A DNA stretch of 62,522 nucleotides, the filler included. It is 4 parts of 4 records of this genome, joined end to end, with 100 filler letters (N's around TTAATTAATTAA, not from the genome) between each part and the next. Parts side by side here need not be neighbours in the genome. Positions count along the whole stretch, not along the records: positions 1 to 19,051 come from SRR20825006_680; 3 more parts are not named here. One strand, given 5' to 3'. The position numbers and the translations under genes were made by a program. Each line of letters starts with the position of its first letter. Within the stretch, counting starts at the first letter, position 1. The notes beneath the pieces were generated by a model. The model was not told where the DNA came from, searched no databases, and saw nothing but the letters and a program-made list of their open reading frames with translations. Positions 1 through 62,522 of this stretch are shown here, in pieces.

Positions 1-149
1 TCGAAAAGACACAAACCAAACCTACCAACGCCATGCTTCAGTCCCTTTTTGAATTGGAGCCGCAAGAGGAAAAGCCCCTGATTATAGAAAAGAAATATGC
101 TCAGGATTCAGAGCAACCTCGATTTCGAGAAAAACAAAAAGAAGATTAA
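1..149 (+). CDS. C-terminal fragment of a BfmA/BtgA-type mobilisation protein (5' end outside the window)
   Basis: Manual translation from nt 3: EKTQTKPTNAMLQSLFELEPQEEKPLIIEKKYAQDSEQPRFREKQKED*, stop at 147-149, directly upstream of the relaxase. Confidence 0.6.
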   Translation, partial: EKTQTKPTNAMLQSLFELEPQEEKPLIIEKKYAQDSEQPRFREKQKED

Positions 150-165
150 CCTAAAAACGATTCCT

Positions 166-1197
166 ATGTACATCAGCATATCACCCCAAAAGCAAGGCGG
201 CAATTACCCGAAAAGTTCTGGTGGGTTTGTAGCTTATCTGGAAAAGGAAAATGAAGAAGACATCAATATGCAAAAAGAGTTCTTTTTTAATCAGGACCAA
301 GAGCATATCACTCCGGAACAAGTAGTCCAAGCAATAGATCAAAACACAGCCAAACTGAAAGCTAAAGAGCCCAAGTTTTATTCTATTACCCTAAGCCCAT
401 CACAACGTGAGCTTGGTCAACTTCAAAACAGTAGTAAAGATTTAAAAGCATATACGCGTGCCGTGATGAAGGATTATGTGACTTGTTTTAATCGAGAGCT
501 TGATGGGCGTCCAATCGCCATTAAAGACATATTGTATTTTGCTAAAGTAGAACATCAGCGTACCTATAAAGGTACAGATATACAAGTTCGAGAGAATCAG
601 CCTTACGCTACAAAAATTCTTAAGCTCCATTCGGAAATTCGTAAAATTAGGCAGGGGAGTGCCCAGGGAAGGATTCGAGATCTAGCTAGGGAAATTGCAC
701 TATTAGAACAACAAGCCCCACATCAGCAAAAGGGCAAGCGTATCGTTCAAGGTATGCCTAAAGCCGGAAATCAAAGTCATATTCATATTATAGTGAGTAG
801 AAAAGATGCATCCAACACCATCAGCCTTTCTCCGGGAAGTAAATACAAAGCTTCTCAAACTAAAATTAATGGAAGACTCATAAAACGTGGTTTTGACAGG
901 GATGCATTTTATTCCAAAGCTGAAAAATCCTTTGACAGGCTGTTTTCCTATCAACGTAATTATGCAGAATCCTATAAAGCGCGAAAAACCTTTATTAAAA
1001 ATACCAACGCCTATTTTGCTGCCCTGCTGAAATTACCGGCTAATGAAAAGGCATTGGCATTTAAACTTATGTCGAAATCGGGTCTGCCTAGGGTCTCCGG
1101 TATACCTGTTTCTCAAGCGCAACTAGCATTGCGAATATTTAAGCGGCTTAGACGCGGGGCTGAAGTAGCCATCAAATCAAGTTCCATCGGAATCTAA
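166..1197 (+). CDS. MobB-family (DUF5712-like) relaxase
   Basis: HUH motif HIHIIVSR, N-terminal YLEKEN, FYSITLSPS. ATG at 166 (MYISISPQK) preferred because the ORF-track start overlaps the upstream gene. Confidence 0.85.
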   Translation: MYISISPQKQGGNYPKSSGGFVAYLEKENEEDINMQKEFFFNQDQEHITPEQVVQAIDQNTAKLKAKEPKFYSITLSPSQRELGQLQNSSKDLKAYTRAVMKDYVTCFNRELDGRPIAIKDILYFAKVEHQRTYKGTDIQVRENQPYATKILKLHSEIRKIRQGSAQGRIRDLAREIALLEQQAPHQQKGKRIVQGMPKAGNQSHIHIIVSRKDASNTISLSPGSKYKASQTKINGRLIKRGFDRDAFYSKAEKSFDRLFSYQRNYAESYKARKTFIKNTNAYFAALLKLPANEKALAFKLMSKSGLPRVSGIPVSQAQLALRIFKRLRRGAEVAIKSSSIGI

Positions 1198-1201
1198 GAC
1201 T

Positions 1202-2785
1202 ATGGAATTCGATCAACTACAGTCGTTCCTTTATTTTGGTATGGGTACTTGCCTTTGCTTTGTAGTGCTATTCAAGCTTACCAAATATGCTTTTAGCATT
1301 AATGCTGTGCTGGTGCTTGCCCTACTGTACTATCTATCCTCCGAGGTGCCGTGGGTTGATTTGGTTATGTACTTAGGGTGTCCTTTGATGCTGATCAATA
1401 CTGCACTATATGTTTATTTAGATGCTTCTGAAAATTCCCATAAAATAGACCCGCGTTATACCGTGACCTTCAAAACAAATCAAGGTAAACTTCAATTGCA
1501 TAATATTATACGGGGCGTTTCAATTATTGGAGCTGCAGGTAGTGGTAAAACCGAAAGTGTAGTATATGGATTTTTACGGCATTTCCAAAAAGAAGAGTTC
1601 TGCGGGGTGATTCACGATTATAAAAATTTTGAACTTACAGAAATGGCTTATCCACTTTTTACAAATGGATCCATTCCTTTCAAAATAATTGCTTTCGACA
1701 GGATATTTCATAAGGTTAATCCAATTGCTCCGCGCTATTTGGAAAATGAGGAAAGTGTGAACGAAGTGGCCAAAGTACTTATTGAAAATTTACTGGAACA
1801 GCGAGAAAGCGGCGTAAGTGGAACTACTAAGTTTTTTAATGATGCTGCGGAAGGTTTGATCGGTGGGCTCATCTGGAAACTCAAAATGGATTATCCTAAC
1901 TTATGCACCCTACCGCATCTGATCGCAGTGTATCAATATTTAGATACCGAGAGTCTTATTGGGTTTCTAAAAACCAATACAACCTCAAGAGCAATGGCTG
2001 ATGCCTTTATCAGTGGGAAAGATTCTGAGCGGCAGACAGCGGGTGTCAAGAGCACTTTGGCCAATGCGCTTAAACGCATCAGTACCCAAAGCATTTTTAT
2101 GGTATTGTCTGAAGATGAAGTACCGCTTAATATTAATAGTACATCAAATCCTTGTGTGCTATCCGTAGTCAATAACCCAAAATACGAGGCTGCCTATGCA
2201 CCGGTTATCGCCACGATTATACATACGATAACCAAACAAATGAGTGTACACGGACAACGCCCTTCTTTTATGATGATGGAAGAAGCGCCAACCATTCGCT
2301 TATTAAATATGCATCGAATACCGGCCACCTTACGCAGTTATGATATTGCAACCCTCTATGTGATGCAAGACAAAATTCAAAACGATATGATGTATGGAGA
2401 TAAAGCGAGTAGAGCCATACTTAGTAACCTTTCCTACCAGTTTTTTGGCAAAGTCAATGACCCCGATACCGCCAAGTATTATGAGCGCTTTTTTGAGATC
2501 ATAAAAAACCCAACCAAAAGTATCAGTAAGGCTGCTAATCTTTTTAAATCTGACACCCGAATAACCAAAGGGGAACGGGAAGTCTCTAAACGAAGAGCTG
2601 AAATTTTCTTTAAACTTAAACCGGGAGAGTTTATCAGTTTTGCGGATGGTAAGGATAAGAAAGTACAATTCAAACGACCCGATATCTTACGGGAACTACC
2701 TACCCAAAACAAACCTTGTACGACAGAAGAATTGAACGCTAATTTTGAGCGGATTTATAAAGAGATTGAAGCTATATTTCAGTAA
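1202..2785 (+). CDS. Type IV coupling protein (MobC/VirD4-like)
   Basis: N-terminal TM helices, Walker A GAAGSGKT, HDYK, Walker-B-like MMMEEAPT; follows the relaxase. Confidence 0.87.
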   Translation: MEFDQLQSFLYFGMGTCLCFVVLFKLTKYAFSINAVLVLALLYYLSSEVPWVDLVMYLGCPLMLINTALYVYLDASENSHKIDPRYTVTFKTNQGKLQLHNIIRGVSIIGAAGSGKTESVVYGFLRHFQKEEFCGVIHDYKNFELTEMAYPLFTNGSIPFKIIAFDRIFHKVNPIAPRYLENEESVNEVAKVLIENLLEQRESGVSGTTKFFNDAAEGLIGGLIWKLKMDYPNLCTLPHLIAVYQYLDTESLIGFLKTNTTSRAMADAFISGKDSERQTAGVKSTLANALKRISTQSIFMVLSEDEVPLNINSTSNPCVLSVVNNPKYEAAYAPVIATIIHTITKQMSVHGQRPSFMMMEEAPTIRLLNMHRIPATLRSYDIATLYVMQDKIQNDMMYGDKASRAILSNLSYQFFGKVNDPDTAKYYERFFEIIKNPTKSISKAANLFKSDTRITKGEREVSKRRAEIFFKLKPGEFISFADGKDKKVQFKRPDILRELPTQNKPCTTEELNANFERIYKEIEAIFQ

Positions 2786-2818
2786 AAGATTTGTTAGCTG
2801 AATTAGGGTGTCGAAACC

Positions 2819-3415
2819 TTAACTAGCACTATTGGGGTTAAAATAATTAAAGAGGGTAGAAGCTAATGGTAGTTTCCCATTAATGACACTTTGGGTGATC
2901 TTCCAAGTAGATTTTTTAATAACTGCCTTCAAGGGTTGGTCTACCAGCTCGATCTTATTAAAAACCGCCTTAAGTTGTTCATCCCACATTTTATAGAAAA
3001 ACAGAAGATCATCAGGATATACTGTTTTTCTTTCATACCCTTCGTCAACGGGTGTGAAAGGCTCTGTGACATTTAAGTAACCGTAATCATCAGTTAGTTC
3101 TTCACCCTTCTCGATATCTCGTATAGCAATTTCATAATCATAAGCAGTAGACAGGCAATTGGAATTAAAACTATGATTCACAAAACGGGCATGATCCCAA
3201 CACAATATGAAGTTACCTTCATTATTTCTATAGGTATAAATGTCTAAAATGTTACGATAGATTGGCTCGAGTGCTTTGTACTGCGATGGCCTGTATACTT
3301 TGTCTAGACGGTCTAATACCCACGTAATGGTTCCTGCAGGAATAAACTTTGTGGCTACAACCCCATATCCTTTTTCTTTATTGATAAATTTTAATTCAGT
3401 ATCTGGATGCATCAT
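2819..3415 (-). CDS. SET-domain protein (putative lysine methyltransferase)
   Basis: KGYGVVA, RFVNHSFNSN and IRDIEKGEELTDDY match the SET signature motifs. Confidence 0.85.
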   Translation of the reverse strand: MMHPDTELKFINKEKGYGVVATKFIPAGTITWVLDRLDKVYRPSQYKALEPIYRNILDIYTYRNNEGNFILCWDHARFVNHSFNSNCLSTAYDYEIAIRDIEKGEELTDDYGYLNVTEPFTPVDEGYERKTVYPDDLLFFYKMWDEQLKAVFNKIELVDQPLKAVIKKSTWKITQSVINGKLPLASTLFNYFNPNSAS

Positions 3416-4160
3416 AACTTAAACCAGCTTTAGCTATAGGTGTTTAAGGTAATTATTGATTTATATCCTATTTATCCTATGGGGATGAAATATGCTATTA
3501 AATTAGGAAATGGATTCTTCTGAAAATTGGTTTTAATTATTAATTAACAACATAGTTTCTAGACAGTAATCAAGCAGTAGATTGTACAAGTTATTTTTTA
3601 GCTTATCCTAAATGAAGTTGAATAGGGTGCTAACACTCTTAAATAACTTAAGAACTAATGGTGCTGCAATAAGGCTAAAACTATACCCCAAAAGCTTTAA
3701 ATATACTGCGTAATTGAAAATTTAATTCAACTAATTCACTGAAAGTTTGTTTTATAGTAGGGCAGTTCAAATGCTTATAAATCCTTTTGCGATATGCACA
3801 AGATTAAGAACTCAGACCTCACAAACTGTACTACATCTATCTTACATTTTTTGAATTTAAAGACTGCTGTAGGGAATTAATTATTTACTATTTGAAGTTA
3901 TATCTCCTTTATCCATAAGAACTAGCCAAACAATATCAAATTTTCAAATTTTCGCCTCAACCAATGAAATAATTATATGTGCTTAAATATTCATTAGTTT
4001 AAGAAGGCCGATGCGCACGTGTCACTCTGCAACTAAAGTTCAGTCAAGCCCTTGAATTCTTTAAAATATTTTAATAAATAATATTAAACTTTATTTAAAG
4101 TCATATTTGGAGGGCTGTGGAATGGTTTTCATCTACTAATTTTAAAATAAAAACGATATC

Positions 4161-4433
4161 ATGAAAACTTCTCCAAACAGTCATTTTGCTAATTTGATAG
4201 CAACAATTCTAAAACGTTATCGCTGCACTGAGTCAGAAAAACAATGGTTATCTACTTTGTCTATAGATCAAATCATACAGATCTCACAGACAGAGTTTGG
4301 CGGCTTTGATAAAGTGACCGGTCAGTTTAATCCTGAAATCAAAAGTGGGACGTACAAGGTTAAGATAGATTACAACGATATGAATGAGGGGCGATGTAAA
4401 CGGGAATACTTGGTTTCTAATCAGATCAATTAA
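4161..4433 (+). CDS. Hypothetical protein, 90 aa
   Basis: ATG after an A-rich leader (AAAATAAAAACGATATC), typical of Bacteroidota; no recognisable motif. Confidence 0.6.
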   Translation: MKTSPNSHFANLIATILKRYRCTESEKQWLSTLSIDQIIQISQTEFGGFDKVTGQFNPEIKSGTYKVKIDYNDMNEGRCKREYLVSNQIN

Positions 4434-4453
4434 ATCTTATAAAATACTAAGTT

Positions 4454-4852
4454 GTGAAGGGTAATCATCAGCATATAACGAATTTTAAAACAGTGCTCTG
4501 GGTGTATCGTTTAGACATTGCTGAGTATTATGCTTTAGCACTTAGTGCAACTGATTGCTATCACAAACATATTTATAAGCGTTTAGGAGCACTTAAAACA
4601 GCAGTTATAGCTAGTATTTGTCATCAAGAGAAAGATATATCCAGTACTAATGAACATTCTGATGTGAATCTTAAAAATCAACTGTATTTTCCAAAACCTA
4701 CTACAACCAACCACCTACGAAGCTTTGAAGCAAAACAGTTTAATAAAGTAATCCAATTGCTTGAAGGATGCAGTAAAGCTTCAAGAGATACAAGTCCACA
4801 ATTGCAATCAAATATGCAGCGATTGCAAGGCTTTTTAAATGCTATGAACTAA
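4454..4852 (+). CDS. Hypothetical helical protein, 132 aa
   Basis: Open frame 20 nt after the previous gene, GTG start; no firm family assignment. Confidence 0.5.
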   Translation: MKGNHQHITNFKTVLWVYRLDIAEYYALALSATDCYHKHIYKRLGALKTAVIASICHQEKDISSTNEHSDVNLKNQLYFPKPTTTNHLRSFEAKQFNKVIQLLEGCSKASRDTSPQLQSNMQRLQGFLNAMN

Positions 4853-4964
4853 TTGTGTTCTTGTTGATACCAGTAGGATACGGTAAAGCAGTATGGTCGC
4901 TTAAAAGATCAATTACACGGTAGCTGCTAGAATTTAGATAAAAACAAACTAAAATTTTTCAATT

Positions 4965-5090
4965 ATGAGTGATAAAAGTAAAAATGATAAAAAAGAGGAT
5001 AAAAAGGATATAGATAAAGGTCCTATTAAAGATGATCACAAAAACCAATACGGAAGTACTAAAGACCGTAAAAAAAAGAGAAGGGCGTAA
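4965..5090 (+). CDS. Small, highly charged 41-aa protein (not in the ORF track)
   Basis: MSDKSKNDKKEDKKDIDKGPIKDDHKNQYGSTKDRKKKRRA*, with an A-rich leader, upstream of the SDR. Confidence 0.5.
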   Translation: MSDKSKNDKKEDKKDIDKGPIKDDHKNQYGSTKDRKKKRRA

Positions 5091-5175
5091 CAAGCAACTT
5101 GCTTATACTTTGAAGTAGTAAGCAGACTTTTTCCAATTAAACATTGCTTTACAACTAACCAATCAATCTATAAAA

Positions 5176-6024
5176 ATGACAAAGCCCAAACAATTTCCAG
5201 AACAAAGTCAAGAACTTCCAGGAAGTGAAGCTAAAATGAATCCGCAGCCTGAAATAGTTAGAGAAAGCTATAAAGGTTCAGAAAAATTAGTGAATAAAAT
5301 TGCATTGATCACAGGTGGTGATAGTGGAATAGGACGGAGCGTAGCGGTCCACTTTGCAAAAGAAGGTGCTGATGTGGCTATAGTCTATAAATCAGAAACC
5401 GAAGATGCTCGATATACTCAAGAACTCGTAGAAAAAGAAGGTAGAACATGTCTTCTATTAGAAGGAGATGTACGGTACCAAAAATTTTGCGAACAGGCTG
5501 TAGATCGAGCAGCGCGAGAATTGGGACCAATCAATATATTAGTGAATAATGCTGCAGTTCAATTTCCTAAAGACCATATTAGCGAAATTGACCAAGATCA
5601 ACTTGCAGAAACATTTGAAACTAATATTTATCCTTACTTCTACTTTGCCAAGTATTTAGAAAACAAATTGGTTAAAGGGGATTGTATTATAAACTCGACC
5701 TCCGTAACTGCTTATAGAGGGTCATCACATTTAATTGATTATAGCAGCACTAAAGGCGCTATTACTACTTTTACACGCTCATTGAGTAAAGCATGGGCAG
5801 AGAAAGGAATTCGAGTAAATGGTGTTGCTCCGGGACCTATATGGACTCCCTTAATTCCGGCGACCTTTGATGAGGTGGCTCAATTTGGACAAGACGTACC
5901 CTTAGGCAGAGCAGGCCAGCCGAGTGAAGTGGCTCCAGCTTATGTATATTTAGCATCGCAGGATGCTAGCTACATCACCGGGCAAATCATACATGTGAAT
6001 GGGGGAGAGGTAGTGGGTGCGTAA
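5176..6024 (+). CDS. Classical SDR oxidoreductase, YghA/general stress protein 39-like
   Basis: TGGDSGIG, NNAA, YSSTK, VAPGPIWTPLI and an N-terminal Q-x-x-PG-x-E extension. Confidence 0.9.
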   Translation: MTKPKQFPEQSQELPGSEAKMNPQPEIVRESYKGSEKLVNKIALITGGDSGIGRSVAVHFAKEGADVAIVYKSETEDARYTQELVEKEGRTCLLLEGDVRYQKFCEQAVDRAARELGPINILVNNAAVQFPKDHISEIDQDQLAETFETNIYPYFYFAKYLENKLVKGDCIINSTSVTAYRGSSHLIDYSSTKGAITTFTRSLSKAWAEKGIRVNGVAPGPIWTPLIPATFDEVAQFGQDVPLGRAGQPSEVAPAYVYLASQDASYITGQIIHVNGGEVVGA

Positions 6025-6047
6025 TACGCCTCCAAAAATAGCTAAAT

Positions 6048-6076
6048 AAAAAGGCTGTCAATGACAGCCTTTTTTT
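6048..6076. terminator. Bidirectional intrinsic terminator
   Basis: AAAAAGGCTGTCA-A-TGACAGCCTTTTT between the convergent SDR and katE genes. Confidence 0.85.
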
Positions 6077-6094
6077 ATGGAATATTTGGATAAG

Positions 6095-8233
6095 CTAAAC
6101 GGCAATACCTTCAACCTTATCTTTACGCTCCCAGTTTCTGTGTTGCGCTATTGCATCGATAAATGCTTTTGGCTTAGCATCTATGAATACGGCTTTATCT
6201 TTTTCATAGTGCTTATATGCACTGTGTTTTAGAAGTGCTTCGCCTTCGCCCAAAGCAGCAACAGCTTTACAATGTTTCAGAGTTTCATTGACAAACTTTT
6301 GAAATTTAGCTTTTGCTTGCAAGCTTTTTACTGCTTTTTGACCTCCCGTAATTAATACCGCATCAAAAAGCACACTTTCTGTTGTTAAAATGGCCGCATC
6401 AACCTCGTGTTTCATACCTTGATCACAAGTTATTGAACCTCCGTGCGGTGCTACTATTTTAACCATTGCTCCAGCTTGCTCTAAAGCAGTTTTGTAAGGT
6501 TCAAAACGTTTCATATCGAACTGGTCTGCAGCTAAAAATGCTATTTGTCGTGTTGCAATACTGTCAAATTTAGTATTGGCTTGACTTAAACTTGAATCTT
6601 TATCTAGATATTGTTTTTTAGAATTAGGCTGAAATTTTTCAATGTCTGCATCTGCACCAATCGCTTGATTGACGGGTTCATCTATTTTCTTCGGTACGGT
6701 CAATCCTAAGCCGTCAGCAACTTTCTTGGCCAATTCTTGGTCAATCTGGTTGATGATCCATAACATACGCTCTTGAATATGTTTATGATTGCATTTACCA
6801 AGTTCAAAAGTATAGGCATCAGCTACGTGTTGTTGCTCCCAAGAAGATAAACTGCGGTAGAAAAGAGCAGGTTGAGAGTAGTGATCGCTAAAGCTAGCAC
6901 TGCGTCCTCGTATCTTGTGCGCATCAATACGCTCTTGGTGGTGCGTGTATCCGCCTTCAGCCATTTTAGCCAAATGCGGACAACCCATGCTTAAGGAATT
7001 AGGGAAGTAAGCAGTTTGACCTTTAGGAATTTCGGTTTGCATATGTCCATCCCTTTGATTGTTATGATGTGGTACTACCGAACGATTGATGGGAATTTGA
7101 TGAAAATTAGGACTTCCGAGTCGCGATAATTGGGTGTCTCTGTATGAGAACAAACGTCCTTGTAATAACGGATCATTAGTAAAATCGATACCCGGGATTA
7201 TATGACCTGGAAGAAAAGCTACTTGCTCGGTTTCTGCAAAGAAATTTTCAGGATTTTTATTTAAAGTCATTTTCCCAATTATTTCTACTGGAACCAATTC
7301 TTCTGGAATCAATTTGGTAGGGTCGAGCAGGTCAAAATCATATTTGTGCTCATCTTCTTCCGGAACCACTTGAATTCCAAACTCCCATTCAGGATATTGA
7401 CCGGCCTCGATAGCTTCCCAAAGATCTCGACGGTGAAAATCTGAATCAGCACCATTAATTTTAACGGCTTCATCCCAAGTTACGGAATGAACTCCTAGCA
7501 CTGGTTTCCAATGAAACTTCACAAAATGAGATTTACCGTCTTTATTAATAAATCTAAACGTATGAATACCAAAACCTTCCATCATACGATAACTTCGAGG
7601 AATGGCCCGATCACTCATTACCCAAATATGATTGTGTAAGGTTTCAGTCGCCCTAGAAACAAAATCATAAAACGTATCGTGAGCCGAAGCTGCTTGGGGA
7701 ATTTCATTATTGGGTTCTGGTTTTACCGAATGAATTAAGTCAGGAAATTTCATCGCATCCTGAATAAAGAAAATGGGCATATTATTTCCAACTAAATCCC
7801 AAGTTCCTTCATCTGTATAAAATTTTACAGCAAAACCTCGTACATCGCGTGCTAAGTCTGGAGAACCCTTAGAGCCTGCGACGGTAGAGAATCTTACAAA
7901 CACAGGAGTTTTACGTTTAGTATCGGTAAAAAGTCCGGCCTTAGTATACTTCTCTATACTTTTATAGAGTTCAAAATACCCGTGAGCTCCGCTACCGCGT
8001 GCGTGAACAATTCGTTCTGGAATTCGCTCATGATCAAAACTGGTGATTTTTTCGCGTAATAAGAAATCTTCCAGTAGCGTAGGGCCACGTTCTCCGGCCT
8101 TTAGTGAATTGTTGGTGTCATTGACTTTAAGCCCTTGGTTGGTGGTCATGACCTGATCCTGATAATCCTTGGTGGATTGCTCGAGTTGATCAATTTTTTT
8201 TGATTTAAACTCGTTAGTTTGCTTTTTACTCAT
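6095..8233 (-). CDS. katE: Large-subunit catalase HPII
   Basis: [24 protein letters not shown] and a C-terminal GATase/DJ-1-like domain; probable ATG at 8233 (MSKKQ). Confidence 0.95.
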
Positions 8234-8360
8234 AGCATCAATATTGGTTAGTAACTGTTTAAAATTAGACAGTTGCATCAATACATATGCTATCTAAAAG
8301 GTTAAAGTATTTCTATAGGTTAATTAAAATTATCTTAAATCATAAGTTTGCAATCGTAAT

Positions 8361-8768
8361 TTATAATAGAGCTAAGGCAGTAGCTGCAAAAAGAATATGT
8401 GCGATCAATAAATTGAGGTAATAACGATGTCTGTCAAAATTTTTTGAAGGCTTGGAAAACCAAAAAAGAAGTATCCACATCAAGATTCCTAAACCACCTT
8501 CTAACCCTCCGAATATTAAAATTTCTAAATACTGAGGAAACGAAAAATAGTTCCTAAGCAGATCGATTAAGTATAGAAAACCAATTCCGGTAATATAATG
8601 GGTGATCCATCCGTAAGGGGAACGCCAGCCATCTCTTTTAAAAAGCAGTCGGTTTAGCCAATAAGGTTCCACTAAATTTTGATGCACTAAACAACTAAAG
8701 CCATAGCTGAATAAAGTCATTACTGTAGTACTTGCTAAGGTGATCAAAAATAAGGAGACGATATTCAT
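8361..8768 (-). CDS. Hypothetical membrane protein, about 4 TM
   Basis: Hydrophobic segments, GWITHY and LIAH; ATGA overlap with the upstream gene. Confidence 0.7.
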   Translation of the reverse strand: MNIVSLFLITLASTTVMTLFSYGFSCLVHQNLVEPYWLNRLLFKRDGWRSPYGWITHYITGIGFLYLIDLLRNYFSFPQYLEILIFGGLEGGLGILMWILLFWFSKPSKNFDRHRYYLNLLIAHILFAATALALL

Positions 8769-9316
8769 AACTTGGTTTGTTTTTCTTCCTCTTCAATTTC
8801 CTCCTCAGATATCAGGTAGTGATCCTTACCCAAACCTACAATTGTTATAATATTGGTGACAGTGGTATAGAGTAAGAGCACAACAGTAACCATCATACCG
8901 CTTAGTAAAGAGGATGAAAAGAGTGTTGCCCAATAAATATATTTAAACCAAAAGGTGGGTACTTGCTCAGATTCTGTAATTGGAATATTAAAAATCTGAA
9001 AAAGCACTAAGGCAAAAATAAATAGTACAGTATCTAATTTTGCAATATTCGCGACCTGCTTATAATGCGCTTTCTTTAATGTAGATCTTGAACTTGTGCT
9101 GATACCCAAGAGCGTGAGCAATAAGGTTAAAATGGTAGCTGAGCCCAAAACGATGGTATTGCACAACATATTAATACCAGAAAGAGAGGCTTCAATAAGC
9201 ACTTTACCTTCATAACCGCTTATATTTCCTAATACAAAAACTGCAACTAAAAGAAATACAAAGGTGATAAAACCACCCATTAGAGCACGTTTGTTTGTAC
9301 TGATAAAGTTTTTCAT
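8765..9316 (-). CDS. Hypothetical membrane protein, about 4 TM, acidic tail
   Basis: Four hydrophobic segments; 4-nt overlaps with both neighbours. Confidence 0.75.
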   Translation of the reverse strand: MKNFISTNKRALMGGFITFVFLLVAVFVLGNISGYEGKVLIEASLSGINMLCNTIVLGSATILTLLLTLLGISTSSRSTLKKAHYKQVANIAKLDTVLFIFALVLFQIFNIPITESEQVPTFWFKYIYWATLFSSSLLSGMMVTVVLLLYTTVTNIITIVGLGKDHYLISEEEIEEEEKQTKL

Positions 9317-9576
9317 CTTGTATACGATTTATCGTATTTCAATTTGGTGTAAACCATCATTCCATTAAATAGAAAAGACAGCCCATTGGTTATAATTATA
9401 GGCCAATCTTCTTTTAGTATGCCATAGATGGTCCAAGACCCTACACCTATTAATAGGCACATAAACATTGGTAAGGATATGTCTTTGGCAGATTTAGTGC
9501 GTAACACTTTATACACCTGAGGGAGTACTGCTATTGTCGTAAAAATGCTAGCTGTCGTTCCTACAATTGTTTCCAT
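9313..9576 (-). CDS. SemiSWEET / PQ-loop transporter
   Basis: 87 aa, 3 TM, LPQVYK, KDIS, W-x-x-YG, PIIITN. Confidence 0.9.
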   Translation of the reverse strand: METIVGTTASIFTTIAVLPQVYKVLRTKSAKDISLPMFMCLLIGVGSWTIYGILKEDWPIIITNGLSFLFNGMMVYTKLKYDKSYTR

Positions 9577-9584
9577 GACCTTGT

Positions 9585-11012
9585 CTAATATTCCTGATCA
9601 AAATTCTTAAATTGATAATCCTCTTGGTACTCAGCAATACTTAAATTTTGAGCACGCTCAAACAAATGGGCTTCAGTTTCAAAGAAATGCATCATATAAC
9701 CAGCGGTATTCACAAATAAGACCGCATCTCCGATTTCCGGAAGCTGTGGTAACATGATTTTGCGTTTCAATAAAATATCCCGCTCCAGACAATAGGCTCC
9801 TGTAAAATATACACGCACAGGTTCAGCATTAGATTTTCGATGTTGATAGCTTACAAAAGGGTCTAAAAGAAAATCGGCACTTGAACTTTTTAATTGGGAC
9901 ATATTCATTTCTAAACCTATAAGGTGATTTCCTTCTGCATCTATTTTGCGATGCGCTACACGGGCTACAGTAATTCCTACTTGATCTAGTAAACTACGCC
10001 CCGGTTCTAGACGTAATTCAATACTATTGGCTTGTATTCGTTGAACAACAGTTTTATTACTTTGATTAGGCGTTTCCAAAATTTCTTTGAGAAAATTAGC
10101 CTTAGTATTTTCATTGTAATAAGGGTACGTTTGCAAATGTCCTTCGAGTTCCCCGTTGCGCATAGTAAAACCTAGACCGTCGTTATTGTAAGTAATAGAA
10201 GGATGCTGTTCTAAGACAGCCTGTTTTAATACGTGTTGAAACGAATCCCATTCCTGTTGAGATTGCAGATAGTTCATCAATATTCCTCCACCTATATCAA
10301 TAAAAGAAATAGGTAATTCAAGAGGTTTCAATATTTCGATAAGATCTAGGGTTTGATGAAGCGCTGTTCCACGTTGAGCGGTACTATAACCATCTAAATG
10401 AAAATGAAAACCCTCTAAACGAATTTTACCTAAAACTGTAGCATCTTTAAAGTAACGCTCTATAAATTGAGTAACGGCTGTGATATCAAACCCGAAACGA
10501 CTTTTTAATTTAGACCCTTGAAAATCAAATCCTGAAATGCGTATACCAATTTTTACTTTTTTATTAAGTTGAGTAGAGAGCGCCAGAACCTGATCGAATT
10601 CATCTTGATTATCTATGATAAGTAGAACCTCTTGCTCAATAGCAGTTTGCAACAATTTTTTATTCTTAATGGCAGCAGTAGAGATAAGTTTGTCTGAGCT
10701 GATATTAAGATCTAAACATTGTTGAAGTTCGGGGTAGCTGGCGGTATCAATACCTATATTCATTTGGGCTGCGGCAGGGATGAGATTCTTAAATTTATTT
10801 GCTTTTCTGGCAAAAAACAATTGATATTTGATCTGATAGGTATCTAAAATTTTCTGATACTCTTCTATATTTTCTTGAAATGCTTTTAAATGATGCAGAT
10901 TTATTGGCGAACCATATGCCTCTAAGAGGTGCTCTAGAAGGTCAAAATTGCCTATAAGTTGATGCATCCATTGAGAAGTAATAGGAGTTAGTGCAGGTAA
11001 ATTAGGATTCAT
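9585..11012 (-). CDS. Fold-type III PLP enzyme (Y4yA / diaminopimelate-decarboxylase-like)
   Basis: FFARKANK (PLP Lys), SRFG, HFHLDG, DIGGG, EPGRSL, GAYCLE. Confidence 0.85.
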   Translation of the reverse strand: MNPNLPALTPITSQWMHQLIGNFDLLEHLLEAYGSPINLHHLKAFQENIEEYQKILDTYQIKYQLFFARKANKFKNLIPAAAQMNIGIDTASYPELQQCLDLNISSDKLISTAAIKNKKLLQTAIEQEVLLIIDNQDEFDQVLALSTQLNKKVKIGIRISGFDFQGSKLKSRFGFDITAVTQFIERYFKDATVLGKIRLEGFHFHLDGYSTAQRGTALHQTLDLIEILKPLELPISFIDIGGGILMNYLQSQQEWDSFQHVLKQAVLEQHPSITYNNDGLGFTMRNGELEGHLQTYPYYNENTKANFLKEILETPNQSNKTVVQRIQANSIELRLEPGRSLLDQVGITVARVAHRKIDAEGNHLIGLEMNMSQLKSSSADFLLDPFVSYQHRKSNAEPVRVYFTGAYCLERDILLKRKIMLPQLPEIGDAVLFVNTAGYMMHFFETEAHLFERAQNLSIAEYQEDYQFKNFDQEY

Positions 11013-12765
11013 AAGTAAGGTTGTAATTTTTGATTTCTTGAACGTTTTTTACAGTGTTACGCGCCCAGGCACTTGACGTATCGTTATGTGCTCTAGAAAG
11101 CGAGTCATTATCAAATAGTATATGTTCTGTGGGTGTACCATATAAAACGATGTTTTTTTCTATGGCTCCGGATGATGAAATTGGGTGCCCTTCAATGGTG
11201 CAATGTAAATCTATCCAATCTTGCTCTTGAGGGGAAGAGAACAAAGAGGTCGTGCTATTTCCATTAAAAAGTATTGCGGATGATTTGGTGAATTTACGGG
11301 GTATTCGCGCATCAATCATAAAGTCTGCATCCTGCTTACGATCATTTAATGTAACCGTCCACCCACGTTTGGTAGATACTGTACTCGGATGTCTTGCAAA
11401 TGAAAAATTGAGAATTCCGGCCTGATGCAGGGCGAGCATTTTTTTAATATTTTCAATTGGAGGCCCATATGCAATCCGGTTGAAAAGTCCGAAATAAGTA
11501 TCTTGAAACCGTTTTCTTGATTTAGAAGTTAGAAGCGCTGTTTGGTAAAGTCTATTGAACTCTTTAGAAAGACTCCTCCACGCACTTGCTGCAGCTACCC
11601 ATGGACTTTGCGCTTGATCCAATTCTTTAATCCAAAAATTCCAATAGTTTTCAGGTGAATTAGCATAATTAAGATTAGAATGTGCTTCGGGGTAGAGGAG
11701 TTCATCTGCCTTAAAGGGAGCTATTGCTAAATTCAATCTATGAAAATCAGTCTTTGCTGCGTTAAAGTGTGCTACATCAGAAGGTGTATACTCAAACCCA
11801 TACATTTTAAAAAGCATCTGATAATACGCTGATTCAATGTCTAGTTTGATCCAAGGCAGTATGTCCCTCTCAAAATCAACACGAGTATGCGAATTTAAAA
11901 TTGAATCGATCTTATTTTTTAGAAAATGACTAGTTGAATTTAGCATATCTGCTTGATCCCCTCTTGGTACAATAGGAATACCAGAACGTGAATATGCAAT
12001 TATCAATGCCGGCTCATTTCCAGATTTTAAATAATCGAAAGCCCCTGATGTATTTTTTTTAAATACCCCTCGACGCCCTTCAGTCAACTCAAGAATGGCA
12101 TCTATGGCTGTAAGTCCCATACCCTTACACAACACGGTGGATTGAGGGGGAATAGGATTAAGGTTTTCGCAAAGTGGATAGACAAAGGGGATATAGCATT
12201 GTGATTCTTTCTTTTGCTGCTTACAGCTTTGAATTGCAGGGCTGTGGCCTGTTGTAATTAAAAGCGATTGAAAATGTATATCCTTGCAACAAGTGTTTTC
12301 TGTCAGCAATTTATAACCCTCTGTTTCTTTCAGGATATCAGTGACACAAGTAGTGTGTAGTTGAATATTAATTTTAATACGTGCAGCGCTAAGAATACGT
12401 TCAAAATAATACTGTAAATACCTTCCCACTACTGCTCTAGGAGCTACCTGTGAATCAACTTGCTCTTTAGGGAGATTATACGTTGAACTTAACCAATCAC
12501 TAAAAGATTGAATAGGGATAAGCGGTTGCAAGGCATTTGAAGGACTACAAGAAATATATTTATTGGGATAGTTCATCAAAAGATATTCGGGCTGATTAGG
12601 ATCATAGATCCACCCACTTGCAAAATTTTCAGTTTCGTTGAACAAATGAATAGTTATAGCACTACAATTATCGCAACGATCAAGTTCAGCTACGAGCCTT
12701 TCAAATCCATAAAAGCCTTTAGGTCCTAAACCTATGATTCCTATGTGAAAATCAGCGAACTCCAT
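11002..12765 (-). CDS. FAD/NAD(P)-binding flavoprotein resembling CreE/FzmM-type N-oxygenases
   Basis: IGLGPKG..FERL, QPEYLLMN, PRAVVGRYL, GMGLTAID..LTEGRRG, SRSG, GPP, DARIP, GTPTE. Confidence 0.75.
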   Translation of the reverse strand: MEFADFHIGIIGLGPKGFYGFERLVAELDRCDNCSAITIHLFNETENFASGWIYDPNQPEYLLMNYPNKYISCSPSNALQPLIPIQSFSDWLSSTYNLPKEQVDSQVAPRAVVGRYLQYYFERILSAARIKINIQLHTTCVTDILKETEGYKLLTENTCCKDIHFQSLLITTGHSPAIQSCKQQKKESQCYIPFVYPLCENLNPIPPQSTVLCKGMGLTAIDAILELTEGRRGVFKKNTSGAFDYLKSGNEPALIIAYSRSGIPIVPRGDQADMLNSTSHFLKNKIDSILNSHTRVDFERDILPWIKLDIESAYYQMLFKMYGFEYTPSDVAHFNAAKTDFHRLNLAIAPFKADELLYPEAHSNLNYANSPENYWNFWIKELDQAQSPWVAAASAWRSLSKEFNRLYQTALLTSKSRKRFQDTYFGLFNRIAYGPPIENIKKMLALHQAGILNFSFARHPSTVSTKRGWTVTLNDRKQDADFMIDARIPRKFTKSSAILFNGNSTTSLFSSPQEQDWIDLHCTIEGHPISSSGAIEKNIVLYGTPTEHILFDNDSLSRAHNDTSSAWARNTVKNVQEIKNYNLTYES

Positions 12766-13742
12766 TATTTTAGATGACTTTGAACCCAGTTTTGATTATA
12801 TAGCGTATCAAGATAACGCTCTCCTCGATCGCAAAGAATTAATACGCTTTTACTATTCTCAGGCAGCTGCTGCTGTAATTTTAAAAAGGCGCTTAAGACT
12901 GCTCCTGAAGAACCGCCAGCAAGAATACCTTCGGTATCTAAAAGCTTATGACATCCTTCAACACATTCCATATCTGAGATATGACACGCACTTTCAATAG
13001 CTTCTCTTCTCAAAAAATGGGAGGGTAGTCCTGCACCATGGCCTGGAATATGACGTTCTTGAGGTTTATGACCAAAAAGAACGCTTCCGACCGCATCTAC
13101 CGCAATCATCTTTGTATTCAGTCCGTGCGCTTGAATGTAATTGGCACACCCCATCAGGGTACCGCAAGTGCTGGTTGCGGCGAAAACATAATCTACTTCC
13201 GGTAGCTCTTGATATATTTCTCGCATCGTACGATGATGCGCTTTCGGATTGGATTCATTTTGATATTGATTCGTCCATACCGAATTCGGGATTTCCAGAA
13301 GTAACTCCTGAATTCGAGCAAGTCGTGCCCCCAGATAGCCGCCATTAGCAATAGGTTTTTTTACTTTATTGATTTTAGCCCCATATGCGTTTAATATCTT
13401 CAATGTATGCGGATTGGCTTTTGGATCAACTACGATAATCAGAGGTATGTTATAATAACAACATACTTGTGCCAAACCTACAGCCATATTTCCGCTACTA
13501 CTCTCAATCAAGGTAGTATCTTTTGTAAAATGACCTTTGCGAATTCCTTCTTCAACTATTGCTAAACTAGTGCGATCTTTAATACTTCCACCAGGATTGG
13601 CCATTTCCATTTTAGCGTAAACTTCACGACCTGTAATAGAAGATAGTCGCTTGAGGTGTATGAGTGGAGTGTTCCCGATAGTATCAAGCACGGAGGATTT
13701 CTCAATTCGACGTAGGGGCTGTGTGGGCAATTGCGTGTACAT
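12765..13742 (-). CDS. SbnA-like PLP-dependent beta-substitution enzyme (cysteine synthase fold)
   Basis: NPGGSIKDR, ESSSGN (SbnA-type rather than CysK TSGNT), GGYLGAR, NQY, STCGT. Confidence 0.85.
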   Translation of the reverse strand: MYTQLPTQPLRRIEKSSVLDTIGNTPLIHLKRLSSITGREVYAKMEMANPGGSIKDRTSLAIVEEGIRKGHFTKDTTLIESSSGNMAVGLAQVCCYYNIPLIIVVDPKANPHTLKILNAYGAKINKVKKPIANGGYLGARLARIQELLLEIPNSVWTNQYQNESNPKAHHRTMREIYQELPEVDYVFAATSTCGTLMGCANYIQAHGLNTKMIAVDAVGSVLFGHKPQERHIPGHGAGLPSHFLRREAIESACHISDMECVEGCHKLLDTEGILAGGSSGAVLSAFLKLQQQLPENSKSVLILCDRGERYLDTLYNQNWVQSHLK

Positions 13743-13915
13743 AGGAATTATGGTTAGTTATATGGTTGTTTACTTAAAATTATATTTCGCATATTTTGTG
13801 AACTAGCAGAATAACAAAAATTAACATTAACCCGTTAAAATGCTCTAAAACCTAGAATTAGCTATCATTAAGAACTCTAATGTTTATAATTTTTAGCAAT
13901 AATTATTAAAATGGA

Positions 13916-14500
13916 ATGTATATGGAAAATTGGCTTGTTGTTTCAGAGACTACAATAATCAAAGTGGTACTGTCAGTAATTTCTATTTTTACTGTGATGA
14001 TTGTAATTACGCGTATCAATGGACTGCGTACATTTGCCAAAATGTCGAGTTTTGATTTTGCTGCGACCATTGCGATTGGTTCCGTACTCGCCTCAATTGT
14101 TTTAAATACAAATCAATCACTAGTTAAGGGGACAATTGCGCTCGCTTGTATTGTGGCTTTTCAGAGTATTTTTTCGTGGTTAAGGCGAAAATCGAAAACG
14201 ATGCAACATTTAATATCTAACGATCCTGTGGTATTAATGTATCAAGGAGAGATTTTCTACGAAAATTTAAAGAAAACTAATGTTGGTGAAGATGACCTTA
14301 TTGCTAAATTGAGAGAGGCCAACGCATTAAATTTTAAAGAAGTGTATGCCGTAATTTTAGAAACTACAGGTGATATGTCTGTATTACACGGACCCGATCA
14401 TCAAAGCATCGATAAAAAAATTTTAAAGGGAATAAAAGGTTGGCCTATTTCTAGTTCTGATGATACTGTAGCTAAGCCAAATAAAAATTCAAATTTGTAG
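13916..14500 (+). CDS. DUF421/YetF-family membrane protein
   Basis: G-x-RTFAKMSSFDF, IAIGSV, LREAN, ILETTGDMSV. Confidence 0.85.
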   Translation: MYMENWLVVSETTIIKVVLSVISIFTVMIVITRINGLRTFAKMSSFDFAATIAIGSVLASIVLNTNQSLVKGTIALACIVAFQSIFSWLRRKSKTMQHLISNDPVVLMYQGEIFYENLKKTNVGEDDLIAKLREANALNFKEVYAVILETTGDMSVLHGPDHQSIDKKILKGIKGWPISSSDDTVAKPNKNSNL

Positions 14501-14529
14501 GAAGCCTTATAAGTTACCGATTAAGTCCC

Positions 14530-15120
14530 TCAATGTTTTATTAGTTGACGAAAAGTCAAACTTATACGAGGGGTTGTAACCTTTTTAGTTTTGGAAATGT
14601 TGTGTTTCCAAAACTGTTGTGTTTCATCTTTCATCACTAACAGACTCCCAGCGTGCAGCTCAAAACTCACTTTATTTTTGGTTTCATTATGCTTCAGATT
14701 GAATTTGCGTGTAGCTCCAAAACTTAAGGTTGCAATAGTACCGTTTGCAATTAAATCACGCTCATCATCACTATGCCATCCCATAGCAGTAGTTCCATCA
14801 GGGTAATAGTTTAATAGGCAACTGTTAAATGTTTCGTGAAGCTGATCTTCCAATTTGGCTTTCAAATTCAGCAAATCTTGATTCCATATTTCGCACTGGC
14901 GCTTGGTACCTGAATAGGTATAAGTTAAGCCTGAATCTCCAAATAAAGCAGTTTTTCTTTGGGTGTAAATTGTCTTACCAAAAATTACAACTCGATCAGA
15001 TTGCCAAGGAATTGTATTGGAGAAAACATCCATATAATATGCTTGCATTGTGACGTCAATGAATGAAGGATCAAATGCCACGCAACCATCATAAGGCAAT
15101 AGGTTTTCTGTATCTTCCAT
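14530..15120 (-). CDS. AlkB-family 2OG-Fe(II) dioxygenase (ALKBH2/3-like)
   Basis: NSCLLNYY, WHSDDE (HxD), WKH, RISLTFR. Confidence 0.9.
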   Translation of the reverse strand: MEDTENLLPYDGCVAFDPSFIDVTMQAYYMDVFSNTIPWQSDRVVIFGKTIYTQRKTALFGDSGLTYTYSGTKRQCEIWNQDLLNLKAKLEDQLHETFNSCLLNYYPDGTTAMGWHSDDERDLIANGTIATLSFGATRKFNLKHNETKNKVSFELHAGSLLVMKDETQQFWKHNISKTKKVTTPRISLTFRQLIKH

Positions 15121-15244
15121 TTAAAGGACCTTTTAAAGACTTTGTATTAGTAATTGCATTAAGAAAAACAGGAGCTTTTCAAATCATTTTCAATTCTAAT
15201 CATTGATTGTTGAAAAATGGATAAACATACAATTATAATCCTAT

Positions 15245-16099
15245 TCAATTCGGATTATTAATAAAACGATGTGCGATTTTTAATTCCAGATCTCGTTCCC
15301 CTTGAGCCTCGTGTAATTGAACCACAACCCGGTTATTATTACTTAAGGAAAACTTTGAAAGCACATAGACAAACCGGACGCGTTCTCCTTTTTTAATCTT
15401 GTTGGGAAACTGATGTTTATACAGCGGTTGTTTTACAATGCGCTGGGATGATTTTCGTTTTCCTTTTGCCCGTGATTGCACACCTATCTCCAAAAAGTCC
15501 ACATCATAATCCAATCCGGATTTATTTTCAATCTCAAAAACGAAATACAGTTGCTCCCTATCAAATACAATATTTTTAGTTGTTAGTTTTATGCCATAGT
15601 TACGTTTGATTAAATGCCCTAAACCTTGTTTACTTTTAAGCAGTTTAGCACTAAGGAATTTTAAGTTGGACAGGTTAACTGCTGCAGTTGGTTTTAGAGT
15701 TATAGGCGCAAGAGTATCTTTTTTCCGATCTTCTTTACCAATGCTGTTTTGTGATTTTATAAAATAATTGATTTGAGTGAGTTGGGCTTTGTATTTAATG
15801 ATATAGGAGTAGATACTTCCATCAGTGGTGATCACCAAAAGATTGCTTTCCTTTCCGGGTTGGGCCTGTAGCAATCCCAAATATTGTGGGATATCCCGAT
15901 TAAAACTGAATACAAAAGATGCTGAGCCTACAATACCCTGACGAATAGGTTTTGGAAAAAATAGCGCTACATTTTTCGTTTCATTGGCATACAGGGTGTC
16001 CAAAATTATTGGATTCGAATTAGGTATGGTTTTAGCCTGAAGTGATACGCTGAATAGAACAAGTGTGCTTATCGCTATTAAATACTGGATGGTTTTCAT
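15245..16099 (-). CDS. traN: Conjugative transposon TraN-like (DUF4138) protein
   Basis: Signal peptide, NLLVIT, N-x-S-x-LDYD, RFVYVL-x-KF; last gene of the tra run. Confidence 0.75.
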   Translation of the reverse strand: MKTIQYLIAISTLVLFSVSLQAKTIPNSNPIILDTLYANETKNVALFFPKPIRQGIVGSASFVFSFNRDIPQYLGLLQAQPGKESNLLVITTDGSIYSYIIKYKAQLTQINYFIKSQNSIGKEDRKKDTLAPITLKPTAAVNLSNLKFLSAKLLKSKQGLGHLIKRNYGIKLTTKNIVFDREQLYFVFEIENKSGLDYDVDFLEIGVQSRAKGKRKSSQRIVKQPLYKHQFPNKIKKGERVRFVYVLSKFSLSNNNRVVVQLHEAQGERDLELKIAHRFINNPN

Positions 16100-16108
16100 A
16101 ATTGCAGA

Positions 16109-17038
16109 TTATTTGATTTTTAAGAGCATACGGTAGTTGTTGAGTACGGTAACTTTTACATTACGGTTATCAATACGAAGCAGTTGTGAAATTCCGCTGA
16201 CTTGAGGTAAACTTGGGATATTGATGTCTTGAAGCACATCGTCCATAACCTCCCTAGTGGCTTGGGCTCTAAAATTATTTTCTACATAAATTCCTTTTAA
16301 ACCGTCCTGCAAGTCAAAAGCTTCTAATACAACAGGATGGTGATTGATCTGCTCAATTTTAATTAATGCTCTATTGGGTTGAAAGCTTATGGTTCCAAAC
16401 ACCTTAGTGTTTTTAGGAAGACGTGTTCCTTTTATGGTTATGGCCTCTACCAAGCGAAGCTGAATACGCGTATTGGCTTTAACTAATTGATCCCCATCCA
16501 CAACCGCCTGTACTAGATCATCACTGCTAGGATCCAATGCAGTTGCTTTAAGGCTTGTGGAGGTCGCCGCAGCAAAAAAGAGCTGGTGCTCTAACCCCAA
16601 TTCCTGATGGATCACCTGACGTTCTTGTTGTTGTATTTCGGGACTTTGTTCAGCGGGTATAGCTTTTTGATTTGAAGTCCTTATAGAGGTCTTGGATTCT
16701 TGATCTCCATAGACTTTTTGGTTTGCACGATAGATACTGTCAACCACCCGCTGTTTTTCTTGCTCAGCATACTGCGGATTGTAATACCCCAAAGAATCCA
16801 ATAAGTTTTCATCATAAATACTGGGTGCTGTTTGAGGGTTAACTTTTTTTAGATCGTTCAAAGCATCGATTTTCGATTCGTACTCCAATTGTTCCTGTTC
16901 AAGTATTGGAATTTCAGTTTGGGTGAGTTGTTCTTCGGACTCATCCTCCATGGAAAGCGAGATTCCATAGCAAACCAGAAATAGTACGATCACAGCAAGA
17001 ACAGCTGCAAATACAATTTTGTTTTTTTCAATTTTCAT
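16109..17038 (-). CDS. traM: Conjugative transposon TraM
   Basis: N-terminal TM, coiled coil, C-terminal RIQLRL...DLQDGLKGIYV. Confidence 0.8.
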   Translation of the reverse strand: MKIEKNKIVFAAVLAVIVLFLVCYGISLSMEDESEEQLTQTEIPILEQEQLEYESKIDALNDLKKVNPQTAPSIYDENLLDSLGYYNPQYAEQEKQRVVDSIYRANQKVYGDQESKTSIRTSNQKAIPAEQSPEIQQQERQVIHQELGLEHQLFFAAATSTSLKATALDPSSDDLVQAVVDGDQLVKANTRIQLRLVEAITIKGTRLPKNTKVFGTISFQPNRALIKIEQINHHPVVLEAFDLQDGLKGIYVENNFRAQATREVMDDVLQDINIPSLPQVSGISQLLRIDNRNVKVTVLNNYRMLLKIK

Positions 17039-17055
17039 AAGCTTGGTTTTAAGAA

Positions 17056-17670
17056 TTACTCTTGGGAATCGATTTTTTGCAGATGCTGTTCAAAATAGTT
17101 TGTGATAAGCAGGCCGTGGGGATTATTAGGGAAATTACGTGCTACAGAAATTAAGTTTCCTGTGGTCTGCAATTGGTACGTATCAGTTACGCTTCCCCGA
17201 TTGATCTCGAAGGTAAGGGTTGTTTTAAATTGAATAGGAGTAGCGTCTAGATCAATTTGAGAGTCTATTTGAAGCACGCGTTGTACTAAAGAATATTGGA
17301 TGAGTCGATTGTAGAGTCCATCAGCACGCTTTTGCTGATAGACTTGATCTACTGAACTATTACCCAGCCATAATGCTTTATCCAAATTTTTGGTGTAATT
17401 GCTCGCATCGATGTTATAGAAATACCGATGAAACAGGTCAAGGTGAGCCAGCGCCTCAACTTCTAGATGCTCTCTTTCAATCGTTAATCTCAAGGGGATC
17501 ACTTCACCGGTAGTACTGATTGCAAAAGCAGAGGAAGCAAACTTTTGATAACTAGAATACACCATCCACCCCGAGAACAGCACACAGAGTGTGGTAGAGA
17601 CTACACAGCTATAAACAATGAAGCGATTGGTTTTTAATACAGCATAAATGTTTGAATAAGGTGTTTTCAT
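17056..17670 (-). CDS. traK: Conjugative transposon TraK (VirB8-like)
   Basis: Single TM, FHRYFY, RNFPNNPHGLLI. Confidence 0.85.
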   Translation of the reverse strand: MKTPYSNIYAVLKTNRFIVYSCVVSTTLCVLFSGWMVYSSYQKFASSAFAISTTGEVIPLRLTIEREHLEVEALAHLDLFHRYFYNIDASNYTKNLDKALWLGNSSVDQVYQQKRADGLYNRLIQYSLVQRVLQIDSQIDLDATPIQFKTTLTFEINRGSVTDTYQLQTTGNLISVARNFPNNPHGLLITNYFEQHLQKIDSQE

Positions 17671-17680
17671 AGTATTGATT

Positions 17681-18523
17681 TTATTGAGTGAACAGACGCA
17701 GTGTAAAAGAGGTCGCCCGCCGGTAGAGTTTAAATTTTAGAAACACAATAAACCCCACCGAACCAAACTGAACCACGGGAGCAAAAAAACCTTCCAAGTA
17801 GTTGGAACCAAAGAGCTGCTCCCAAAAGTTTTCGTTAAGCTCAGCATATATCGCATTGATAAAAATGTTGACTAAAAAGAAGGCAGGGACCAGCATGTAG
17901 ACCGCTGCGTAGAGCTTAAAAAAACCATAAGCTAAAGAGCGAAATCTTTCAAAGACGGCTAGACTCATCACTAAAGGGAAAAATGCTTGCATAATGCCTA
18001 GAAGAAAAAACCGCTCCGCGAGAAATAACGGATAGATAAACAAGTCTAAGATCCATAAAATGATACTCGCAATAAATGCGAAAATTTTAAATCCAAACAA
18101 AGGGGTGACCAGAGCCTCGTAGAGTAATGCCATCGCTGCTTTAGTTGCTTCAAGCATCCCCACTTCTTCTTCGATTGGGAGATCTTGCATTTGTAAAGGT
18201 AAGAGGGCGGGGGCAGTATCTCGGTATTGCGTTTCTACAGCGAGTAAAATACCATCAAAAAATCCTAAGATCTGAGTAGAGAATATGACCAGTAGGACCA
18301 CAGCAAAATTTTTAGCCAATTCTTGCGGACTCAATCCCCAGGTATATCCGTGTTTGTCGGCGATTCCTTCATTGTACTTTTTTATAAGGTTGACAAGAAA
18401 AAAAAGGACGGCAAGAGTTTTCATCCCGGTAATGGTAAACTGGGAAAAGGAACTGTTCTGGATGGTTTGAAACAGCGTATCTACATACTCCAATCCAATA
18501 CCTAAAAATACATTTAACACCAT
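17681..18523 (-). CDS. TraJ-like (VirB6-like) polytopic membrane protein
   Basis: Multiple TM helices; lies between the TraI-like gene and traK. Confidence 0.65.
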   Translation of the reverse strand: MVLNVFLGIGLEYVDTLFQTIQNSSFSQFTITGMKTLAVLFFLVNLIKKYNEGIADKHGYTWGLSPQELAKNFAVVLLVIFSTQILGFFDGILLAVETQYRDTAPALLPLQMQDLPIEEEVGMLEATKAAMALLYEALVTPLFGFKIFAFIASIILWILDLFIYPLFLAERFFLLGIMQAFFPLVMSLAVFERFRSLAYGFFKLYAAVYMLVPAFFLVNIFINAIYAELNENFWEQLFGSNYLEGFFAPVVQFGSVGFIVFLKFKLYRRATSFTLRLFTQ

Positions 18524-18525
18524 TT

Positions 18526-19051
18526 CTAATACTGAGTTTCTCGATTATTGATTTTATCCTGCATTTGACGAAAGGATATGATGTCTCTGTAGCGTTTGGT
18601 TTTGATATCGATCTCAGATACCATTTCTTGCGATTCTTCTTCTTTCTCTTTAAGAATTTTTGCACGCTCCCCATCAGACATTTTGAGAAAGTTGCTGGAT
18701 AGGATTTGGTCTATAAAATCCATCGTCTCCAGTGAGTTATCAACGATCTGATTGAAAGAATTTGTAATGCGTGTGACCTCTTCCGGTTTGATATAGGGAC
18801 TGCTTAAAATACTTCGTAACTCATTCTGCATGACCTTGATCAATCGGGAATTGTTGTTCCCAATTTCCCGTACCGCTTTGAGTTGACGTATAACTGAATT
18901 TACTTGTTCTAAGTTCTCTTTCTGTTGCTTTAAAAACTCCACCGTTTTTAAAAGTTGAGTGGTCTGCTTGGCAGACTCTACCAGAGTTTTCACCAGACTT
19001 ACAAAATTGGTATTGTCATAAACCGGCATCCCCTGGGCCGTAGCACGGCCG
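18526..19051 (-). CDS. TraI-like (DUF4141-type) conjugal transfer protein, 5'-truncated by the contig end
   Basis: Frame stays open to the linker: GRATAQG-MPVYDNTNF; helical; MSDGER motif. Confidence 0.7.
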
Positions 19052-19151
19052 NNNNNNNNNNNNNNNNNNNNNNNNNNNNNNNNNNNNNNNNNNNNTTAAT
19101 TAATTAANNNNNNNNNNNNNNNNNNNNNNNNNNNNNNNNNNNNNNNNNNNN
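19052..19151. other. Artificial contig linker
   Basis: N44-TTAATTAATTAA-N44 (stop codons in all six frames). Confidence 0.98.
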
Positions 19152-20534
19152 ACGCCAGCAGTTTGGATAACTGTGCACATACTTTTCAACCTTAAAAGCT
19201 TTATTTTCTTCTTTGAGTTTAATTGCGATCTCAACATCAACACTCTTCTCTGGCGCTTCGCCGTCGTCGTAATACTCGTTTTTTACATACTTGCCGCCAA
19301 ACTCTTTCAGTTCAGGTCGAAAACGCCCTTGCAAGTCAACAAGCGGCACCAAATTACCATTCTCATCTTTCACTAACATTGGCGGAATTTGAGGTTCGGC
19401 TTGTTTAGCAACCATCGCATCATCTGCACCAAATGTTGGTGACGTATGAACGATACCGGTACCGTCTTCGGTAGTTACGAAGTCTCCCGCGATCACGCGA
19501 TACGCATCCTGCGGATTTTCATGCGGCTGTACATAATCAATCACCGGCTCATATCGCAATTCTAGCAATTCGCTTCCCTTAAATTCAGAAAGGATTTGAT
19601 ATGGAATCTTTTTGTCTGACGCACTGAAGTTTGCAAAATCTTCCTCACTTTCTGCAGCAAAAAATTTCTTGGTGAATTGCTTTCCAACCAAAGCTTTCGC
19701 GCAAACCACCTGAATAGGCTCAAACGTATATTGGTTGAAGGTTTTTACTAAAGCATAGTCTATTTTCTTACCAACCGTCAATGCCGTGTTTGAAGGCAAG
19801 GTCCACGGAGTGGTCGTCCAGGCCATCAAGTATTTTGATCCGTCAAAAGCAGCAAGCGGAGAAGCTTTATAGGTTTCATCCTCAACCACCTTAAACTGAG
19901 CGGTTACCGTAGTATCGGTCACATCCTGATACGTCCCGGGTTGGTTGAGTTCGTGCGAACTTAAACCGGTACCGGCTTTTGGTGAATAGGGTTGTATCGT
20001 GTAGCCTTTGTAAATAAGGCCTTGGTTATAAATATTCTTAAGCAGCCACCATACGGTTTCCATGTATTTTGGCTTATAGGTGATGTAGGGATCTTCCATA
20101 TCTACCCAATATCCCATCTGCTCGGTAAGGTTGTTCCACACATCGGTGTAACGCATCACTGCATTTTTACAGGCTTCGTTGTATTCTGAAACGCTGATCT
20201 TGGTCCCGATATCTTCTTTGGTAATGCCCAATTCTTTTTCCACACCAAGTTCTACCGGAAGTCCGTGGGTATCCCAACCGGCCTTACGCTTTACCTGCTT
20301 TCCTTTTTGGGTTTGAAAACGACAAAAAATATCTTTGATCGCACGCGCCATTACATGGTGAATACCAGGCATTCCGTTTGCAGATGGCGGACCTTCAAAA
20401 AAGATATAAGGTTCGTTGCCTTCACGCGTAGAAATACTTTTTTCAAATATGTCGTTTTCCTTCCAATAGGCTAAAATTTCTTCAGCTACTTTTGGCAGGT
20501 CAAGTCCTTTATATTCAGGGAACTTTGTGCTCAT
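19152..20534 (-). CDS. ileS: Isoleucyl-tRNA synthetase, N-terminal part (3'-truncated)
   Basis: EGPPSANGMPGIHH, GWDTHGLP, WTTTPWTLPSN, GTGIVH, YPNCWR. Confidence 0.96.
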
Positions 20535-20558
20535 GATATGCGTTTTCTAATAAGTGTG

Positions 20559-20566
20559 CAAAATTA
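20559..20566 (-). promoter_or_regulatory. Bacteroidota -7 promoter element for ileS
   Basis: TAATTTTG (TAnnTTTG) 24 nt upstream of the ATG. Confidence 0.65.
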
Positions 20567-20634
20567 CGGAATTTAGATTAGAAAAAAACCTATAAAAAGA
20601 ATGCCTTAACATAGCCATAATTTCAGACTTCATC

Positions 20635-21933
20635 CTACTTGGTTAATAGTAACTCTTGATAAAAAACGTGCATCAATCGTGGCCGCACATTAAGATCATA
20701 AATTGCCGTATGTGTGCGCGTGGGATATACCCTGTTTGACAGAAAAACAAAAACCAATTCGCGCTCGGGATCTGCCCAAACGAAAGTTCCGGTAAAACCG
20801 CTGTGACCAAAACTAGATGCGCTCACCTCTGGATTAGGGTATGAATCCGGCAGGGCATTTTCAGCATTATTGAGATAGGGCTTGTCAAAACCTAGACCGC
20901 GATGGTTATCATTCTCAGGATATTGCACCCGCGTAAATTCTTTCAATGTCGCTTCAGAAATATATCTCTTGTTGTTATAAACACCCATATTTACATACAT
21001 CTGCATCAATTTTGCCAGATCTTCTGCGGTGGCAAATAGCCCGGCATTTCCAGAAACACCACCCAACAAACTTGCATTTTCGTCGTGTACCCAGCCTTTA
21101 ACATAAGCCTTTCTGTAAACTGAATCTTCTTCGGTGGGAATGATACTCGATTCTGGGAAGTGATGTTTTTCAGGATTAAACATTAGGTTTTTTGCACCTA
21201 GCGGAGTATAAAAATTTTCCTGTAAATACTGCTCGTAGGGAATGCCGGTAAGGTTTTCCACAATTTGCGGATAGAGCAAAAAGGTTAAGCCTGAGTATTT
21301 ATATTTTTTTTCTTCGGAAACTTCAGAGCGATTGATCTTTCTATACATTTTACGCACAAAACGCTTGTTAAGAAAAAGTCCGTTATAGGTTTCTACAGAA
21401 AATCTTCGGGATTTTTCCGAACGCACAAAACGGCGCTTGAAGCTTCCATCTTCTTTCAAAACATCATTCAAAAAAACAATATACGGTTCCAAACCGGCTT
21501 GATGTGCCAGTATTTCTCTTAGCGTTAAATCCCGCTTATCCTTTCGGCGTTTCCAAGGTTTCCAATAGGTGCTGAATTTCTCATCTAGATCAAGTTTTCC
21601 TTCATCAATCAGTTTCATAATCGCGGGTAAGGCGGCGGTAACTTTAGTAACCGAAGCCAAATCGTAGAGATCGCCTGGCACTACCTTTTGAACACTATCA
21701 TAGGTATGAAATCCATAAGTTTTATTAAAAATGATGTTTCCGCTTTGTGCAACCAAAAGTGTTGCTCCGGGAAACGCCTTTGCTTCGATCGCCTGTATCA
21801 TAATCGAATCTACCCGAGCGTCAATAGCTGCATTTGTGACCGGTTGAGTATCTAAAGGCGCTGTAAAAGTTCGATTTTGAGCCAGGGCTCCAAGCGTAAA
21901 ACACAACAGCATAAAAGTCGTAAACGTATTCAT
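20635..21933 (-). CDS. Secreted serine hydrolase, beta-lactamase/AmpC-like family
   Basis: Signal peptide, LASVTK (SxxK), YSG, GNAGLF, GHSGFTGT. Confidence 0.88.
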   Translation of the reverse strand: MNTFTTFMLLCFTLGALAQNRTFTAPLDTQPVTNAAIDARVDSIMIQAIEAKAFPGATLLVAQSGNIIFNKTYGFHTYDSVQKVVPGDLYDLASVTKVTAALPAIMKLIDEGKLDLDEKFSTYWKPWKRRKDKRDLTLREILAHQAGLEPYIVFLNDVLKEDGSFKRRFVRSEKSRRFSVETYNGLFLNKRFVRKMYRKINRSEVSEEKKYKYSGLTFLLYPQIVENLTGIPYEQYLQENFYTPLGAKNLMFNPEKHHFPESSIIPTEEDSVYRKAYVKGWVHDENASLLGGVSGNAGLFATAEDLAKLMQMYVNMGVYNNKRYISEATLKEFTRVQYPENDNHRGLGFDKPYLNNAENALPDSYPNPEVSASSFGHSGFTGTFVWADPERELVFVFLSNRVYPTRTHTAIYDLNVRPRLMHVFYQELLLTK

Positions 21934-22219
21934 AGAAAGAGTCAGATCCCTGAGAGCATTTAGTTAAAAAAAATGAGGCAAACCTCACGCTATTCGACCT
22001 CATTTGTCGCGTAAAATAATCGCGATCTAAAATATTCAATCTCGACTTCACAAGCGACGATTTCTTGTATTTATATGGAAGGTATCGCGGTATTTATCAA
22101 AATAAAAATTCTAGATATCTAAAATTTACAAATTCATAAAAATGCTGCGAGAACGTACAACTGCGATCGGTTTTTAAGCATAATGCGATAATTTGTAAAG
22201 ACTTAAAACCCGATGCCTT

Positions 22220-24766
22220 TTGAAAACGCTCACCGCTCCTAAAATTTCGCTAGATCTTTTACAAGAAATTCTGCCTACCGGCCAACTCGTTACACACCAT
22301 AAAGGCGATACGCTTTGTACGATTCATAAAAAAGTAAAGCATCTTTTCTGGCTCATTGACGGGAATCTGGATTTTTATACACAACAACAAAATCCGCAAC
22401 AAGAAATACAAGTAGCGCATTGCGAAATTCCTTTTACCACTCTAGGTTGGAATGGATTTTTTACTCCTGAACGTTATACCTTCAGCGCAAAAATTGCCAG
22501 TGATCAGGCGCGTTTTTATAAAGTGCCTTTAAAAGATTTTAAAGCGGATATTCCACAAGTTAACAGCTTGCTTCTCACAATTGGTCAAAACAATTATCAC
22601 TTGCTCAAAAATGCCTTGTGCAAACAGGCTTCGCTTTTACAACCACGTAATTTTCAAATCCCGAAAGACGAACATTATTATGTAAATGCATCTATCGAGA
22701 AATCTGAGATCGTTCAATTGATGCGGCGCTCCCCGTTTCTTGATCAGTTTTCTGAACTGCATCTAGGCAAACTCGCCAAACTTGCGCAACGCCGCGATTA
22801 TGAACCTAAAGAAATTATTTATGCGCAAGATCACGCTTCAGAGGGTTTGTACATCTTGATTCACGGCGAAGTGGCCATCAAGCGCATAGAAGGTAAAGTA
22901 GATGTCAGTCAGCGAAGCATCTCTAATTCCGGATTTATTTTTGGCTGGTCTTCCCTGCTCAACCTTCCTGATATTTGCAATGCCATCACCACTGAAAAAA
23001 CAGCGGTATACTTTATCAATCATCTGGATTTGCACCAATTGCTAGAGGAAGATGACCGACTCAAAAAACGTTTTTACCATCGCCTTATTTGGCTCATAGG
23101 GAATCAAATCAATGCGGCGTTCATTAGGTATACTTCGCTCTTAGGGAAACACAGCATTGATGCCGTATATCAACTGATCGAAAATAACCGCTCGCGGCTT
23201 ACCGTGAATTCGGGATTGCATTCGGTATTTCATTTGTTGAAAGATCAAACCACCAAAGCGTTTGCGTATGAAACCTTACAGAATTTAGTTACGCAAGGCT
23301 CAAGCTTAGAGCGACATATCGCATCGCTGAGTCTCGAGTTTTTAAAACACGATCGGCGTGAACATCAGTTTAAAAATGCGTTGCGCAATATTTATGAGGC
23401 TGTCGCCGAAAACAATCCCGAAACCAGCCCGCAACACAAACGCAAAGCCTGTGCGCAAGCCACACGCGAAGCGTTAAAACAGGTTATGGTACACGTGGAA
23501 GGTTTAGAGAATTTACCTGAGGATTCCGGGCATATTTTTATTTACAACCACTTATTGAATCATCCATTTTACACGCTGAATAATCAATTTCAGATCACTT
23601 TAGACTCTCATTTTATCAGCGTTTTACTTGATGATAAATACGGGGAGCCCGGCATACGAACGGTGCGCATCGCGCAAGGTCAAGAATACGGACATCAAAA
23701 TTATTATGAAAATCTGGGCTACATCAACGTGTACACCAAAGAATCTGAACTGCCGGAAGCCGCTGCTAAAACCAGCAACCGCAGTATTTTTTATACGGCT
23801 GCGAGCGAATTCTTAAAAAACAAAAAGAATCTCATCATCAGTCCGGAAGGCACTTCGTACACTTCTGAAGAATCTCCCGGAGCTTTTAAAACGGGCGCCT
23901 TTAACCTAGCCTTAAATCTCAAAACCGAACCGCTCATCGTCCCGATCGTTTTGGTGAATTTTGATAAACGCATCAACGACACCTTGTTCTACTGCAACAT
24001 CTTGAAGCCTTTTAAAATGAGTGATCACGTGGCTAAAAACAATCCTGTTTTAGTCAAAGCTTTTGTGGAAAACTATCAAAAAAAGTATGCAGACTATGTA
24101 GCCGAAGCTCGAGAAAAAGTAAAAAGGTTGATGACCAGTAATTTTTCGGCGGTGCCGGAAGAAGAACCACCGGTAATGTGGGCCAACGAGATCAAACGCC
24201 TGCGTCGTCGTGTTGAAAAACTGAAAAATCAAGAGGACTTGTACGTTTTTTACGGAAGTTCTTCGGTGCGGTTGTGGGTGCATATGCAAGAAGATCTTGC
24301 GCCCATGCACACATTAAACTTGGGATTTGGTGGCTCTACGTATGCTTGGTGTTTGCACTATTTTGAGGAAATCTTTCAAGATGTGAATCCGTCGAAGCTT
24401 ATTTTATATGCAGGAGAAAACGACATTACTCAAGGCCGCACACCACTTGAAGTTTTAGCCGACTTTAAAGAACTTATCAAAGCGGTAAAGGCAAAATATC
24501 CTAAAGTTCCGCTGGCGGTCATCAGCTTAAAACCCAGCGTAGAACGCGCGCATCTCATCCCGCAATTTATGGAGCTTAACGAACTGCTTTCAGAATATGT
24601 AATCACTGGCTTGGATGCACAATTCATCAACGTATTCTCACAAATGATTTCACTAGACGACAAACCCAACCCCGAACTGTATATGTCAGACGGCTTGCAC
24701 CTCAACAAAAAAGGTTATGCCATCTGGAGTGAGGTGATCAAACAAGCATTGCAAAAGCCGGTTTAA
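22220..24766 (+). CDS. Fusion of two cNMP-binding-like domains, a PlsC-type acyltransferase and an SGNH/GDSL hydrolase
   Basis: LFWLIDG and GLYILIHGEV..FIFGW (CAP/cNMP fold); FIYNH, SPEGTS, PIVL (LPLAT blocks); GSSS, GFGG, GEND, DGLH (SGNH blocks). Confidence 0.8.
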   Translation: MKTLTAPKISLDLLQEILPTGQLVTHHKGDTLCTIHKKVKHLFWLIDGNLDFYTQQQNPQQEIQVAHCEIPFTTLGWNGFFTPERYTFSAKIASDQARFYKVPLKDFKADIPQVNSLLLTIGQNNYHLLKNALCKQASLLQPRNFQIPKDEHYYVNASIEKSEIVQLMRRSPFLDQFSELHLGKLAKLAQRRDYEPKEIIYAQDHASEGLYILIHGEVAIKRIEGKVDVSQRSISNSGFIFGWSSLLNLPDICNAITTEKTAVYFINHLDLHQLLEEDDRLKKRFYHRLIWLIGNQINAAFIRYTSLLGKHSIDAVYQLIENNRSRLTVNSGLHSVFHLLKDQTTKAFAYETLQNLVTQGSSLERHIASLSLEFLKHDRREHQFKNALRNIYEAVAENNPETSPQHKRKACAQATREALKQVMVHVEGLENLPEDSGHIFIYNHLLNHPFYTLNNQFQITLDSHFISVLLDDKYGEPGIRTVRIAQGQEYGHQNYYENLGYINVYTKESELPEAAAKTSNRSIFYTAASEFLKNKKNLIISPEGTSYTSEESPGAFKTGAFNLALNLKTEPLIVPIVLVNFDKRINDTLFYCNILKPFKMSDHVAKNNPVLVKAFVENYQKKYADYVAEAREKVKRLMTSNFSAVPEEEPPVMWANEIKRLRRRVEKLKNQEDLYVFYGSSSVRLWVHMQEDLAPMHTLNLGFGGSTYAWCLHYFEEIFQDVNPSKLILYAGENDITQGRTPLEVLADFKELIKAVKAKYPKVPLAVISLKPSVERAHLIPQFMELNELLSEYVITGLDAQFINVFSQMISLDDKPNPELYMSDGLHLNKKGYAIWSEVIKQALQKPV

Positions 24767-24775
24767 AATGAAGGT

Positions 24776-25261
24776 TTACTCCAAAGATCTATAAGTGATT
24801 TTACTCTGATTTTGTTCGTGCCTGAAAAGTACTTTGATCTCAAAATCTTTCTTATTCCAAATGATAACGAGCGGCTTTTCTTCAAAAGTACCCTCACGAA
24901 GATCGTGTTCTGATTTTGTTAGACGTTGCTTAAATTCAGGATTAGAATCATCGCTCGTTTCGCTAATCAAAGTAGCTTTAGTTGCAACCCAAATATGATC
25001 TGGTGCGCCATACTGTGCTACCAATGAATTGAAGGTTTTAAAATTTAAAACTTCAAGTAAATGAACCGTTATTGAATGAACAACCTCTCTATCATCTTTA
25101 TAAATGCTTAGACAGTTATATTTTGAATCATAAAACGACTTGTAACTTGAATCCTTTTCTAAAAAATATGTGCCATTTTGAAAAGGTTCATTTATAAACT
25201 CTTCCCCGATACAAGACGCTGCAAAAGCAAATGACTTCCCAAGTAATGTTTCAAATTTCAT
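24776..25261 (-). CDS. Hypothetical protein, AT-rich
   Basis: 161-aa ORF 25 nt downstream of the TonB receptor; no motif recognised. Confidence 0.6.
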   Translation of the reverse strand: MKFETLLGKSFAFAASCIGEEFINEPFQNGTYFLEKDSSYKSFYDSKYNCLSIYKDDREVVHSITVHLLEVLNFKTFNSLVAQYGAPDHIWVATKATLISETSDDSNPEFKQRLTKSEHDLREGTFEEKPLVIIWNKKDFEIKVLFRHEQNQSKITYRSLE

Positions 25262-25286
25262 TTAAAATTGATTGATAAAATCCTAG

Positions 25287-27692
25287 CTAGAACGTATACT
25301 TCAACGCCATAATCAGATTACGTCCGGGTGCTGAAATTCCTGACGAATAGGGGCGGTAGCGTCGATCTGTGATGTTTTCTAGAGCGGCAGTCGCTTTCCA
25401 GTTTTGGGCGATCTGGTATTCACTATATAAATTCAATGTGTACCAGCGCGGTGAGTACGGATTACCATCAGCATCCAGCGCATACAAATAGGCGTTGCCC
25501 TGTTGCGACGGCGCGAGTTCGTCATAATCAAATTGCCCATTATATTCGGCTGAAGCGTCAAACTTCCAACGTTTCATACGGTAAATAAGGTGCGTATTTC
25601 CAAAGAGTGGTGCCGCGTGTCGCAAGGGCGCATCGCTGCCATCATCTTCTTCCTGACTACCCTCGGTAACTGTTACCTGAGAGGTGAGTTTAATGTTTTT
25701 GGTAAATAAATATTCTAAACCGGCTTCAACGCCATACACCTCAGCACTTGCAGCATTTTGAATTGCCTGTACATTACTCGGCTCGCCTTGATAATCTACG
25801 GTTGTCTCCCCGTTTAGACTAAAATCACGACGCACAAGTGCATTGTTCAAATGCGTGTAATAGGTTGCCACATCCAGACGTAACTTTTTATCAATACGCC
25901 ACGCGGCACCTAATTCGGCATTATAGGCATATTCTGCTTTAAGATCGGGATTAGGTACCACCACAGAACCGGGTTCGCTGTCAAAGATTTTCCCGATATC
26001 GTCAATATTAGGCGCTCTAAATGCTGTGCCCAGATTCAGTTTGAGATTGAAATTTTCTGCCGTTTGCCAATTCAAGCCAGCGTTTCCGGTGAAGTTTCCA
26101 AAGCTTACATCAGCCTTTTCAAACGGAAAATCATAAAAGGTATCGTCAAAAGTGGCGTCGATCAAAATATGATTGTACCGCACGCCGGTTTGCAAGGTTA
26201 AACTTTCAGCCAAATTGAACTGCCCACTTAAATAAGCTGCCAATGATTGCCAGCTGGAATCATCAGGATAGCGGGTTGCAGTTGCTGCCTGGTCGCCGGT
26301 GTTGATATCGGTTTGCTTTCCGTAGGAACCAATTTTGTTATACACATATTCCAACCCATAAAACAACTGATTTGAGCCCATTTTCTTAGTGAAATCAAGA
26401 TCTAAAGAATAGGCATTCACCTGCTCTTGCGTGGTATATAAAGTAGTTGCTCCAAAATCACGATCGTTCCTACTTTCTTCAAAATATTGAATTGCCGCTG
26501 TAAGCTTGGCATCATCATAAAAATCGCCGTTTCCTTTTTTATCAATTTGAAGATTTCCCATAAACCACAATTGCGGGCCGTAATACCATTCAGCAGAACG
26601 TAGCTGCCCGTTTCTGGTTCGTGTAAGCCTGTCGTAACGCGCGTAGTCTGAAGTATTGCTGTAATGCAACCCAAGATTAAAATCCCAAATACTATTGGGC
26701 ATATAGCGCACTTTTTGGGTAAGGTTGATCATATCAAAACCGGTAGGCGTTTGCACATTGGGATCGTCATTTTCTACCACCGTATCCACACCGTTTTGTG
26801 TCACCACATATTCGGGACGCAAATAATCTTCAGGGCCGTGACTTCCCATACGCAGATCGTCAAAATCAGAATAACTCACACTGGTTAAAAACGCCCACTT
26901 TTTAGCACCTATATTAAAATCAACGTGTCCTGTTTTTTCATTATTTGCTGTAGCATATCGAGAAAGCGCCATTCCTGAGAATGCGGTACCGTCTTCAAAA
27001 GAAAAGGCCGGTTTTTTAGTATAAAAATTCATCACACCACCAACCGCGTCACTACCATACACCACAGATCCCGGACCTAAAATAACTTCGGTTTGATCTA
27101 TCGTAAAGGGGTCGATGTTGATCACATTCTGAAGGTTTCCAGAGCGAAAAATCGCCGTGTTCATACGCACACCATCTACCGTCAACAACAATCGGTTTGT
27201 TGAAAAACCACGTATCATAGGGCTACCGCCACCCAACTGACTTTTTTGAACAAAAACCTGCCCGCTCTGACTAAGAAAGTCTGCCGCTGTTTGCGGATTT
27301 TTAAGTTCGATATCTTCAGCATCCAGACTTACTATTTTTTGAGCGATATCTTTAGACTCCTGCTCAAATTTTGACACCGAAAGCACCACCTCGTTAAGTT
27401 GGTTCTCGTTATCATCCAGATAAATCACATTACCTTCAGCAACGATTGCCGCTTTTGTAGTTTTTAAGGTGATGTGGGATACGTGCGTGATGAAAATAGT
27501 TTCAGATTTTGTGAAGGCAGACACGTCAGCGTTTCCTTTTTCATCACTTACTACATAGGTTGACTTTGAGGTATTATAGAGCGCGGCATTGGCTACCGGC
27601 GCTTGGGTGTCTTTATCCAGCAGTTTGATCGTTTGGGCGTGAAGGGTCAACGAAAAAACACAAAAAAGCAACAAAGTAAGGGGTAATCTCAT
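25287..27692 (-). CDS. TonB-dependent outer membrane receptor
   Basis: Signal peptide, LNEVVLS TonB-box region, SPMIRG, VDGVR, YGSDAVGGV plug motifs, C-terminal YTF. Confidence 0.92.
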   Translation of the reverse strand: MRLPLTLLLFCVFSLTLHAQTIKLLDKDTQAPVANAALYNTSKSTYVVSDEKGNADVSAFTKSETIFITHVSHITLKTTKAAIVAEGNVIYLDDNENQLNEVVLSVSKFEQESKDIAQKIVSLDAEDIELKNPQTAADFLSQSGQVFVQKSQLGGGSPMIRGFSTNRLLLTVDGVRMNTAIFRSGNLQNVINIDPFTIDQTEVILGPGSVVYGSDAVGGVMNFYTKKPAFSFEDGTAFSGMALSRYATANNEKTGHVDFNIGAKKWAFLTSVSYSDFDDLRMGSHGPEDYLRPEYVVTQNGVDTVVENDDPNVQTPTGFDMINLTQKVRYMPNSIWDFNLGLHYSNTSDYARYDRLTRTRNGQLRSAEWYYGPQLWFMGNLQIDKKGNGDFYDDAKLTAAIQYFEESRNDRDFGATTLYTTQEQVNAYSLDLDFTKKMGSNQLFYGLEYVYNKIGSYGKQTDINTGDQAATATRYPDDSSWQSLAAYLSGQFNLAESLTLQTGVRYNHILIDATFDDTFYDFPFEKADVSFGNFTGNAGLNWQTAENFNLKLNLGTAFRAPNIDDIGKIFDSEPGSVVVPNPDLKAEYAYNAELGAAWRIDKKLRLDVATYYTHLNNALVRRDFSLNGETTVDYQGEPSNVQAIQNAASAEVYGVEAGLEYLFTKNIKLTSQVTVTEGSQEEDDGSDAPLRHAAPLFGNTHLIYRMKRWKFDASAEYNGQFDYDELAPSQQGNAYLYALDADGNPYSPRWYTLNLYSEYQIAQNWKATAALENITDRRYRPYSSGISAPGRNLIMALKYTF

Positions 27693-27700
27693 AAATGTGG

Positions 27701-28417
27701 TTAGTTAAATAATGCGGTTAGCACCGCAAGTGACTTTGGTTTTTTAAAGCCGTGTAAATGTAATTCATAATACGCGAGCAGCATATTTACAAAGTCTGCG
27801 CGTCGTTTTTGGTTCAGTTTTACCGTAGCAAGTGCATCAAAATTTATACCCAAGAGCTGTTTGAGCGTATGTAAATTTTCTTCGGAAATACTGTAAAAAC
27901 TCTCTACCGGTTCAAATATTCCGGTTTCTAAGTTGAAGTGTGCGTGATGCAACTCTGAAGTATCTGGATAAAAACCTAAATATTTGGTCAATTCTAACAG
28001 AAACAACAGATGAAAATTGGCTGTTTGTTCGTGCAGATCAAACCATAAAAATGCGTGTTCCAGAAATGCGTATAACGCTCGATTCTCTTCTTCTTCCTGA
28101 ATCGCATTCCGCAACATTTCTGAAAGAAAAAGCACCACACTTGACTTCAAAACATCAGTATGTAAACTTAGATAAGGTTGAATCACTTTTGCCTCACGGA
28201 TACTCTCAAGCGTGCCTTTGTCTTTATGCACCGCAACCAGCTCTAACTGACTTGCAGGCTGAAACATCGCCGTGCGAAGTTTGCCTTTTTTTGATTTTAA
28301 AATACGTCTTAGAATGTACGATTTGAGTCCGGCTTCTTCTGTGAAGCAACGCACAATAAGATCTGCTTCTCCGTACTTAATTGCCGAAATCACTATGGCT
28401 TTTGTAGTTACCAGCAT
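27701..28417 (-). CDS. recO: DNA repair protein RecO
   Basis: KYGEADLIV, LGFYP, KSLAVL. Confidence 0.92.
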   Translation of the reverse strand: MLVTTKAIVISAIKYGEADLIVRCFTEEAGLKSYILRRILKSKKGKLRTAMFQPASQLELVAVHKDKGTLESIREAKVIQPYLSLHTDVLKSSVVLFLSEMLRNAIQEEEENRALYAFLEHAFLWFDLHEQTANFHLLFLLELTKYLGFYPDTSELHHAHFNLETGIFEPVESFYSISEENLHTLKQLLGINFDALATVKLNQKRRADFVNMLLAYYELHLHGFKKPKSLAVLTALFN

Positions 28418-30690
28418 CAGCGAATGATCATAAGTTTGACAATTTTAGTCTCCACGGCATCTTCGGCGGTGATCAATATAAAATAGACCCCCGAAGCCAC
28501 TCGATATCTTCCAAAAGCGGTTGTATCCCATTGAATGCTTCCGCCTTCTGAGACTTCTTCATAGACTAAATTTCCGTTTAAATCCGTGATTTTCACATTG
28601 GCGTTTTCGGTTAAACCATCAATGGTTACACTGCCGGTAAATGAAGGTCGCACCGGGTTAGGAAAAACCCGAGCATTTTCTAGAGTTTCTTTAGGAGCCA
28701 CCGCACTTCCCGAAAAAGAAACCAAGCCCAAAGGCGTTGCAAAAAACACCTCTCCTGATTCTTCATCAATGCTTATGTCCTGAATATTATTTGAAGGAAG
28801 TGGCGAATTTGTTGTACTAAATTGTTGTAAGGTTTCCTGACCATTAGCGCTAAAGTAAAACACACCGCTAGATACGGTCCCCACCCACTTATTATTATTT
28901 CCGTCAACGGCGATGGCTCGAATAACTTTGTCGTTAAGCAATTCTACAGCGCTACCTGATTCTTCAATGATTATAGGTTGTGTTTGAATTTCGGCATTTT
29001 CAAACATCTGCGCCGGACTAAAAAGTCGTCTAAGTCCTAAGCTGGTACCAATCCATAGCGCGCCATTATTATCAACCGCAAGCGACTGCACATTATCTGA
29101 CGGCAAATTAGATCGCTCAGCATTGAGTAGCCTAAAGCTATTCGCATCCGGATCGTAACCAATAAGACCTCGGTTTGAAGAACCAAGATAGATATTTCCT
29201 AACCTACCAATCACTAATTCTGAATAGCCATTTACCGCATCAAAGTCGGGCAAAATAGAAGCTATGGAGATCCCATCAATTTGATTCCCCGATTTGCGTG
29301 CAAGTGCATTTTCGACCAAACTATTAGTCATCCATAAAACTCCATTACGGTCATAAGCAGCTCCATTTATACGTACATCCGTTGGTGCAAAAGGAATATC
29401 ACTCAAGCCACTGTTAGTCTCATCATACAGTTGCAAGGGCACTTCTTCTACGATTTCAAGAAGGCCGGCATTAAACGAACTCATAAAAACCTGAGCATTG
29501 TCCTCGGGATTATAGGTGATATTCGTGATACTATTAGTTTCCAAAAGCGCCTCAAAAGGAAGATTATACCACCCGGAATCTACCACAAAATGGCTCAGTC
29601 CGCGCTGCTTTAAAGGAAATGGATTATAGGTATCTGAATAATCACCATAAGCCACCCAAAGTTGGCCCGGCGCTGCTTCAATACTAAACGGATCATTGCG
29701 CAGTGGACCATCTGGCAACACCTGAAGCGCTGTCGTTGTGTTTGATGTTGAAGAAATTAACAGACCTCTAGCTTCGGTACCTAAATAGATTTGACCTTGA
29801 GAAGTAAATGCCGAAGTATAGCTGCCAGGATAATCAGCAAGAGCAGCCACTGTTGTCGTCAAATTCCCTGATACATCATAGATCACAATTTGACTATCTA
29901 AACATATCGTAAGCGCATCTTCTGAAGCTAAAAAAGAAACCGGAAGCCGGTCTAACGTGGTTTGTGTATTAAAGCTAGTTCCGTCAAAACGCTGTAGGCT
30001 TTGATTGCTTTTTACCCCCCAAAGTGCATTTCCAAAGGTTTGAATACCTTCCCAACCGGTAGGATCTAAGGTTTCCCAATTTTGAAAATCAATTAAATTA
30101 TCATCGGCTGCCAGTGCACGTCGCAGTCCGCCATTAGGTGAGGCCGCATAAATGTACTCCTCAAAAATAGCAGTTTGTTTGATGTTTAGGCGGGCTCCGT
30201 TATTTCCTATAAAATACGAGTCATCAAATTCTAAACGCGAAAGATCAAACAGAGAAATCCCAAAACCTGTAGCGATGTACAGCGTGTTGTTGTATTCATC
30301 AAAACTGTTAATCGTTTTTTCTGAAGGAAGAATAGCCGGTTTGTCTCGAATAGCGACCAGAGTGGTAACGCTTTCATCCGGTAATACCACATCTATAAGC
30401 CCCGAAGTATAACCCACAAATAAAATGCCGGTAGCTTCACTGAAATGTATGGCGCTAATCGCTTCCCCCAAAAGCCCTTGAATGGTGCTGTACAACTGTG
30501 TTTCATTGGTGTTCAGATCGTAACTAAACACCGAATTCTGCGCAGCTGCAAAGATCTTGTCATTAGCCTCTGCAAGTGCGGTAATCTGATTGTAAGAAAA
30601 ATAAGCCGTCCACGCTTCTGAATACTCCTGAGCAAATGCACAGCATATATTTAATAGGAAGATAAGTAAGTATAGATTCTTTTTGAACAT
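28417..30690 (-). CDS. porZ: PorZ-like beta-propeller protein with a T9SS C-terminal domain
   Basis: Propeller repeats (LPSDNV, VDGNNNKWVGT), VFPNPV and VASGVY CTD; 1-nt overlap with recO. Confidence 0.75.
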   Translation of the reverse strand: MFKKNLYLLIFLLNICCAFAQEYSEAWTAYFSYNQITALAEANDKIFAAAQNSVFSYDLNTNETQLYSTIQGLLGEAISAIHFSEATGILFVGYTSGLIDVVLPDESVTTLVAIRDKPAILPSEKTINSFDEYNNTLYIATGFGISLFDLSRLEFDDSYFIGNNGARLNIKQTAIFEEYIYAASPNGGLRRALAADDNLIDFQNWETLDPTGWEGIQTFGNALWGVKSNQSLQRFDGTSFNTQTTLDRLPVSFLASEDALTICLDSQIVIYDVSGNLTTTVAALADYPGSYTSAFTSQGQIYLGTEARGLLISSTSNTTTALQVLPDGPLRNDPFSIEAAPGQLWVAYGDYSDTYNPFPLKQRGLSHFVVDSGWYNLPFEALLETNSITNITYNPEDNAQVFMSSFNAGLLEIVEEVPLQLYDETNSGLSDIPFAPTDVRINGAAYDRNGVLWMTNSLVENALARKSGNQIDGISIASILPDFDAVNGYSELVIGRLGNIYLGSSNRGLIGYDPDANSFRLLNAERSNLPSDNVQSLAVDNNGALWIGTSLGLRRLFSPAQMFENAEIQTQPIIIEESGSAVELLNDKVIRAIAVDGNNNKWVGTVSSGVFYFSANGQETLQQFSTTNSPLPSNNIQDISIDEESGEVFFATPLGLVSFSGSAVAPKETLENARVFPNPVRPSFTGSVTIDGLTENANVKITDLNGNLVYEEVSEGGSIQWDTTAFGRYRVASGVYFILITAEDAVETKIVKLMIIR

Positions 30691-30744
30691 AAACAGCGCA
30701 CAAGTCTTGTGCTAAAAATACAATATAAGGTGCAGTATGTTTAT

Positions 30745-30775
30745 AAAAAAAGGCTTCGGTTGTACACCGAAGCCT
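30745..30775 (-). terminator. Intrinsic terminator of gdhA
   Basis: AGGCTTCGGT-TGTAC-ACCGAAGCCT with a T-tract on the minus strand. Confidence 0.85.
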
Positions 30776-30806
30776 ATGGCTAAATCTTTTATATAATTTT
30801 CAACCT

Positions 30807-32150
30807 TTACACAATTCCTTGTGCAAGCATCGCTTCGGCAACCTTAACAAAACCGGCGATATTTGCCCCTTTTACATAATCTACAAAGCCATCTTCCTGC
30901 TTACCATACTCTACACACGCGTTGTGAATATCGTACATAATCTCGTGCAGTTTTTTATCTACTTGCTCGGCAGACCAGTTGTAGCGCATACTGTTTTGAG
31001 ACATCTCAAGACCAGAAGTCGCTACACCACCTGCATTAGACGCTTTACCCGGAGAGAATAAAATCTTATTCTCTAAGAACACAGCAACAGCATCTGGAGT
31101 ACAAGGCATATTTGCACCTTCTCCCACAGCCATCACGCCGTTTTTAACGAGCAGCTCAGCATCTTCTTTATCTAATTCATTTTGCGTAGCACAAGGCAAT
31201 GCGATATCGCACTTGATTCCCCAAGGTGCTTTACCCTCGTGAAATTCTGCTTCAGGATACTTCTCAACATACTCTTTGATACGCCCGCGACGCTCGTTTT
31301 TGAGCTCCATTACAAAAGCAAGTTTTTCTTTATCAATACCGGCCTCATCATAAATAAATCCGTCTGAGTCAGAAAGCGTCACCACTTTTGCATCAAGTTG
31401 GGTTGCTTTTTCAGCAGCGTATTGCGCAACGTTACCAGATCCTGAGATCACGATGGTTTTTCCCGCCAGCTTTTCGCCAACATTATTCAACATATATTTT
31501 GTGAAATACACATTACCATAACCTGTTGCTTCAGGACGAATCTTAGAACCGCCGTAAGACAATCCTTTTCCGGTAAGAATTCCTGTAAATTCGTTTTTGA
31601 TACGCTTATACTGACCAAACATATAACCAATTTCACGACCACCCACTCCAATGTCACCAGCAGGCACATCAGTATTAGGACCAATATGGCGATATAATTC
31701 AGTCATAAAGCTTTGGCAAAAACGCATTACTTCAGCATCGCTTTTTCCTCGCGGATTGAAGTCAGAACCTCCTTTACCACCACCCATAGGAAGTGAGGTA
31801 AGGCTGTTTTTGAAGACTTGCTCAAAACCTAAAAACTTAAGAATACTCAAGTTAACCGAAGGATGAAAACGCAAACCACCCTTGTAAGGTCCAATAGCCG
31901 AATTAAATTCGATACGATATCCTTTATTGATCTGAGTTTCTCCCTGATCATCAACCCAAGGCACTCTGAACAAGATCGCGCGCTCTGGCTCAACCATACG
32001 CTCCAGAAGCTTTTTGCCTTGGTATCTAGGATTATTTTCTATAAAAGGAATAACAGTTTCTGCGACTTCCTGTACTGCCTGAATGAATTCCGGCTCGTTT
32101 GGATTAGCTTTCTCAACAGAATCAACAAAATTTTTAATGCTATCTGTCAT
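30807..32150 (-). CDS. gdhA: NADP-specific glutamate dehydrogenase
   Basis: GPYKGGLRFH, GGGKGGSDF, DVPAGDIG, GSGNVAQ, NAGGVA. Confidence 0.97.
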   Translation of the reverse strand: MTDSIKNFVDSVEKANPNEPEFIQAVQEVAETVIPFIENNPRYQGKKLLERMVEPERAILFRVPWVDDQGETQINKGYRIEFNSAIGPYKGGLRFHPSVNLSILKFLGFEQVFKNSLTSLPMGGGKGGSDFNPRGKSDAEVMRFCQSFMTELYRHIGPNTDVPAGDIGVGGREIGYMFGQYKRIKNEFTGILTGKGLSYGGSKIRPEATGYGNVYFTKYMLNNVGEKLAGKTIVISGSGNVAQYAAEKATQLDAKVVTLSDSDGFIYDEAGIDKEKLAFVMELKNERRGRIKEYVEKYPEAEFHEGKAPWGIKCDIALPCATQNELDKEDAELLVKNGVMAVGEGANMPCTPDAVAVFLENKILFSPGKASNAGGVATSGLEMSQNSMRYNWSAEQVDKKLHEIMYDIHNACVEYGKQEDGFVDYVKGANIAGFVKVAEAMLAQGIV

Positions 32151-32196
32151 TATATGATTTTTTTGAATTTATAATTTTTAACATACGAAAACGTTG

Positions 32197-32204
32197 CAAA
32201 TATA
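32197..32204 (-). promoter_or_regulatory. -7 promoter element for gdhA
   Basis: TATATTTG on the minus strand. Confidence 0.6.
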
Positions 32205-32326
32205 TGATATTAATAAAAAATGGTATGTTATTTTTAGATATTCTTAATATTGATATTTCGTTTTTACGACATTTATGATAAAATTAGTAGCCCGGGCATA
32301 ATTCTAGGTTAAAACCTCAATTTTAC

Positions 32327-32334
32327 TATATTTG
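32327..32334 (+). promoter_or_regulatory. -7 promoter element for the divergent beta-barrel gene
   Basis: TATATTTG 24 nt upstream of the ATG at 32359. Confidence 0.6.
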
Positions 32335-32358
32335 TTGCACCATAAGTCCCCAAAACTA

Positions 32359-33168
32359 ATGAATACCAAAATCCTATTTTCGGTATTAATCATCTGCTTA
32401 TCAATCCCTTTTGCAGGTAAAGCACAGCTTGCGTTTTCTAACGAAGTTGGTGTAATTGCGGGACCGTTACTTTTTCAATCAGATTTCGGCCTTAGAAACA
32501 ATGTAGACACCAACATTAACAATCAAGGTTGGGGTATTGGTATCGTACATTACTTTAACTTTTCTTACCGCGCAGATTGTAACTGTTATACCCGTGATCG
32601 CTATTTTAACGACCATTTCAAATTACGCTCTGAAGCCGATTTGCATTATACTAAATTCACCCATGAAGGTATAGAGTCTCAGAAAGACACCGACGAAGGT
32701 CGTGATCTACGTGACCATACCGGAAGCTCCCTTGTGTTTGAACTGGGTATGCAACTAGAATATTTTCCGTTGAGTATTCGGGATTTTCAAGCCGGCGGAT
32801 TTAGAATAGCCCCGTATATTAGTTTAGGCGCTCACTATGTAGGCTTTAACCCCTCCTACGAATCCTCACAAGATGTACCCGGAGCCACACCAGAGGATAT
32901 CTATTTTGATGATTTTCTCGTGGGTGACGGCGGGGAGCTTGGTGGCATCAGCGATGCATCTGGAAATACCTGGACATTAACCGGAAGCGTAGGAATTAGA
33001 TACAAACTAACGGTTTTAAGTGACCTTAATCTTGAATTGAGATACCATAAATACTACTCCAATTGGGTAGATGGCTTAAATCCTGATCCCGAGTTTTATC
33101 CTCCCAACAAATACGATGATTCTATCGTTTGGCTGAATATCGGCTATATTTATTACCTTAATTTTTAA
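32359..33168 (+). CDS. Putative outer-membrane beta-barrel protein divergent from gdhA
   Basis: Signal peptide, alternating beta-strand pattern, SNWVDGL, aromatic C-terminus (IGYIYYLNF). Confidence 0.7.
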   Translation: MNTKILFSVLIICLSIPFAGKAQLAFSNEVGVIAGPLLFQSDFGLRNNVDTNINNQGWGIGIVHYFNFSYRADCNCYTRDRYFNDHFKLRSEADLHYTKFTHEGIESQKDTDEGRDLRDHTGSSLVFELGMQLEYFPLSIRDFQAGGFRIAPYISLGAHYVGFNPSYESSQDVPGATPEDIYFDDFLVGDGGELGGISDASGNTWTLTGSVGIRYKLTVLSDLNLELRYHKYYSNWVDGLNPDPEFYPPNKYDDSIVWLNIGYIYYLNF

Positions 33169-33187
33169 GAACGTCTGGCTAATAGTC

Positions 33188-33671
<484 letters not shown>

Positions 33672-33771
33672 NNNNNNNNNNNNNNNNNNNNNNNNNNNNN
33701 NNNNNNNNNNNNNNNTTAATTAATTAANNNNNNNNNNNNNNNNNNNNNNNNNNNNNNNNNNNNNNNNNNNN
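33672..33771. other. Artificial contig linker
   Basis: N44-TTAATTAATTAA-N44. Confidence 0.98.
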
Positions 33772-35155
33772 GCTGCTCGATGAGCCGACCAACTATCTCG
33801 ATCTTGAAGGCACCTTATGGCTGGAGCGTTATCTGGCAAACTATCCCTATACGGTCTTTATGATCTCGCACGACCGGGATTTGCTCAATAAAGCGGTCAA
33901 TTCCATTGTGCATTTGGAACGCGGTGGCCTAAGCTTTTACCGCGGCGCTTATGATCAGTTTGAGGAAAATCGCCGCTTGCAGATGGACATCAACAACAAG
34001 CAGCGTGAAAAGCAGCTTGAGCAGATCGCCCATATGCAAAAGTTTGTGGATCGGTTCCGGGCGAAAGCGACCAAAGCAAAGCAGGCTCAATCTCGCTTGA
34101 AACGGATTGAGAAGATCAAGCCTGTGGAAGCACTGTTCGACGAACATGTGGCCCCCTTCACCTTCCCGCAGCCTAAGCGTGCGGTTTCGGCCCCCATTAT
34201 CGATATGGAAATGGCGGCAACCGGATATGAAGAAGGCACGCCTATCCTCAGCCGCATCAGCGGCCGCATTGATCCTGAAGATCGCATTGCGCTTGTGGGC
34301 ATCAATGGCAATGGTAAGTCCACTTTCGCCAAATTGCTGGCCGGTGAACTGAAGCTGATGGATGGCCGGCTCACCAAAGCACGTAAGCTTGAGGTGGCGC
34401 ACTTCGCACAGCATCAGATGGATATGCTCAAGCCAAAGCAAACGCCTTTGGAGCATGTTGAACCGCTTATGCCTTATGACAGTGAGGCAAAGCGGCGGGC
34501 ACGGGTGGCACAGATGGGCCTTACCACCTCGCGCATGGATACGTTGGCAGAAAATCTTTCCGGTGGTGAGAAAGCACGTCTTTTGATGGGATTGGTCACT
34601 TTTAACGGGCCAAACCTGTTGATCTTGGACGAACCGACCAACCATTTGGACATTGATAGCCGCGATGCCTTGGTGCAGGCGCTCAATGAATATGAAGGTG
34701 CGGTGTTGATCATTTCTCACGATCGGCATTTGATCGAGGCGACGGTGGACCAGCTTTGGATTGCCAAAGATGGCACCATCTCCGTGTGCGATTATGATCT
34801 TGAGACCTATCAACGGTCCCTCACCGGAACACGCGACAAGCCAGAGCCGAACAAAGCCAACAGCCCTGCGGACAAAAAGAAAGACCGCAAGGTCGCTGCC
34901 GAAAAACGCGCGCAGCTTGCGCCCTTACGCAAGGAAATCAAACAGTTAGAATCCAAGGTTGAAAAATTGAATCAACAATTGGCAAAAACTGACGAAGCCT
35001 TGGAAGACCCTGATTTATTTCAAAAAGATCCGGAAAAAGCTGTGCAATTGGGCAAAGATCGGGCAGATTTGGCCAAGGATATTGAGGCGGCGGAAGAGCT
35101 TTGGCTGGAGAAGCTTGCCACCTTGGAAGAGGCGCAGGAGGAACTGGGCCTTTAA
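33772..35155 (+). CDS. ABC-F family ATPase (YheS-like), 5'-truncated
   Basis: LLDEPTNYLD at the contig start, GINGNGKS, LSGGE, LDEPTNHLD, C-terminal coiled coil. Confidence 0.92.
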
Positions 35156-35172
35156 GCATTTGGGGGTCTAGT

Positions 35173-35967
35173 ATGCGATTGCTTTTTTCACTTCTTTTGA
35201 CATTGGGGGCACTTGTGTCCCCAATGTTGGCGCAAGAACTCACCGACGAACAATATGATGAAGCTGTTGAGTTTGCCCAAAACAATACGCGCTTTGTGCT
35301 TTATCACGAGTTTGGCCATCTGGTGATTGCTCAGTTTGGCTTGCCTATCTTGGGTAAGGAAGAAGATGCGGCGGACAATATCGCGTCCGTGATCTTGCTG
35401 GGCGAGCGCGATGAAGAATATGACAATATCTTATTCGACGCCGCCGATGGTTGGTATTTGTCCGACATCTCCAACACTGAAGATTTTGAAGAATCTGATT
35501 TCTACGACAGCCACAGCCTTGATATTCAACGCTCTTATCAAATTGTATGTTTGATGGCGGGTCAAAGCGTGGAAACGTTTGGCGATTTTGCTGCTGAATA
35601 TGGGTTGGATGAGGACCGCATTGATTTGTGCGCCGCTGATTATGAACAGTTGGAACAATCTTGGGCGGTGATGACCGAGTCATTTATCGACCCAATGCGC
35701 GGCGATGGTTACACCGCCAAAATTATCTATGACGAGCCAACTGCAGAAACTGAGCTTTCCGCCCAGATCGTCAAGGATTCCGGCATGTTGGAAGAGTTGC
35801 AACAGCGCTTTGCAGGAACTTTGCCAGAAGAAACCATTTTCCGCGCCACCTCATGTGACGAGCAAAATGCTTTTTACGATCCGGAAAAAGCTGAGATTGT
35901 CATGTGTTACGAGCTGACCGATCTGTTTTTGGATCTGGTGATCGAGGACATTTTGTCTGAGGAATAG
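35173..35967 (+). CDS. DUF4344-like putative metallopeptidase, secreted
   Basis: Signal peptide from ATG 35173, HEFGH, EEDAAD, HSLD-x-QR, NAFYDP..MCYE. Confidence 0.75.
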   Translation: MRLLFSLLLTLGALVSPMLAQELTDEQYDEAVEFAQNNTRFVLYHEFGHLVIAQFGLPILGKEEDAADNIASVILLGERDEEYDNILFDAADGWYLSDISNTEDFEESDFYDSHSLDIQRSYQIVCLMAGQSVETFGDFAAEYGLDEDRIDLCAADYEQLEQSWAVMTESFIDPMRGDGYTAKIIYDEPTAETELSAQIVKDSGMLEELQQRFAGTLPEETIFRATSCDEQNAFYDPEKAEIVMCYELTDLFLDLVIEDILSEE

Positions 35968-35976
35968 CCCTTAGGC

Positions 35977-36047
35977 GCCCTTGCTCTGCATTCAAGGGCA
36001 ATTTTCATAAATTCTGCCGGGCATGTTGCTTGAACTTGTGCCCGGCA
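35977..36047. terminator. Two hairpins after the metallopeptidase gene
   Basis: GCCCTTG..CAAGGGC followed by AATTTT, and TGCCGGGCA..TGCCCGGCA. Confidence 0.45.
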
Positions 36048-36092
36048 ACGCCAATTTCTGGGGTCCTGATATAAAGCTAACTGCTTGGACCA

Positions 36093-37187
36093 ATGGCCAT
36101 TTTAAAGAAAATCATTTTGCTCGCTTTGAGCGCCCTCACCCTAACCGTCGTCATCGCTATTAGCTTTGCACTTTGGTTTAGCCCCGGCAAAACACCCACA
36201 ATTTCAAGCGCTAACGTCGGCACGCAGCCCATTGCCGAGCAGCAAAGATTGGCCATCAATGGCAGTGAGCAATACTTGCTGTTGCGTGGTGCCAACCGCG
36301 ACAATCCCGTGCTGCTGTTGGTGCATGGCGGTCCCGGTTCGCCAGACACGCCATTTTATCGGCACCACAATGCGGTGTTGGAACAGCACTTTACCCTCGC
36401 CTTCTGGCATCAGCGCGGCGCAGGCAAGTCACAGCGTAGTGGTTTAAATTCGGAAGATTTCACGGTTGAGCAATTTGTGGCTGACACACACGCGGTCACC
36501 GCGCATCTCAAGCAAAGCCTTGGCAAAGACAAGATTTTCATTCTCGGCCACTCTTGGGGTTCCATGTTGGCGCTCTCCACCGTTGCTGCCCATCCTGACG
36601 ATTACCACGCCTATATCGGCACCGGGCAATTGGCCAATGTCCCCGCCAGCGAGGCCCTCGCTTTTCAAGCGGCACTAGAACATGCGAAATCTTCAGATGA
36701 TGACGCGGCCCTGGCACAACTACAAAAAGTCGGCGCATTCAGCGACGTACCCATCGATGCAGATTTTCTCACGGCACGTGCACAGGTTTCGCGCTTTGGG
36801 CTTTTTTATAAAAAAGGTCCGTTTGATCTGTTTATCAAGCCACTCATTTTGACCCAGGAATATAGCCTGACCGACAAAATTGATTTTGTCCGGGAGGCCC
36901 AATCTCTAGAGTCCATCATGAACTCCCTTGCATTCAATCTGCTGCCCGTCATCTTTAACACCGACGTGAGCACCGAAATCCCTGCGGTCGATGTGCCAGT
37001 GTTCATGCTGCAAGGCCGCCACGATTTTCTAGCTCATCATGACGTGGCAAAAGACTATTTCGACCGTCTAAACGCGCCTCAAAAACAGTTCTTCAGTTTC
37101 GAGAAGTCAGCCCACTTCCCGGCCTTTGAAGAACCGCAAAAATTCAATCAGATTTTGATAGAGCAAATACGCCCGATCGCAAATTAG
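36093..37187 (+). CDS. Alpha/beta hydrolase, proline-iminopeptidase-like, N-terminal anchor
   Basis: HGGPG, QRGAGKS, GHSWG, GRHD, SAHFP. Confidence 0.88.
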   Translation: MAILKKIILLALSALTLTVVIAISFALWFSPGKTPTISSANVGTQPIAEQQRLAINGSEQYLLLRGANRDNPVLLLVHGGPGSPDTPFYRHHNAVLEQHFTLAFWHQRGAGKSQRSGLNSEDFTVEQFVADTHAVTAHLKQSLGKDKIFILGHSWGSMLALSTVAAHPDDYHAYIGTGQLANVPASEALAFQAALEHAKSSDDDAALAQLQKVGAFSDVPIDADFLTARAQVSRFGLFYKKGPFDLFIKPLILTQEYSLTDKIDFVREAQSLESIMNSLAFNLLPVIFNTDVSTEIPAVDVPVFMLQGRHDFLAHHDVAKDYFDRLNAPQKQFFSFEKSAHFPAFEEPQKFNQILIEQIRPIAN

Positions 37188-37189
37188 GC

Positions 37190-37648
37190 CTAAGCCTTTT
37201 TCACCCAGTGCCCGTTTGGTTCTTGCTGCCAATAGGTCAGCTCGTGGCCTTGATTTAGGGTTTTCCACGCTTGGCGGGCCCGGGTCACGGCGTCCGGGTC
37301 GTGGCCGTTAAACATGAACACAACGCGTTCATAGCCCTCAGGATTTTCGGGCACTGCCCCTTCCACAAAGAAGCGGATTTGGGCGCTGTTGGGGTTTTCA
37401 TCATTGTCGGCGATCAGCACAGGCATTTCAGCCAATTCGTCCAAATCCATTTGGTCAGACAGCACCATATGCGGCAAAAAGCTTTCTGGCCGAAAGGTCC
37501 ACAGCGCCTCGTCCAGCGCGTGAATTTTGCCGGGGTTGGCGCATTGCACCATGGCGCGCCAACCCCGCTCAAGTGTTTTTTCAAGCAGAACGGGCAGCAC
37601 GGCTTCAACGGGCTTTTGCTCTAGATGATAGAACAGAATTTCTGTCAT
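37190..37648 (-). CDS. holC: DNA polymerase III subunit chi
   Basis: FYHL, LDEALWTF..SFLPH, AR-x-x-WK, YWQQ; downstream of pepA. Confidence 0.93.
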   Translation of the reverse strand: MTEILFYHLEQKPVEAVLPVLLEKTLERGWRAMVQCANPGKIHALDEALWTFRPESFLPHMVLSDQMDLDELAEMPVLIADNDENPNSAQIRFFVEGAVPENPEGYERVVFMFNGHDPDAVTRARQAWKTLNQGHELTYWQQEPNGHWVKKA

Positions 37649-37666
37649 GCTGCCTGCTCCCAAAGT

Positions 37667-39154
37667 TTATTCGTAATGGTTGCGCACCATTTGATCGAGC
37701 AAATAGACGCCAAAACCAGTTGCCCAGCTTTTGTTGACGGCTGTTGCTGGCACGCCCATTGCAGTCGACAAATCCAAATGCGCCCATTTGGTTTCCCCCA
37801 CAAACCGCTTCAAGAATTGCGCGGCGGTGATGGCACCGGCCCAACGGCCACCGATATTTTTCATATCAGCGTTTTTGCTGTCGATCAGCTTGTCATATGC
37901 CGGCCCCATTGGGAAGCGCCATACTTTTTCGTTGGTTTCCAAGCCAGCTGCGGTGATGCGTTCGGCCAATTCATCATCGTTGGAGAACAGGCCGGCATGT
38001 TCATTGCCCAAGGCCACCATGTTGGCGCCAGTCAATGTGGCCAAATTGACCATGAATTTTGGCTTAAATGTTTCTTTGGTGTACCAAAGCGCATCTGCCA
38101 AAACCAAGCGGCCTTCCGCATCAGTGTTCAGCACTTCAATGGTTTGGCCTGACATCGAGGTCACAATGTCACCCGGGCGCTGTGCGTTACCGTCGAGCAT
38201 GTTTTCAACTAAACCGATCACGCCAATCACGTTGATTTTTGGCTTACGCAGCGCAACGGTTTTCATCAAACCCGCCACGGCACCTGCGCCGCCCATATCG
38301 CCTTTCATGTCTTCCATGCCGCCTGCTGGCTTGATGGAGAGACCACCGCTGTCAAACACAACGCCTTTGCCCACAAACGCCACTGGCGCGTCGCCCTTCG
38401 CGCCGCCATTCCATTTCATAATGGCCAAGCGTGGGGGACGAACTGAACCTTGTGCCACACCCAGAAGTGCGCCCATGCCCAGCTTTTTCATCTGTGCTTC
38501 GTCGAGCAGCTCAACTTCCATGCCTTCTTTTTCAAGCTCATTCACCGCATCGGCAAACTCTAGTGTGCCCAACGCATTGGCAGGTTCATTCACCAAATCA
38601 CGCGCGAAAATTGTGCCCTCGGTTACGCAATCACGATCTTTGTGCGCTTCAGCCGCGTCTTTGGCGTGGCCGGTTTCCAGCGTCACTTCAATTTCGCTCG
38701 CGCGATCGTCATCATTGTTTTTGGTGATGTATTTATCAAACCGATAATGGCTGAGCTTCAAGCCAGCCGCTACCTCAGCCACATTGCTTGCAGCAAACAA
38801 ATCATCGTCCAACACCACGCGCGATGTGTTGCCGGGGCGGCTGCTCAATTGATCAATCAACTTGCCGCCAAATGACGCAAATTCATGCTTTGCGCTATCT
38901 TTGGCCAATCCATCTGTACCTGCAACCAACAGCAGGTCTGCGTCTAAATTTTGCGGCGCAAGGATAGGCAAAAATGTGCCGCTTTTGCCTTTAAACTTGG
39001 CTGCCTGCGCCAGTTTTTGGATATCAAGGCCAGTTTCTGCCCAAATGGCTTTGCCTTCTTTTGAGAAATCCAAATCACCATTTGCGGTGATCACGATGTT
39101 TTTCCCGGTGCCTTTGCCATGTTCAGCAATAGCAATTGTCAATGTTTGACCCAT
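37667..39154 (-). CDS. pepA: Leucyl aminopeptidase (M17)
   Basis: VGKGVVFDSGG, MKGDMGG, NTDAEGRL, ATLTGA. Confidence 0.95.
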   Translation of the reverse strand: MGQTLTIAIAEHGKGTGKNIVITANGDLDFSKEGKAIWAETGLDIQKLAQAAKFKGKSGTFLPILAPQNLDADLLLVAGTDGLAKDSAKHEFASFGGKLIDQLSSRPGNTSRVVLDDDLFAASNVAEVAAGLKLSHYRFDKYITKNNDDDRASEIEVTLETGHAKDAAEAHKDRDCVTEGTIFARDLVNEPANALGTLEFADAVNELEKEGMEVELLDEAQMKKLGMGALLGVAQGSVRPPRLAIMKWNGGAKGDAPVAFVGKGVVFDSGGLSIKPAGGMEDMKGDMGGAGAVAGLMKTVALRKPKINVIGVIGLVENMLDGNAQRPGDIVTSMSGQTIEVLNTDAEGRLVLADALWYTKETFKPKFMVNLATLTGANMVALGNEHAGLFSNDDELAERITAAGLETNEKVWRFPMGPAYDKLIDSKNADMKNIGGRWAGAITAAQFLKRFVGETKWAHLDLSTAMGVPATAVNKSWATGFGVYLLDQMVRNHYE

Positions 39155-39322
39155 ATTCCCTATCCCAGTTGATTGAAGGTAGGCGCGAACGCGCCAAATT
39201 TGATTTTTTACTAAATTGCGTCAGTTCGAGGAAAAGTGCAACCAACAGTAAAAAGATTTTGATGGATTAAATCTTATGTAAAAAAGATGGTGAAGCGGGC
39301 CAAGCTGTGGCAAAAGTTCACT

Positions 39323-40420
39323 ATGGAATTGCTGACTCGCTACATACTTAAAAAATATCTGATTGCGGCAGCAGGCATCGCTTTTTTGCTGTGCTTTTTG
39401 GGCTGGCTGGTGCAGCTGTTGCGGGCGGTGGATTTGGTCACCAACAAGGGCCAAGGCTTTGGCGCTATGGTCTATCAATCCTTCCTAAGCCTGCCAGATA
39501 TTCTCAACATTGTGCTGTTTTTGTGCGTCGCCCTTGGCGTTTCGCGCACAGTGCGTGGCTTGCAATTGTCAAAAGAGATTTTCCCTATTTATGCCGGGGT
39601 CGGTTTAAGACCGCTCATTCGGTCATGGGTTTGGTTTATGGGCCTCTCCATCATTGTCAGCTTGTCGCTTGCCCATTTTGTGGTACCCACCGCCAAATAT
39701 TATATTGCCGTTCAAAGCGATGAAATCAGCGCGGATCTGGTGGCCAACTCTTCCCGTCCAGGTCGCTTCACGCAAGTCAGTTCCGGCCTCACCATGATGA
39801 TCCGCGAACGCGCGCCAGACGGTACTGGGCTTGGTTTTTTCATTTATGACACCCGCAACCCTTTGCGCTCGCAAACCATTGTGGCCGAAGAGTCGCAATT
39901 GGCACAGGTTGAAGACACCCTCACCGTTCGGCTCAGCCGTGGTGCCATTCAGTATTACACGTACGAAACCGGAAAAATGACTGGGCTGGAGTTCGAAACC
40001 TACTCCTTGGCGCTAGCTGATTTGGCGGGCAGCAACGCCGCAGGTTCAGTCACCCCCAACTCACTTTTACTGCTCACCCAAATGGCGGCTGACGGGTTGA
40101 GCGGTCACGACAGGCTGAATTTCCACCTGCGCAACACCACTGCTCTCTATGTGCTTACCATGGGGCTTTTGGCCTTTTTCATGGTGTCGCGCCCCAACAC
40201 CATGCGAGGCAAATCTCGCATCAGTGTGGATTTTGTGGTGCTGGCCATTGCTGTGGTGGTGAAAGTGATTGGCACTGGTCTCGAGCAGTTTATCTATCGC
40301 ACGCCAGACCTTTGGTTCGTGGCTTATCTGCCGCCGCTGCTGCCTCTTTTGATTGCGATCCCCATGATTATGCGTCAGGGACTTTTGTCTCGCACACCCA
40401 AGCTGGGAGATGTCGCATGA
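39323..40420 (+). CDS. lptF: LPS export permease LptF
   Basis: 3 TM, periplasmic domain (PGRF), 3 TM; divergent from pepA. Confidence 0.8.
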   Translation: MELLTRYILKKYLIAAAGIAFLLCFLGWLVQLLRAVDLVTNKGQGFGAMVYQSFLSLPDILNIVLFLCVALGVSRTVRGLQLSKEIFPIYAGVGLRPLIRSWVWFMGLSIIVSLSLAHFVVPTAKYYIAVQSDEISADLVANSSRPGRFTQVSSGLTMMIRERAPDGTGLGFFIYDTRNPLRSQTIVAEESQLAQVEDTLTVRLSRGAIQYYTYETGKMTGLEFETYSLALADLAGSNAAGSVTPNSLLLLTQMAADGLSGHDRLNFHLRNTTALYVLTMGLLAFFMVSRPNTMRGKSRISVDFVVLAIAVVVKVIGTGLEQFIYRTPDLWFVAYLPPLLPLLIAIPMIMRQGLLSRTPKLGDVA

Positions 40421-41493
40421 CCCGAATTGGCCTGCATATCAGCATCAAAATCTGCAAATCCATTCTCTTGGTGATGTGTTTGTTTTTTGCGCTCGTCGGG
40501 TTGATTGAGATTGTCGAATTTGGCAACCGCGCAGGCACCAGCTTTGTCTCCGACCCCATCACCAGCCTATCTTCTGCAGGTCTCACCGCTGCGGTGTGGA
40601 GCATGGATTTATTGCCCATTTCCTTTGTGATTGGCGGCGTTATTGCCATTAGTGATTTGCAAAACCATCGCGAGCTGATTGTTGCGAAGGCATCAGGCAT
40701 ATCCATTTGGGGCGTGGTCCGTGCGCCGTTGATTTTTTCCCTACTGGTCGGCCTATTTGTCGGCTATATGCTCGACCCGATTGTGCTGCGGCTTAATGAT
40801 GTGGTGGATGCACGGGTGAAGGCCCTCTCCTCCACTGCTGGCGCTTTGGATCGGCGGTCAGGCTGGATTGAGCAATCATTTGATGGCGGTCGCTATATCA
40901 TCAAAGCCGACGAAATTTTGAACACTGGCGATGCCATGAATGGCGTTCGGGTGTTTATGCTGGGCGGACAAAATGGCGATAATCGCCAAATTGTCGCCGA
41001 ACGCGCCCGCTATCAGAATTTCGAGTGGGAATTTACCAACGGCGCCATCAGTGAATCAGGCAAACCCGTGCAAGCATTTGAGCAGTTTACATTGCCCACC
41101 AGTTTCAGCGCCGCGCAGTTGCGCTTACAGCTCGGGTCGATCTCGCGTATGTCAATTTTTGAGTTGAAATCTCAATTGCGTGATAAAACCGTCACAACCC
41201 CGGCCGAATATGCCGCACAGATGCGAATGCGGCGCTTGGAAGCCTTGCCAATTTTGTTGGTTGGCACTTTATTAATTGCGTTTGCATTTACATCGGGTTA
41301 TTCACGACTGGGCACGTCAGGTACTCACATAATTTACGGAATTTTGTTAGGGTTTGTCGTGTATATTTTGACGAAACTCGCTGATCGCGCCGGGGAATCT
41401 GGCAATATCAATGCGTTATTGGCGGCATGGGGACCTGCAATTGTGGCGATTGTCATTGGCACAACCGTTCTGTTGCTGAAGGAAGATGGATGA
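40417..41493 (+). CDS. lptG: LPS export permease LptG
   Basis: ELIVAKASGIS, AAWGP; ATGA overlap with lptF. Confidence 0.85.
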   Translation: MTRIGLHISIKICKSILLVMCLFFALVGLIEIVEFGNRAGTSFVSDPITSLSSAGLTAAVWSMDLLPISFVIGGVIAISDLQNHRELIVAKASGISIWGVVRAPLIFSLLVGLFVGYMLDPIVLRLNDVVDARVKALSSTAGALDRRSGWIEQSFDGGRYIIKADEILNTGDAMNGVRVFMLGGQNGDNRQIVAERARYQNFEWEFTNGAISESGKPVQAFEQFTLPTSFSAAQLRLQLGSISRMSIFELKSQLRDKTVTTPAEYAAQMRMRRLEALPILLVGTLLIAFAFTSGYSRLGTSGTHIIYGILLGFVVYILTKLADRAGESGNINALLAAWGPAIVAIVIGTTVLLLKEDG

Positions 41494-43796
41494 GCGTGAC
41501 GCGTTATTGCACGCATAAGGTGAAGTTGAAGTCGGCGTTGCTGGGCCTTGGATTGCTAGCGACCTGCGCTTTTGTGCCTGCTGCCATGGCGCAACAAACC
41601 CAACTTTTGCCATCCAACTATTTCGCAGGCCAAGCCCTTTCCACCACAAGCGACCTTAAAGTTACCGCGCAAACGCTCACCGTTTTGCCGGCGCAGGATT
41701 TGATCATCGCCACGGGCGATGTGGAACTTTCGGCCGAAGGTTACCTGATCAGAGCGCAGCGCGTTGTTTACAACAAGCGCACCCGTGAGGTGGAACTGCT
41801 GGGCGATATCGCCGTTAAAGATCCCGATGGTCTCGTTTATGTTGCCGACAAAGCCAATCTGACAGGCGATTTTCGTCAGGGCTTTTTGGAAAATCTGATT
41901 TTTCAGGATGAAGCCGGTTACTGGCTTTCTGCCGCTGAAGCGGAAATCAAGCCGAACCGTAGTCTTGATTTGAATGATGCTGACATCACCCCTTGCGGCA
42001 CATGTGTTGACGAAAAAGGCCGTGAAATTGGCTGGCGCATCAAAGCGGTACGCATTGTGCGCAACACCGAAGAAAAGACGATCTATTTTGAGCGTCCGTC
42101 CATGGTGTTCGCTGGCGTGCCGATTGCGACCATTCCTTATCTGACGATCCCTGATCCGTCTTTGACAGATTATGATGAATTGTTGAAAGCACGCCTCTCC
42201 TATTCTTCTGAATTAGGTGTAGGTATTGCCTATCCGGGCTTCATTTTGCATGACCCGCGGACCAATTTAACGCTGACCCCAACGATCTTTACCAACCAAG
42301 GTGTGTTGGGTCAGCTTGACTGGTCGCATTCGACTAAAGTGACTTCCGTCAAAGTCACCGGTTACGGCATCTATCAATTCAATCCATCTGCCTTTGCTGG
42401 CAAATTGGGTGAACGCAATTTGCGTGGCGCGGCTCAAGCCAAAGCGGTTTACACACCGACAGAACATCTAACGGTAGGTGGCGCCTATACGCTTTTCTCA
42501 GACCGCTCTTTCCTCACAGATTATGATGTCGGTGATCGCGAAGGTGATTACGCCGTAAATCGCGTTTATGGCACCTATCTCGAGGGTGACAGCTATATTG
42601 ATGGCCGCATTGAGCAATATGTTGGCTTGGGCGAAAGCGGAGCGGCCAACGAAGCACGACAAGCCCTGATTGCGCCCAAAGTGGAAGCCAATCACGTTCA
42701 ACAGCTTGCCAATGATTGGGGCGAGGTTCGTCTTTCCGGCAAGTTGGTACATTTGGAGCGTGATAGTGACCATGCGACTACCGTTAATGGCACGCCGCAC
42801 GTATTCGGCTTTGAAGGCGCTAAGTCTCACTTAACATTAGAAGCTGGCTGGACCAATCAATGGGTCGCCCCAGGTGGACTATTGATTGCGCCATATCTAG
42901 GCGTGCGCGGTGATTATGCTCAGTATAATGGCGCCGGTGGTCACGCTGAGGCGCCCGCAGCGGATGTTATTTATAGCGCAACCCCAATCGCAGCCCTTGA
43001 TGTCAGCTGGCCTTTAGTGGGCACAGATAGTTCAGGCACCAAGCATTATTTCGCGCCACGTTTGCAGATTGTATCGCGTGGCGGCCCCACCAATACAGGC
43101 ATCACCAATGATGATGCGCAAAGCTTTGTGTTTGATGACACGAACCTTTTCAGTTTCAACCGCTTCTCCGGCGAAGATCGTCAGGACAGCGGTACGCGTG
43201 TTGCGATTGGCGGACAATATAATGCAGATTTCGGCAATGGGCGCTGGGTCGATATTGTTGTTGGTCAATCCTACCATATTGGCGGCACCAATGCGGCTGC
43301 GGTCGCGAACCCGAACCAAACTGGCATTGGCAGTGGTGCTGATCAGTCGCCATCCTACATTGTTGCAGGCATTCAAGGTGCCCCGCTTGATGGTATCACG
43401 TTAGGCGCTAAAACCCTGATTGACCCGAGCAATGGCCAAGTCGCTCGTGGCTCTATTGCCGGGCAATATAGTGGTGATATTTTCAGCGCTGGGGCGTTTT
43501 ACAGCTACGCCCATCAAAGTGTAGCACCTGGCGCTACGCAGGATCGTCATGAAGTGGGCGGCAATGTGCGCTTCAATATCGATGATTATTGGAGCGTTGG
43601 GGCCTATTCAAATTATGACATCGCAGACCAAAGCTTTGTCAGCTATGGTAGCGACCTCACCTATGATGATGGCTATTTGGGTGGAACGATTTATTATAAC
43701 CGTTCCTCGGCCAATACGCTTGATCCGAAAGACACAATTGGCGCAAAGCTCAATCTGAAAATGATTGGCGATTACGCCTATGACTATGATTTTTAG
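41490..43796 (+). CDS. lptD: LPS assembly protein LptD
   Basis: OstA-like N-terminus, TPC-x-x-C, FSFNRFSGEDR, beta-barrel; conserved synteny. Confidence 0.88.
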   Translation: MSVTRYCTHKVKLKSALLGLGLLATCAFVPAAMAQQTQLLPSNYFAGQALSTTSDLKVTAQTLTVLPAQDLIIATGDVELSAEGYLIRAQRVVYNKRTREVELLGDIAVKDPDGLVYVADKANLTGDFRQGFLENLIFQDEAGYWLSAAEAEIKPNRSLDLNDADITPCGTCVDEKGREIGWRIKAVRIVRNTEEKTIYFERPSMVFAGVPIATIPYLTIPDPSLTDYDELLKARLSYSSELGVGIAYPGFILHDPRTNLTLTPTIFTNQGVLGQLDWSHSTKVTSVKVTGYGIYQFNPSAFAGKLGERNLRGAAQAKAVYTPTEHLTVGGAYTLFSDRSFLTDYDVGDREGDYAVNRVYGTYLEGDSYIDGRIEQYVGLGESGAANEARQALIAPKVEANHVQQLANDWGEVRLSGKLVHLERDSDHATTVNGTPHVFGFEGAKSHLTLEAGWTNQWVAPGGLLIAPYLGVRGDYAQYNGAGGHAEAPAADVIYSATPIAALDVSWPLVGTDSSGTKHYFAPRLQIVSRGGPTNTGITNDDAQSFVFDDTNLFSFNRFSGEDRQDSGTRVAIGGQYNADFGNGRWVDIVVGQSYHIGGTNAAAVANPNQTGIGSGADQSPSYIVAGIQGAPLDGITLGAKTLIDPSNGQVARGSIAGQYSGDIFSAGAFYSYAHQSVAPGATQDRHEVGGNVRFNIDDYWSVGAYSNYDIADQSFVSYGSDLTYDDGYLGGTIYYNRSSANTLDPKDTIGAKLNLKMIGDYAYDYDF

Positions 43797-43873
43797 TCCA
43801 TCTCAAAAAATGGCCGCATTTGTTCTGCATGTGTGCTAAACAACTTCCGAGATAATATTGGGAATAATTGACT

Positions 43874-44773
43874 ATGCGCATTCTAAGCCTTGTCTTCATC
43901 GCCATGTTGAGTTTGACGACTTTTGGCCAATCCAGTTTTGCAGCCACCATCAAAGTTGTGGTGAACGGCAAAACCATCACTGACCAGGACATTAGCCAAC
44001 GTGCGGGTTTCATGCGGCTGGAACGTCGCGGCAAATCAAACGCGGATCGTTTGAAATTGGCACGTGAAGAGCTTATCGATGAAGCATTGATGATCGGCGA
44101 AATGGAACGCATCGGCCGTTCAGTACCAGATTCTGCTGTTAATGACGCCTATGCCAAAGTGGCCGTTAATCTCAAGCTGAGCACATCAAAATTGACCGAA
44201 ATTTTGAATGCCGCTGGTGTTCAATCCAAAACACTAAAAGACAAGCTGCGGGCCCAATTGGCTTGGCAGGGTGTTGTGGCAAATGTTTTGCGTCAGAAAG
44301 TGCAAATCTCTGACCTTGAGTTGGACCTTGCCGCGCGTGAAGAAGTCGGCAACGCAACGAATTACGATTTCATGCTCACCGAGATTGTGTTCTTAAACAC
44401 AACAGGCAGCACCCGCTCGCGCACAAACGAAGCCAATCAATATCGCCGCAATTTTAATGGCTGCGATAATGCGGTGGATTTGGCCCTCTCCTATCGGGAC
44501 GCCGCAGTACGCACTATGGGGCGTCGTCATTCCACACAATTGGCCGATCCTGTGGCAAAAGAACTGGCTGGCTTGAATGTTGGCGGCATCACCAAGCCGC
44601 GCACGATTGCCAGTGGTGTGCAAATGCTTGCTGTTTGCGCGAAAACCGCTGCGGAAGATTTGACATTTGTGAAAAACAAATTGCGCAATGAAGTGGGCAC
44701 AGAAAAGCTTCAGGACGAAGCCAAGCAATATCTTGCTCAGCTGCGTGAGAAAGCAAGCATCGAATATCGCTAA
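43874..44773 (+). CDS. surA: SurA-like periplasmic chaperone
   Basis: Signal peptide, VVNG-x-x-IT, EELIDE, YL-x-x-LR..A-x-IEYR; between lptD and pdxA. Confidence 0.82.
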   Translation: MRILSLVFIAMLSLTTFGQSSFAATIKVVVNGKTITDQDISQRAGFMRLERRGKSNADRLKLAREELIDEALMIGEMERIGRSVPDSAVNDAYAKVAVNLKLSTSKLTEILNAAGVQSKTLKDKLRAQLAWQGVVANVLRQKVQISDLELDLAAREEVGNATNYDFMLTEIVFLNTTGSTRSRTNEANQYRRNFNGCDNAVDLALSYRDAAVRTMGRRHSTQLADPVAKELAGLNVGGITKPRTIASGVQMLAVCAKTAAEDLTFVKNKLRNEVGTEKLQDEAKQYLAQLREKASIEYR

Positions 44774-44793
44774 GCTTTATTGGGATTAATGTA

Positions 44794-45801
44794 ATGGCCC
44801 CTGCTCCGCTTGCCATATCTATTGGTGAACCTGCTGGTATTGGGCCAGATCTCATTCTTCAAACTTATCAAGAGCGGGTAGCGCGAAAGCTGCCCGCTTT
44901 TTGTGTATTTGGCGATCCTGAACTTTTGGCCGCCCGTGCCAAGCGGCTTGGCTATGGCTTCCCGATCAAGTCAACCACGCCAGAAAATGCTGCTGGGCTT
45001 TTTACCACCGCACTGCCCGTTATTGATCTTGGTCAGCGCATTGCGGATGAACCGGGCACATTATCGCCTGCCGCAGCGCCCTTGGTGATTGATGCCATTT
45101 CCCAAAGCGTGGAGGCAATTTTCGCAGGAAAGTGTCGCGGCTTGGTTACCGCCCCAATTCATAAAGCCAATCTTTATAAGGAAGGCTTTGATTTCCCTGG
45201 CCACACGGAATATTTGGCCGATCTATGTGCAGATGGCGGCAAGGTTCCCACGCCGATTATGATGCTGGCGCATGGCAACCATCGCGCGGTGCCGGTCACG
45301 ATCCATATGGCGCTGAGGCAAGTATTTGAAGCACTCACGCCCGAGTTGATTATGGAGAATGTGCGGATTGTCCATCATGATCTCAAATCTCGTTTTCAAC
45401 TTGCCACACCCAAAATTGGCGTAACCGGCCTTAACCCCCATGCAGGGGAAGATGGTACAATGGGGCATGAGGAGATCGACATCATCCTGCCTGCCTTGCA
45501 GCAATTGCGGGAAGAGGGCTTGAATGTTGACGGCCCATTGCCCGCCGATACGGCGTTTGCCCCACACATCTGGTCAAATTATGATGCAATGATTGCCATG
45601 TATCACGATCAGGCGCTGATCCCGGTGAAAGCGATTGGCTTTGACGAGGGCGTCAACATTACGCTTGGCCTACCGATTGTGCGCACATCGCCGGACCACG
45701 GCACGGCACTTTCTTTGGCGGGCACAGGCGCAGCGTCGCCTAATAGTTTTTTGAAAGCCCTTGCCATTGCGGACGAAATGACCCAAAAGCCCCTCACCTG
45801 A
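44794..45801 (+). CDS. pdxA: 4-hydroxythreonine-4-phosphate dehydrogenase
   Basis: GEPAGIGP, PGHTE, GLNPHAGE, MYHDQ, RTSPDHGTA. Confidence 0.97.
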   Translation: MAPAPLAISIGEPAGIGPDLILQTYQERVARKLPAFCVFGDPELLAARAKRLGYGFPIKSTTPENAAGLFTTALPVIDLGQRIADEPGTLSPAAAPLVIDAISQSVEAIFAGKCRGLVTAPIHKANLYKEGFDFPGHTEYLADLCADGGKVPTPIMMLAHGNHRAVPVTIHMALRQVFEALTPELIMENVRIVHHDLKSRFQLATPKIGVTGLNPHAGEDGTMGHEEIDIILPALQQLREEGLNVDGPLPADTAFAPHIWSNYDAMIAMYHDQALIPVKAIGFDEGVNITLGLPIVRTSPDHGTALSLAGTGAASPNSFLKALAIADEMTQKPLT

Positions 45802-45828
45802 GGTGCAATGGATAGATCGGGACGTTAG

Positions 45829-46668
45829 ATGAGCCATATTGATGATTTGCCGCCCCTACGCGACGTGATTTCGCAGCATGGGCTGCGGGCGAAAAAAGAA
45901 CTCGGCCAAAATTTTCTGCTCGACCTGAACTTGACCGCGCGCATTGCCCGCATTGCCGCTCCGCTTGAAGATCATACAATCATCGAGGTTGGTCCCGGTC
46001 CCGGCGGTCTAACGCGCGGCCTATTGGCATCTGGCGCAAAGAAGGTCATTGCGATTGAGCGGGATGACCGTGCATTGCCTGCGTTGGCTGAAATTGCTGC
46101 GGCCTATCCTGATCGATTGGAAATCATCTCCGGCGATGCCATGGAAATTGACTATCGTGCGCTTGCAGATGGCCCCACGAAAATCGTTGCTAATTTGCCT
46201 TACAATATCGCCACGCCGCTTTTGACTGGCTGGTTGGATGATCCATGGCCGCCCTATTTCGATAGTTTGACCTTGATGTTCCAAAAGGAAGTGGCTGACC
46301 GCATTTGCGCGCCAGTGGGCAGCAAGGCCTATGGTCGCCTGTCCATCTTGTCGCAATGGCGCTGTCACGCCAAAGTGGCGCTAAATGTAGGTCCTGGTGC
46401 CTTCACGCCGCCGCCAAAAGTCAGTTCGGCCATTGTGCATTTTCAACCAAAGTCAGAAGCGAATGAAATTAAAGCGGGCACATTAGAGCATGTTACCCGT
46501 GCGGCCTTTGGGCAACGCCGAAAAATGCTGCGGCAAAGTCTGAAAGCATTGAACGTAGATTTGGCAGTTTTGTTTGATGCCATGTCGCTGAAAGGCACGG
46601 AACGCGCCGAGCAAATTTCAACTGATCAATTTGTGGAAATGGCCCGCTGGATTGAGGCAAACGGGTAA
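45829..46668 (+). CDS. rsmA: 16S rRNA dimethyladenosine transferase
   Basis: LGQNFL, EVGPGPG, ANLPYN, FGQRRK. Confidence 0.97.
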
Positions 46669-46680
46669 AAACCTACCCCT

Positions 46681-46716
46681 AAAATGCAAAACACCCGCTC
46701 GAACCACGAGCGGGTG
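46681..46716 (-). terminator. Intrinsic terminator (minus strand, possibly bidirectional)
   Basis: CACCCGCTCG-AACCA-CGAGCGGGTG perfect 10-bp stem followed by TTTTGCATTTT on the minus strand. Confidence 0.8.
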
Positions 46717-46951
46717 GACACAGCAATATTCGTGCCTAATATTGAGTATCGTGAGCGCATACACAAAAAGATGGTGGACTGGCAACCTATCCTTGGTGGC
46801 GGAAAATTTCCAACAATTCAAAGCTGCACATCTTCTTGATAGCCACCCATAATTAGCACGTTAGTCATATAATGTACAGGCTTGTGAACGCTGCGGGATA
46901 TATTTTTTCGATATATGGTGAATGCAGCAGCCAAAAATTTACGCTGAATTT

Positions 46952-47593
46952 TTATGACAGAATTGTGTCAAGTTCGCCCTGCAAACCTTTGACAAAGCTC
47001 GATAAATTTTTCTGCCTTGAAGGCATCATACGTGCTGAATGCAAGATGGATGCAACCGCTGCACAACTATCATCCAAATCCCGGTTAACGATGATGTAAT
47101 CATAGCTTTCCCACTGCTTCAGCTCTTGCTGGGCGGTGGTCAAACGGCGGCGGATCACCTCTTCGCTGTCGTCTGCGCGGCGCTCCAAACGGTGTTTTAG
47201 CTCGGCAATTGAGGGCGGCAGGATAAATACGCCGATAATGTCTTCGGGGCATTTTTCGTAAAGCTGGATCGCGCCTTGATAATCTATGTCGAATAAAACG
47301 TCGCGGCCTGCTTCTAGTTCTTTTTCGATGGCGGCTTTTGGCGTTCCATAGAAATTGCCATGCACTTCGGCCCATTCCAACAATTCGCCATTGTCGCGCA
47401 TTTGCTCAAATTGGGCGACAGTTTTGAAGAAATAGTCCACGCCGTCCACCTCGTTAGCGCGCTTGGGCCGAGTGGTGACAGAGATCGACAGTTTCAAGTT
47501 TGGATCTTGCTGCAAAATGGTGCGCGAAATTGATGTTTTGCCCGCCCCTGAAGGCGAAGAAAGGATGAGCATCAAGCCCCGACGATCAAACAT
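46952..47593 (-). CDS. gmk: Guanylate kinase
   Basis: SSPSGAGKT, TTRP-x-R, DGVDY, YGTP. Confidence 0.97.
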   Translation of the reverse strand: MFDRRGLMLILSSPSGAGKTSISRTILQQDPNLKLSISVTTRPKRANEVDGVDYFFKTVAQFEQMRDNGELLEWAEVHGNFYGTPKAAIEKELEAGRDVLFDIDYQGAIQLYEKCPEDIIGVFILPPSIAELKHRLERRADDSEEVIRRRLTTAQQELKQWESYDYIIVNRDLDDSCAAVASILHSARMMPSRQKNLSSFVKGLQGELDTILS

Positions 47594-47601
47594 GGAAGAT
47601 C

Positions 47602-48495
47602 CTATTCTATATTCTGAACTTGTTCACGTAATTGGTCGATTGTAGCCTTGAGATCAAGCCCAATCGCCGTCACGTCCACATGATTGCTTTTTGAGCAGAG
47701 CGTATTGGCTTCGCGATTGAATTCTTGCGACAGAAAGTCGAGCTTGCGGCCTACAGGACCGCCCTGCTTCAGCAGTTTCCGCGCAGCCGCCACATGCGCC
47801 GCTAGCCTGTCCAATTCTTCGCGAATATCTGCCTTGGTGGCCAGCATCAATGCTTCGGCGTGCAGGCGGTCCTCTGCTAAGCCTTGTTCACCCTCTTGCA
47901 ACAGGGCGATTTGGCCGTGCAACTTGTCTAAAATGGCTTCGCGACTACGCGCTGGGTGTTCTTCGGCCTTCAGTGTGAGTTCTGCGATCTCAACCAAACG
48001 TTGGGTCAAGAACGCATGAATGTTCAGCCCCTCTGCTTCGCGAGAGGCGATAAGGTCGGCAATCGCTTGATCCGCGGCCTGCAGGATGGCAGCTTTCAGC
48101 GCGACCAGATCATCATCGGTCAGTTTGGCCTCGGCCAGCTCCAGCACGCCTTTAAGGCCCAAAATGCCATCAAGGCGCGGGCGATCTGCTTCGATGCGTT
48201 GTGACAAGTCATCCATCGCCGCCAAAACAATGTCGAGCGCTTGTTGATTAACGCTCACCTCGCTTTGCAAGTGCTCATATGTGATGTTGAGGTTCAGCTG
48301 AACTGAGCCGCGCGTGAGCGCTTTGGTCAGTTTTTGCCGCAGCAGGTTTTCTATATCGTCGAGGCCATGTGGCACGCGCAGGCGCAAGTCAAGTCCCCGC
48401 GCATTGACGGATTTGATTTCCAGATTAAAGGACGCGCCGGCAATGCCCCCCGATGCCCGGGCAAAACCGGTCATACTGGCGATGGGTTTGGACAT
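47602..48495 (-). CDS. yicC: YicC/YloC family endoribonuclease
   Basis: SMTGF, SVNARGLD, GRKLDFLSQEFNREANT, EQVQNIE. Confidence 0.93.
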   Translation of the reverse strand: MSKPIASMTGFARASGGIAGASFNLEIKSVNARGLDLRLRVPHGLDDIENLLRQKLTKALTRGSVQLNLNITYEHLQSEVSVNQQALDIVLAAMDDLSQRIEADRPRLDGILGLKGVLELAEAKLTDDDLVALKAAILQAADQAIADLIASREAEGLNIHAFLTQRLVEIAELTLKAEEHPARSREAILDKLHGQIALLQEGEQGLAEDRLHAEALMLATKADIREELDRLAAHVAAARKLLKQGGPVGRKLDFLSQEFNREANTLCSKSNHVDVTAIGLDLKATIDQLREQVQNIE

Positions 48496-48533
48496 AACAG
48501 CTCTCCTTTGGTGCGCCCTTTGGTTCGCCTCTT

Positions 48534-49649
48534 TTATTGATTGCTGCTCTGTTCGTCCAGCTTTTCGGCTTCTTCACGCTCCAGCGCTTCCTTTTCAGCT
48601 TCGGCTGCTGCTTCTGCGGCTTCCTGGCGCTCTTTTTCAATCTGGCGCCATTTGGCCACGTTTGCGCGGTGCTCATCATAGGTTTTAGCAAAGGCGTGGC
48701 CGCCGCTGCCATCTGCCACGAAGTAAAGCGCGTCAGTTTCGGCTGGGTTGGCCACAGCCTTCATGGATTCAATGCCGGGGTTGGCAATTGGCCCCACAGG
48801 CAGACCATCAATCTGGTACGTGTTATATTCGGTTTTCGCGTCAATTTCTGAGCGTTTCAACCCGCGGCCCAATGTGCCCTCACCATTGGTGATGCCATAG
48901 ATGATGGTTGGGTCAGATTGCAGGCGCATGCCTTTATTCAGGCGGTTGATGAACACGCCAGCCACTTCCGGGCGTTCGGAGGCAAGACCTGTTTCTTTTT
49001 CAACGATAGAGGCCAAGATCACCAATTCTTCTGGCGTTTCGATGGGGAGATCCTCATCGCGATTTTCCCAAATCTCAGCCAGTGCCTCATCGTGGGCCAC
49101 CTTCATTTGCTCCACAACGCTTTGTCGCGTTGCACCGCGCTCAAAATTATAGGTGTTCGGCAAAAGGCTGCCTTCAACCGGAATTTCGTCAATCTCGCCT
49201 GTCAGCAATTCGGCGGCTTTCAAGCGTTCCACAATCTGCCAGGAGGTGAAGCCTTCGGGGATCGTCACATTATATTGGATCGCACGGCCTTCGGTCAGCT
49301 CAATCAGAATGTCGCGCATGGAAGAATTGGCTGCAATGCGGAATTCACCGGCTTTTAGCTCAGTGTCTTTATCCATCGCTACGGTGCCGAAGCGGAAGAT
49401 ATAAGAGTTTGAGATCAAGCCTTCATCTTGCAGCTTGCGGGCAATAGTAGAAACCCCTGCCCCTTGCGGTACGGCGAAGATGGTTTCTTCTGCAATCGGA
49501 CCATCATTGTTGAATTGGCTGATGCCATAATAAATCAAGCCAGCGCCGATCACGAGGCCGAGTATGATCAGGGTCAGAAAGGCATTCGCCACTTGAATGA
49601 AAGTATTTGGTTTTTTGCGAACTTTTTTGTTTTTGCGTTTTCCAAACAT
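48534..49649 (-). CDS. mltG: Endolytic transglycosylase MltG
   Basis: TIPEG, LASIVEKET, LQSDPT, YNTY, GPIANPG. Confidence 0.95.
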   Translation of the reverse strand: MFGKRKNKKVRKKPNTFIQVANAFLTLIILGLVIGAGLIYYGISQFNNDGPIAEETIFAVPQGAGVSTIARKLQDEGLISNSYIFRFGTVAMDKDTELKAGEFRIAANSSMRDILIELTEGRAIQYNVTIPEGFTSWQIVERLKAAELLTGEIDEIPVEGSLLPNTYNFERGATRQSVVEQMKVAHDEALAEIWENRDEDLPIETPEELVILASIVEKETGLASERPEVAGVFINRLNKGMRLQSDPTIIYGITNGEGTLGRGLKRSEIDAKTEYNTYQIDGLPVGPIANPGIESMKAVANPAETDALYFVADGSGGHAFAKTYDEHRANVAKWRQIEKERQEAAEAAAEAEKEALEREEAEKLDEQSSNQ

Positions 49650-49699
49650 GGCACCCTGCTTCTTCTGATTTTGGCGCTATACTGAATAGATGATTGGGG

Positions 49700-49739
49700 C
49701 AAAAACAAGAGCGAAGATTTGTCGTCCCCGCTCTTTTTA
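49700..49739 (-). terminator. Probable terminator after fabF
   Basis: AAGAGCG...CGCTCTT stem with flanking A/T tracts. Confidence 0.5.
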
Positions 49740-49760
49740 TCGCATTTTGGGCAGAAAAGC

Positions 49761-51029
49761 CTAATTCAGCTTTTTGAACACGAGTGACGCGTTGGTGCCA
49801 CCAAAGCCGAATGAGTTGGACAATGCCACATTGATCTCTTTGGCCTTTGCCTTGTTCGGCACCAAATCAATCTCGGTTTCAACTGATGGGTTGTCCAAAT
49901 TGATGGTTGGCGGCGCCATATTATCGCGCATGGCCAGAACTGAGAAAATCGCTTCAACAGCACCTGCAGCGCCCAACAAGTGGCCAACAGCTGATTTGGT
50001 TGAAGACATGGTCACGTTCTTCGCATGGTCGCCCATCAAGCGGGCTACCGCGCCCAGTTCAATTTCATCGCCCAATGGGGTCGATGTGCCGTGAGCGTTC
50101 ACATAATCAATGTCGCTTACATCCAAGCCAGCGCGTTTGATCGCCGCTTGCATAGAGCGATAGCCGCCATTGCCATCTTCGGCAGGGGCTGTGATGTGGT
50201 GTGCATCGCCAGACAAACCATAGCCAACCACTTCGCCATAAATTTTGGCGCCGCGGGCTTTGGCATGTTCATATTCTTCCAAAATGACGGTGCCTGCGCC
50301 TTCACCCATCACAAAACCATCACGGTCTTTGTCATATGGGCGTGAAGCACGTTGCGGATCGTCATTAAAACCAGTTGAGAGGGCGCGACATGCCGCAAAA
50401 CCTGCCAATGAAAGGCGGTTAATGGGCGATTCCGCGCCACCGGCCACCATCACGTCAGCATCATCCAGCGCGATCAAGCGGGCGGCGTCGCCAATGGCGT
50501 GTGCCCCTGTTGAACAGGCGGTAACAACTGAGTGGTTTGGCCCTTTCAATCCGTGGCGGATTGAAACATAGCCGGACGCGAGATTGATCAAGCGACCAGG
50601 GATAAAAAACGGGCTGATCCGACGCGGGCCTTTTTCAGCGAGCGTAATAGAAGCATCATAAATGCCGCCCACGCCACCAATGCCCGAACCGATCAAAACA
50701 CCGGCCCGTTCTTTTTGTTCGTCTGTTTTGGCTTCAAAACCGCTGTCTTGAAGCGCCTGACCAGCAGCGGCCATGGCGTAAACAATGAAAGGGTCAACCT
50801 TTCTTTGTTCTTTCACGTCCATCCAGTCATCTGGATTGAAGTGCCCATCAGCAGTGTCACCAAGCGGGATGCGGCAAGCAATTTGACATGCCAAATCTGA
50901 CACATCGAATTCGTCTACCTTATTGGCTCCGCTTTTACCGTCAAGAATGTTTTTCCAGACAGTCTCCACATTGGCACCCAAAGGGCTTACAATGCCGAGA
51001 CCAGTGACAACTACTCTGCGCAACTTCAT
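49761..51029 (-). CDS. fabF: 3-oxoacyl-ACP synthase II
   Basis: TACSTG, NAHGTST, GHLLGAAG, NSFGFGG. Confidence 0.96.
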   Translation of the reverse strand: MKLRRVVVTGLGIVSPLGANVETVWKNILDGKSGANKVDEFDVSDLACQIACRIPLGDTADGHFNPDDWMDVKEQRKVDPFIVYAMAAAGQALQDSGFEAKTDEQKERAGVLIGSGIGGVGGIYDASITLAEKGPRRISPFFIPGRLINLASGYVSIRHGLKGPNHSVVTACSTGAHAIGDAARLIALDDADVMVAGGAESPINRLSLAGFAACRALSTGFNDDPQRASRPYDKDRDGFVMGEGAGTVILEEYEHAKARGAKIYGEVVGYGLSGDAHHITAPAEDGNGGYRSMQAAIKRAGLDVSDIDYVNAHGTSTPLGDEIELGAVARLMGDHAKNVTMSSTKSAVGHLLGAAGAVEAIFSVLAMRDNMAPPTINLDNPSVETEIDLVPNKAKAKEINVALSNSFGFGGTNASLVFKKLN

Positions 51030-51072
51030 TTCAGATGTCCTACCGGCTGCTATAGGGGAAATCCCCTAGGTC

Positions 51073-51186
51073 TTACTTAACAGCCTTTTCAAGGAAAGAA
51101 ACGGCGTCGCCAAATGTCTGAATTGATTCAGCAGCATCGTCAGGGATTTCTACGCTGAATTCTTCTTCAAACGCCATAACCAGTTC
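51073..51186 (-). CDS. acpP: Acyl carrier protein, C-terminal part (5'-truncated; not in the ORF track)
   Basis: [37 protein letters not shown], directly upstream of fabF; TAGGGGA-AA-TCCCCTA hairpin follows at 51053-51068. Confidence 0.93.
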
Positions 51187-51286
51187 NNNNNNNNNNNNNN
51201 NNNNNNNNNNNNNNNNNNNNNNNNNNNNNNTTAATTAATTAANNNNNNNNNNNNNNNNNNNNNNNNNNNNNNNNNNNNNNNNNNNN
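51187..51286. other. Artificial contig linker
   Basis: N44-TTAATTAATTAA-N44. Confidence 0.98.
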
Positions 51287-51529
51287 TTCGGGATAGGTAA
51301 AATGCTCGTGCTCCATTAAAAAAGCAACCACATTCCCGCCTTTTCCACTACTAAAATCTTTCCAAATTTGTTTAACGGGGCTTACCATAAAACTTGGTGA
51401 GCGTTCATCTGTAAACGGGCTTAAACCCTTAAAGTTACTCCCCGATTTTTTTAACTGTACAAAATCGCCAATCACCTCCTCTACTCGGGCGGTTTCAAAC
51501 ACTGTGTCTATGGTAGTTTTGGAAATCAA
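51287..51529 (-). CDS. dnaG: DNA primase, N-terminal zinc-binding-domain region (3'-truncated)
   Basis: LKKSGSNFKGLSPF-x-x-ERSPSF-x-VSP..WKDFSSGKGG; TTG start; TATTTTTG -7 element at 51558-51565. Confidence 0.92.
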
Positions 51530-51671
51530 GTTTCGTAAATTATTAGATTTTCTTGTGCAAAAATAAGTATTTAAGCTAAGGTGAAAGTTTAAAGTATTAA
51601 GTTTAAATAATCAGAAGCTAAATAACAATAAATCTTTACTAAAACTAATATCCAATTTTTTGATTGTGTTG

Positions 51672-52058
51672 TTAACTAACTCTTGAAAGCCTCAAAACTT
51701 TTTCTACTTCTACGTCGCATTTCATCGTTTTGGTTTGTCCCATAATAAGTTTTACAACGACGTTTTTTAAATAAGCACGTTTATTATTACCGTAGCGAGA
51801 AATGTAATAATTTTTAAATTTCTCTACCGCATAGTTATCATCAATCTCAATAAATTCAATTGAATCGATGCTGTTATTGAAATTCTCATAATGTGGTGTT
51901 TGAAGGTTTTTATTCTTAGTTAAATCCAATGAAATCAAGTAGTTTTCATCGTCAATATCTTCTACAATATTTTTACAAGAAAAAAAATTTGAAATTTGCT
52001 GTCCTTTTTTTAATTGGATGTTCAGCTTAAGATTTTGTTTACGGAGGTCTCTTTTCAT
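51672..52058 (-). CDS. Hypothetical AT-rich protein
   Basis: 128-aa ORF with an A-rich leader; no motif recognised. Confidence 0.5.
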   Translation of the reverse strand: MKRDLRKQNLKLNIQLKKGQQISNFFSCKNIVEDIDDENYLISLDLTKNKNLQTPHYENFNNSIDSIEFIEIDDNYAVEKFKNYYISRYGNNKRAYLKNVVVKLIMGQTKTMKCDVEVEKVLRLSRVS

Positions 52059-52112
52059 AGTTTTAAAAATTAAGATTGAGAGCGCTCAGTTTTTGTCGAT
52101 TTAAATATAAGC

Positions 52113-52148
52113 AAAAAACCTGCACATTTTAAAAAAATGCACAGGTTT
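52113..52148 (-). terminator. Intrinsic terminator of the ECF operon
   Basis: Minus-strand AAACCUGUGCAUUUU...AAAAUGUGCAGGUUUUUU; the two mismatches form G-U wobbles only on this strand. Confidence 0.8.
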
Positions 52149-52182
52149 AAACAACGAATATTATAAAATTAAAGTGGTTTGG

Positions 52183-53256
52183 CTAATCCATATCAAATCT
52201 TAAACCCAAGGAAACATTACGTTGGTCCAACCCATTGTTTTTGAATATTGTATTTAAATCATATTTTGCATAAAGCGCAACACCCTGCCAGCCTATATAG
52301 CCACTAAGACCGTAGATAAAACTATTTGTGTTGTATTCAGATTTGAGTTTTAATTTTTCATCCTTGCCATTTTCTTCAAACTTTAATTTTTGACGAACTC
52401 CCAAATTTATTCCTGCATAACCACCCAGACCAACTTTTACTTTGTTATTTGTTGAATATCGAAAATAATCGTCGTGCTCAATCTTTTTTGAAGGTCCAAA
52501 CTCAAAGTGCACTGGCACTACCAAATTATCCATTCTAAATTTAGACTTATCCAAATATAAGGGATGTACTTGAAGTTCGGTTTGTTCTCCTGTGTCTACA
52601 AAAAAGCGATTTTCTGTTGGCTTCAACCCATTAAATTGTACGGACAATCCATATTTAAGTCTTAACCAATTGGTATTTTTAAAAACACGTGTTTTCCATG
52701 CCCAACCTATTTCTGCAAAACGACTTCCTGCAACTTTAAAGTCTGAATCTTCCAAAGATTCACCTTCGGCAACCACATTGTTTAAACCAAATGCAAAAAC
52801 AATATCTGAAGTGGTGCGTCGGTCGTATTTGCGTTTCTTATTTTTAGGACCTATGTAAATAACGTTATCATTTTCATTGTTCTTACCCACAGACCCTATA
52901 CTTATAATCAAGCCACTATCTTTATCTTCTTGAATTTTTCCATTTCTTTTTAAAAGCGCAACTTTATTATCTATAATTGCAAGTCTATTCTCAATGTTTA
53001 GTGCATGCTTTTCTGCTGCTGCTTGCTTTAAAGTTTCTGCTTCCGCTTCTGAAATTATTTCATTCTGCAGACGGGCATTTATGTTTTCCACTTCAACTTT
53101 TAACGCATTTTTTTCTTCTTCTATAATTTTTTCTTTTAGTAAAGTGAGCTGTTCCACTGTGGTTTTGGTATCGTGATCCATTTCCTGCGCTGTAGCATAA
53201 AGCGTCCCCAAAAACATAATTGCAAGTGTAATTGTGAGTGTAATTAATGATTTCAT
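52183..53256 (-). CDS. Secreted protein with an N-terminal coiled coil and a probable outer-membrane beta-barrel
   Basis: Signal peptide, coiled coil, alternating aromatic strands ending LGLRFDMD. Confidence 0.7.
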   Translation of the reverse strand: MKSLITLTITLAIMFLGTLYATAQEMDHDTKTTVEQLTLLKEKIIEEEKNALKVEVENINARLQNEIISEAEAETLKQAAAEKHALNIENRLAIIDNKVALLKRNGKIQEDKDSGLIISIGSVGKNNENDNVIYIGPKNKKRKYDRRTTSDIVFAFGLNNVVAEGESLEDSDFKVAGSRFAEIGWAWKTRVFKNTNWLRLKYGLSVQFNGLKPTENRFFVDTGEQTELQVHPLYLDKSKFRMDNLVVPVHFEFGPSKKIEHDDYFRYSTNNKVKVGLGGYAGINLGVRQKLKFEENGKDEKLKLKSEYNTNSFIYGLSGYIGWQGVALYAKYDLNTIFKNNGLDQRNVSLGLRFDMD

Positions 53257-53359
53257 TTTGTTCGATTTTTGATTATTGATGAATTGTGATGAATGATTTT
53301 AATATTGAATAATTGATGTTTAAAAGTGATCAGTAGTAACGTTGATTACGTTACTAGTT

Positions 53360-54133
53360 TTAATTATTTCGTTCTGAAACAGCGGTTCTTATTTTATTAA
53401 AACTCTCGCCAAGGGCATCGAAAACCTTATCCCTAAAGCTTTTTTCAAGCTCCCATTCCACATCCTGCAAAAGTGCTGTGGCATCTACTTTTGGATTGTT
53501 TAAAATTCGTTGCGTTTGGATTTCGCGACGGGCATTGTTTAGTAGCAATTCCACTTCTGTAACTGACACTTCCGCGTTGTTTTCTTTTAACTTTTTTGCC
53601 GATGCTACAACTTCATCAATTTTAGAATTAATAAGAATCTCTTCAGCTGAAAGGGTTCGCGTTTCTTCTACAACAGGTTTTTTCGCTTCTTCGTTTGAAA
53701 CTTTTGCTAAAGGTGACGCGTTTTTAATCTTTTCGGCTATTTCAGATTTCTTCTGAGGTTGTACTTTATAAACGTGTTCTTTTTCGTCAGAATTATCGTT
53801 TTCAACTTTAGACTTATTTTTTTCTTCGGAAGCAATTTCAACTGTCTCATTATTGTTTGAAATTATTTCAGAAGGATTATTTAAAGGCTGCTCATCAATA
53901 GTTTCTTTAACTATTTCAGTATCTACTTCAGAACTGTTTTTATTAATGAAAATTGAAGCCAAAATTAAAAACCCAACAAAACTTGCTGCAATGTAATACC
54001 ATTGTACTTTCTTCTTTTTTGGCTGATTGGCATCCAGTTTTTCTTCCAATTTTTTCCATGCATCCGCAGAAGGCTTTAACTCTCTTGTTTCCAGTTTTTC
54101 ACGCATATTATCTTCTAGTTTAATTGGTGCCAT
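53360..54133 (-). CDS. Putative anti-sigma factor (single TM)
   Basis: PSADAW helix, WYYIAAS TM, charged linker; overlaps the sigma factor stop. Confidence 0.7.
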   Translation of the reverse strand: MAPIKLEDNMREKLETRELKPSADAWKKLEEKLDANQPKKKKVQWYYIAASFVGFLILASIFINKNSSEVDTEIVKETIDEQPLNNPSEIISNNNETVEIASEEKNKSKVENDNSDEKEHVYKVQPQKKSEIAEKIKNASPLAKVSNEEAKKPVVEETRTLSAEEILINSKIDEVVASAKKLKENNAEVSVTEVELLLNNARREIQTQRILNNPKVDATALLQDVEWELEKSFRDKVFDALGESFNKIRTAVSERNN

Positions 54134-54686
54134 AACTTAAATTATTTTGTTTATTGACCCTGTTTTGAAGCATTTTTCGCGCTTTAAAAAGTTGTGTTTT
54201 TGAAGTATTTTCACTTATTTGAAGCAGTTCGCCAATTTCACTGTGTTTATACCCTTCAACCGCATACAACACAAAAACTGTTTTATAACCATCGGGTAAA
54301 CTGTCAATCAATTTTTGAATTTCATTTACTTCAAGCTCCGTTTCAATAAAAGTGGAATGTGCAGCAACATTTTCAATTTCAGCTTCAGAAATAAAATTTA
54401 GTTTTTTGTCCTTCCGAAGTTGAGAAATACTTTCGTTTACCATTATTCTTCGAATCCAACCTTCAAAACTTCCTTCGTTTTTAAAATCTTTTAAATGTGT
54501 AAACATTTTTAAAAACCCAGAAAGCATTACTTCTTCCGCCAAATCGTTATTTTTTAAATACTGTCTGCAAACACCCATCATTTTTGGTGAAAAAAGCTCA
54601 AACAATTGGTGTTGTGCACGACGGTCACCTTTGGACGCCTGAGCAATCAACTTAGAATAATTTTTATGTAACGGTATAATTTTCAA
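54120..54686 (-). CDS. ECF RNA polymerase sigma factor
   Basis: AEEV..GF, FEGWIRRI (region 2); LPDGY..EGYKH-x-EI..TSKTQL-x-KAR (region 4). Confidence 0.93.
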   Translation of the reverse strand: MKIIPLHKNYSKLIAQASKGDRRAQHQLFELFSPKMMGVCRQYLKNNDLAEEVMLSGFLKMFTHLKDFKNEGSFEGWIRRIMVNESISQLRKDKKLNFISEAEIENVAAHSTFIETELEVNEIQKLIDSLPDGYKTVFVLYAVEGYKHSEIGELLQISENTSKTQLFKARKMLQNRVNKQNNLSYGTN

Positions 54687-54719
54687 AATACGCTTCGCTT
54701 TTTAACGCTTCTATTTTAA

Positions 54720-54747
54720 TAGACGCAGGTTTTTGAAATATGGTTGC
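54720..54747 (-). promoter_or_regulatory. Candidate autoregulatory ECF promoter
   Basis: GCAACC-N16-CGTCTA upstream of the sigma gene (AAC/CGT pattern typical of ECF promoters). Confidence 0.65.
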
Positions 54748-54832
54748 CTGAGGTTTAAAAAGTTTGTAATTTTCAGTAGCAATTAACAATTTAAAAGGAT
54801 ATACTCTAACTGCAAACCGAAACTACCTACTG

Positions 54833-55810
54833 CTACTTTTTTCGGTCAATAACATAATTCACCATCAATTCTAACGATTCTTTATACGGTGAGGCTGGGT
54901 AGGTTTCTAAAAGCTGAAGCGCTTGTTGTTGGTATTCCTTCATTTTGGAAACAGCATAATCAAGGCCTCCATTTTCTTTTACAAATGAAATAACTTCGTT
55001 TACGCGTGTTTTATCTTTATTATGATTTTTAACGGAATTGACAAGCCACTTTTTGTCTTCGGAAGTAGCATTATTTATGGAGTATATTAAAGGTAGCGTC
55101 ATTTTCTGCTCCTTAATATCGATGCCTGTTGGTTTCCCAATGTGTTCATTTCCATAATCGAAAAGATCGTCTTTTATTTGAAAAGCGGTGCCAATGAGTT
55201 CCCCAAATTTGCGCATTTTCTCTACTTCTTCATCTGGTGCCATTACAGAACGGGCGCCCATTGCACAACAAGCTGCAATTAAAGTTGCGGTTTTTTGACG
55301 AATTATTTCGAAATAAATTTCTTCTGTAATATCGAGTCTACGGGCTTTTTCAATTTGCAGTAATTCGCCCTCACTCATCTCACGAACAGCAACCGAAATT
55401 ATTTTTAATAAATCGAAATCATCATTATCAATGGAAAGCAACAAACCTTTCGAGAGTAGATAATCGCCTACAAGAACAGCGATTTTATTTTTCCAAAGTG
55501 CGTTTATACTGAAAAAACCGCGACGGCGATCACTGTCGTCTACCACATCATCGTGCACTAAGGTTGCCGTATGTATAAGCTCTATGACGGATGCACCGCG
55601 ATACGTACGTTCGTTAACTTCGCCATTATTTGTCATTTTTGCAATTAGGAATACAAACATAGGGCGCATCTGTTTTCCTTTTCGATTTACTACATAATGT
55701 GTAATTCTATTGAGAAGCGATACTTTGGAAACCATAGAATTGGAGAACTTTTTTTCAAAAAGCTCCATTTCATTTTCAATGGGAAGTTTTATGCGAGATA
55801 CTATCTTCAT
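54833..55810 (-). CDS. Polyprenyl diphosphate synthase (IspB-like)
   Basis: GKQMRP, HDDVVD..RRG, KTA, FQIKDD, GKP-x-G-x-D. Confidence 0.93.
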   Translation of the reverse strand: MKIVSRIKLPIENEMELFEKKFSNSMVSKVSLLNRITHYVVNRKGKQMRPMFVFLIAKMTNNGEVNERTYRGASVIELIHTATLVHDDVVDDSDRRRGFFSINALWKNKIAVLVGDYLLSKGLLLSIDNDDFDLLKIISVAVREMSEGELLQIEKARRLDITEEIYFEIIRQKTATLIAACCAMGARSVMAPDEEVEKMRKFGELIGTAFQIKDDLFDYGNEHIGKPTGIDIKEQKMTLPLIYSINNATSEDKKWLVNSVKNHNKDKTRVNEVISFVKENGGLDYAVSKMKEYQQQALQLLETYPASPYKESLELMVNYVIDRKK

Positions 55811-55817
55811 TAAGGCC

Positions 55818-55825
55818 CAAAGATA
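55818..55825 (-). promoter_or_regulatory. -7 promoter element for the polyprenyl synthase
   Basis: TATCTTTG 7 nt before the ATG. Confidence 0.6.
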
Positions 55826-55933
55826 GTTAAAAATGGATGATGGTTTTAACCCTTTTTTTTGTTGATATTGATGTTTTTTGTAACAGAACTAAGGTTTTTA
55901 TGATTTCTTAAAAATCGCATTTTATTATTAAAT

Positions 55934-55962
55934 AAAAAGAGCAGCAAATTGCCGCTCTTTTT
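55934..55962. repeat. 29-bp terminator hairpin, copy 1 of a direct repeat
   Basis: AAAAAGAGCAGCAAATTGCCGCTCTTTTT; one mismatch to 59606-59634. Confidence 0.9.
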
Positions 55963-55982
55963 ACACTTACATTATCCTTTTA

Positions 55983-58520
55983 TTATGCTTCGGATTTTGA
56001 TTTATTACGATAAAGAGATTTATCTATACAATTCCCCATTTCTACTTTATTTAAAGGCAATCCAATAAATGCTTCAACTTTATTCAGCATCTCTTTTGGG
56101 CTATCCAAGACTTCTTTATAGTCAATATAAATTAACTCTACACCAGGTTCTCTTTCTTTCCAAACTTCAATATGGTTTAACTGCTCTTGATAAGCATTCA
56201 ATAAAGAAATAGGCAACGTATCGGTACGCTTACCAATCATTTTTTGTTGCGATTTTATCACTTCTCCCAAATCACGCTTCATAAAAATTATCTTATACCT
56301 AAATTCGGGATTTATATGTTTTAATAAAGGAGCCACAACCTTTAAAGACTTATTTTGTGCTTTTTGCATCCAAGAATTATCTTTATGCAATGCCATAACT
56401 GGTTCGTACTCGTAATACCCTTTTGGATTTGATTCATCTGCTTCCCTTTTCCCATCAGTAAGGGTATTTACACCTCCTTTATCTAACATTTGCATCATTA
56501 AAGAAGTTCCCGAACGGGGCAAACCAGACACTAAAACAATTTGATTTTCTCTGTACTTTTTTGATTCTTTATCTTTTAATTCGAGTGGATTTAAAAGTTT
56601 TTCTTCAATATTTTCTAGTGCCTTTTCTGCTCTATGATAGGTTTTAGGTTTTAGGCGTTTTGCGGTTTCGTACGCAAGTTTTGCATTCTCTAAATCTCCA
56701 AGTTTTTCTAGTGCTTCGCCAAGTGTGTAATGAGCCTCAGGATAATATTTTACTAACTCAATACTCGTTAAGGCAGTTTCTGCAGCTTCTTCATATTCGC
56801 CCAATCTAACTAACACTTCGGCAAGTCCAGTATGATATTTCGCTCTATCGCTTTCTAGTTCAATTGTTTTTTCAAAAGCATCTCTAGCTTTTTCAAATTG
56901 ACTTGTTCTTCTATAGAGTTTCGCTATTTGAAACCATATTTCGGGACTAGATTTACGTTCTTTTGCATTCATTAAAAGTTCTAAAGCCCCATTTATATCT
57001 CCTTTCCCAAGGAGAATTCGTGATTCAGCAAAATAAGTTGTGTGTTTAAATTCATCATTTAAGCTACGAAGCTTGTCTAAATACTCTTGAGCTTTATCAA
57101 ACTTTGAAAATTTAATTTCAATAGTTAGCAAGTCCATATAATATGGAATTGGGTCAATTGGGTCAGGTTCAAGAATTAATTCTAATAAAATTCTTCGTGC
57201 TTCTTCATAATCTTTTTTACCAAGATACACACGAGCCAAATTATGTTTTAAATCGCATCTGGTTTTTAAAATTGCGTCTTCTATTTTTTCTTCAGGACGC
57301 TCTATATAGCCTAATTCAATTAATTGCTCCATAGTTTCATTGTCGGTAAGTTGATCCGTTTCCCGTTCTTTCGGCAACTCTCCAAAATCTCCACTCTCCT
57401 CATCCCAACTTTTAATATATTGTACTTCTCCTGGGTCTTTAAAAATATCTAAAGCTACTTTTCCGTCCATATCTTCACCCACAGGTAAGCCGTAATGATG
57501 CAAAAGAGTAGGAGCTATATCAATTAAACCTAATCCAAAAATCTTCTCATTCTTCTTAATATTTGGCCCTTTTGCTACAAACATTCCAAATTGTCTGTGT
57601 TCCAATGCTGGAGCAGCAGGATATTTTGGCATTTCCAGAATTCTATTAGCACCAGATTCGTACCCGTGGTCTGAAACTACAACTACTGTAGTATCCTCAT
57701 CAATAAGATCTAACATACGCCCCAGCATCATATCTTGAAACTTATAAGCACCTACAACTACATCTTTATATAATTCATAGTGTCTTAGTGGCACCTCTTT
57801 TAATTTTGGAGGATAGTATTTCATAAAACCGTGACAAAAATGGTCTATCATATCGTAATATACAGCCATGAAATCCCACTCCGTATTCGCCATTGTGTAT
57901 GTTGCAGCAGAATGAACTGAAACGTTTTCAGCGAATATTTTTGAAAATGTTGACAATGACTGATCCTTATCCTGATTTATTTGAGCTGCATTTGGCACAA
58001 AAGGAAGTACGTGCTGACCAGTTACTTCATAAGGACGTAACCTTAAATCTCTTATTTTTTGAACAAATTTTTTCGGATGAATTGTGTCAGGATGTATCGG
58101 ATTCTTTTTTTTTGGATCTTTCTGAATTTTTTGAAATTTCTCAGAAATAACTACCCCATTAATTGGTTCTGCGGGGAAACTAGGCCACCAGCCTACTAAA
58201 TTACTTTTATACCCTTTATTGTGAAGTATATTCCATATTGCTCTTGTTTTTCTAGAGTTTGTAGTTACTGGACGGACACCTTTTAAATCTGGAGCTAATT
58301 CAATAAACCCTAATACACCATGTTTATCTGGGGTTTTTCCAGTTGCAACGCTTGTCCAAAGCATAGGTGAATAAGGTGGGTTCATAGTACTCATGTTGCC
58401 ATACACGCCTTCATCGATTAGTTTTTTTAACGAAGGCATTTCACCTTTTGCTAAAAGAGGTCCAATCATTTTCCAATCTGCTGCATCCCAACCAATTAAC
58501 AATAATTTATTCTTCTTCAT
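55983..58520 (-). CDS. Alkaline-phosphatase-superfamily domain, TPR repeats and P-loop sulfotransferase fusion
   Basis: LLIGWDAADW, PPYSPMLWTS-x-ATG, DHFCH, SDHG (AlkP/NPP fold); TPR array; SGLPRSGTSLMMQML and R-x7-S in MKRDLGEVIKSQ (PAPS-binding motifs). ATG at 58520. Confidence 0.82.
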   Translation of the reverse strand: MKKNKLLLIGWDAADWKMIGPLLAKGEMPSLKKLIDEGVYGNMSTMNPPYSPMLWTSVATGKTPDKHGVLGFIELAPDLKGVRPVTTNSRKTRAIWNILHNKGYKSNLVGWWPSFPAEPINGVVISEKFQKIQKDPKKKNPIHPDTIHPKKFVQKIRDLRLRPYEVTGQHVLPFVPNAAQINQDKDQSLSTFSKIFAENVSVHSAATYTMANTEWDFMAVYYDMIDHFCHGFMKYYPPKLKEVPLRHYELYKDVVVGAYKFQDMMLGRMLDLIDEDTTVVVVSDHGYESGANRILEMPKYPAAPALEHRQFGMFVAKGPNIKKNEKIFGLGLIDIAPTLLHHYGLPVGEDMDGKVALDIFKDPGEVQYIKSWDEESGDFGELPKERETDQLTDNETMEQLIELGYIERPEEKIEDAILKTRCDLKHNLARVYLGKKDYEEARRILLELILEPDPIDPIPYYMDLLTIEIKFSKFDKAQEYLDKLRSLNDEFKHTTYFAESRILLGKGDINGALELLMNAKERKSSPEIWFQIAKLYRRTSQFEKARDAFEKTIELESDRAKYHTGLAEVLVRLGEYEEAAETALTSIELVKYYPEAHYTLGEALEKLGDLENAKLAYETAKRLKPKTYHRAEKALENIEEKLLNPLELKDKESKKYRENQIVLVSGLPRSGTSLMMQMLDKGGVNTLTDGKREADESNPKGYYEYEPVMALHKDNSWMQKAQNKSLKVVAPLLKHINPEFRYKIIFMKRDLGEVIKSQQKMIGKRTDTLPISLLNAYQEQLNHIEVWKEREPGVELIYIDYKEVLDSPKEMLNKVEAFIGLPLNKVEMGNCIDKSLYRNKSKSEA

Positions 58521-58659
58521 CAATCTTTGTTTTTTGTAATTCGTTTCTAACTTTTCTCCATTCTCGCAAACCAATATCACCTAAAGCTAAGAGACCTAAC
58601 GATCCCTCAATAGTTATTTCTGCTGGAACACCAGTAGTCGAACAATTCTTATTTTTCAT
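58507..58659 (-). CDS. Unannotated 50-aa peptide resembling a free-standing PEP-CTERM-like sorting segment
   Basis: MKNKNCSTTGVPAEITIEGSLGLLALGDIGLREWRKVRNELQKTKIDEEE*; A-rich leader; overlaps the start of the fusion gene by 14 nt. Confidence 0.72.
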   Translation of the reverse strand: MKNKNCSTTGVPAEITIEGSLGLLALGDIGLREWRKVRNELQKTKIDEEE

Positions 58660-58757
58660 AAATTTTTGGGGTTTTGATAATAAAGTTATATTTTTATAAG
58701 CGAATTTAATATTAATAAAGTTCTTATTTTGGATTGAACTTAAACATGCCCTAAATT

Positions 58758-59585
58758 ATGAAAAAAAATACACAAAAATCATTTAACAAAAGAATGGCAT
58801 CATACGGTGCTTTAGCTCTTGCAATTGCTGGAGTTTCTGATGCTACAGGACAAATTGAATATACAGATGTTGATCCTGATGAAGTATTAACAGGAACAAG
58901 ATTTCTACTAGACTTAAATGGAGACTCTGTTACAGATTTTGAAATTAGTAATGACGGCGCATTCTCTGGAGCAACTCCTGGAACAACTGCACGAGTATAT
59001 ACGTCAAACTATGGTTCTATCTTAGGGATGAATGGCGGAAACTATAACTATCCTTTCGCTTTAAGTGAGGGTGATCTTATTGATGAAACTCAATTAACTT
59101 GGATTACAAATTCAAACTACCAAACATTAAACTGGATGGGTTGTGCTTATACCAACAGCCAATGGTGTGATGGGCAAGTAGATAAATATTTAGGTCTACG
59201 TATTAGTATAGGTTCCGATCAATATTATGGATGGGTAAGATTAGATGTTCCTGCCGATGCTTCAAGCATAACTGTTAAAGATTATGCCATCAATACTGTT
59301 GCAAATGAAGGAATAGAAGCTGGAGATATGGGGTCTACTGCTGGAGTAGCTGATAATAACTTTGAAGGTTTTAAACATTTTGTTTCTAACAATCAATTAA
59401 ATCTTATTGCAAATACCTCAATGGAAAATGTTTCAATCCATAATTTACTTGGACAGCAAGTTATTTCTGAAAAGCTTTCAAGCAATAATGAAACAATTAA
59501 CCTTTCAGGATTACAAGCTGGTGTTTATATTACCGCTGTAACAATTAATGGAACTACTAAGACAGTTAAAATCATAAAAAACTAA
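58758..59585 (+). CDS. T9SS-secreted protein with a type A C-terminal sorting domain
   Basis: Long signal peptide ending ATG-Q, DLNGD-x-x-x-DF, KYLGLRI..YYGWVRL, C-terminal NLLGQ..L-x-x-GVY..TVKIIKN. Confidence 0.85.
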   Translation: MKKNTQKSFNKRMASYGALALAIAGVSDATGQIEYTDVDPDEVLTGTRFLLDLNGDSVTDFEISNDGAFSGATPGTTARVYTSNYGSILGMNGGNYNYPFALSEGDLIDETQLTWITNSNYQTLNWMGCAYTNSQWCDGQVDKYLGLRISIGSDQYYGWVRLDVPADASSITVKDYAINTVANEGIEAGDMGSTAGVADNNFEGFKHFVSNNQLNLIANTSMENVSIHNLLGQQVISEKLSSNNETINLSGLQAGVYITAVTINGTTKTVKIIKN

Positions 59586-59602
59586 TTTACTTTTTTAGTT
59601 TA

Positions 59603-59637
59603 TAAAAAAAGAGCGGCAAATTGCCGCTCTTTTTTTA
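59603..59637. terminator. Bidirectional terminator, copy 2 of the direct repeat, overlapping the rlmN stop codon
   Basis: TAAAAAAAGAGCGGCAAATTGCCGCTCTTTTTTTA between convergent genes. Confidence 0.9.
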
Positions 59638-60675
59638 TTGTTTATTTGCTAACTGTCCGCAAGCAGCATCTATATCTTTTCCACGGCTTCGGCGCACAGT
59701 TACCGGAATTCGGTCGTGTTCTAATGCCTGAAGGTAATCATCAATTGCTGTAGTAGAAGCTTGTTGGAAGTGGCCATCATCAATTGGGTTGTATTCAATA
59801 ATATTTACTTTACAAGGCACGTATTTGCAAAAAGTAACAAGCGCCTCAATATCCGCCCATTTATCATTTATACCTTTCCAAACTATGTATTCATACGTTA
59901 TTTTACGCTTTGTTTTAGCGTACCAATACTCTAATGCTTCCCGAAGATCTTCTAATATAAAACTCTTTGCAAAAGGCATAATTTGTTCACGTGTTTCTTG
60001 AATTGCAGAATGTAAGGAAACAGCAAGATTAAATTTCACTTCGTCATCAGCCAGTTTTTTAATCATTTTTGGCACACCAGAAGTAGAAACTGTAATTCGC
60101 TTTGGTGACATACCGAGCCCTTCATCTGAAGTAATTTTTTCAATGGATGCCAATACGTTTTTATAATTCATCAACGGCTCTCCCATTCCCATAAAAACAA
60201 TGTTTGAAAGTGGCTTATCGTGATACAATTTACTTTCGCGATCTATCGCAACTACTTGGTCGTAAATTTCATCTGGGTTTAGGTTGCGCATTCTTTTTAG
60301 TCTAGCAGTTGCACAAAAAGTGCAATCCAAACTACAACCCACTTGTGAAGAGACACAGGCAGTCGTTCTTTTTTTTGTTGGAATTAAAACCGATTCAACC
60401 ACCAGGCCATCATGAAGTTTTACGGCATTCTTAATGGTACCATCATTACTTTTTTGAAGATGATCAACTTTTATATGATTAATTACAAAGTTTTCATTTA
60501 AATGCGCCCGAGTTTCTTTTGATATATTAGTCATATCATCAAAACTATGACTGCCTTTACTCCAAAGCCATTCGTAAACTTGCGTTCCGCGGAAAGCTTT
60601 ATCACCAATACTCTCAAAAAAACTTCTCAGTTCTTCTTTTGAAAGCGCTCGTATGTCTTTTTTTTCTGAAACCAT
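59635..60675 (-). CDS. rlmN: Dual-specificity RNA methyltransferase RlmN
   Basis: CVSSQVGC-x-x-x-C-x-x-C, MGMGEP, IDAACGQL. Confidence 0.97.
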   Translation of the reverse strand: MVSEKKDIRALSKEELRSFFESIGDKAFRGTQVYEWLWSKGSHSFDDMTNISKETRAHLNENFVINHIKVDHLQKSNDGTIKNAVKLHDGLVVESVLIPTKKRTTACVSSQVGCSLDCTFCATARLKRMRNLNPDEIYDQVVAIDRESKLYHDKPLSNIVFMGMGEPLMNYKNVLASIEKITSDEGLGMSPKRITVSTSGVPKMIKKLADDEVKFNLAVSLHSAIQETREQIMPFAKSFILEDLREALEYWYAKTKRKITYEYIVWKGINDKWADIEALVTFCKYVPCKVNIIEYNPIDDGHFQQASTTAIDDYLQALEHDRIPVTVRRSRGKDIDAACGQLANKQ

Positions 60676-60679
60676 GGCG

Positions 60680-60687
60680 CAAAATTA
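60680..60687 (-). promoter_or_regulatory. -7 promoter element for rlmN
   Basis: TAATTTTG-CGCC-ATG. Confidence 0.65.
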
Positions 60688-60705
60688 CCATATTTTAAAG
60701 TAAAT

Positions 60706-60733
60706 AGCCTCTTTTCTTTTCAGAATAGAGGCT
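60706..60733 (-). terminator. Probable terminator after the protease gene
   Basis: AGCCTCTTTTCT-TTTC-AGAATAGAGGCT hairpin. Confidence 0.6.
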
Positions 60734-60759
60734 TTACTTAATTTAGAATTATGGTTGAT

Positions 60760-62418
60760 TTATCGTTTAATGATTATTTTCTTGGTGACAGAGTCATTGC
60801 TATCCTCATCTACCAAATGAAGAAAATAAACTCCTTCTGAAAGATTTTCAACTGCAATAGCATTCATTGTATTGGACAATGAACCTGAATGAATACGCTG
60901 CCCTAAAGCATTTGTAAATTGGTATGACAAATGTGGATACCTATTATTCATCACAGTAATATTGGTATTTGCAGGATTCGGATAAATTTTAAGATCCCCT
61001 ATCAATTGAAAATCAGGCAAGTTTAGTAAATTTTGAAGTGTTTCAATAGTGGTTTGTCCTGTGTTTAAAGGATCTAACCAATCCACTAGTCTGGTATCTG
61101 GTGTGTTTCCACCATTCCAGGAAACACCAAACCTTCCATAAATATCGTAGTCCTTATTATTTTCATAACCATCACAAGCTGACTGGCCTGCATATAGTTG
61201 ACCAATTATTCTTCCGTTTTCATTAAAAAGTGGAGAGCCAGACGAACCACTTTCTGTAGTTCCAATTTCCCATCCATCTCCTGTACCGTGTGCTCCACCT
61301 CCAATAAGCCAAACTTGTGTGCCGTTGGCATCATCTTTTTGCGCACCAGAATCATCACGAGCTATTTTCATGATATCGCCATTGGGATGATGTATTCCCA
61401 CTTCAAACTGCGGATTAGCATCAGAGTTATCCCAACCTGCAAAAGCAACATCCCAGGATTCTGGAATGGGGTCAAAAAGTTTTACCAATGCAAAGTCACT
61501 TTGACTATTTCTTGCTTTCAATTCTGCACCACTAATAGTAAAATTTGTTTGTATGTTTCCACTTTCGCCTTCTGTACCACAGACAGGTGTTGGGCTTACC
61601 CAATTAAATCGAATTGTCCAAAGTGCAGGATTGCTGTTTTCCAAACAATGGTTTGCCGTTAATAAATAAGGGGTTTTATCGTTTTTAGTATTATTAGTAA
61701 GAGCTGCGGAACATAAATGACCGTTTCCTAAGTTCAAAAGCGCCACTGCTTTTTTCACTAAATCTTTTTTAGAATCAAAATCATTTCCGATAGCACAGTT
61801 TACATCATAATTACAATCTCCAGAATCGTTAATTCCGCGATTATCATCAAATAACGTATTCACTCTTCCCATTCTATACCCATGAATAACGTTATTCACC
61901 TGAAGTCTCGGCGATGCTGTACTTTGCGGTGGCTGATAGTATTCTATCCAAATAATATCTCCTTCCACAAACCAAGTACCTAATTGACCTGCTTCTCTAT
62001 TTTGATTACTTGTAAATGTTGACGAAATATCGGTACGGTCGTTATTATAAAGTTGAAGTCTGGAACCTAAGGGTAGAAAAAAATCATCGAAATTCACACT
62101 TAAATTTAAAGCTCCAGATGATTGAATAGTTGCTCTCCATATTTTTCCGCCATTTGGCAAGTTTGTCCAGAGGCCACCAGTTTGCATATTTAAATTAACC
62201 TGCCTCTGAATACCATAACGCCATGGCATAGATTTATCCAAATCGTTTATACTATCCTGTAGCCTAATTTTATCGAAATCTAAACTAGGCAGTTTAATTA
62301 TTTTAGGAACTTCATCTAAATATAAATCCCAGCTTTCTGGCGTATCATTTCCGCCACCTTGCGAAAAGGCAGTAAAAAAAGTAACACATAAAATGAATAA
62401 AAGTGTAATTTTCTTCAT
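60760..62418 (-). CDS. Lysyl-endopeptidase-like trypsin-fold serine protease with a T9SS CTD
   Basis: Signal peptide and pro-region, LTANHC, SDFAL, GSSGSPL, IYPNP, L-x-x-GVYFL, KKIII. Confidence 0.9.
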   Translation of the reverse strand: MKKITLLFILCVTFFTAFSQGGGNDTPESWDLYLDEVPKIIKLPSLDFDKIRLQDSINDLDKSMPWRYGIQRQVNLNMQTGGLWTNLPNGGKIWRATIQSSGALNLSVNFDDFFLPLGSRLQLYNNDRTDISSTFTSNQNREAGQLGTWFVEGDIIWIEYYQPPQSTASPRLQVNNVIHGYRMGRVNTLFDDNRGINDSGDCNYDVNCAIGNDFDSKKDLVKKAVALLNLGNGHLCSAALTNNTKNDKTPYLLTANHCLENSNPALWTIRFNWVSPTPVCGTEGESGNIQTNFTISGAELKARNSQSDFALVKLFDPIPESWDVAFAGWDNSDANPQFEVGIHHPNGDIMKIARDDSGAQKDDANGTQVWLIGGGAHGTGDGWEIGTTESGSSGSPLFNENGRIIGQLYAGQSACDGYENNKDYDIYGRFGVSWNGGNTPDTRLVDWLDPLNTGQTTIETLQNLLNLPDFQLIGDLKIYPNPANTNITVMNNRYPHLSYQFTNALGQRIHSGSLSNTMNAIAVENLSEGVYFLHLVDEDSNDSVTKKIIIKR

Positions 62419-62494
62419 TCGAATAACTGAATATATTTCAATAGACTAATATATATTTTTATTTTGACATTTGAAAACCAAACGCTTGGAAAAT

Positions 62495-62522
62495 AAAAAA
62501 TCCCGATATATCGGGATTTTTT
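62495..62522. terminator. Bidirectional-type terminator of a gene outside the window
   Basis: AAAAAATCCCGATATATCGGGATTTTTT palindrome. Confidence 0.75.

Follow-up and report, generated by a model that had tools for sequence, protein, structure and literature searches.

What compound is made by a module of three tightly packed genes in a marine flavobacterium, for which we found no published product in the literature? The window that we analysed (the whole stretch of DNA, 62,522 nucleotides) carries these genes on the minus strand, and the ORF listing confirmed all three, together with the overlaps of 1 nt (position 12765, SbnA and flavoprotein genes) and 11 nt (11002-11012, flavoprotein and decarboxylase genes) that the initial annotation had described. 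The trio and the genes around it are the following:

12765..13742, minus strand: SbnA-family PLP beta-replacement synthase gene (325 aa; TIGR03945 and PDB 5d84)
11002..12765, minus strand: PF13454 class-B flavin monooxygenase-like protein gene (587 aa; PF13454 and 8cp2)
9585..11012, minus strand: Y4yA-type fold-III PLP decarboxylase gene (475 aa; PF02784)
9313..9576, minus strand: SemiSWEET/PQ-loop transporter, candidate exporter (87 aa; NF037968, 99.5 bits, cut-off 80)
8765..9316, minus strand: membrane protein of 183 aa (4-nt overlaps on both sides; 4-5 hydrophobic segments)
8361..8768, minus strand: membrane protein of 135 aa (3 hydrophobic segments)
6095..8281, minus strand: large-subunit catalase, HPII type (728 aa; Pfam Catalase, 604 bits)
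13916..14500, plus strand: YetF/DUF421 membrane protein (PF04239), divergent from the trio
97..2785, plus strand: DUF5712 protein and type-IV coupling protein, left-hand conjugative-element genes (PF18976, TrwB/TraG-D families)
15245..17670, minus strand: Bacteroidetes conjugative-transposon TraN, TraM and TraK, right-hand conjugative-element genes (TIGR03780, TIGR03779 and TIGR03781, matched under their cut-offs; Pfam DUF4138 and Transposon_TraM above theirs)

The coupled run is longer than the trio itself. The SemiSWEET, the two membrane-protein and the catalase genes follow downstream on the same strand, spaced in order by an 8-nt gap, two 4-nt overlaps and a 79-nt gap, and the run thereby extends past positions 9585..13742, covered by the initial annotation, as far as the catalase at 6095..8281. 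Metatranscriptome contigs from three studies match parts of all three trio genes with 95-100% identity, and the same contig set covers parts of the genes for the 183-aa membrane protein and the catalase (95-100%); these are matches to contigs only and may include DNA carry-over. Pfam scans of 47 window ORFs, in which short ORFs and a few no-hit ORFs were only partly included, contained no member of the OCD/SbnB, Lyase_1/CreD, NRPS or IucA/IucC families. SbnB, CreD, NRPS and NIS genes were also absent from the contig and from the neighbourhoods of 12 related genome loci, in agreement with the orphan status first proposed for the trio.

The SbnA ORF belongs to the PALP family and scores 405.9 bits against TIGR03945 (SbnA family, equivalog level; cut-off 349.95), its best PDB match being S. 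aureus SbnA 5d84 (E 2.3e-80). Lys47, the PLP lysine, and Arg132, Tyr152 and Ser185 of 5d84 correspond to K55, R140, Y160 and S191 of the window protein, and all four are retained in the 17 of 17 flavoprotein-coupled SbnAs examined; Arg132, Tyr152 and Ser185 are described as the residues for selective O-phosphoserine binding (PMC12414870). The third gene encodes a protein with the PF02784 fold-III N-domain, so that both PLP-enzyme assignments of the initial annotation stand. Homologues of this decarboxylase (50-67% identity) carry the NCBI name 'Y4yA family PLP-dependent enzyme'; its model (pLDDT 84.5) has DokD, DAPDC and FslC as top folds, and K70, H203, H205, D239, GGG 241-243, E336, R339, C408, D412 and Y439 are invariant across 16 sequences. 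Judged from its sequence, it is a member of the uncharacterised "Y4yA" group. For the flavoprotein, of the FAD-NAD(P)-binding family PF13454, the sole PDB match is 8cp2, an aspartate N-hydroxylase of the FzmM type (family profile, 330.6 bits over the full length), which is also the top Foldseek match of the predicted structure (pLDDT 83.1; TM 0.77), followed by SidA, KtzI, DesB and BVMOs.

The initial annotation had named conservation of the trio as a unit as a point on which its reading could fail. The SbnA gene adjoins the flavoprotein gene in 57 loci (13 genome and 44 metagenome loci), which are not phylogenetically independent and some of which, among the metagenome loci, may duplicate genome loci. 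The decarboxylase gene comes next in all 46 loci with at least 1.5 kb of downstream DNA, and the order SbnA, flavoprotein, decarboxylase is kept in 13/13 genome loci and in every metagenome locus of sufficient length. Moreover, SbnA and flavoprotein are fused in 6 of the 57 loci, and among the 120 long SbnA relatives listed, 27 clusters combine PF00291 with PF13454, compared with ∼22 that combine PF00291 with PF02423 (SbnB). Thirteen of 401 sampled Flavobacteriaceae genomes have a TIGR03945 match over cut-off, and the same 13 have a flavoprotein orthologue. The trio is also plasmid-borne in other phyla. It is a real, conserved and horizontally mobile unit.

The genome search for sbnB suggested earlier gave no match over the TIGR03944 cut-off in any of the five trio genomes tested (99-100% completeness). 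The reading that we favour, as a tentative first choice, is that the SbnA-type enzyme makes N-(2-amino-2-carboxyethyl)-glutamate (ACEGA), that the flavoenzyme, standing in for SbnB, acts on the bridging amine of this compound by oxygenation or cleavage, and that the decarboxylase then yields an ethylenediamine-type amine. From its family and conserved residues, the first enzyme would join O-phospho-L-serine to the amino group of L-glutamate, giving ACEGA as an opine-like secondary amine. For the flavoprotein, gene position, fusions and fold suggest a class-B monooxygenase of the FzmM fold that depends on NADPH and O2 and has a remodelled substrate chamber; it would N-oxygenate ACEGA at the bridging nitrogen. 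If the nitrone or imine so formed were hydrolysed, 2-oxoglutarate would be set free together with diaminopropionate, either unmodified or N3-hydroxylated; otherwise, the N-hydroxy-iminodiacid might stay intact. Finally, as its family and partners suggest, the Y4yA-type enzyme would take the alpha-carboxylate off the 2-amino-2-carboxyethyl unit, and the end product would be ethylenediamine, N-hydroxyethylenediamine or N-(2-aminoethyl)-(N-hydroxy)glutamate. Candidates for its export in this window are the SemiSWEET transporter and the pair of small membrane proteins encoded downstream. The hedged route of the initial annotation (beta-substitution, N-oxidation or oxidative cleavage, and a decarboxylation that leaves a small amine or an N-hydroxy compound) matches this reading and is thus supported.

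The closest known logic is that of SbnA/SbnB in S. aureus, which provide L-2,3-diaminopropionate for staphyloferrin B. Both systems start with an SbnA-family member over cut-off, both couple a second enzyme tightly to it (SbnA being fused to SbnB or to the flavoprotein), and both include a fold-III decarboxylase; SbnH decarboxylates citryl-diaminopropionate. However, the trio has a class-B flavin monooxygenase in the SbnB place and no NIS synthetase, and most of its neighbourhoods lack siderophore uptake genes; its neighbours are catalase and stress genes. In actinomycete [S,S]-EDDS and EDHA biosynthesis, Spohn et al. (in 2016 and 2018) are said to have described a DAP-decarboxylase-like enzyme that turns a diaminopropionate unit, made by SbnA/SbnB homologues, into an ethylenediamine unit by decarboxylation. 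These pathways differ from the trio by their SbnB homologue and further C-N forming enzymes, and we know of no flavin monooxygenase in the SbnB place in them.

The last two steps might take place in the other order, the decarboxylase converting ACEGA, whose free alpha-amino acid end suffices for it, into N-(2-aminoethyl)glutamate, and the flavoenzyme then N-oxygenating the primary amine so formed, in the way that FzmM-type enzymes treat aspartate, to give a hydroxylamine, an oxime or a nitro group. To our knowledge, the class-B N-monooxygenases of solved structure have primary amines as their substrates, and action of the flavoprotein on a secondary amine would be by analogy with FMOs. Relatives of the flavoprotein elsewhere adjoin a CreD-like lyase or a nitronate monooxygenase, and known PF13454 enzymes are reported to oxidise a primary amine repeatedly (PMC10404684). 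Nevertheless, we consider this order unlikely: the gene order is the same in every case, and SbnA is joined to the flavoprotein (6 fused loci, 27 fused protein clusters) and not to the decarboxylase, which suggests that the product of SbnA passes straight to the flavoenzyme. In a soil clade that is sister to the trio flavoproteins, the gene adjoins an opine dehydrogenase gene in 21/26 loci and an arginase-family gene in 18/26; we count these pairings as evidence linking the family to secondary amines, and the opine dehydrogenase pairing speaks, for that clade, against a simple break of the same C-N bond. On a Deefgea plasmid, sbnA and sbnB occur with a PF13454 protein of the CreE-like clade (26% identity to the window's), and therefore in at least one relative the flavoenzyme works alongside SbnB, not instead of it, perhaps acting on free diaminopropionate.

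Equally unlikely, in our view, is that the SbnA-like enzyme uses something else than glutamate as its nucleophile (ammonia, a diamine, a different amino acid or a hydroxylamine that the flavoenzyme supplies), which would give another beta-substituted alanine and, after decarboxylation, an N-(2-aminoethyl)-X compound, e.g. an unusual polyamine or metallophore precursor. CysK/SbnA-fold enzymes take many nucleophiles. The Sinorhizobium fredii NGR234 cluster y4yB-y4yA-y4xP-y4xO-y4xN-y4xM, whose Y4yA-type decarboxylase is 27.5% identical to the window's (96% coverage), and the Proteus mirabilis proteobactin (pbt) cluster combine this enzyme, as in the trio, with a PLP enzyme of CysK/SbnA type and a third one acting on secondary amines (PMC11026637); what they do in rhizobia is still called enigmatic in PMC3973906. 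Unlike the trio, both have an opine dehydrogenase, an IucA/IucC (NIS) synthetase and an MFS exporter, and larger aminocarboxylates are therefore built there. However, the CysK-like enzyme in them shares only 27% identity with the window SbnA and lacks equivalents of Y152 and S185. The window protein exceeds the SbnA equivalog cut-off, and, outside the trio, it comes closest to the SbnA domains of fusions with SbnB (P0267 and P0268; 49-50% identity), the CysK-like partners in rhizobial and mycobacterial modules reaching only 27-30%.

The flavoprotein might also be a true CreE/FzmM aspartate N-hydroxylase of the aspartate-nitrosuccinate pathway, its nitrosuccinate, 3-nitropropionate or nitrite then being combined with the SbnA product. 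It shares with CreE/FzmM the Pfam family, the fold (8cp2 being its only close PDB relative), both dinucleotide-binding motifs (GLGPKG 12-17 and GMGLTA 215-220, with N65) and an equivalent of the catalytic Asn62. However, identity is only ∼20-25%, and just one of five aspartate-contacting residues is identical (R577, as R558), with R13 replaced by K, R276 by N or S, R416 by N and N413 by K, where an N413E change is reported to have abolished hydroxylation (PMC10404684). The trio flavoproteins have a PLP synthase and a decarboxylase as their partners, no CreD/FzmL-type lyase being present in the window or in the 12 related loci, and in a quick tree they form a clade (only 89% SH-aLRT, with the mutual branching of the three clades left unresolved) apart from the CreD-paired and nitronate-monooxygenase-paired proteins. 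This makes the aspartate route very improbable, and the CreE/FzmM-like label given at first holds for family and fold (PF13454, 8cp2) but not for orthology, the protein being by sequence a distinct clade. A housekeeping cysteine synthase and diaminopimelate decarboxylase around an unrelated flavoprotein, as some public annotations of homologues ('cysteine synthase A', 'diaminopimelate decarboxylase', 'alanine racemase') would have it, is more improbable still, since a separate LysA over cut-off exists in 5/5 trio genomes beside separate CysK-like genes, the trio decarboxylase scores only 86-105 bits there (108 in the window) against the lysA cut-off of 297.9, CysK-level matches occur in 400/401 Flavobacteriaceae genomes whereas SbnA-level matches and the trio occur in only 13, and the trio is fused, overlapping and plasmid-borne. 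The separate LysA and CysK-like genes also speak for the initial annotation on its other possible point of failure, that the enzymes behave as plain cysteine synthase and LysA.

As for the role of the product, we counted neighbours up to 7 kb away from the flavoprotein gene, using the 44 loci of at least 9 kb: the YetF/DUF421 gene was present in 17, catalase in 15, the 135-aa membrane protein gene in 8, and the SemiSWEET and 183-aa membrane protein genes in 7 each; neither membrane protein had a Pfam, NCBIfam or PADLOC match. The catalase (1012 bits against NF008422, under the cut-off of 1102), found also ∼5 kb past the trio on a Chondrinema plasmid, is a frequent neighbour and not a core part of the module. 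Together with the stress neighbours, it suggests a product for oxidative or metal stress protection, or a cover for H2O2 leaking from the flavoenzyme; from the gene neighbourhood, a role in stress or chelation may be envisaged.

Y4yA-type decarboxylases elsewhere adjoin a CysK/SbnA-like gene and an SbnB-like ornithine cyclodeaminase or opine dehydrogenase gene. Uncharacterised four-gene modules on Rhizobium and M. avium plasmids combine a cysteine-synthase-like enzyme, ornithine cyclodeaminase, Y4yA and a MATE exporter, and an Agrobacterium plasmid has the first three, with no MATE gene in the stretch shown. Like the trio, they have three slots (synthase, amine-processing enzyme, Y4yA decarboxylase) and no NIS synthetase; however, their middle slot is an SbnB-like NAD enzyme and their proteins are 27-30% identical to the window's. 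Metal-related genes surround them, for an iron ABC transporter, a metal-sensing regulator and a multicopper oxidase. The Y4yA group thus has sister modules, so that the trio is one version of a broader family of modules and not a one-off. Most likely, it follows the diaminopropionate logic of SbnA/SbnB in modified form, and its product is a two-carbon diamine, possibly N-hydroxylated.

The three genes of interest run in the same direction within a longer set of closely spaced genes. The coding features of this region are as follows.

97–2785: DUF5712 and type-IV coupling protein, conjugative-element genes on one side of the block
6095–8281, minus strand: large-subunit catalase, 79 nt past the gene of the 135-aa membrane protein
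8361–8768, minus strand: membrane protein of 135 aa, no family match, 4-nt overlap with the 183-aa gene
8765–9316, minus strand: membrane protein of 183 aa, no family match, 4-nt overlaps
9313–9576, minus strand: SemiSWEET transporter, 8-nt gap after the decarboxylase gene
9585–11012, minus strand: fold-III PLP decarboxylase, 475 aa
11002–12765, minus strand: PF13454 flavoprotein, 587 aa
12765–13742, minus strand: SbnA-like synthase, 325 aa
13916–14500, divergent from the trio: YetF/DUF421
15245–17670: TraN, TraM and TraK, conjugative-element genes on the other side of the block

The overlaps of 1 and 11 nt that the initial annotation had described within the trio are found again in the ORF list of the window. 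To judge from gene spacing alone, the trio run would form an operon. Neither promoter-like sites (24 versus 29.6 in shuffled sequences, with models whose coverage excludes Bacteroidetes promoters) nor terminator-like sites (4 versus 6.5) were in excess. No Rfam family matched anywhere in the window, and PADLOC assigned no defence family to the trio or the small neighbouring proteins.

The trio belongs to a block of ∼10 kb (5176–15120) that also contains an SDR, the catalase, the membrane proteins, YetF and an AlkB-like oxygenase, and that is bracketed by conjugative-element genes (97–2785 and 15245–18523). Since such genes stand on both sides, this stress island, trio included, is apparently carried as cargo by an integrative conjugative element in the window strain. 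Among named relatives, Leeuwenhoekiella palythoae DSM 19859 is the nearest, with a flavoprotein of 97% identity; it was the sole near-identical locus returned by a contig scan with this single protein as query. The TraN and TraM proteins of the window have no BLAST match in that locus (L032).

Two other regions of the window deserve mention. The stretch 33800–51100 has a G+C content of 50–52% (33–42% elsewhere), and its housekeeping genes (ABC-F, PepA, LptF, LptG, LptD, PdxA, KsgA, Gmk, YicC, MltG/YceG and FabF) are arranged in a manner resembling Proteobacteria. It lies between Bacteroidetes genes (PorZ and glutamate dehydrogenase; a T9SS sorting-domain protein). A chimeric assembly or the insertion of a large piece of foreign DNA may account for it. 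At 19104–20534, an ORF of 476 aa matches only the first 198 positions of a class-I tRNA synthetase catalytic domain and perhaps represents a synthetase gene that is truncated or in fragments, adjoining conjugative-element genes.

In a sample of 401 Flavobacteriaceae genomes, an orthologue of the flavoprotein (E <1e-50) was present in 13, at 32–97% identity. The order SbnA–flavoprotein–decarboxylase is kept in all 13, and the first two genes are fused in 2 of them. The SbnA model TIGR03945 exceeded its cut-off in exactly the same 13 genomes, every time within the trio. A metagenome scan with the family alignment as query gave 80 loci. Over genomes and metagenomes together, SbnA adjoins the flavoprotein in 57 loci (fused in 6), a count that probably includes some genome loci a second time from metagenomes and in which related loci are not independent observations. 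The decarboxylase is present in each of the 46 trio loci with at least 1.5 kb downstream. Beyond this family, the trio was found on a plasmid of Chondrinema litorale (Cytophagales), with a catalase ∼5 kb beyond it, on five plasmids of Sulfitobacter pontiacus (Alphaproteobacteria) and on pTpau01 of Tsukamurella, where the flavoprotein stretch is poorly annotated. The trio is widespread in marine Bacteroidota and also resides on plasmids of Alphaproteobacteria and Actinomycetota. We are highly confident that it constitutes a biosynthetic unit that is conserved, mobile and different from housekeeping genes, and the natural SbnA–flavoprotein fusions speak for a coupling of both proteins.

The first enzyme scores 405.9 bits against TIGR03945, the SbnA equivalog model (cut-off 349.95), stays far under the cut-offs of the cysteine synthase, cystathionine synthase and cysteate synthase models, and matches S. 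aureus SbnA (5d84) with an E value of 2.3e-80. According to PMC12414870, which cites Kobylarz et al., Arg132, Tyr152 and Ser185 of SbnA are key residues for selective O-phospho-L-serine binding. Together with the PLP lysine Lys47, they correspond to R140, Y160, S191 and K55 of the window protein, and equivalents of all four are kept in 17 of 17 flavoprotein-coupled SbnA sequences. The window protein is 49–50% identical to SbnB-fused SbnA domains and 44–57% to many flavoprotein-coupled ones; in this comparison, rows P0279 and P0300 were disregarded, because the wrong end of these fusion proteins (probably of reverse domain order) had been used, and the accompanying FastTree phylogeny carries no support values. 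Among the 120 long relatives listed, SbnA is fused to PF13454 in 27 clusters and to PF02423, the SbnB family, in about 22. In the same material (proteins P0274–P0325), many Paenibacillus SbnA proteins bear a fused N-terminal PF27279 domain, and other fusion partners include TauD (PF02668), condensation (PF00668), alpha/beta-hydrolase and ABC-transporter domains.

The flavoprotein matches PF13454 with 94.6 bits, and with a 20-member family profile the sole PDB match was the aspartate N-hydroxylase of Streptomyces sp. V2 (8cp2/8cp5; 330.6 bits, positions 8–580, hence full-length). For the AlphaFold model (pLDDT 83.1), 8cp2 was again the best Foldseek match (TM 0.77, E 5e-31), followed by ornithine, lysine and putrescine N-hydroxylases and by Baeyer–Villiger monooxygenases. 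The dinucleotide motifs for FAD (GLGPKG, 12–17) and NADPH (GMGLTA, 215–220) are present, as is an equivalent of the catalytic Asn62 (N65, within LLMN). By its modelled fold, which has the three domains of class B, the protein is a class-B NADPH/O2 monooxygenase. ESM Atlas placed it in generic 'FAD/NAD(P)-binding' clusters only, and the public names of its homologues go no further than 'FAD/NAD(P)-binding protein'.

Its substrate is probably not that of the structural relative. In 8cp2, L-aspartate is held by Arg13, Arg276, Asn413, Arg416 and Arg577, and a change of Asn413 to Glu abolished hydroxylation (PMC10404684). This entry chamber of CreE/FzmM is not conserved in the trio flavoprotein: in an alignment-dependent comparison, the five residues become K16, N or S, K401, N404 and R558, so that only the Arg577 equivalent is identical and Asn413 is replaced by Lys. 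Moreover, a CreD/FzmL-type lyase adjoins a Streptomyces relative of the flavoprotein, whereas no such nitrosuccinate lyase (Lyase_1) adjoins the trio in the window or in 12 related loci. In a quick IQ-TREE phylogeny, the trio flavoproteins form a group of their own (SH-aLRT 89), apart from a clade of soil sequences (SH-aLRT 100) and a CreE-like, CreD-paired set (SH-aLRT 100); the branching order of the three groups is not resolved, and the Sulfitobacter protein sits on a long branch of uncertain place.

The wider PF13454 family occurs in varied settings. Of the 47 Flavobacteriaceae genomes with a match of any kind, those other than the 13 above carry a second group of ∼580 aa, 22–26% identical to the trio protein, which is also found as an additional copy in three or more trio genomes (among them G001, G198 and G227); in five of its loci (L045–L049), the contexts are variable and contain neither SbnA nor decarboxylase. 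The soil clade, a set of metagenome loci (L075–L127; for example, L085, 3263–13411), has flavoproteins of 28–31% identity that are the nearest outgroup of those of the trio. Their neighbours are an opine dehydrogenase (21 of 26 loci), an arginase-family protein on the opposite strand (18), a multicopper oxidase (15), a glyoxalase (11) and a large outer-membrane beta-barrel protein, with neither SbnA nor the decarboxylase. On a plasmid of Bacillus thuringiensis israelensis (L149, 2728–6923), a PF13454 protein adjoins a LysR regulator and a nitronate monooxygenase; the latter pairing is seen on five B. thuringiensis plasmids and would fit 3-nitropropionate production with self-protection. On a Streptomyces angustmyceticus plasmid (L148, 3227–8572), an acyl carrier protein, a TrpB-like PLP enzyme, a PF13454 flavoprotein and an AMP-binding enzyme stand in a row, so that here, too, this flavoprotein family is paired with a PLP enzyme of beta-replacement type.

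The third enzyme matches PF02784, the fold-III N-domain, with 80.8 bits, and reaches 108 bits against the LysA model TIGR01048 (cut-off 297.9). The PLP lysine and the HxH, GGG, EPGR and C-terminal Cys/Asp/Tyr motifs, whose roles in fold-III decarboxylases are generally known, are invariant in 16 orthologues and align to DAPDC, relative to which there is an insertion of ∼70 residues between GGG and EPGR. The best Foldseek folds for its model (pLDDT 84.5) were DokD (D-ornithine/lysine), DAPDC and FslC (N-citrylornithine decarboxylase). Homologues at 50–67% identity are named 'Y4yA family PLP-dependent enzyme' by NCBI; identity to Y4yA of NGR234 is 27.5% over 96% of the length, and no Y4yA model appeared in the NCBIfam scan.

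A CysK/SbnA-family gene adjoins the Y4yA-type decarboxylase in all seven plasmid records with annotated surroundings, trio plasmids among them, a count that excludes one region cut by the record end and one without annotation; the trio loci show the same pairing in 46 of 46 cases. In the modules of other bacteria, the third enzyme is an SbnB-like ornithine cyclodeaminase in Rhizobium sp. CCGE532, on an Agrobacterium pAt plasmid and on pMAH135 of M. avium, the first and last of which also have a MATE exporter, and an opine dehydrogenase in the y4yA-y4xP-y4xO-y4xN-y4xM cluster of NGR234. The proteobactin cluster of Proteus is of similar make-up (PMC11026637), and the y4 genes have been called enigmatic (PMC3973906). 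A small 'ParB N-terminal domain' protein heads the modules of NGR234 (y4yB; L137, 7543–7971), Rhizobium (L138, 5403–5798) and Agrobacterium (L139, 5548–6009). SbnI of S. aureus, a free serine kinase supplying O-phosphoserine, has a ParB N-terminal fold, and by analogy the ParB-domain proteins of the Y4yA modules may have the same role; no such gene adjoins the flavobacterial trio.

Whole-genome checks covered five trio genomes, all 99–100% complete, one of which (G001) is the genome nearest to that of the window. SbnB (TIGR03944) exceeded its cut-off in none of the five, the best score being about 34 bits. Pfam scans detected no OCD, Lyase_1, NRPS or IucA/IucC families among 80 neighbouring ORFs from 12 genome loci and the 47 ORFs of the window, which for the window bears out the lack of SbnB, CreD, NRPS and NIS synthetase noted in the initial annotation. 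The locus differs from a staphyloferrin B-type NIS cluster, whose IucA/IucC synthetase is lacking among these ORFs of the window and the 12 related loci. A role in cysteine or lysine biosynthesis is ruled out, since a separate LysA is encoded elsewhere in five of five trio genomes (375–392 bits, against 86–105 bits for the trio decarboxylases) and nearly all genomes (400 of 401) have matches at the CysK level.

Most likely, the flavoprotein occupies the slot that is normally that of SbnB. It always adjoins SbnA and overlaps it, in genomes without SbnB; SbnA is fused either to PF13454 or to PF02423; the window SbnA is as close to SbnB-fused as to many flavoprotein-coupled SbnAs; the residues for O-phosphoserine are retained in the latter; and Y4yA decarboxylases elsewhere adjoin a CysK/SbnA-like gene and a third enzyme. 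One locus counts against a simple replacement. On a Deefgea piscis plasmid (L145, 3457–9402), sbnA, sbnB, a PF13454 flavoprotein, thrH (phosphoserine phosphatase/homoserine phosphotransferase) and a permease stand in a row, which suggests that some relatives of the flavoprotein act alongside SbnB, and the row may be a route to N-oxygenated diaminopropionate. The Deefgea protein is 26% identical to the trio flavoprotein and groups in the quick tree with the CreD-paired Streptomyces and nitronate-monooxygenase-paired B. thuringiensis proteins, among others.

With the flavoprotein in the place of SbnB, a three-step route can be proposed. From its family and residues, the SbnA-type enzyme is predicted to join O-phosphoserine and L-glutamate to N-(2-amino-2-carboxyethyl)-glutamate (ACEGA). 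ACEGA is an opine-like secondary amine, and a secondary amine linking two amino-acid-derived units is the theme common to the trio and the soil clade. Since the flavoprotein is by fold a class-B monooxygenase, we infer that it would N-oxygenate the bridging nitrogen. This could lead, via a nitrone or imine, to cleavage into 2-oxoglutarate and plain or N3-hydroxy diaminopropionate; alternatively, a stable N-hydroxy product could result. PLP decarboxylases require a free alpha-amino acid end, and the only such end of ACEGA and its derivatives is the 2-amino-2-carboxyethyl (diaminopropionate) unit. This, and the constant pairing of Y4yA proteins with SbnA/CysK-like synthases, suggests that the decarboxylase would convert that unit into a 2-aminoethyl unit. 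The same conversion is carried out by SbnH in staphyloferrin B synthesis and by a DAPDC-like enzyme in EDDS synthesis. Depending on the outcome of the flavin step, which decarboxylation might precede or follow, the route would end in ethylenediamine, N-hydroxyethylenediamine or a derivative of N-(2-aminoethyl)glutamate. The overall reading of the initial annotation is supported as far as in silico tests reach, and we give the specific three-step mechanism as a whole slightly less than an even chance. What we rate as new here is a variant of the SbnA/SbnB-type logic for diaminopropionate in which the middle enzyme is non-homologous and a siderophore synthetase is lacking. Our literature search, which left most subscription journals aside, found no description of the trio or its product, and an earlier description is possible.

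The neighbourhood gives some indication of physiology. Within 7 kb of the flavoprotein gene, in 44 loci of at least 9 kb, we found catalase in 15, YetF in 17, SemiSWEET in 7, the 183-aa membrane protein in 7 and the 135-aa membrane protein in 8; in one genome (locus L044), the catalase gene lies directly upstream of the trio on the same strand. Neighbours seen in single loci include AhpC/redoxin, a PhnB/glyoxalase-like protein, Hsp20, a ribosome hibernation factor, DUF2383, DJ-1, a general-stress pyridoxamine-oxidase-like protein, polyphosphate kinase and SDRs. These catalase and stress neighbours would be compatible with a product that protects the cell, or with the removal of H2O2 that the monooxygenase may leak. 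Metatranscriptome contigs from three studies match parts of all three trio genes, the 183-aa membrane protein gene and the catalase gene at 95–100% identity; these are assembled contigs in which DNA carry-over is possible, and stretches without contigs (for example, 11138–11819) are uninformative on expression.

A more far-reaching reading is that the flavoenzyme N-hydroxylates the bridging secondary amine to give an N-hydroxy-iminodicarboxylate or N-hydroxy-diamine, which would represent a new class of bacterial small-molecule antioxidant or metal chelator, co-transcribed with catalase and spread on conjugative elements and plasmids across phyla. Chemical precedents are the ligand of amavadin, N-hydroxy-iminodipropionate, whose functional group resembles that of an N-hydroxy-iminodicarboxylate, and the secondary hydroxylamines that cycle with nitroxides as radical scavengers. 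We consider this reading unlikely. If true, it would provide the first function for the long-enigmatic Y4yA family.

Should the main route hold, a flavin monooxygenase would for the first time stand in for SbnB next to SbnA, which would mean a new way either to diaminopropionate or ethylenediamine units or to their N-hydroxylated forms, and the reach of the FzmM/CreE family would extend beyond aspartate. The repeated linkage to catalase and general-stress genes points to a small molecule in the stress physiology of marine bacteria, and the compactness of the module, with three and sometimes two genes, makes it easy to express. For the Y4yA decarboxylases, unexplained since the symbiotic plasmid of NGR234 was sequenced and also present in the proteobactin cluster, the 2-amino-2-carboxyethyl unit constitutes a testable substrate hypothesis.

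Follow-up and report, generated by a model that had tools for sequence, protein, structure and literature searches.

What connects a 50-aa open reading frame (ORF), a multi-domain enzyme, and a secreted protein packed between two near-identical hairpins? The locus spans positions 55933–59638 of the window, our term for the whole 62,522-nucleotide stretch of DNA analysed (filler included). It contains three genes, encoding the 50-aa ORF, an 845-aa AlkP/TPR/sulfotransferase enzyme, and a divergently oriented 275-aa T9SS cargo.

Organization and recurrence of the three-gene unit

A preliminary description of this DNA had outlined a three-gene unit with a 98-nt divergent gap and matching terminal hairpins, all of which we recovered (Table 1). 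The hairpins have 25-nt cores with one mismatch between them, and the core pattern is found at two sites in the window, both at the module ends, and at none in 100 shuffles. The 50-aa ORF overlaps the start of the enzyme gene, as described earlier, by 14 nt. Within the enzyme ORF (55983–58580, minus strand), the ATG at 58520 is the likely start because homologues are 841–847 aa long and align from residue 1–5. In the divergent region, two runs of a single sample, X5 and X6, yield contigs that begin at 58702 on the plus strand, a cDNA-like 5′ end for the cargo transcript, and have a loose adaptor-like end. Reading the sequence 5′ of this point reveals TTG at 58666–58668 and TATATTTT at 58687–58694, which we take to be candidate promoter elements by the Bacteroidota consensus. 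An Rfam search of the region returned no family.

Table 1. Features of the locus, numbered along the window.
Feature	Position	Strand	Basis
Terminator-like hairpin, 3′ of enzyme stop	55933..55963		Inverted repeat, 15-nt arms, 93% complementary
Enzyme, 845 aa from the likely ATG	55983..58520	-	Homologue lengths and alignments
Sulfotransferase domain, res. 655–845	55986–56558	-	PF13469 (Sulfotransfer_3)
TPR region, res. ~430–650	56571–57233	-	Several TPR families
AlkP-type phosphodiesterase domain, res. ~1–420	57261–58520	-	PF01663
Miniprotein, 50 aa	58507..58659	-	Overlaps enzyme start
Divergent intergenic region, 98 nt	58660..58757		Between miniprotein and cargo ORFs
Secreted cargo, 275 aa	58758..59585	+	Por_Secre_tail PF18962, TIGR04183
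Cargo signal peptide, res. ~1–31	within 58758..59585	+	Signal-like N-terminus read from sequence
Cargo β-sandwich domain, res. 30–195	58845–59342	+	AF2 model, structural matches
Cargo T9SS type A C-terminal domain, res. 211–275	59388–59582	+	PF18962, TIGR04183, fold match
Hairpin terminator between convergent cargo and rlmN genes	59602..59638		17-pair stem then T-run; 18-nt arms, 100% complementary

That the three genes should co-occur elsewhere followed from the earlier proposal, and neighbourhood analysis bears this out: the trio recurs across Bacteroidota orders, well beyond the synteny of Flavobacteriaceae. The miniprotein gene lies directly upstream of the enzyme gene, on the same strand, in 59/59 assessable Bacteroidota loci, leaving out three more that begin inside the enzyme gene. 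A cargo homologue is present in 56 of 62 Bacteroidota loci, all six misses falling at contig ends, and is placed divergently in most Flavobacteriaceae and in downstream tandem arrays of 3–6 copies in Chitinophagales. Two genomes (L017 and L046) carry two complete triads each. In related genomes without the unit, rlmN and ispB are neighbours. In a 401-genome sample of the phylum, the miniprotein is encoded directly upstream of the enzyme in five of the six genomes with an orthologue, and at E ≤ 1e-10 no enzyme-less genome of the sample encodes it. In G115, an enzyme gene with a cargo downstream comes without any detectable miniprotein, and G040, the sole genome among 41 Flavobacteriales with all three parts, carries the miniprotein on a separate contig. 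No gene other than those for cargo and miniprotein is conserved beside the enzyme in any group. Recurring across orders and duplicated as a unit, the trio is associated by more than chance.

Outside Bacteroidota, the miniprotein is absent from all 14 enzyme loci. Cargo-like proteins adjoin the enzyme in 9/13 of the non-Bacteroidota loci (car.hmm, E ≤ 0.02) and bear PEP-CTERM-class tails, of which four of seven tested exceed the TIGR02595 cut-off, with matches to PF07589 as well. These cargo-borne tails occur in Planctomycetota, Acidobacteriota, Verrucomicrobiota, and Pseudomonadota, in keeping with the statement in the preliminary description that similar YGW-motif proteins in other phyla end in this way. 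The pattern is clean: a tail-like sequence is fused to the cargo in other phyla and separate in Bacteroidota. The cargo domain also occurs in 16 of 394 enzyme-less genomes, so the enzyme is dispensable for the fold. Six homologues read from six of these 16 genomes are all lipoproteins with no C-terminal signal, so the enzyme goes with the C-terminally sorted forms.

The enzyme, the cargo, and the miniprotein

The enzyme shares 96% identity with an Aequorivita sp. Q41 protein named 'alkaline phosphatase family protein'. It belongs by its Phosphodiest match (PF01663, 102.7 bits, cut-off 23) to the AlkP superfamily type I phosphodiesterase/NPP class and by PF13469 (44.9 bits, cut-off 27) and PF00685 (31.1 bits, cut-off 22) to the PAPS sulfotransferases. 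Across 39 aligned homologues, the AlkP residues D12, T45, S51, D226, H230, D284, and H285 are invariant and, judging from NPP structures, probably supply the metal-binding Asp/His positions and the Thr/Ser nucleophile. Equally invariant are G666, P668, R669, S670, G671, T672, and S673 of the sulfotransferase loop (G666–S673), together with R749 and S757, presumably the 5′-PSB loop and 3′-PB motif. Both domains have intact catalytic motifs. An APS kinase is encoded in module-bearing genomes, and PAPS is therefore available. The enzyme has no signal peptide, and we infer that it is cytoplasmic.

The cargo contains all four strings singled out earlier (YTSNYG, GGNYNYP, NSNYQ, and CAYTNSQWC). Its C-terminal domain (CTD) scores above the cut-offs of PF18962 (34.9 bits, cut-off 27) and TIGR04183 (44.4 bits, cut-off 23), which together with the N-terminal signal peptide identifies a T9SS type A cargo. 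In the AF2 model (pLDDT 87.7 overall, 92.6 for the N-domain), the CTD superposes on the T9SS-bound CTDs of RemA, RemZ, FspA, and NucA (Z 9.8–11.9), with 8gl6_D of RemA at Z 11.9 and an rmsd of 1.5 over 73 residues. For the N-domain, the seven top-ranked structures are all HmuY-like (Z 5.2–6.7, rmsd 3.5–4.3, 109–123 residues aligned), followed by FHA domains at Z ≤ 4.4; Foldseek gave no match at E ≤ 1e-3. Among 65 family sequences, there is no conserved His/Met pair able to hold haem, and the mature protein has no conserved Ser, Thr, or Tyr across the family, the sole invariant column being Tyr16 within the signal peptide. The N-domain comes in three settings: joined to a T9SS CTD, joined to a PEP-CTERM tail, or as part of a lipoprotein. 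In the nearest relative (L013), a TGA interrupts the cargo signal peptide, and the enzyme and miniprotein genes are intact.

The 50-aa ORF encodes a real, hitherto unannotated miniprotein family. Profile searches retrieved 1106 database proteins at E ≤ 1e-3, all named 'hypothetical' save one UniRef entry, a 'PEP-CTERM sorting domain-containing protein', and at least 896 cluster representatives, 193 of them at E ≤ 1e-10; the best 150 relatives are 41–118 aa long. The conserved core (res. ~12–38, P.EGSLGLLALGD.G..WRK.R) includes a basic W-R-K/R cluster and has invariant or near-invariant columns at S20, L21, G22, L24, A25, G27, W34, and R35, of which A25, G27, and W34 are fully invariant and Ser20 is at least 90% conserved. 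Both flanks are variable, the N-termini being Lys-rich and not signal-like, with no signal peptide, and the alignment has no conserved Tyr column. Some members end in Tyr beside acidic residues. The acidic C-terminus arises because the 14-nt overlap with the Lys-rich start of the enzyme forces acidic codons, and it is gone where the genes do not overlap.

The preliminary description likened the SLGLLALG-bearing protein to PEP-CTERM, and a resemblance is present: hhalign matched its profile to 14 PEP-CTERM-class neighbour tails with a probability of 87.7% (E 3.4e-6, 29 columns), over a short Gly/Leu/Ala-rich stretch whose composition could inflate the score. The profile also retrieves PID-CTERM mini-proteins. 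Sorting-signal models, including TIGR02595 and PID-CTERM NF046080, matched 0/47 miniproteins, compared with 44 bits for true PID-CTERM proteins with NF046080; a family search with the miniprotein of the window and with two from Chitinophagales hit nothing at E ≤ 10, and Pfam gave zero families for the former. Being stand-alone, with no signal peptide, model match, or membrane-length stretch, the miniprotein was rejected as a PEP-CTERM sorting domain (TIGR02595/PF07589). The membrane tether suggested earlier is likewise unlikely: with a median uncharged run around the core of 9–10 residues (range 9–16) versus 17 (16–30) in the 14 real tails, the miniprotein appears too charged to span a membrane.

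Complex prediction instead places the miniprotein on the enzyme. The ipSAE was 0.84 (runs 0.83–0.84) against 0.00 for the best of three controls, for a complex folded without alignments. In the calibration of the tool, from which short peptides were absent, 51 of 78 solved complexes attained this mark, as did 2 of 108 mismatched pairs. The runs agreed in at least 79% of contacts, with a partner pLDDT of at least 69. Specifically, miniprotein residues 16–32 and 35, with invariant A25 and G27 at the centre, are predicted to contact enzyme residues 156–173, 200–211, and 261–268 in the AlkP domain's helical cap, the region in which NPP-type relatives bind substrate. On the enzyme side, T207, M264, and M265 never vary, and conservation reaches at least 95% at H170, P173, and R268, five non-Bacteroidota enzymes included; on average, the interface is conserved no better (0.71) than the remaining AlkP domain (0.70). 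The contact between enzyme and peptide put forward for checking was thus predicted, on the AlkP cap instead of the TPRs that the peptide had been thought to engage.

A proposed pre-export step and its alternatives

Building on the computed trio, its co-occurrence, the fused and split arrangements, the catalytic motifs, and the predicted docking, we propose, tentatively and at somewhat under even confidence, that a cytoplasmic enzyme handles or modifies secreted proteins before export and docks on a sorting-tail-like helix, in cis elsewhere and in trans in Bacteroidota. The enzyme would be bifunctional, with an AlkP-superfamily phosphoesterase domain at one end, a PAPS-type sulfotransferase domain at the other, and TPRs between them. 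The miniprotein of ~50 aa would be soluble, its core imitating an exosortase-type sorting tail stripped of hydrophobicity, and would sit on the AlkP cap as a docking handle or small subunit. At least one co-encoded small β-sandwich protein would be exported by Sec and then T9SS; before the Sec step, the enzyme would engage the precursor and carry out O-sulfation and/or a phosphoester step, the cap site taking part in this engagement or activating the enzyme. The helix would be the PEP-CTERM tail of the cargo itself in Planctomycetota, Acidobacteriota, Verrucomicrobiota, and Pseudomonadota. We propose that Bacteroidota provide it as a separate gene because the T9SS domain occupies the cargo C-terminus. 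A tail in trans cannot recruit cargo by itself, and the model therefore needs a second contact, perhaps of the TPRs with the cargo. Also weighing against it are the cargo domains of enzyme-less genomes, the lack of a conserved Ser, Thr, or Tyr in the mature cargo, the absence of any sorting-signal model match for the miniprotein, the average conservation of the interface, the state of G115, and the interrupted cargo gene of L013. A further-reaching version, possible but doubtful, makes the AlkP cap a cytoplasmic receptor for PEP-CTERM-like helices, with which the enzyme seizes selected secretion substrates ahead of membrane passage; the tail would have survived as a free, soluble subunit when Bacteroidota shifted these substrates to T9SS. 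This version would add a cytosolic step of recognition and modification to C-terminal sorting and provide a natural case of a sorting signal turned small protein subunit.

The acceptor might also be something other than protein. Sugars and lipids are frequent substrates of sulfotransferases and AlkP-type enzymes, and a surface glycan, lipid-linked sugar, or anchor glycolipid could be the acceptor here, with the secreted neighbours as clients and the miniprotein or tail only regulating or localising the enzyme. The mature cargo, with its lack of a conserved modifiable residue, would fit, as would a GT2 glycosyltransferase near one locus (L073), and cargo of both the T9SS and exosortase routes reportedly ends up attached to surface glycoconjugates (PMC7468200; exosortase background in PMC10936215). 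We nevertheless regard this reading as unlikely, since the enzyme has in no group a conserved neighbour for glycan synthesis, flipping, or export, and the predicted helix site in the AlkP cap is more in line with a peptide ligand than with a purely regulatory partner. Somewhat less likely still is that the miniprotein (elsewhere, the cargo tail) is itself phosphorylated or sulfated, in a RiPP-like or RaxX/RaxST-like manner, to yield a modified peptide with its own role. Its small gene lies directly upstream of a modifying enzyme, its core is predicted in the AlkP cap region, and Ser20 and the occasional terminal Tyr could serve as acceptors; against this, conservation follows the predicted interface and leaves the flanks variable, no Tyr is conserved, the acidic C-terminus is imposed by the gene overlap, and no conserved peptidase or exporter gene is found nearby.

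Would the miniprotein rather be a membrane-inserted sorting-signal substrate or tether of exosortase F (XrtF)? The closest relative's genome encodes XrtF (TIGR04128, 164.5 bits), PMC10936215 describes the substrates of XrtF, in Flavobacteriia, as unknown and not PEP-CTERM-like, and the retrieved PID-CTERM mini-proteins and the single PEP-CTERM-named UniRef record point the same way. The Lys-rich N-terminus, the missing signal peptide, and an uncharged run with a median of 9 versus 17 residues make this very improbable, as does the distribution: XrtF is present in 23/23 genomes of one module-less genus and above cut-off in 29 of 41 genomes, against one of 41 for the module, and a module-bearing Chitinophagales genome (a MAG) has no exosortase match. 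Nor does plain synteny account for the trio. The S1 peptidase, rlmN, triad, ispB, and sigma factor genes form a syntenic neighbourhood throughout Flavobacteriaceae, and adjacency might be inherited, with a spurious or leader ORF and no functional link; but the association outlasts rearrangement of the genes from one order to another, duplication of the triad, and the unlinking in G040, and the ORF is conserved as a protein across classes (the 193 representatives above) with no Rfam family, leaving this reading barely credible.

In at least five phyla, the enzyme is genetically tied to small secreted proteins with C-terminal sorting signals, and it is predicted to bind a tail-like helix. Signals of this kind, PEP-CTERM and the T9SS CTD among them, are regarded as acting on the envelope side. 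The link, if it holds, would give a function to an unannotated miniprotein family of at least 896 clusters and to the widespread fusion named 'alkaline phosphatase family protein', and would offer a directly testable case of pre-export sulfation or phospho-modification of bacterial surface proteins in abundant marine Flavobacteriaceae, Saprospiraceae, Planctomycetota, and Verrucomicrobiota. The fused-versus-split pattern could also be used to find other sorting-tail binders.

Relation to known systems

The literature search gave no account of an enzyme–miniprotein–cargo module, and the closest systems each share part of its design. PEP-CTERM/exosortase signals (TIGR02595, PF07589) and PID-CTERM (NF046080) show the same succession of Pro, acidic, Gly/Ser, and Gly/Leu/Ala-rich positions followed by Trp/Arg/Lys; unlike them, the miniprotein stands alone with no signal peptide or cargo, has charges inside the 'membrane' stretch, and has a soluble enzyme as its predicted partner. 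In RaxX/RaxST of Xanthomonas, a small peptide is Tyr-sulfated by an adjacent PAPS sulfotransferase and then exported. The module likewise has a small gene adjoining a sulfotransferase gene and a proposed logic of cytoplasmic modification before export; it differs in lacking a conserved miniprotein Tyr, in the AlkP domain and TPRs added to the enzyme, and in a folded secreted protein as third partner. A conserved Tyr in acidic context was not found, and assignment to the RaxX/RaxST type of sulfated peptide was rejected.

The cargo has affinities of its own. T9SS type A CTDs are recognised by the translocon and removed by PorU, and the module CTD resembles them in model scores and in fold; among the papers that could be searched, no T9SS cargo is known with a cytoplasmic enzyme and a miniprotein dedicated to it. 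The N-domain has its best structural matches in the HmuY-like β-sandwich lipoproteins of Bacteroidota (HmuY, PinO, Tfo, BfrB/C, DUF4466). HmuY is a lipoprotein, as are the six enzyme-less homologues, whereas the module cargo stays below Z 8 and lacks both a Foldseek match at the threshold above and the conserved haem-holding pair. Finally, 'choice-of-anchor' families combine one domain with different sorting signals, and named models of this kind gave no match to the cargo. The cargo N-domain, joined to a T9SS CTD, a PEP-CTERM tail, or a lipid anchor, follows the same principle and departs from it in that two of its three anchor types are accompanied by a dedicated enzyme.

The three-gene unit and its insertion site

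The preliminary description of a three-gene unit with matching terminators was accurate as to the ORFs, the domains, the intergenic gap and the hairpins. The enzyme homologues measure 841–847 aa and align from residue 1–5, which supports the start codon at 58520. The 25-nt cores of the two bracketing hairpins are one base apart, and no further copy occurs in the window. A matching hairpin pair is also found in the closest relative, Aequorivita sp. Q41 (locus L013); since other genera carry different terminators at the two ends, the match is a local feature that lies outside the module.

Features of the triad and its flanks, with positions along the window
Feature	Position	Strand	Remarks
Polyprenyl synthase gene	54833–55810	−	flanks the triad
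Hairpin, enzyme end	55933–55963		found by repeat search; missed by the terminator scan
Enzyme ORF	55983–58580	−	likely ATG at 58520, giving 845 aa
Miniprotein ORF, 50 aa	58507–58659	−	end reaches 14 nt into the enzyme gene
Cargo gene, 275 aa	58758–59585	+	signal-like N-terminus, T9SS type A CTD; preceded by a 98-nt gap
Hairpin, cargo end	59602–59638		the sole one caught by the terminator scan
rlmN	59635–60675	−	flanks the triad on the other side
Serine peptidase gene, 552 aa	60760–62418	−	adjoins rlmN

The whole window contains no Rfam match at the gathering score, so the region upstream of the enzyme corresponds to no known RNA element, and a sigma-70 promoter scan was uninformative, with 12 promoters found versus 16.4 expected. 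Among the sequencing runs that contain the region, none is marked as RNA, and their contigs give no ranking of expression. Contigs from two runs of one sample begin at 58702, and the loose end they carry there resembles an adaptor, which we take to be a cDNA template-switch oligo; this suggests a transcript 5′ end 56 nt ahead of the cargo ATG. Upstream of 58702 lie TTG and TATATTTT, at a spacing that presumably fits Bacteroidota promoters.

The gap between rlmN and the polyprenyl synthase gene is 55–81 nt in five Flavobacteriaceae genomes lacking the enzyme, and the triad sits between the same two genes in 34–40 other loci. The triad is thus an insertion between two housekeeping genes. The trypsin-like serine peptidase next to rlmN, which has its own T9SS CTD, is syntenic in 24 loci at >50% identity and lies outside the triad.

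GC content is 0.50–0.52 at about 34–51 kb versus 0.33–0.42 in the rest of the window, which looks composite, switching near 33.9 kb and again near 51.3 kb; the ~34–51 kb block contains a lptF/lptG-lptD-surA-pdxA-rRNA dimethylase cluster and other housekeeping genes. By its coordinates, a public contig of 11,244 nt spans exactly 51279–62522, which places the triad on an Aequorivita-like piece of 11.2 kb that is joined to DNA from elsewhere. We rejected the genus ranked 'nearest' by the tool as the window's own, with RlmN 78% identical there versus 98.6% in Aequorivita sp. Q41. At this level of identity, the lack of the module in that genus is uninformative on close kin, and the genus serves as a module-less comparison only; the composite make-up of the window probably explains why the 'nearest genome' is not close kin of the triad part. 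A locus labelled Candidatus Paceibacteria (L054) carries a Flavobacteriaceae-type triad with polyprenyl synthase and sigma-factor neighbours 84% identical, and is probably a mis-binned contig.

Co-occurrence of the enzyme, miniprotein and cargo

Translated searches located the miniprotein upstream of the enzyme in most loci. A profile built from these matches locates the miniprotein directly upstream of the enzyme and on its strand in 59 of the 62 Bacteroidota loci, including two (L033 and L047) that were outside the training set of the profile; the remaining three (L042, L052 and L067) start inside the enzyme gene. The ORF is open in every locus with a match and combines variable flanks with a conserved core. 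Residues A25, G27 and W34 do not vary, and conservation is at least 90% at S20, L21, G22, L24 and R35. In loci with two triads, the miniprotein subtypes differ between the pair (LALGD.GL versus LAYGD.AF). The Chitinophagales gene lies 90–260 nt upstream of the enzyme with no overlap, so the overlap in the window is incidental. Database searches recovered 1106 proteins at E ≤ 1e-3, all without Pfam families and all named 'hypothetical' except for one UniRef record, 'PEP-CTERM sorting domain-containing protein'. A separate search yielded 896 cluster representatives, 193 of them at E ≤ 1e-10, and no fused form occurs among the best 150 of the 896 (41–118 aa). Judging from these sequences, the 50-aa ORF represents a genuine family of proteins. 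Directly upstream of the miniprotein gene in three Chitinophagales loci (L069:24–3119, L071:2419–5625 and L084:36–2927) is a gene for a protein of ~1000 aa that bears a T9SS signal of type B (CHU_C). A Pfam scan of 26 upstream ORFs in Chitinophagales and others revealed no further conserved partner gene.

A cargo homologue is present in 56 of the 62 Bacteroidota loci, the remaining six each being truncated on one side by a contig end. The cargo gene is divergent and upstream in most Flavobacteriaceae, downstream on the opposite strand in Psychroserpens, Winogradskyella and Mesoflavibacter, and expanded to 3–6 paralogues in downstream same-strand tandem arrays in Chitinophagales and Bacteroidia MAGs. 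Two loci contain two complete triads each, in tandem (L017, 1294–8496) or inverted (L046, 6–8529), with enzyme paralogues 62–64% identical to the query; the differing miniprotein subtypes of the two triads hint at paired specificity. In the neighbourhoods of the enzyme homologues, the three genes recur together across gene-order changes and duplications, consistent with the single module initially proposed.

G040 is the only one of 41 Flavobacteriales genomes in which the full-length enzyme, the cargo N-domain or the miniprotein was found, and it has the miniprotein on a separate contig. A phylum sample of 401 genomes includes seven with the AlkP domain at E ≤ 1e-30, one of them (G077) a 26%-identical paralogue, and five with the miniprotein at E ≤ 1e-10, all enzyme-bearing and with the miniprotein directly upstream of the enzyme. 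Weak miniprotein-profile matches were seen in four enzyme-less genomes; NCBIfam identifies those in G332 as PID-CTERM proteins (44 bits), and by eye those in G360 look to be of this type too. Clusters of 2–3 tiny ~65-aa proteins, consisting of a signal peptide, a PID-CTERM domain and almost nothing more, are found at L111, L115 (G332:C6) and L113 (G360:C5), some matches containing TGA. Another genome (G151:C1:404254–407227) has the enzyme gene in three pieces, the third with internal stops (1 TAG, 2 TAA), and an open miniprotein and divergent cargo beside it.

A tail-like helix and its predicted docking site

None of 47 miniprotein members match the PEP-CTERM or PID-CTERM models, and a few score below threshold against other families of sorting signal (PFE-CTERM for 4 of the 47, with a best E of 0.025). 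The miniprotein lacks a signal peptide. Around its core, the stretch free of charged residues has a median length of 9 versus 17 in 14 real tails, being broken by Asp in Flavobacteriia and by Tyr-Lys in Chitinophagales. By these features, the miniprotein does not count as a formal sorting signal.

Outside Bacteroidota, we found a stand-alone miniprotein in none of 14 loci from Planctomycetota, Acidobacteriota, Verrucomicrobiota, Pseudomonadota and a Victivallales fragment. Adjacent secreted proteins of 200–400 aa match the cargo profile at E ≤ 0.02 (best 1e-25) in nine of 13 loci searched; L076 and L083 have small neighbours with tail-like ends whose domain match is not significant. The secreted neighbours carry C-terminal PEP-CTERM-class tails, with TIGR02595 above cut-off in four of seven tested proteins and PF07589 matches in L072, L074 and L087, the last of which encodes the sulfotransferase as a separate gene. 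The miniprotein profile matches exactly these tails (E 0.002–0.08 in a small database), and an hhalign comparison of the 47 miniproteins with 14 tails gave a probability of 87.7% (E 3.4e-6, 29 columns). A Pfam scan of 85 neighbourhood ORFs outside Bacteroidota identified nothing conserved besides the cargo-like proteins. The preliminary suggestion of a split version gains support here, as the fused-versus-split pattern tracks the sorting-signal type.

The enzyme combines PF01663 (102.7 bits), a TPR array, PF13469 (44.9 bits) and PF00685 (31.1 bits), lacks a signal peptide and begins directly at the conserved first strand. The phosphosulfate-binding loop and 3′-phosphate motif of the sulfotransferase are invariant, as are AlkP residues that, by analogy with NPP anatomy, we assume to be the metal ligands and nucleophile; by these motifs, the enzyme looks active. 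PAPS use implies a cytoplasmic location. APS kinase is present in module-bearing genomes and also in module-less ones, and does not discriminate. Searched against PDB sequences, the whole-enzyme profile retrieves TPR proteins only, the sulfotransferase domain alone cytosolic sulfotransferases (best E 0.008) and the AlkP domain alone sulfatases (best E 0.086); these searches found no close solved structure for either catalytic domain.

Complex prediction of the enzyme with the miniprotein gave an ipSAE of 0.84 (0.83–0.84 in three runs) versus 0.00 for the best of three controls. In a calibration that excluded peptides, 51 of 78 solved complexes attained this mark, as did 2 of 108 mismatched pairs; the complexes were predicted without supplied alignments. 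The runs share at least 79% of contacts, with a partner pLDDT of at least 69. In the model, the miniprotein binds through its conserved core (residues 16–32 and 35), with A25 and G27 making the tightest contacts, to enzyme residues 156–173, 200–211 and 261–268. This surface belongs to the AlkP domain, where it falls between nucleophile and second metal site, and not to the TPRs, for which the preliminary description had cast the peptide as a possible recognition element, the alternative being a membrane tether. Of the interface residues, T207, M264 and M265 show no variation across 39 enzymes, five of them from other phyla, and H170, P173 and R268 are conserved to at least 95%; conservation of the interface is not above the AlkP domain mean. 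We regard the predicted docking as support, not proof.

The cargo and the proposed function

The cargo CTD matches PF18962 (34.9 bits) and TIGR04183 (44.4 bits) and superposes on T9SS-bound CTDs with Z up to 11.9. The AF2 model has a pLDDT of 87.7 for the whole cargo and 92.6 for the N-domain, whose seven best structural matches are all HmuY-like or DUF4466 proteins of Bacteroidota; this likeness is weak (Z 5.2–6.7), over a background of FHA domains at Z ≤ 4.4. Foldseek against the PDB retrieved nothing at E ≤ 1e-3 for the N-domain alone and only the CTD for the whole cargo, and the ESM Atlas returned only unnamed Bacteroidota clusters for the N-domain (scores 0.81–0.84). The sole invariant column among 65 cargo homologues is Tyr16 (window 58800–58805), inside the signal peptide in the motif K.L..Y[GS]A; Tyr or Phe recurs at this place in the PEP-CTERM versions from other phyla. 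Such invariance is unusual for a signal peptide. The cargo N-domain is also present in 16 enzyme-less genomes of the 401-genome sample. The six such genes read (L118–L123; G135, G327, G259, G355, G203 and G093) encode lipoproteins, with a Cys after the signal peptide and no C-terminal sorting signal, making the lipoprotein a third anchor type for the β-sandwich domain. Since these enzyme-less homologues are lipoproteins, the enzyme accompanies C-terminally sorted forms only.

From the computed trio, co-occurrence, fused-versus-split pattern, motifs and docking, we tentatively favour a scheme in which the enzyme handles the cargo precursor with the tail-like helix docking on it. Within the cytoplasm, the enzyme would act on the precursor form of the secreted protein. 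The helix would be its docking or activating element; Bacteroidota, whose cargo C-terminus has to be given over to the T9SS domain, would supply it in trans, and other phyla in cis. A different part of the precursor, possibly the conserved stretch of the signal peptide, may be held by the TPRs. Several points weaken this scheme. Provided in trans, a helix cannot by itself bring in the cargo, and no miniprotein was detected in G115, which encodes the enzyme with a cargo-like gene downstream of it. In the closest relative, the cargo has TGA where the window has GGA (L013:5692–5694, minus strand; Gly25, signal peptide), either a pseudogene or a sequencing error, beside an intact miniprotein and enzyme.

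The mature cargo also has no conserved modifiable residue, a further weakness of precursor handling; that the enzyme acts instead on a glycan or anchor is unlikely. With the miniprotein core predicted to sit on the AlkP domain, the miniprotein or tail might be the enzyme's own substrate, which we consider quite unlikely. It is very unlikely that the miniprotein is a substrate or tether of exosortase F (XrtF), which is encoded in the closest relative's genome but also in 23 of 23 genomes of a module-less genus, and thus does not discriminate; a small chance is left to this reading because XrtF substrates are described, in PMC10936215, as unknown and expected to differ from PEP-CTERM. Given the recurrence of the trio across rearranged and duplicated loci, parts without any functional link are extremely unlikely.

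A full-text search covering part of the open-access PMC literature found no paper on the fusion, the miniprotein or PID-CTERM. We regard the triad system as lying outside known kinds, with handling of a secreted protein's precursor as its putative function.
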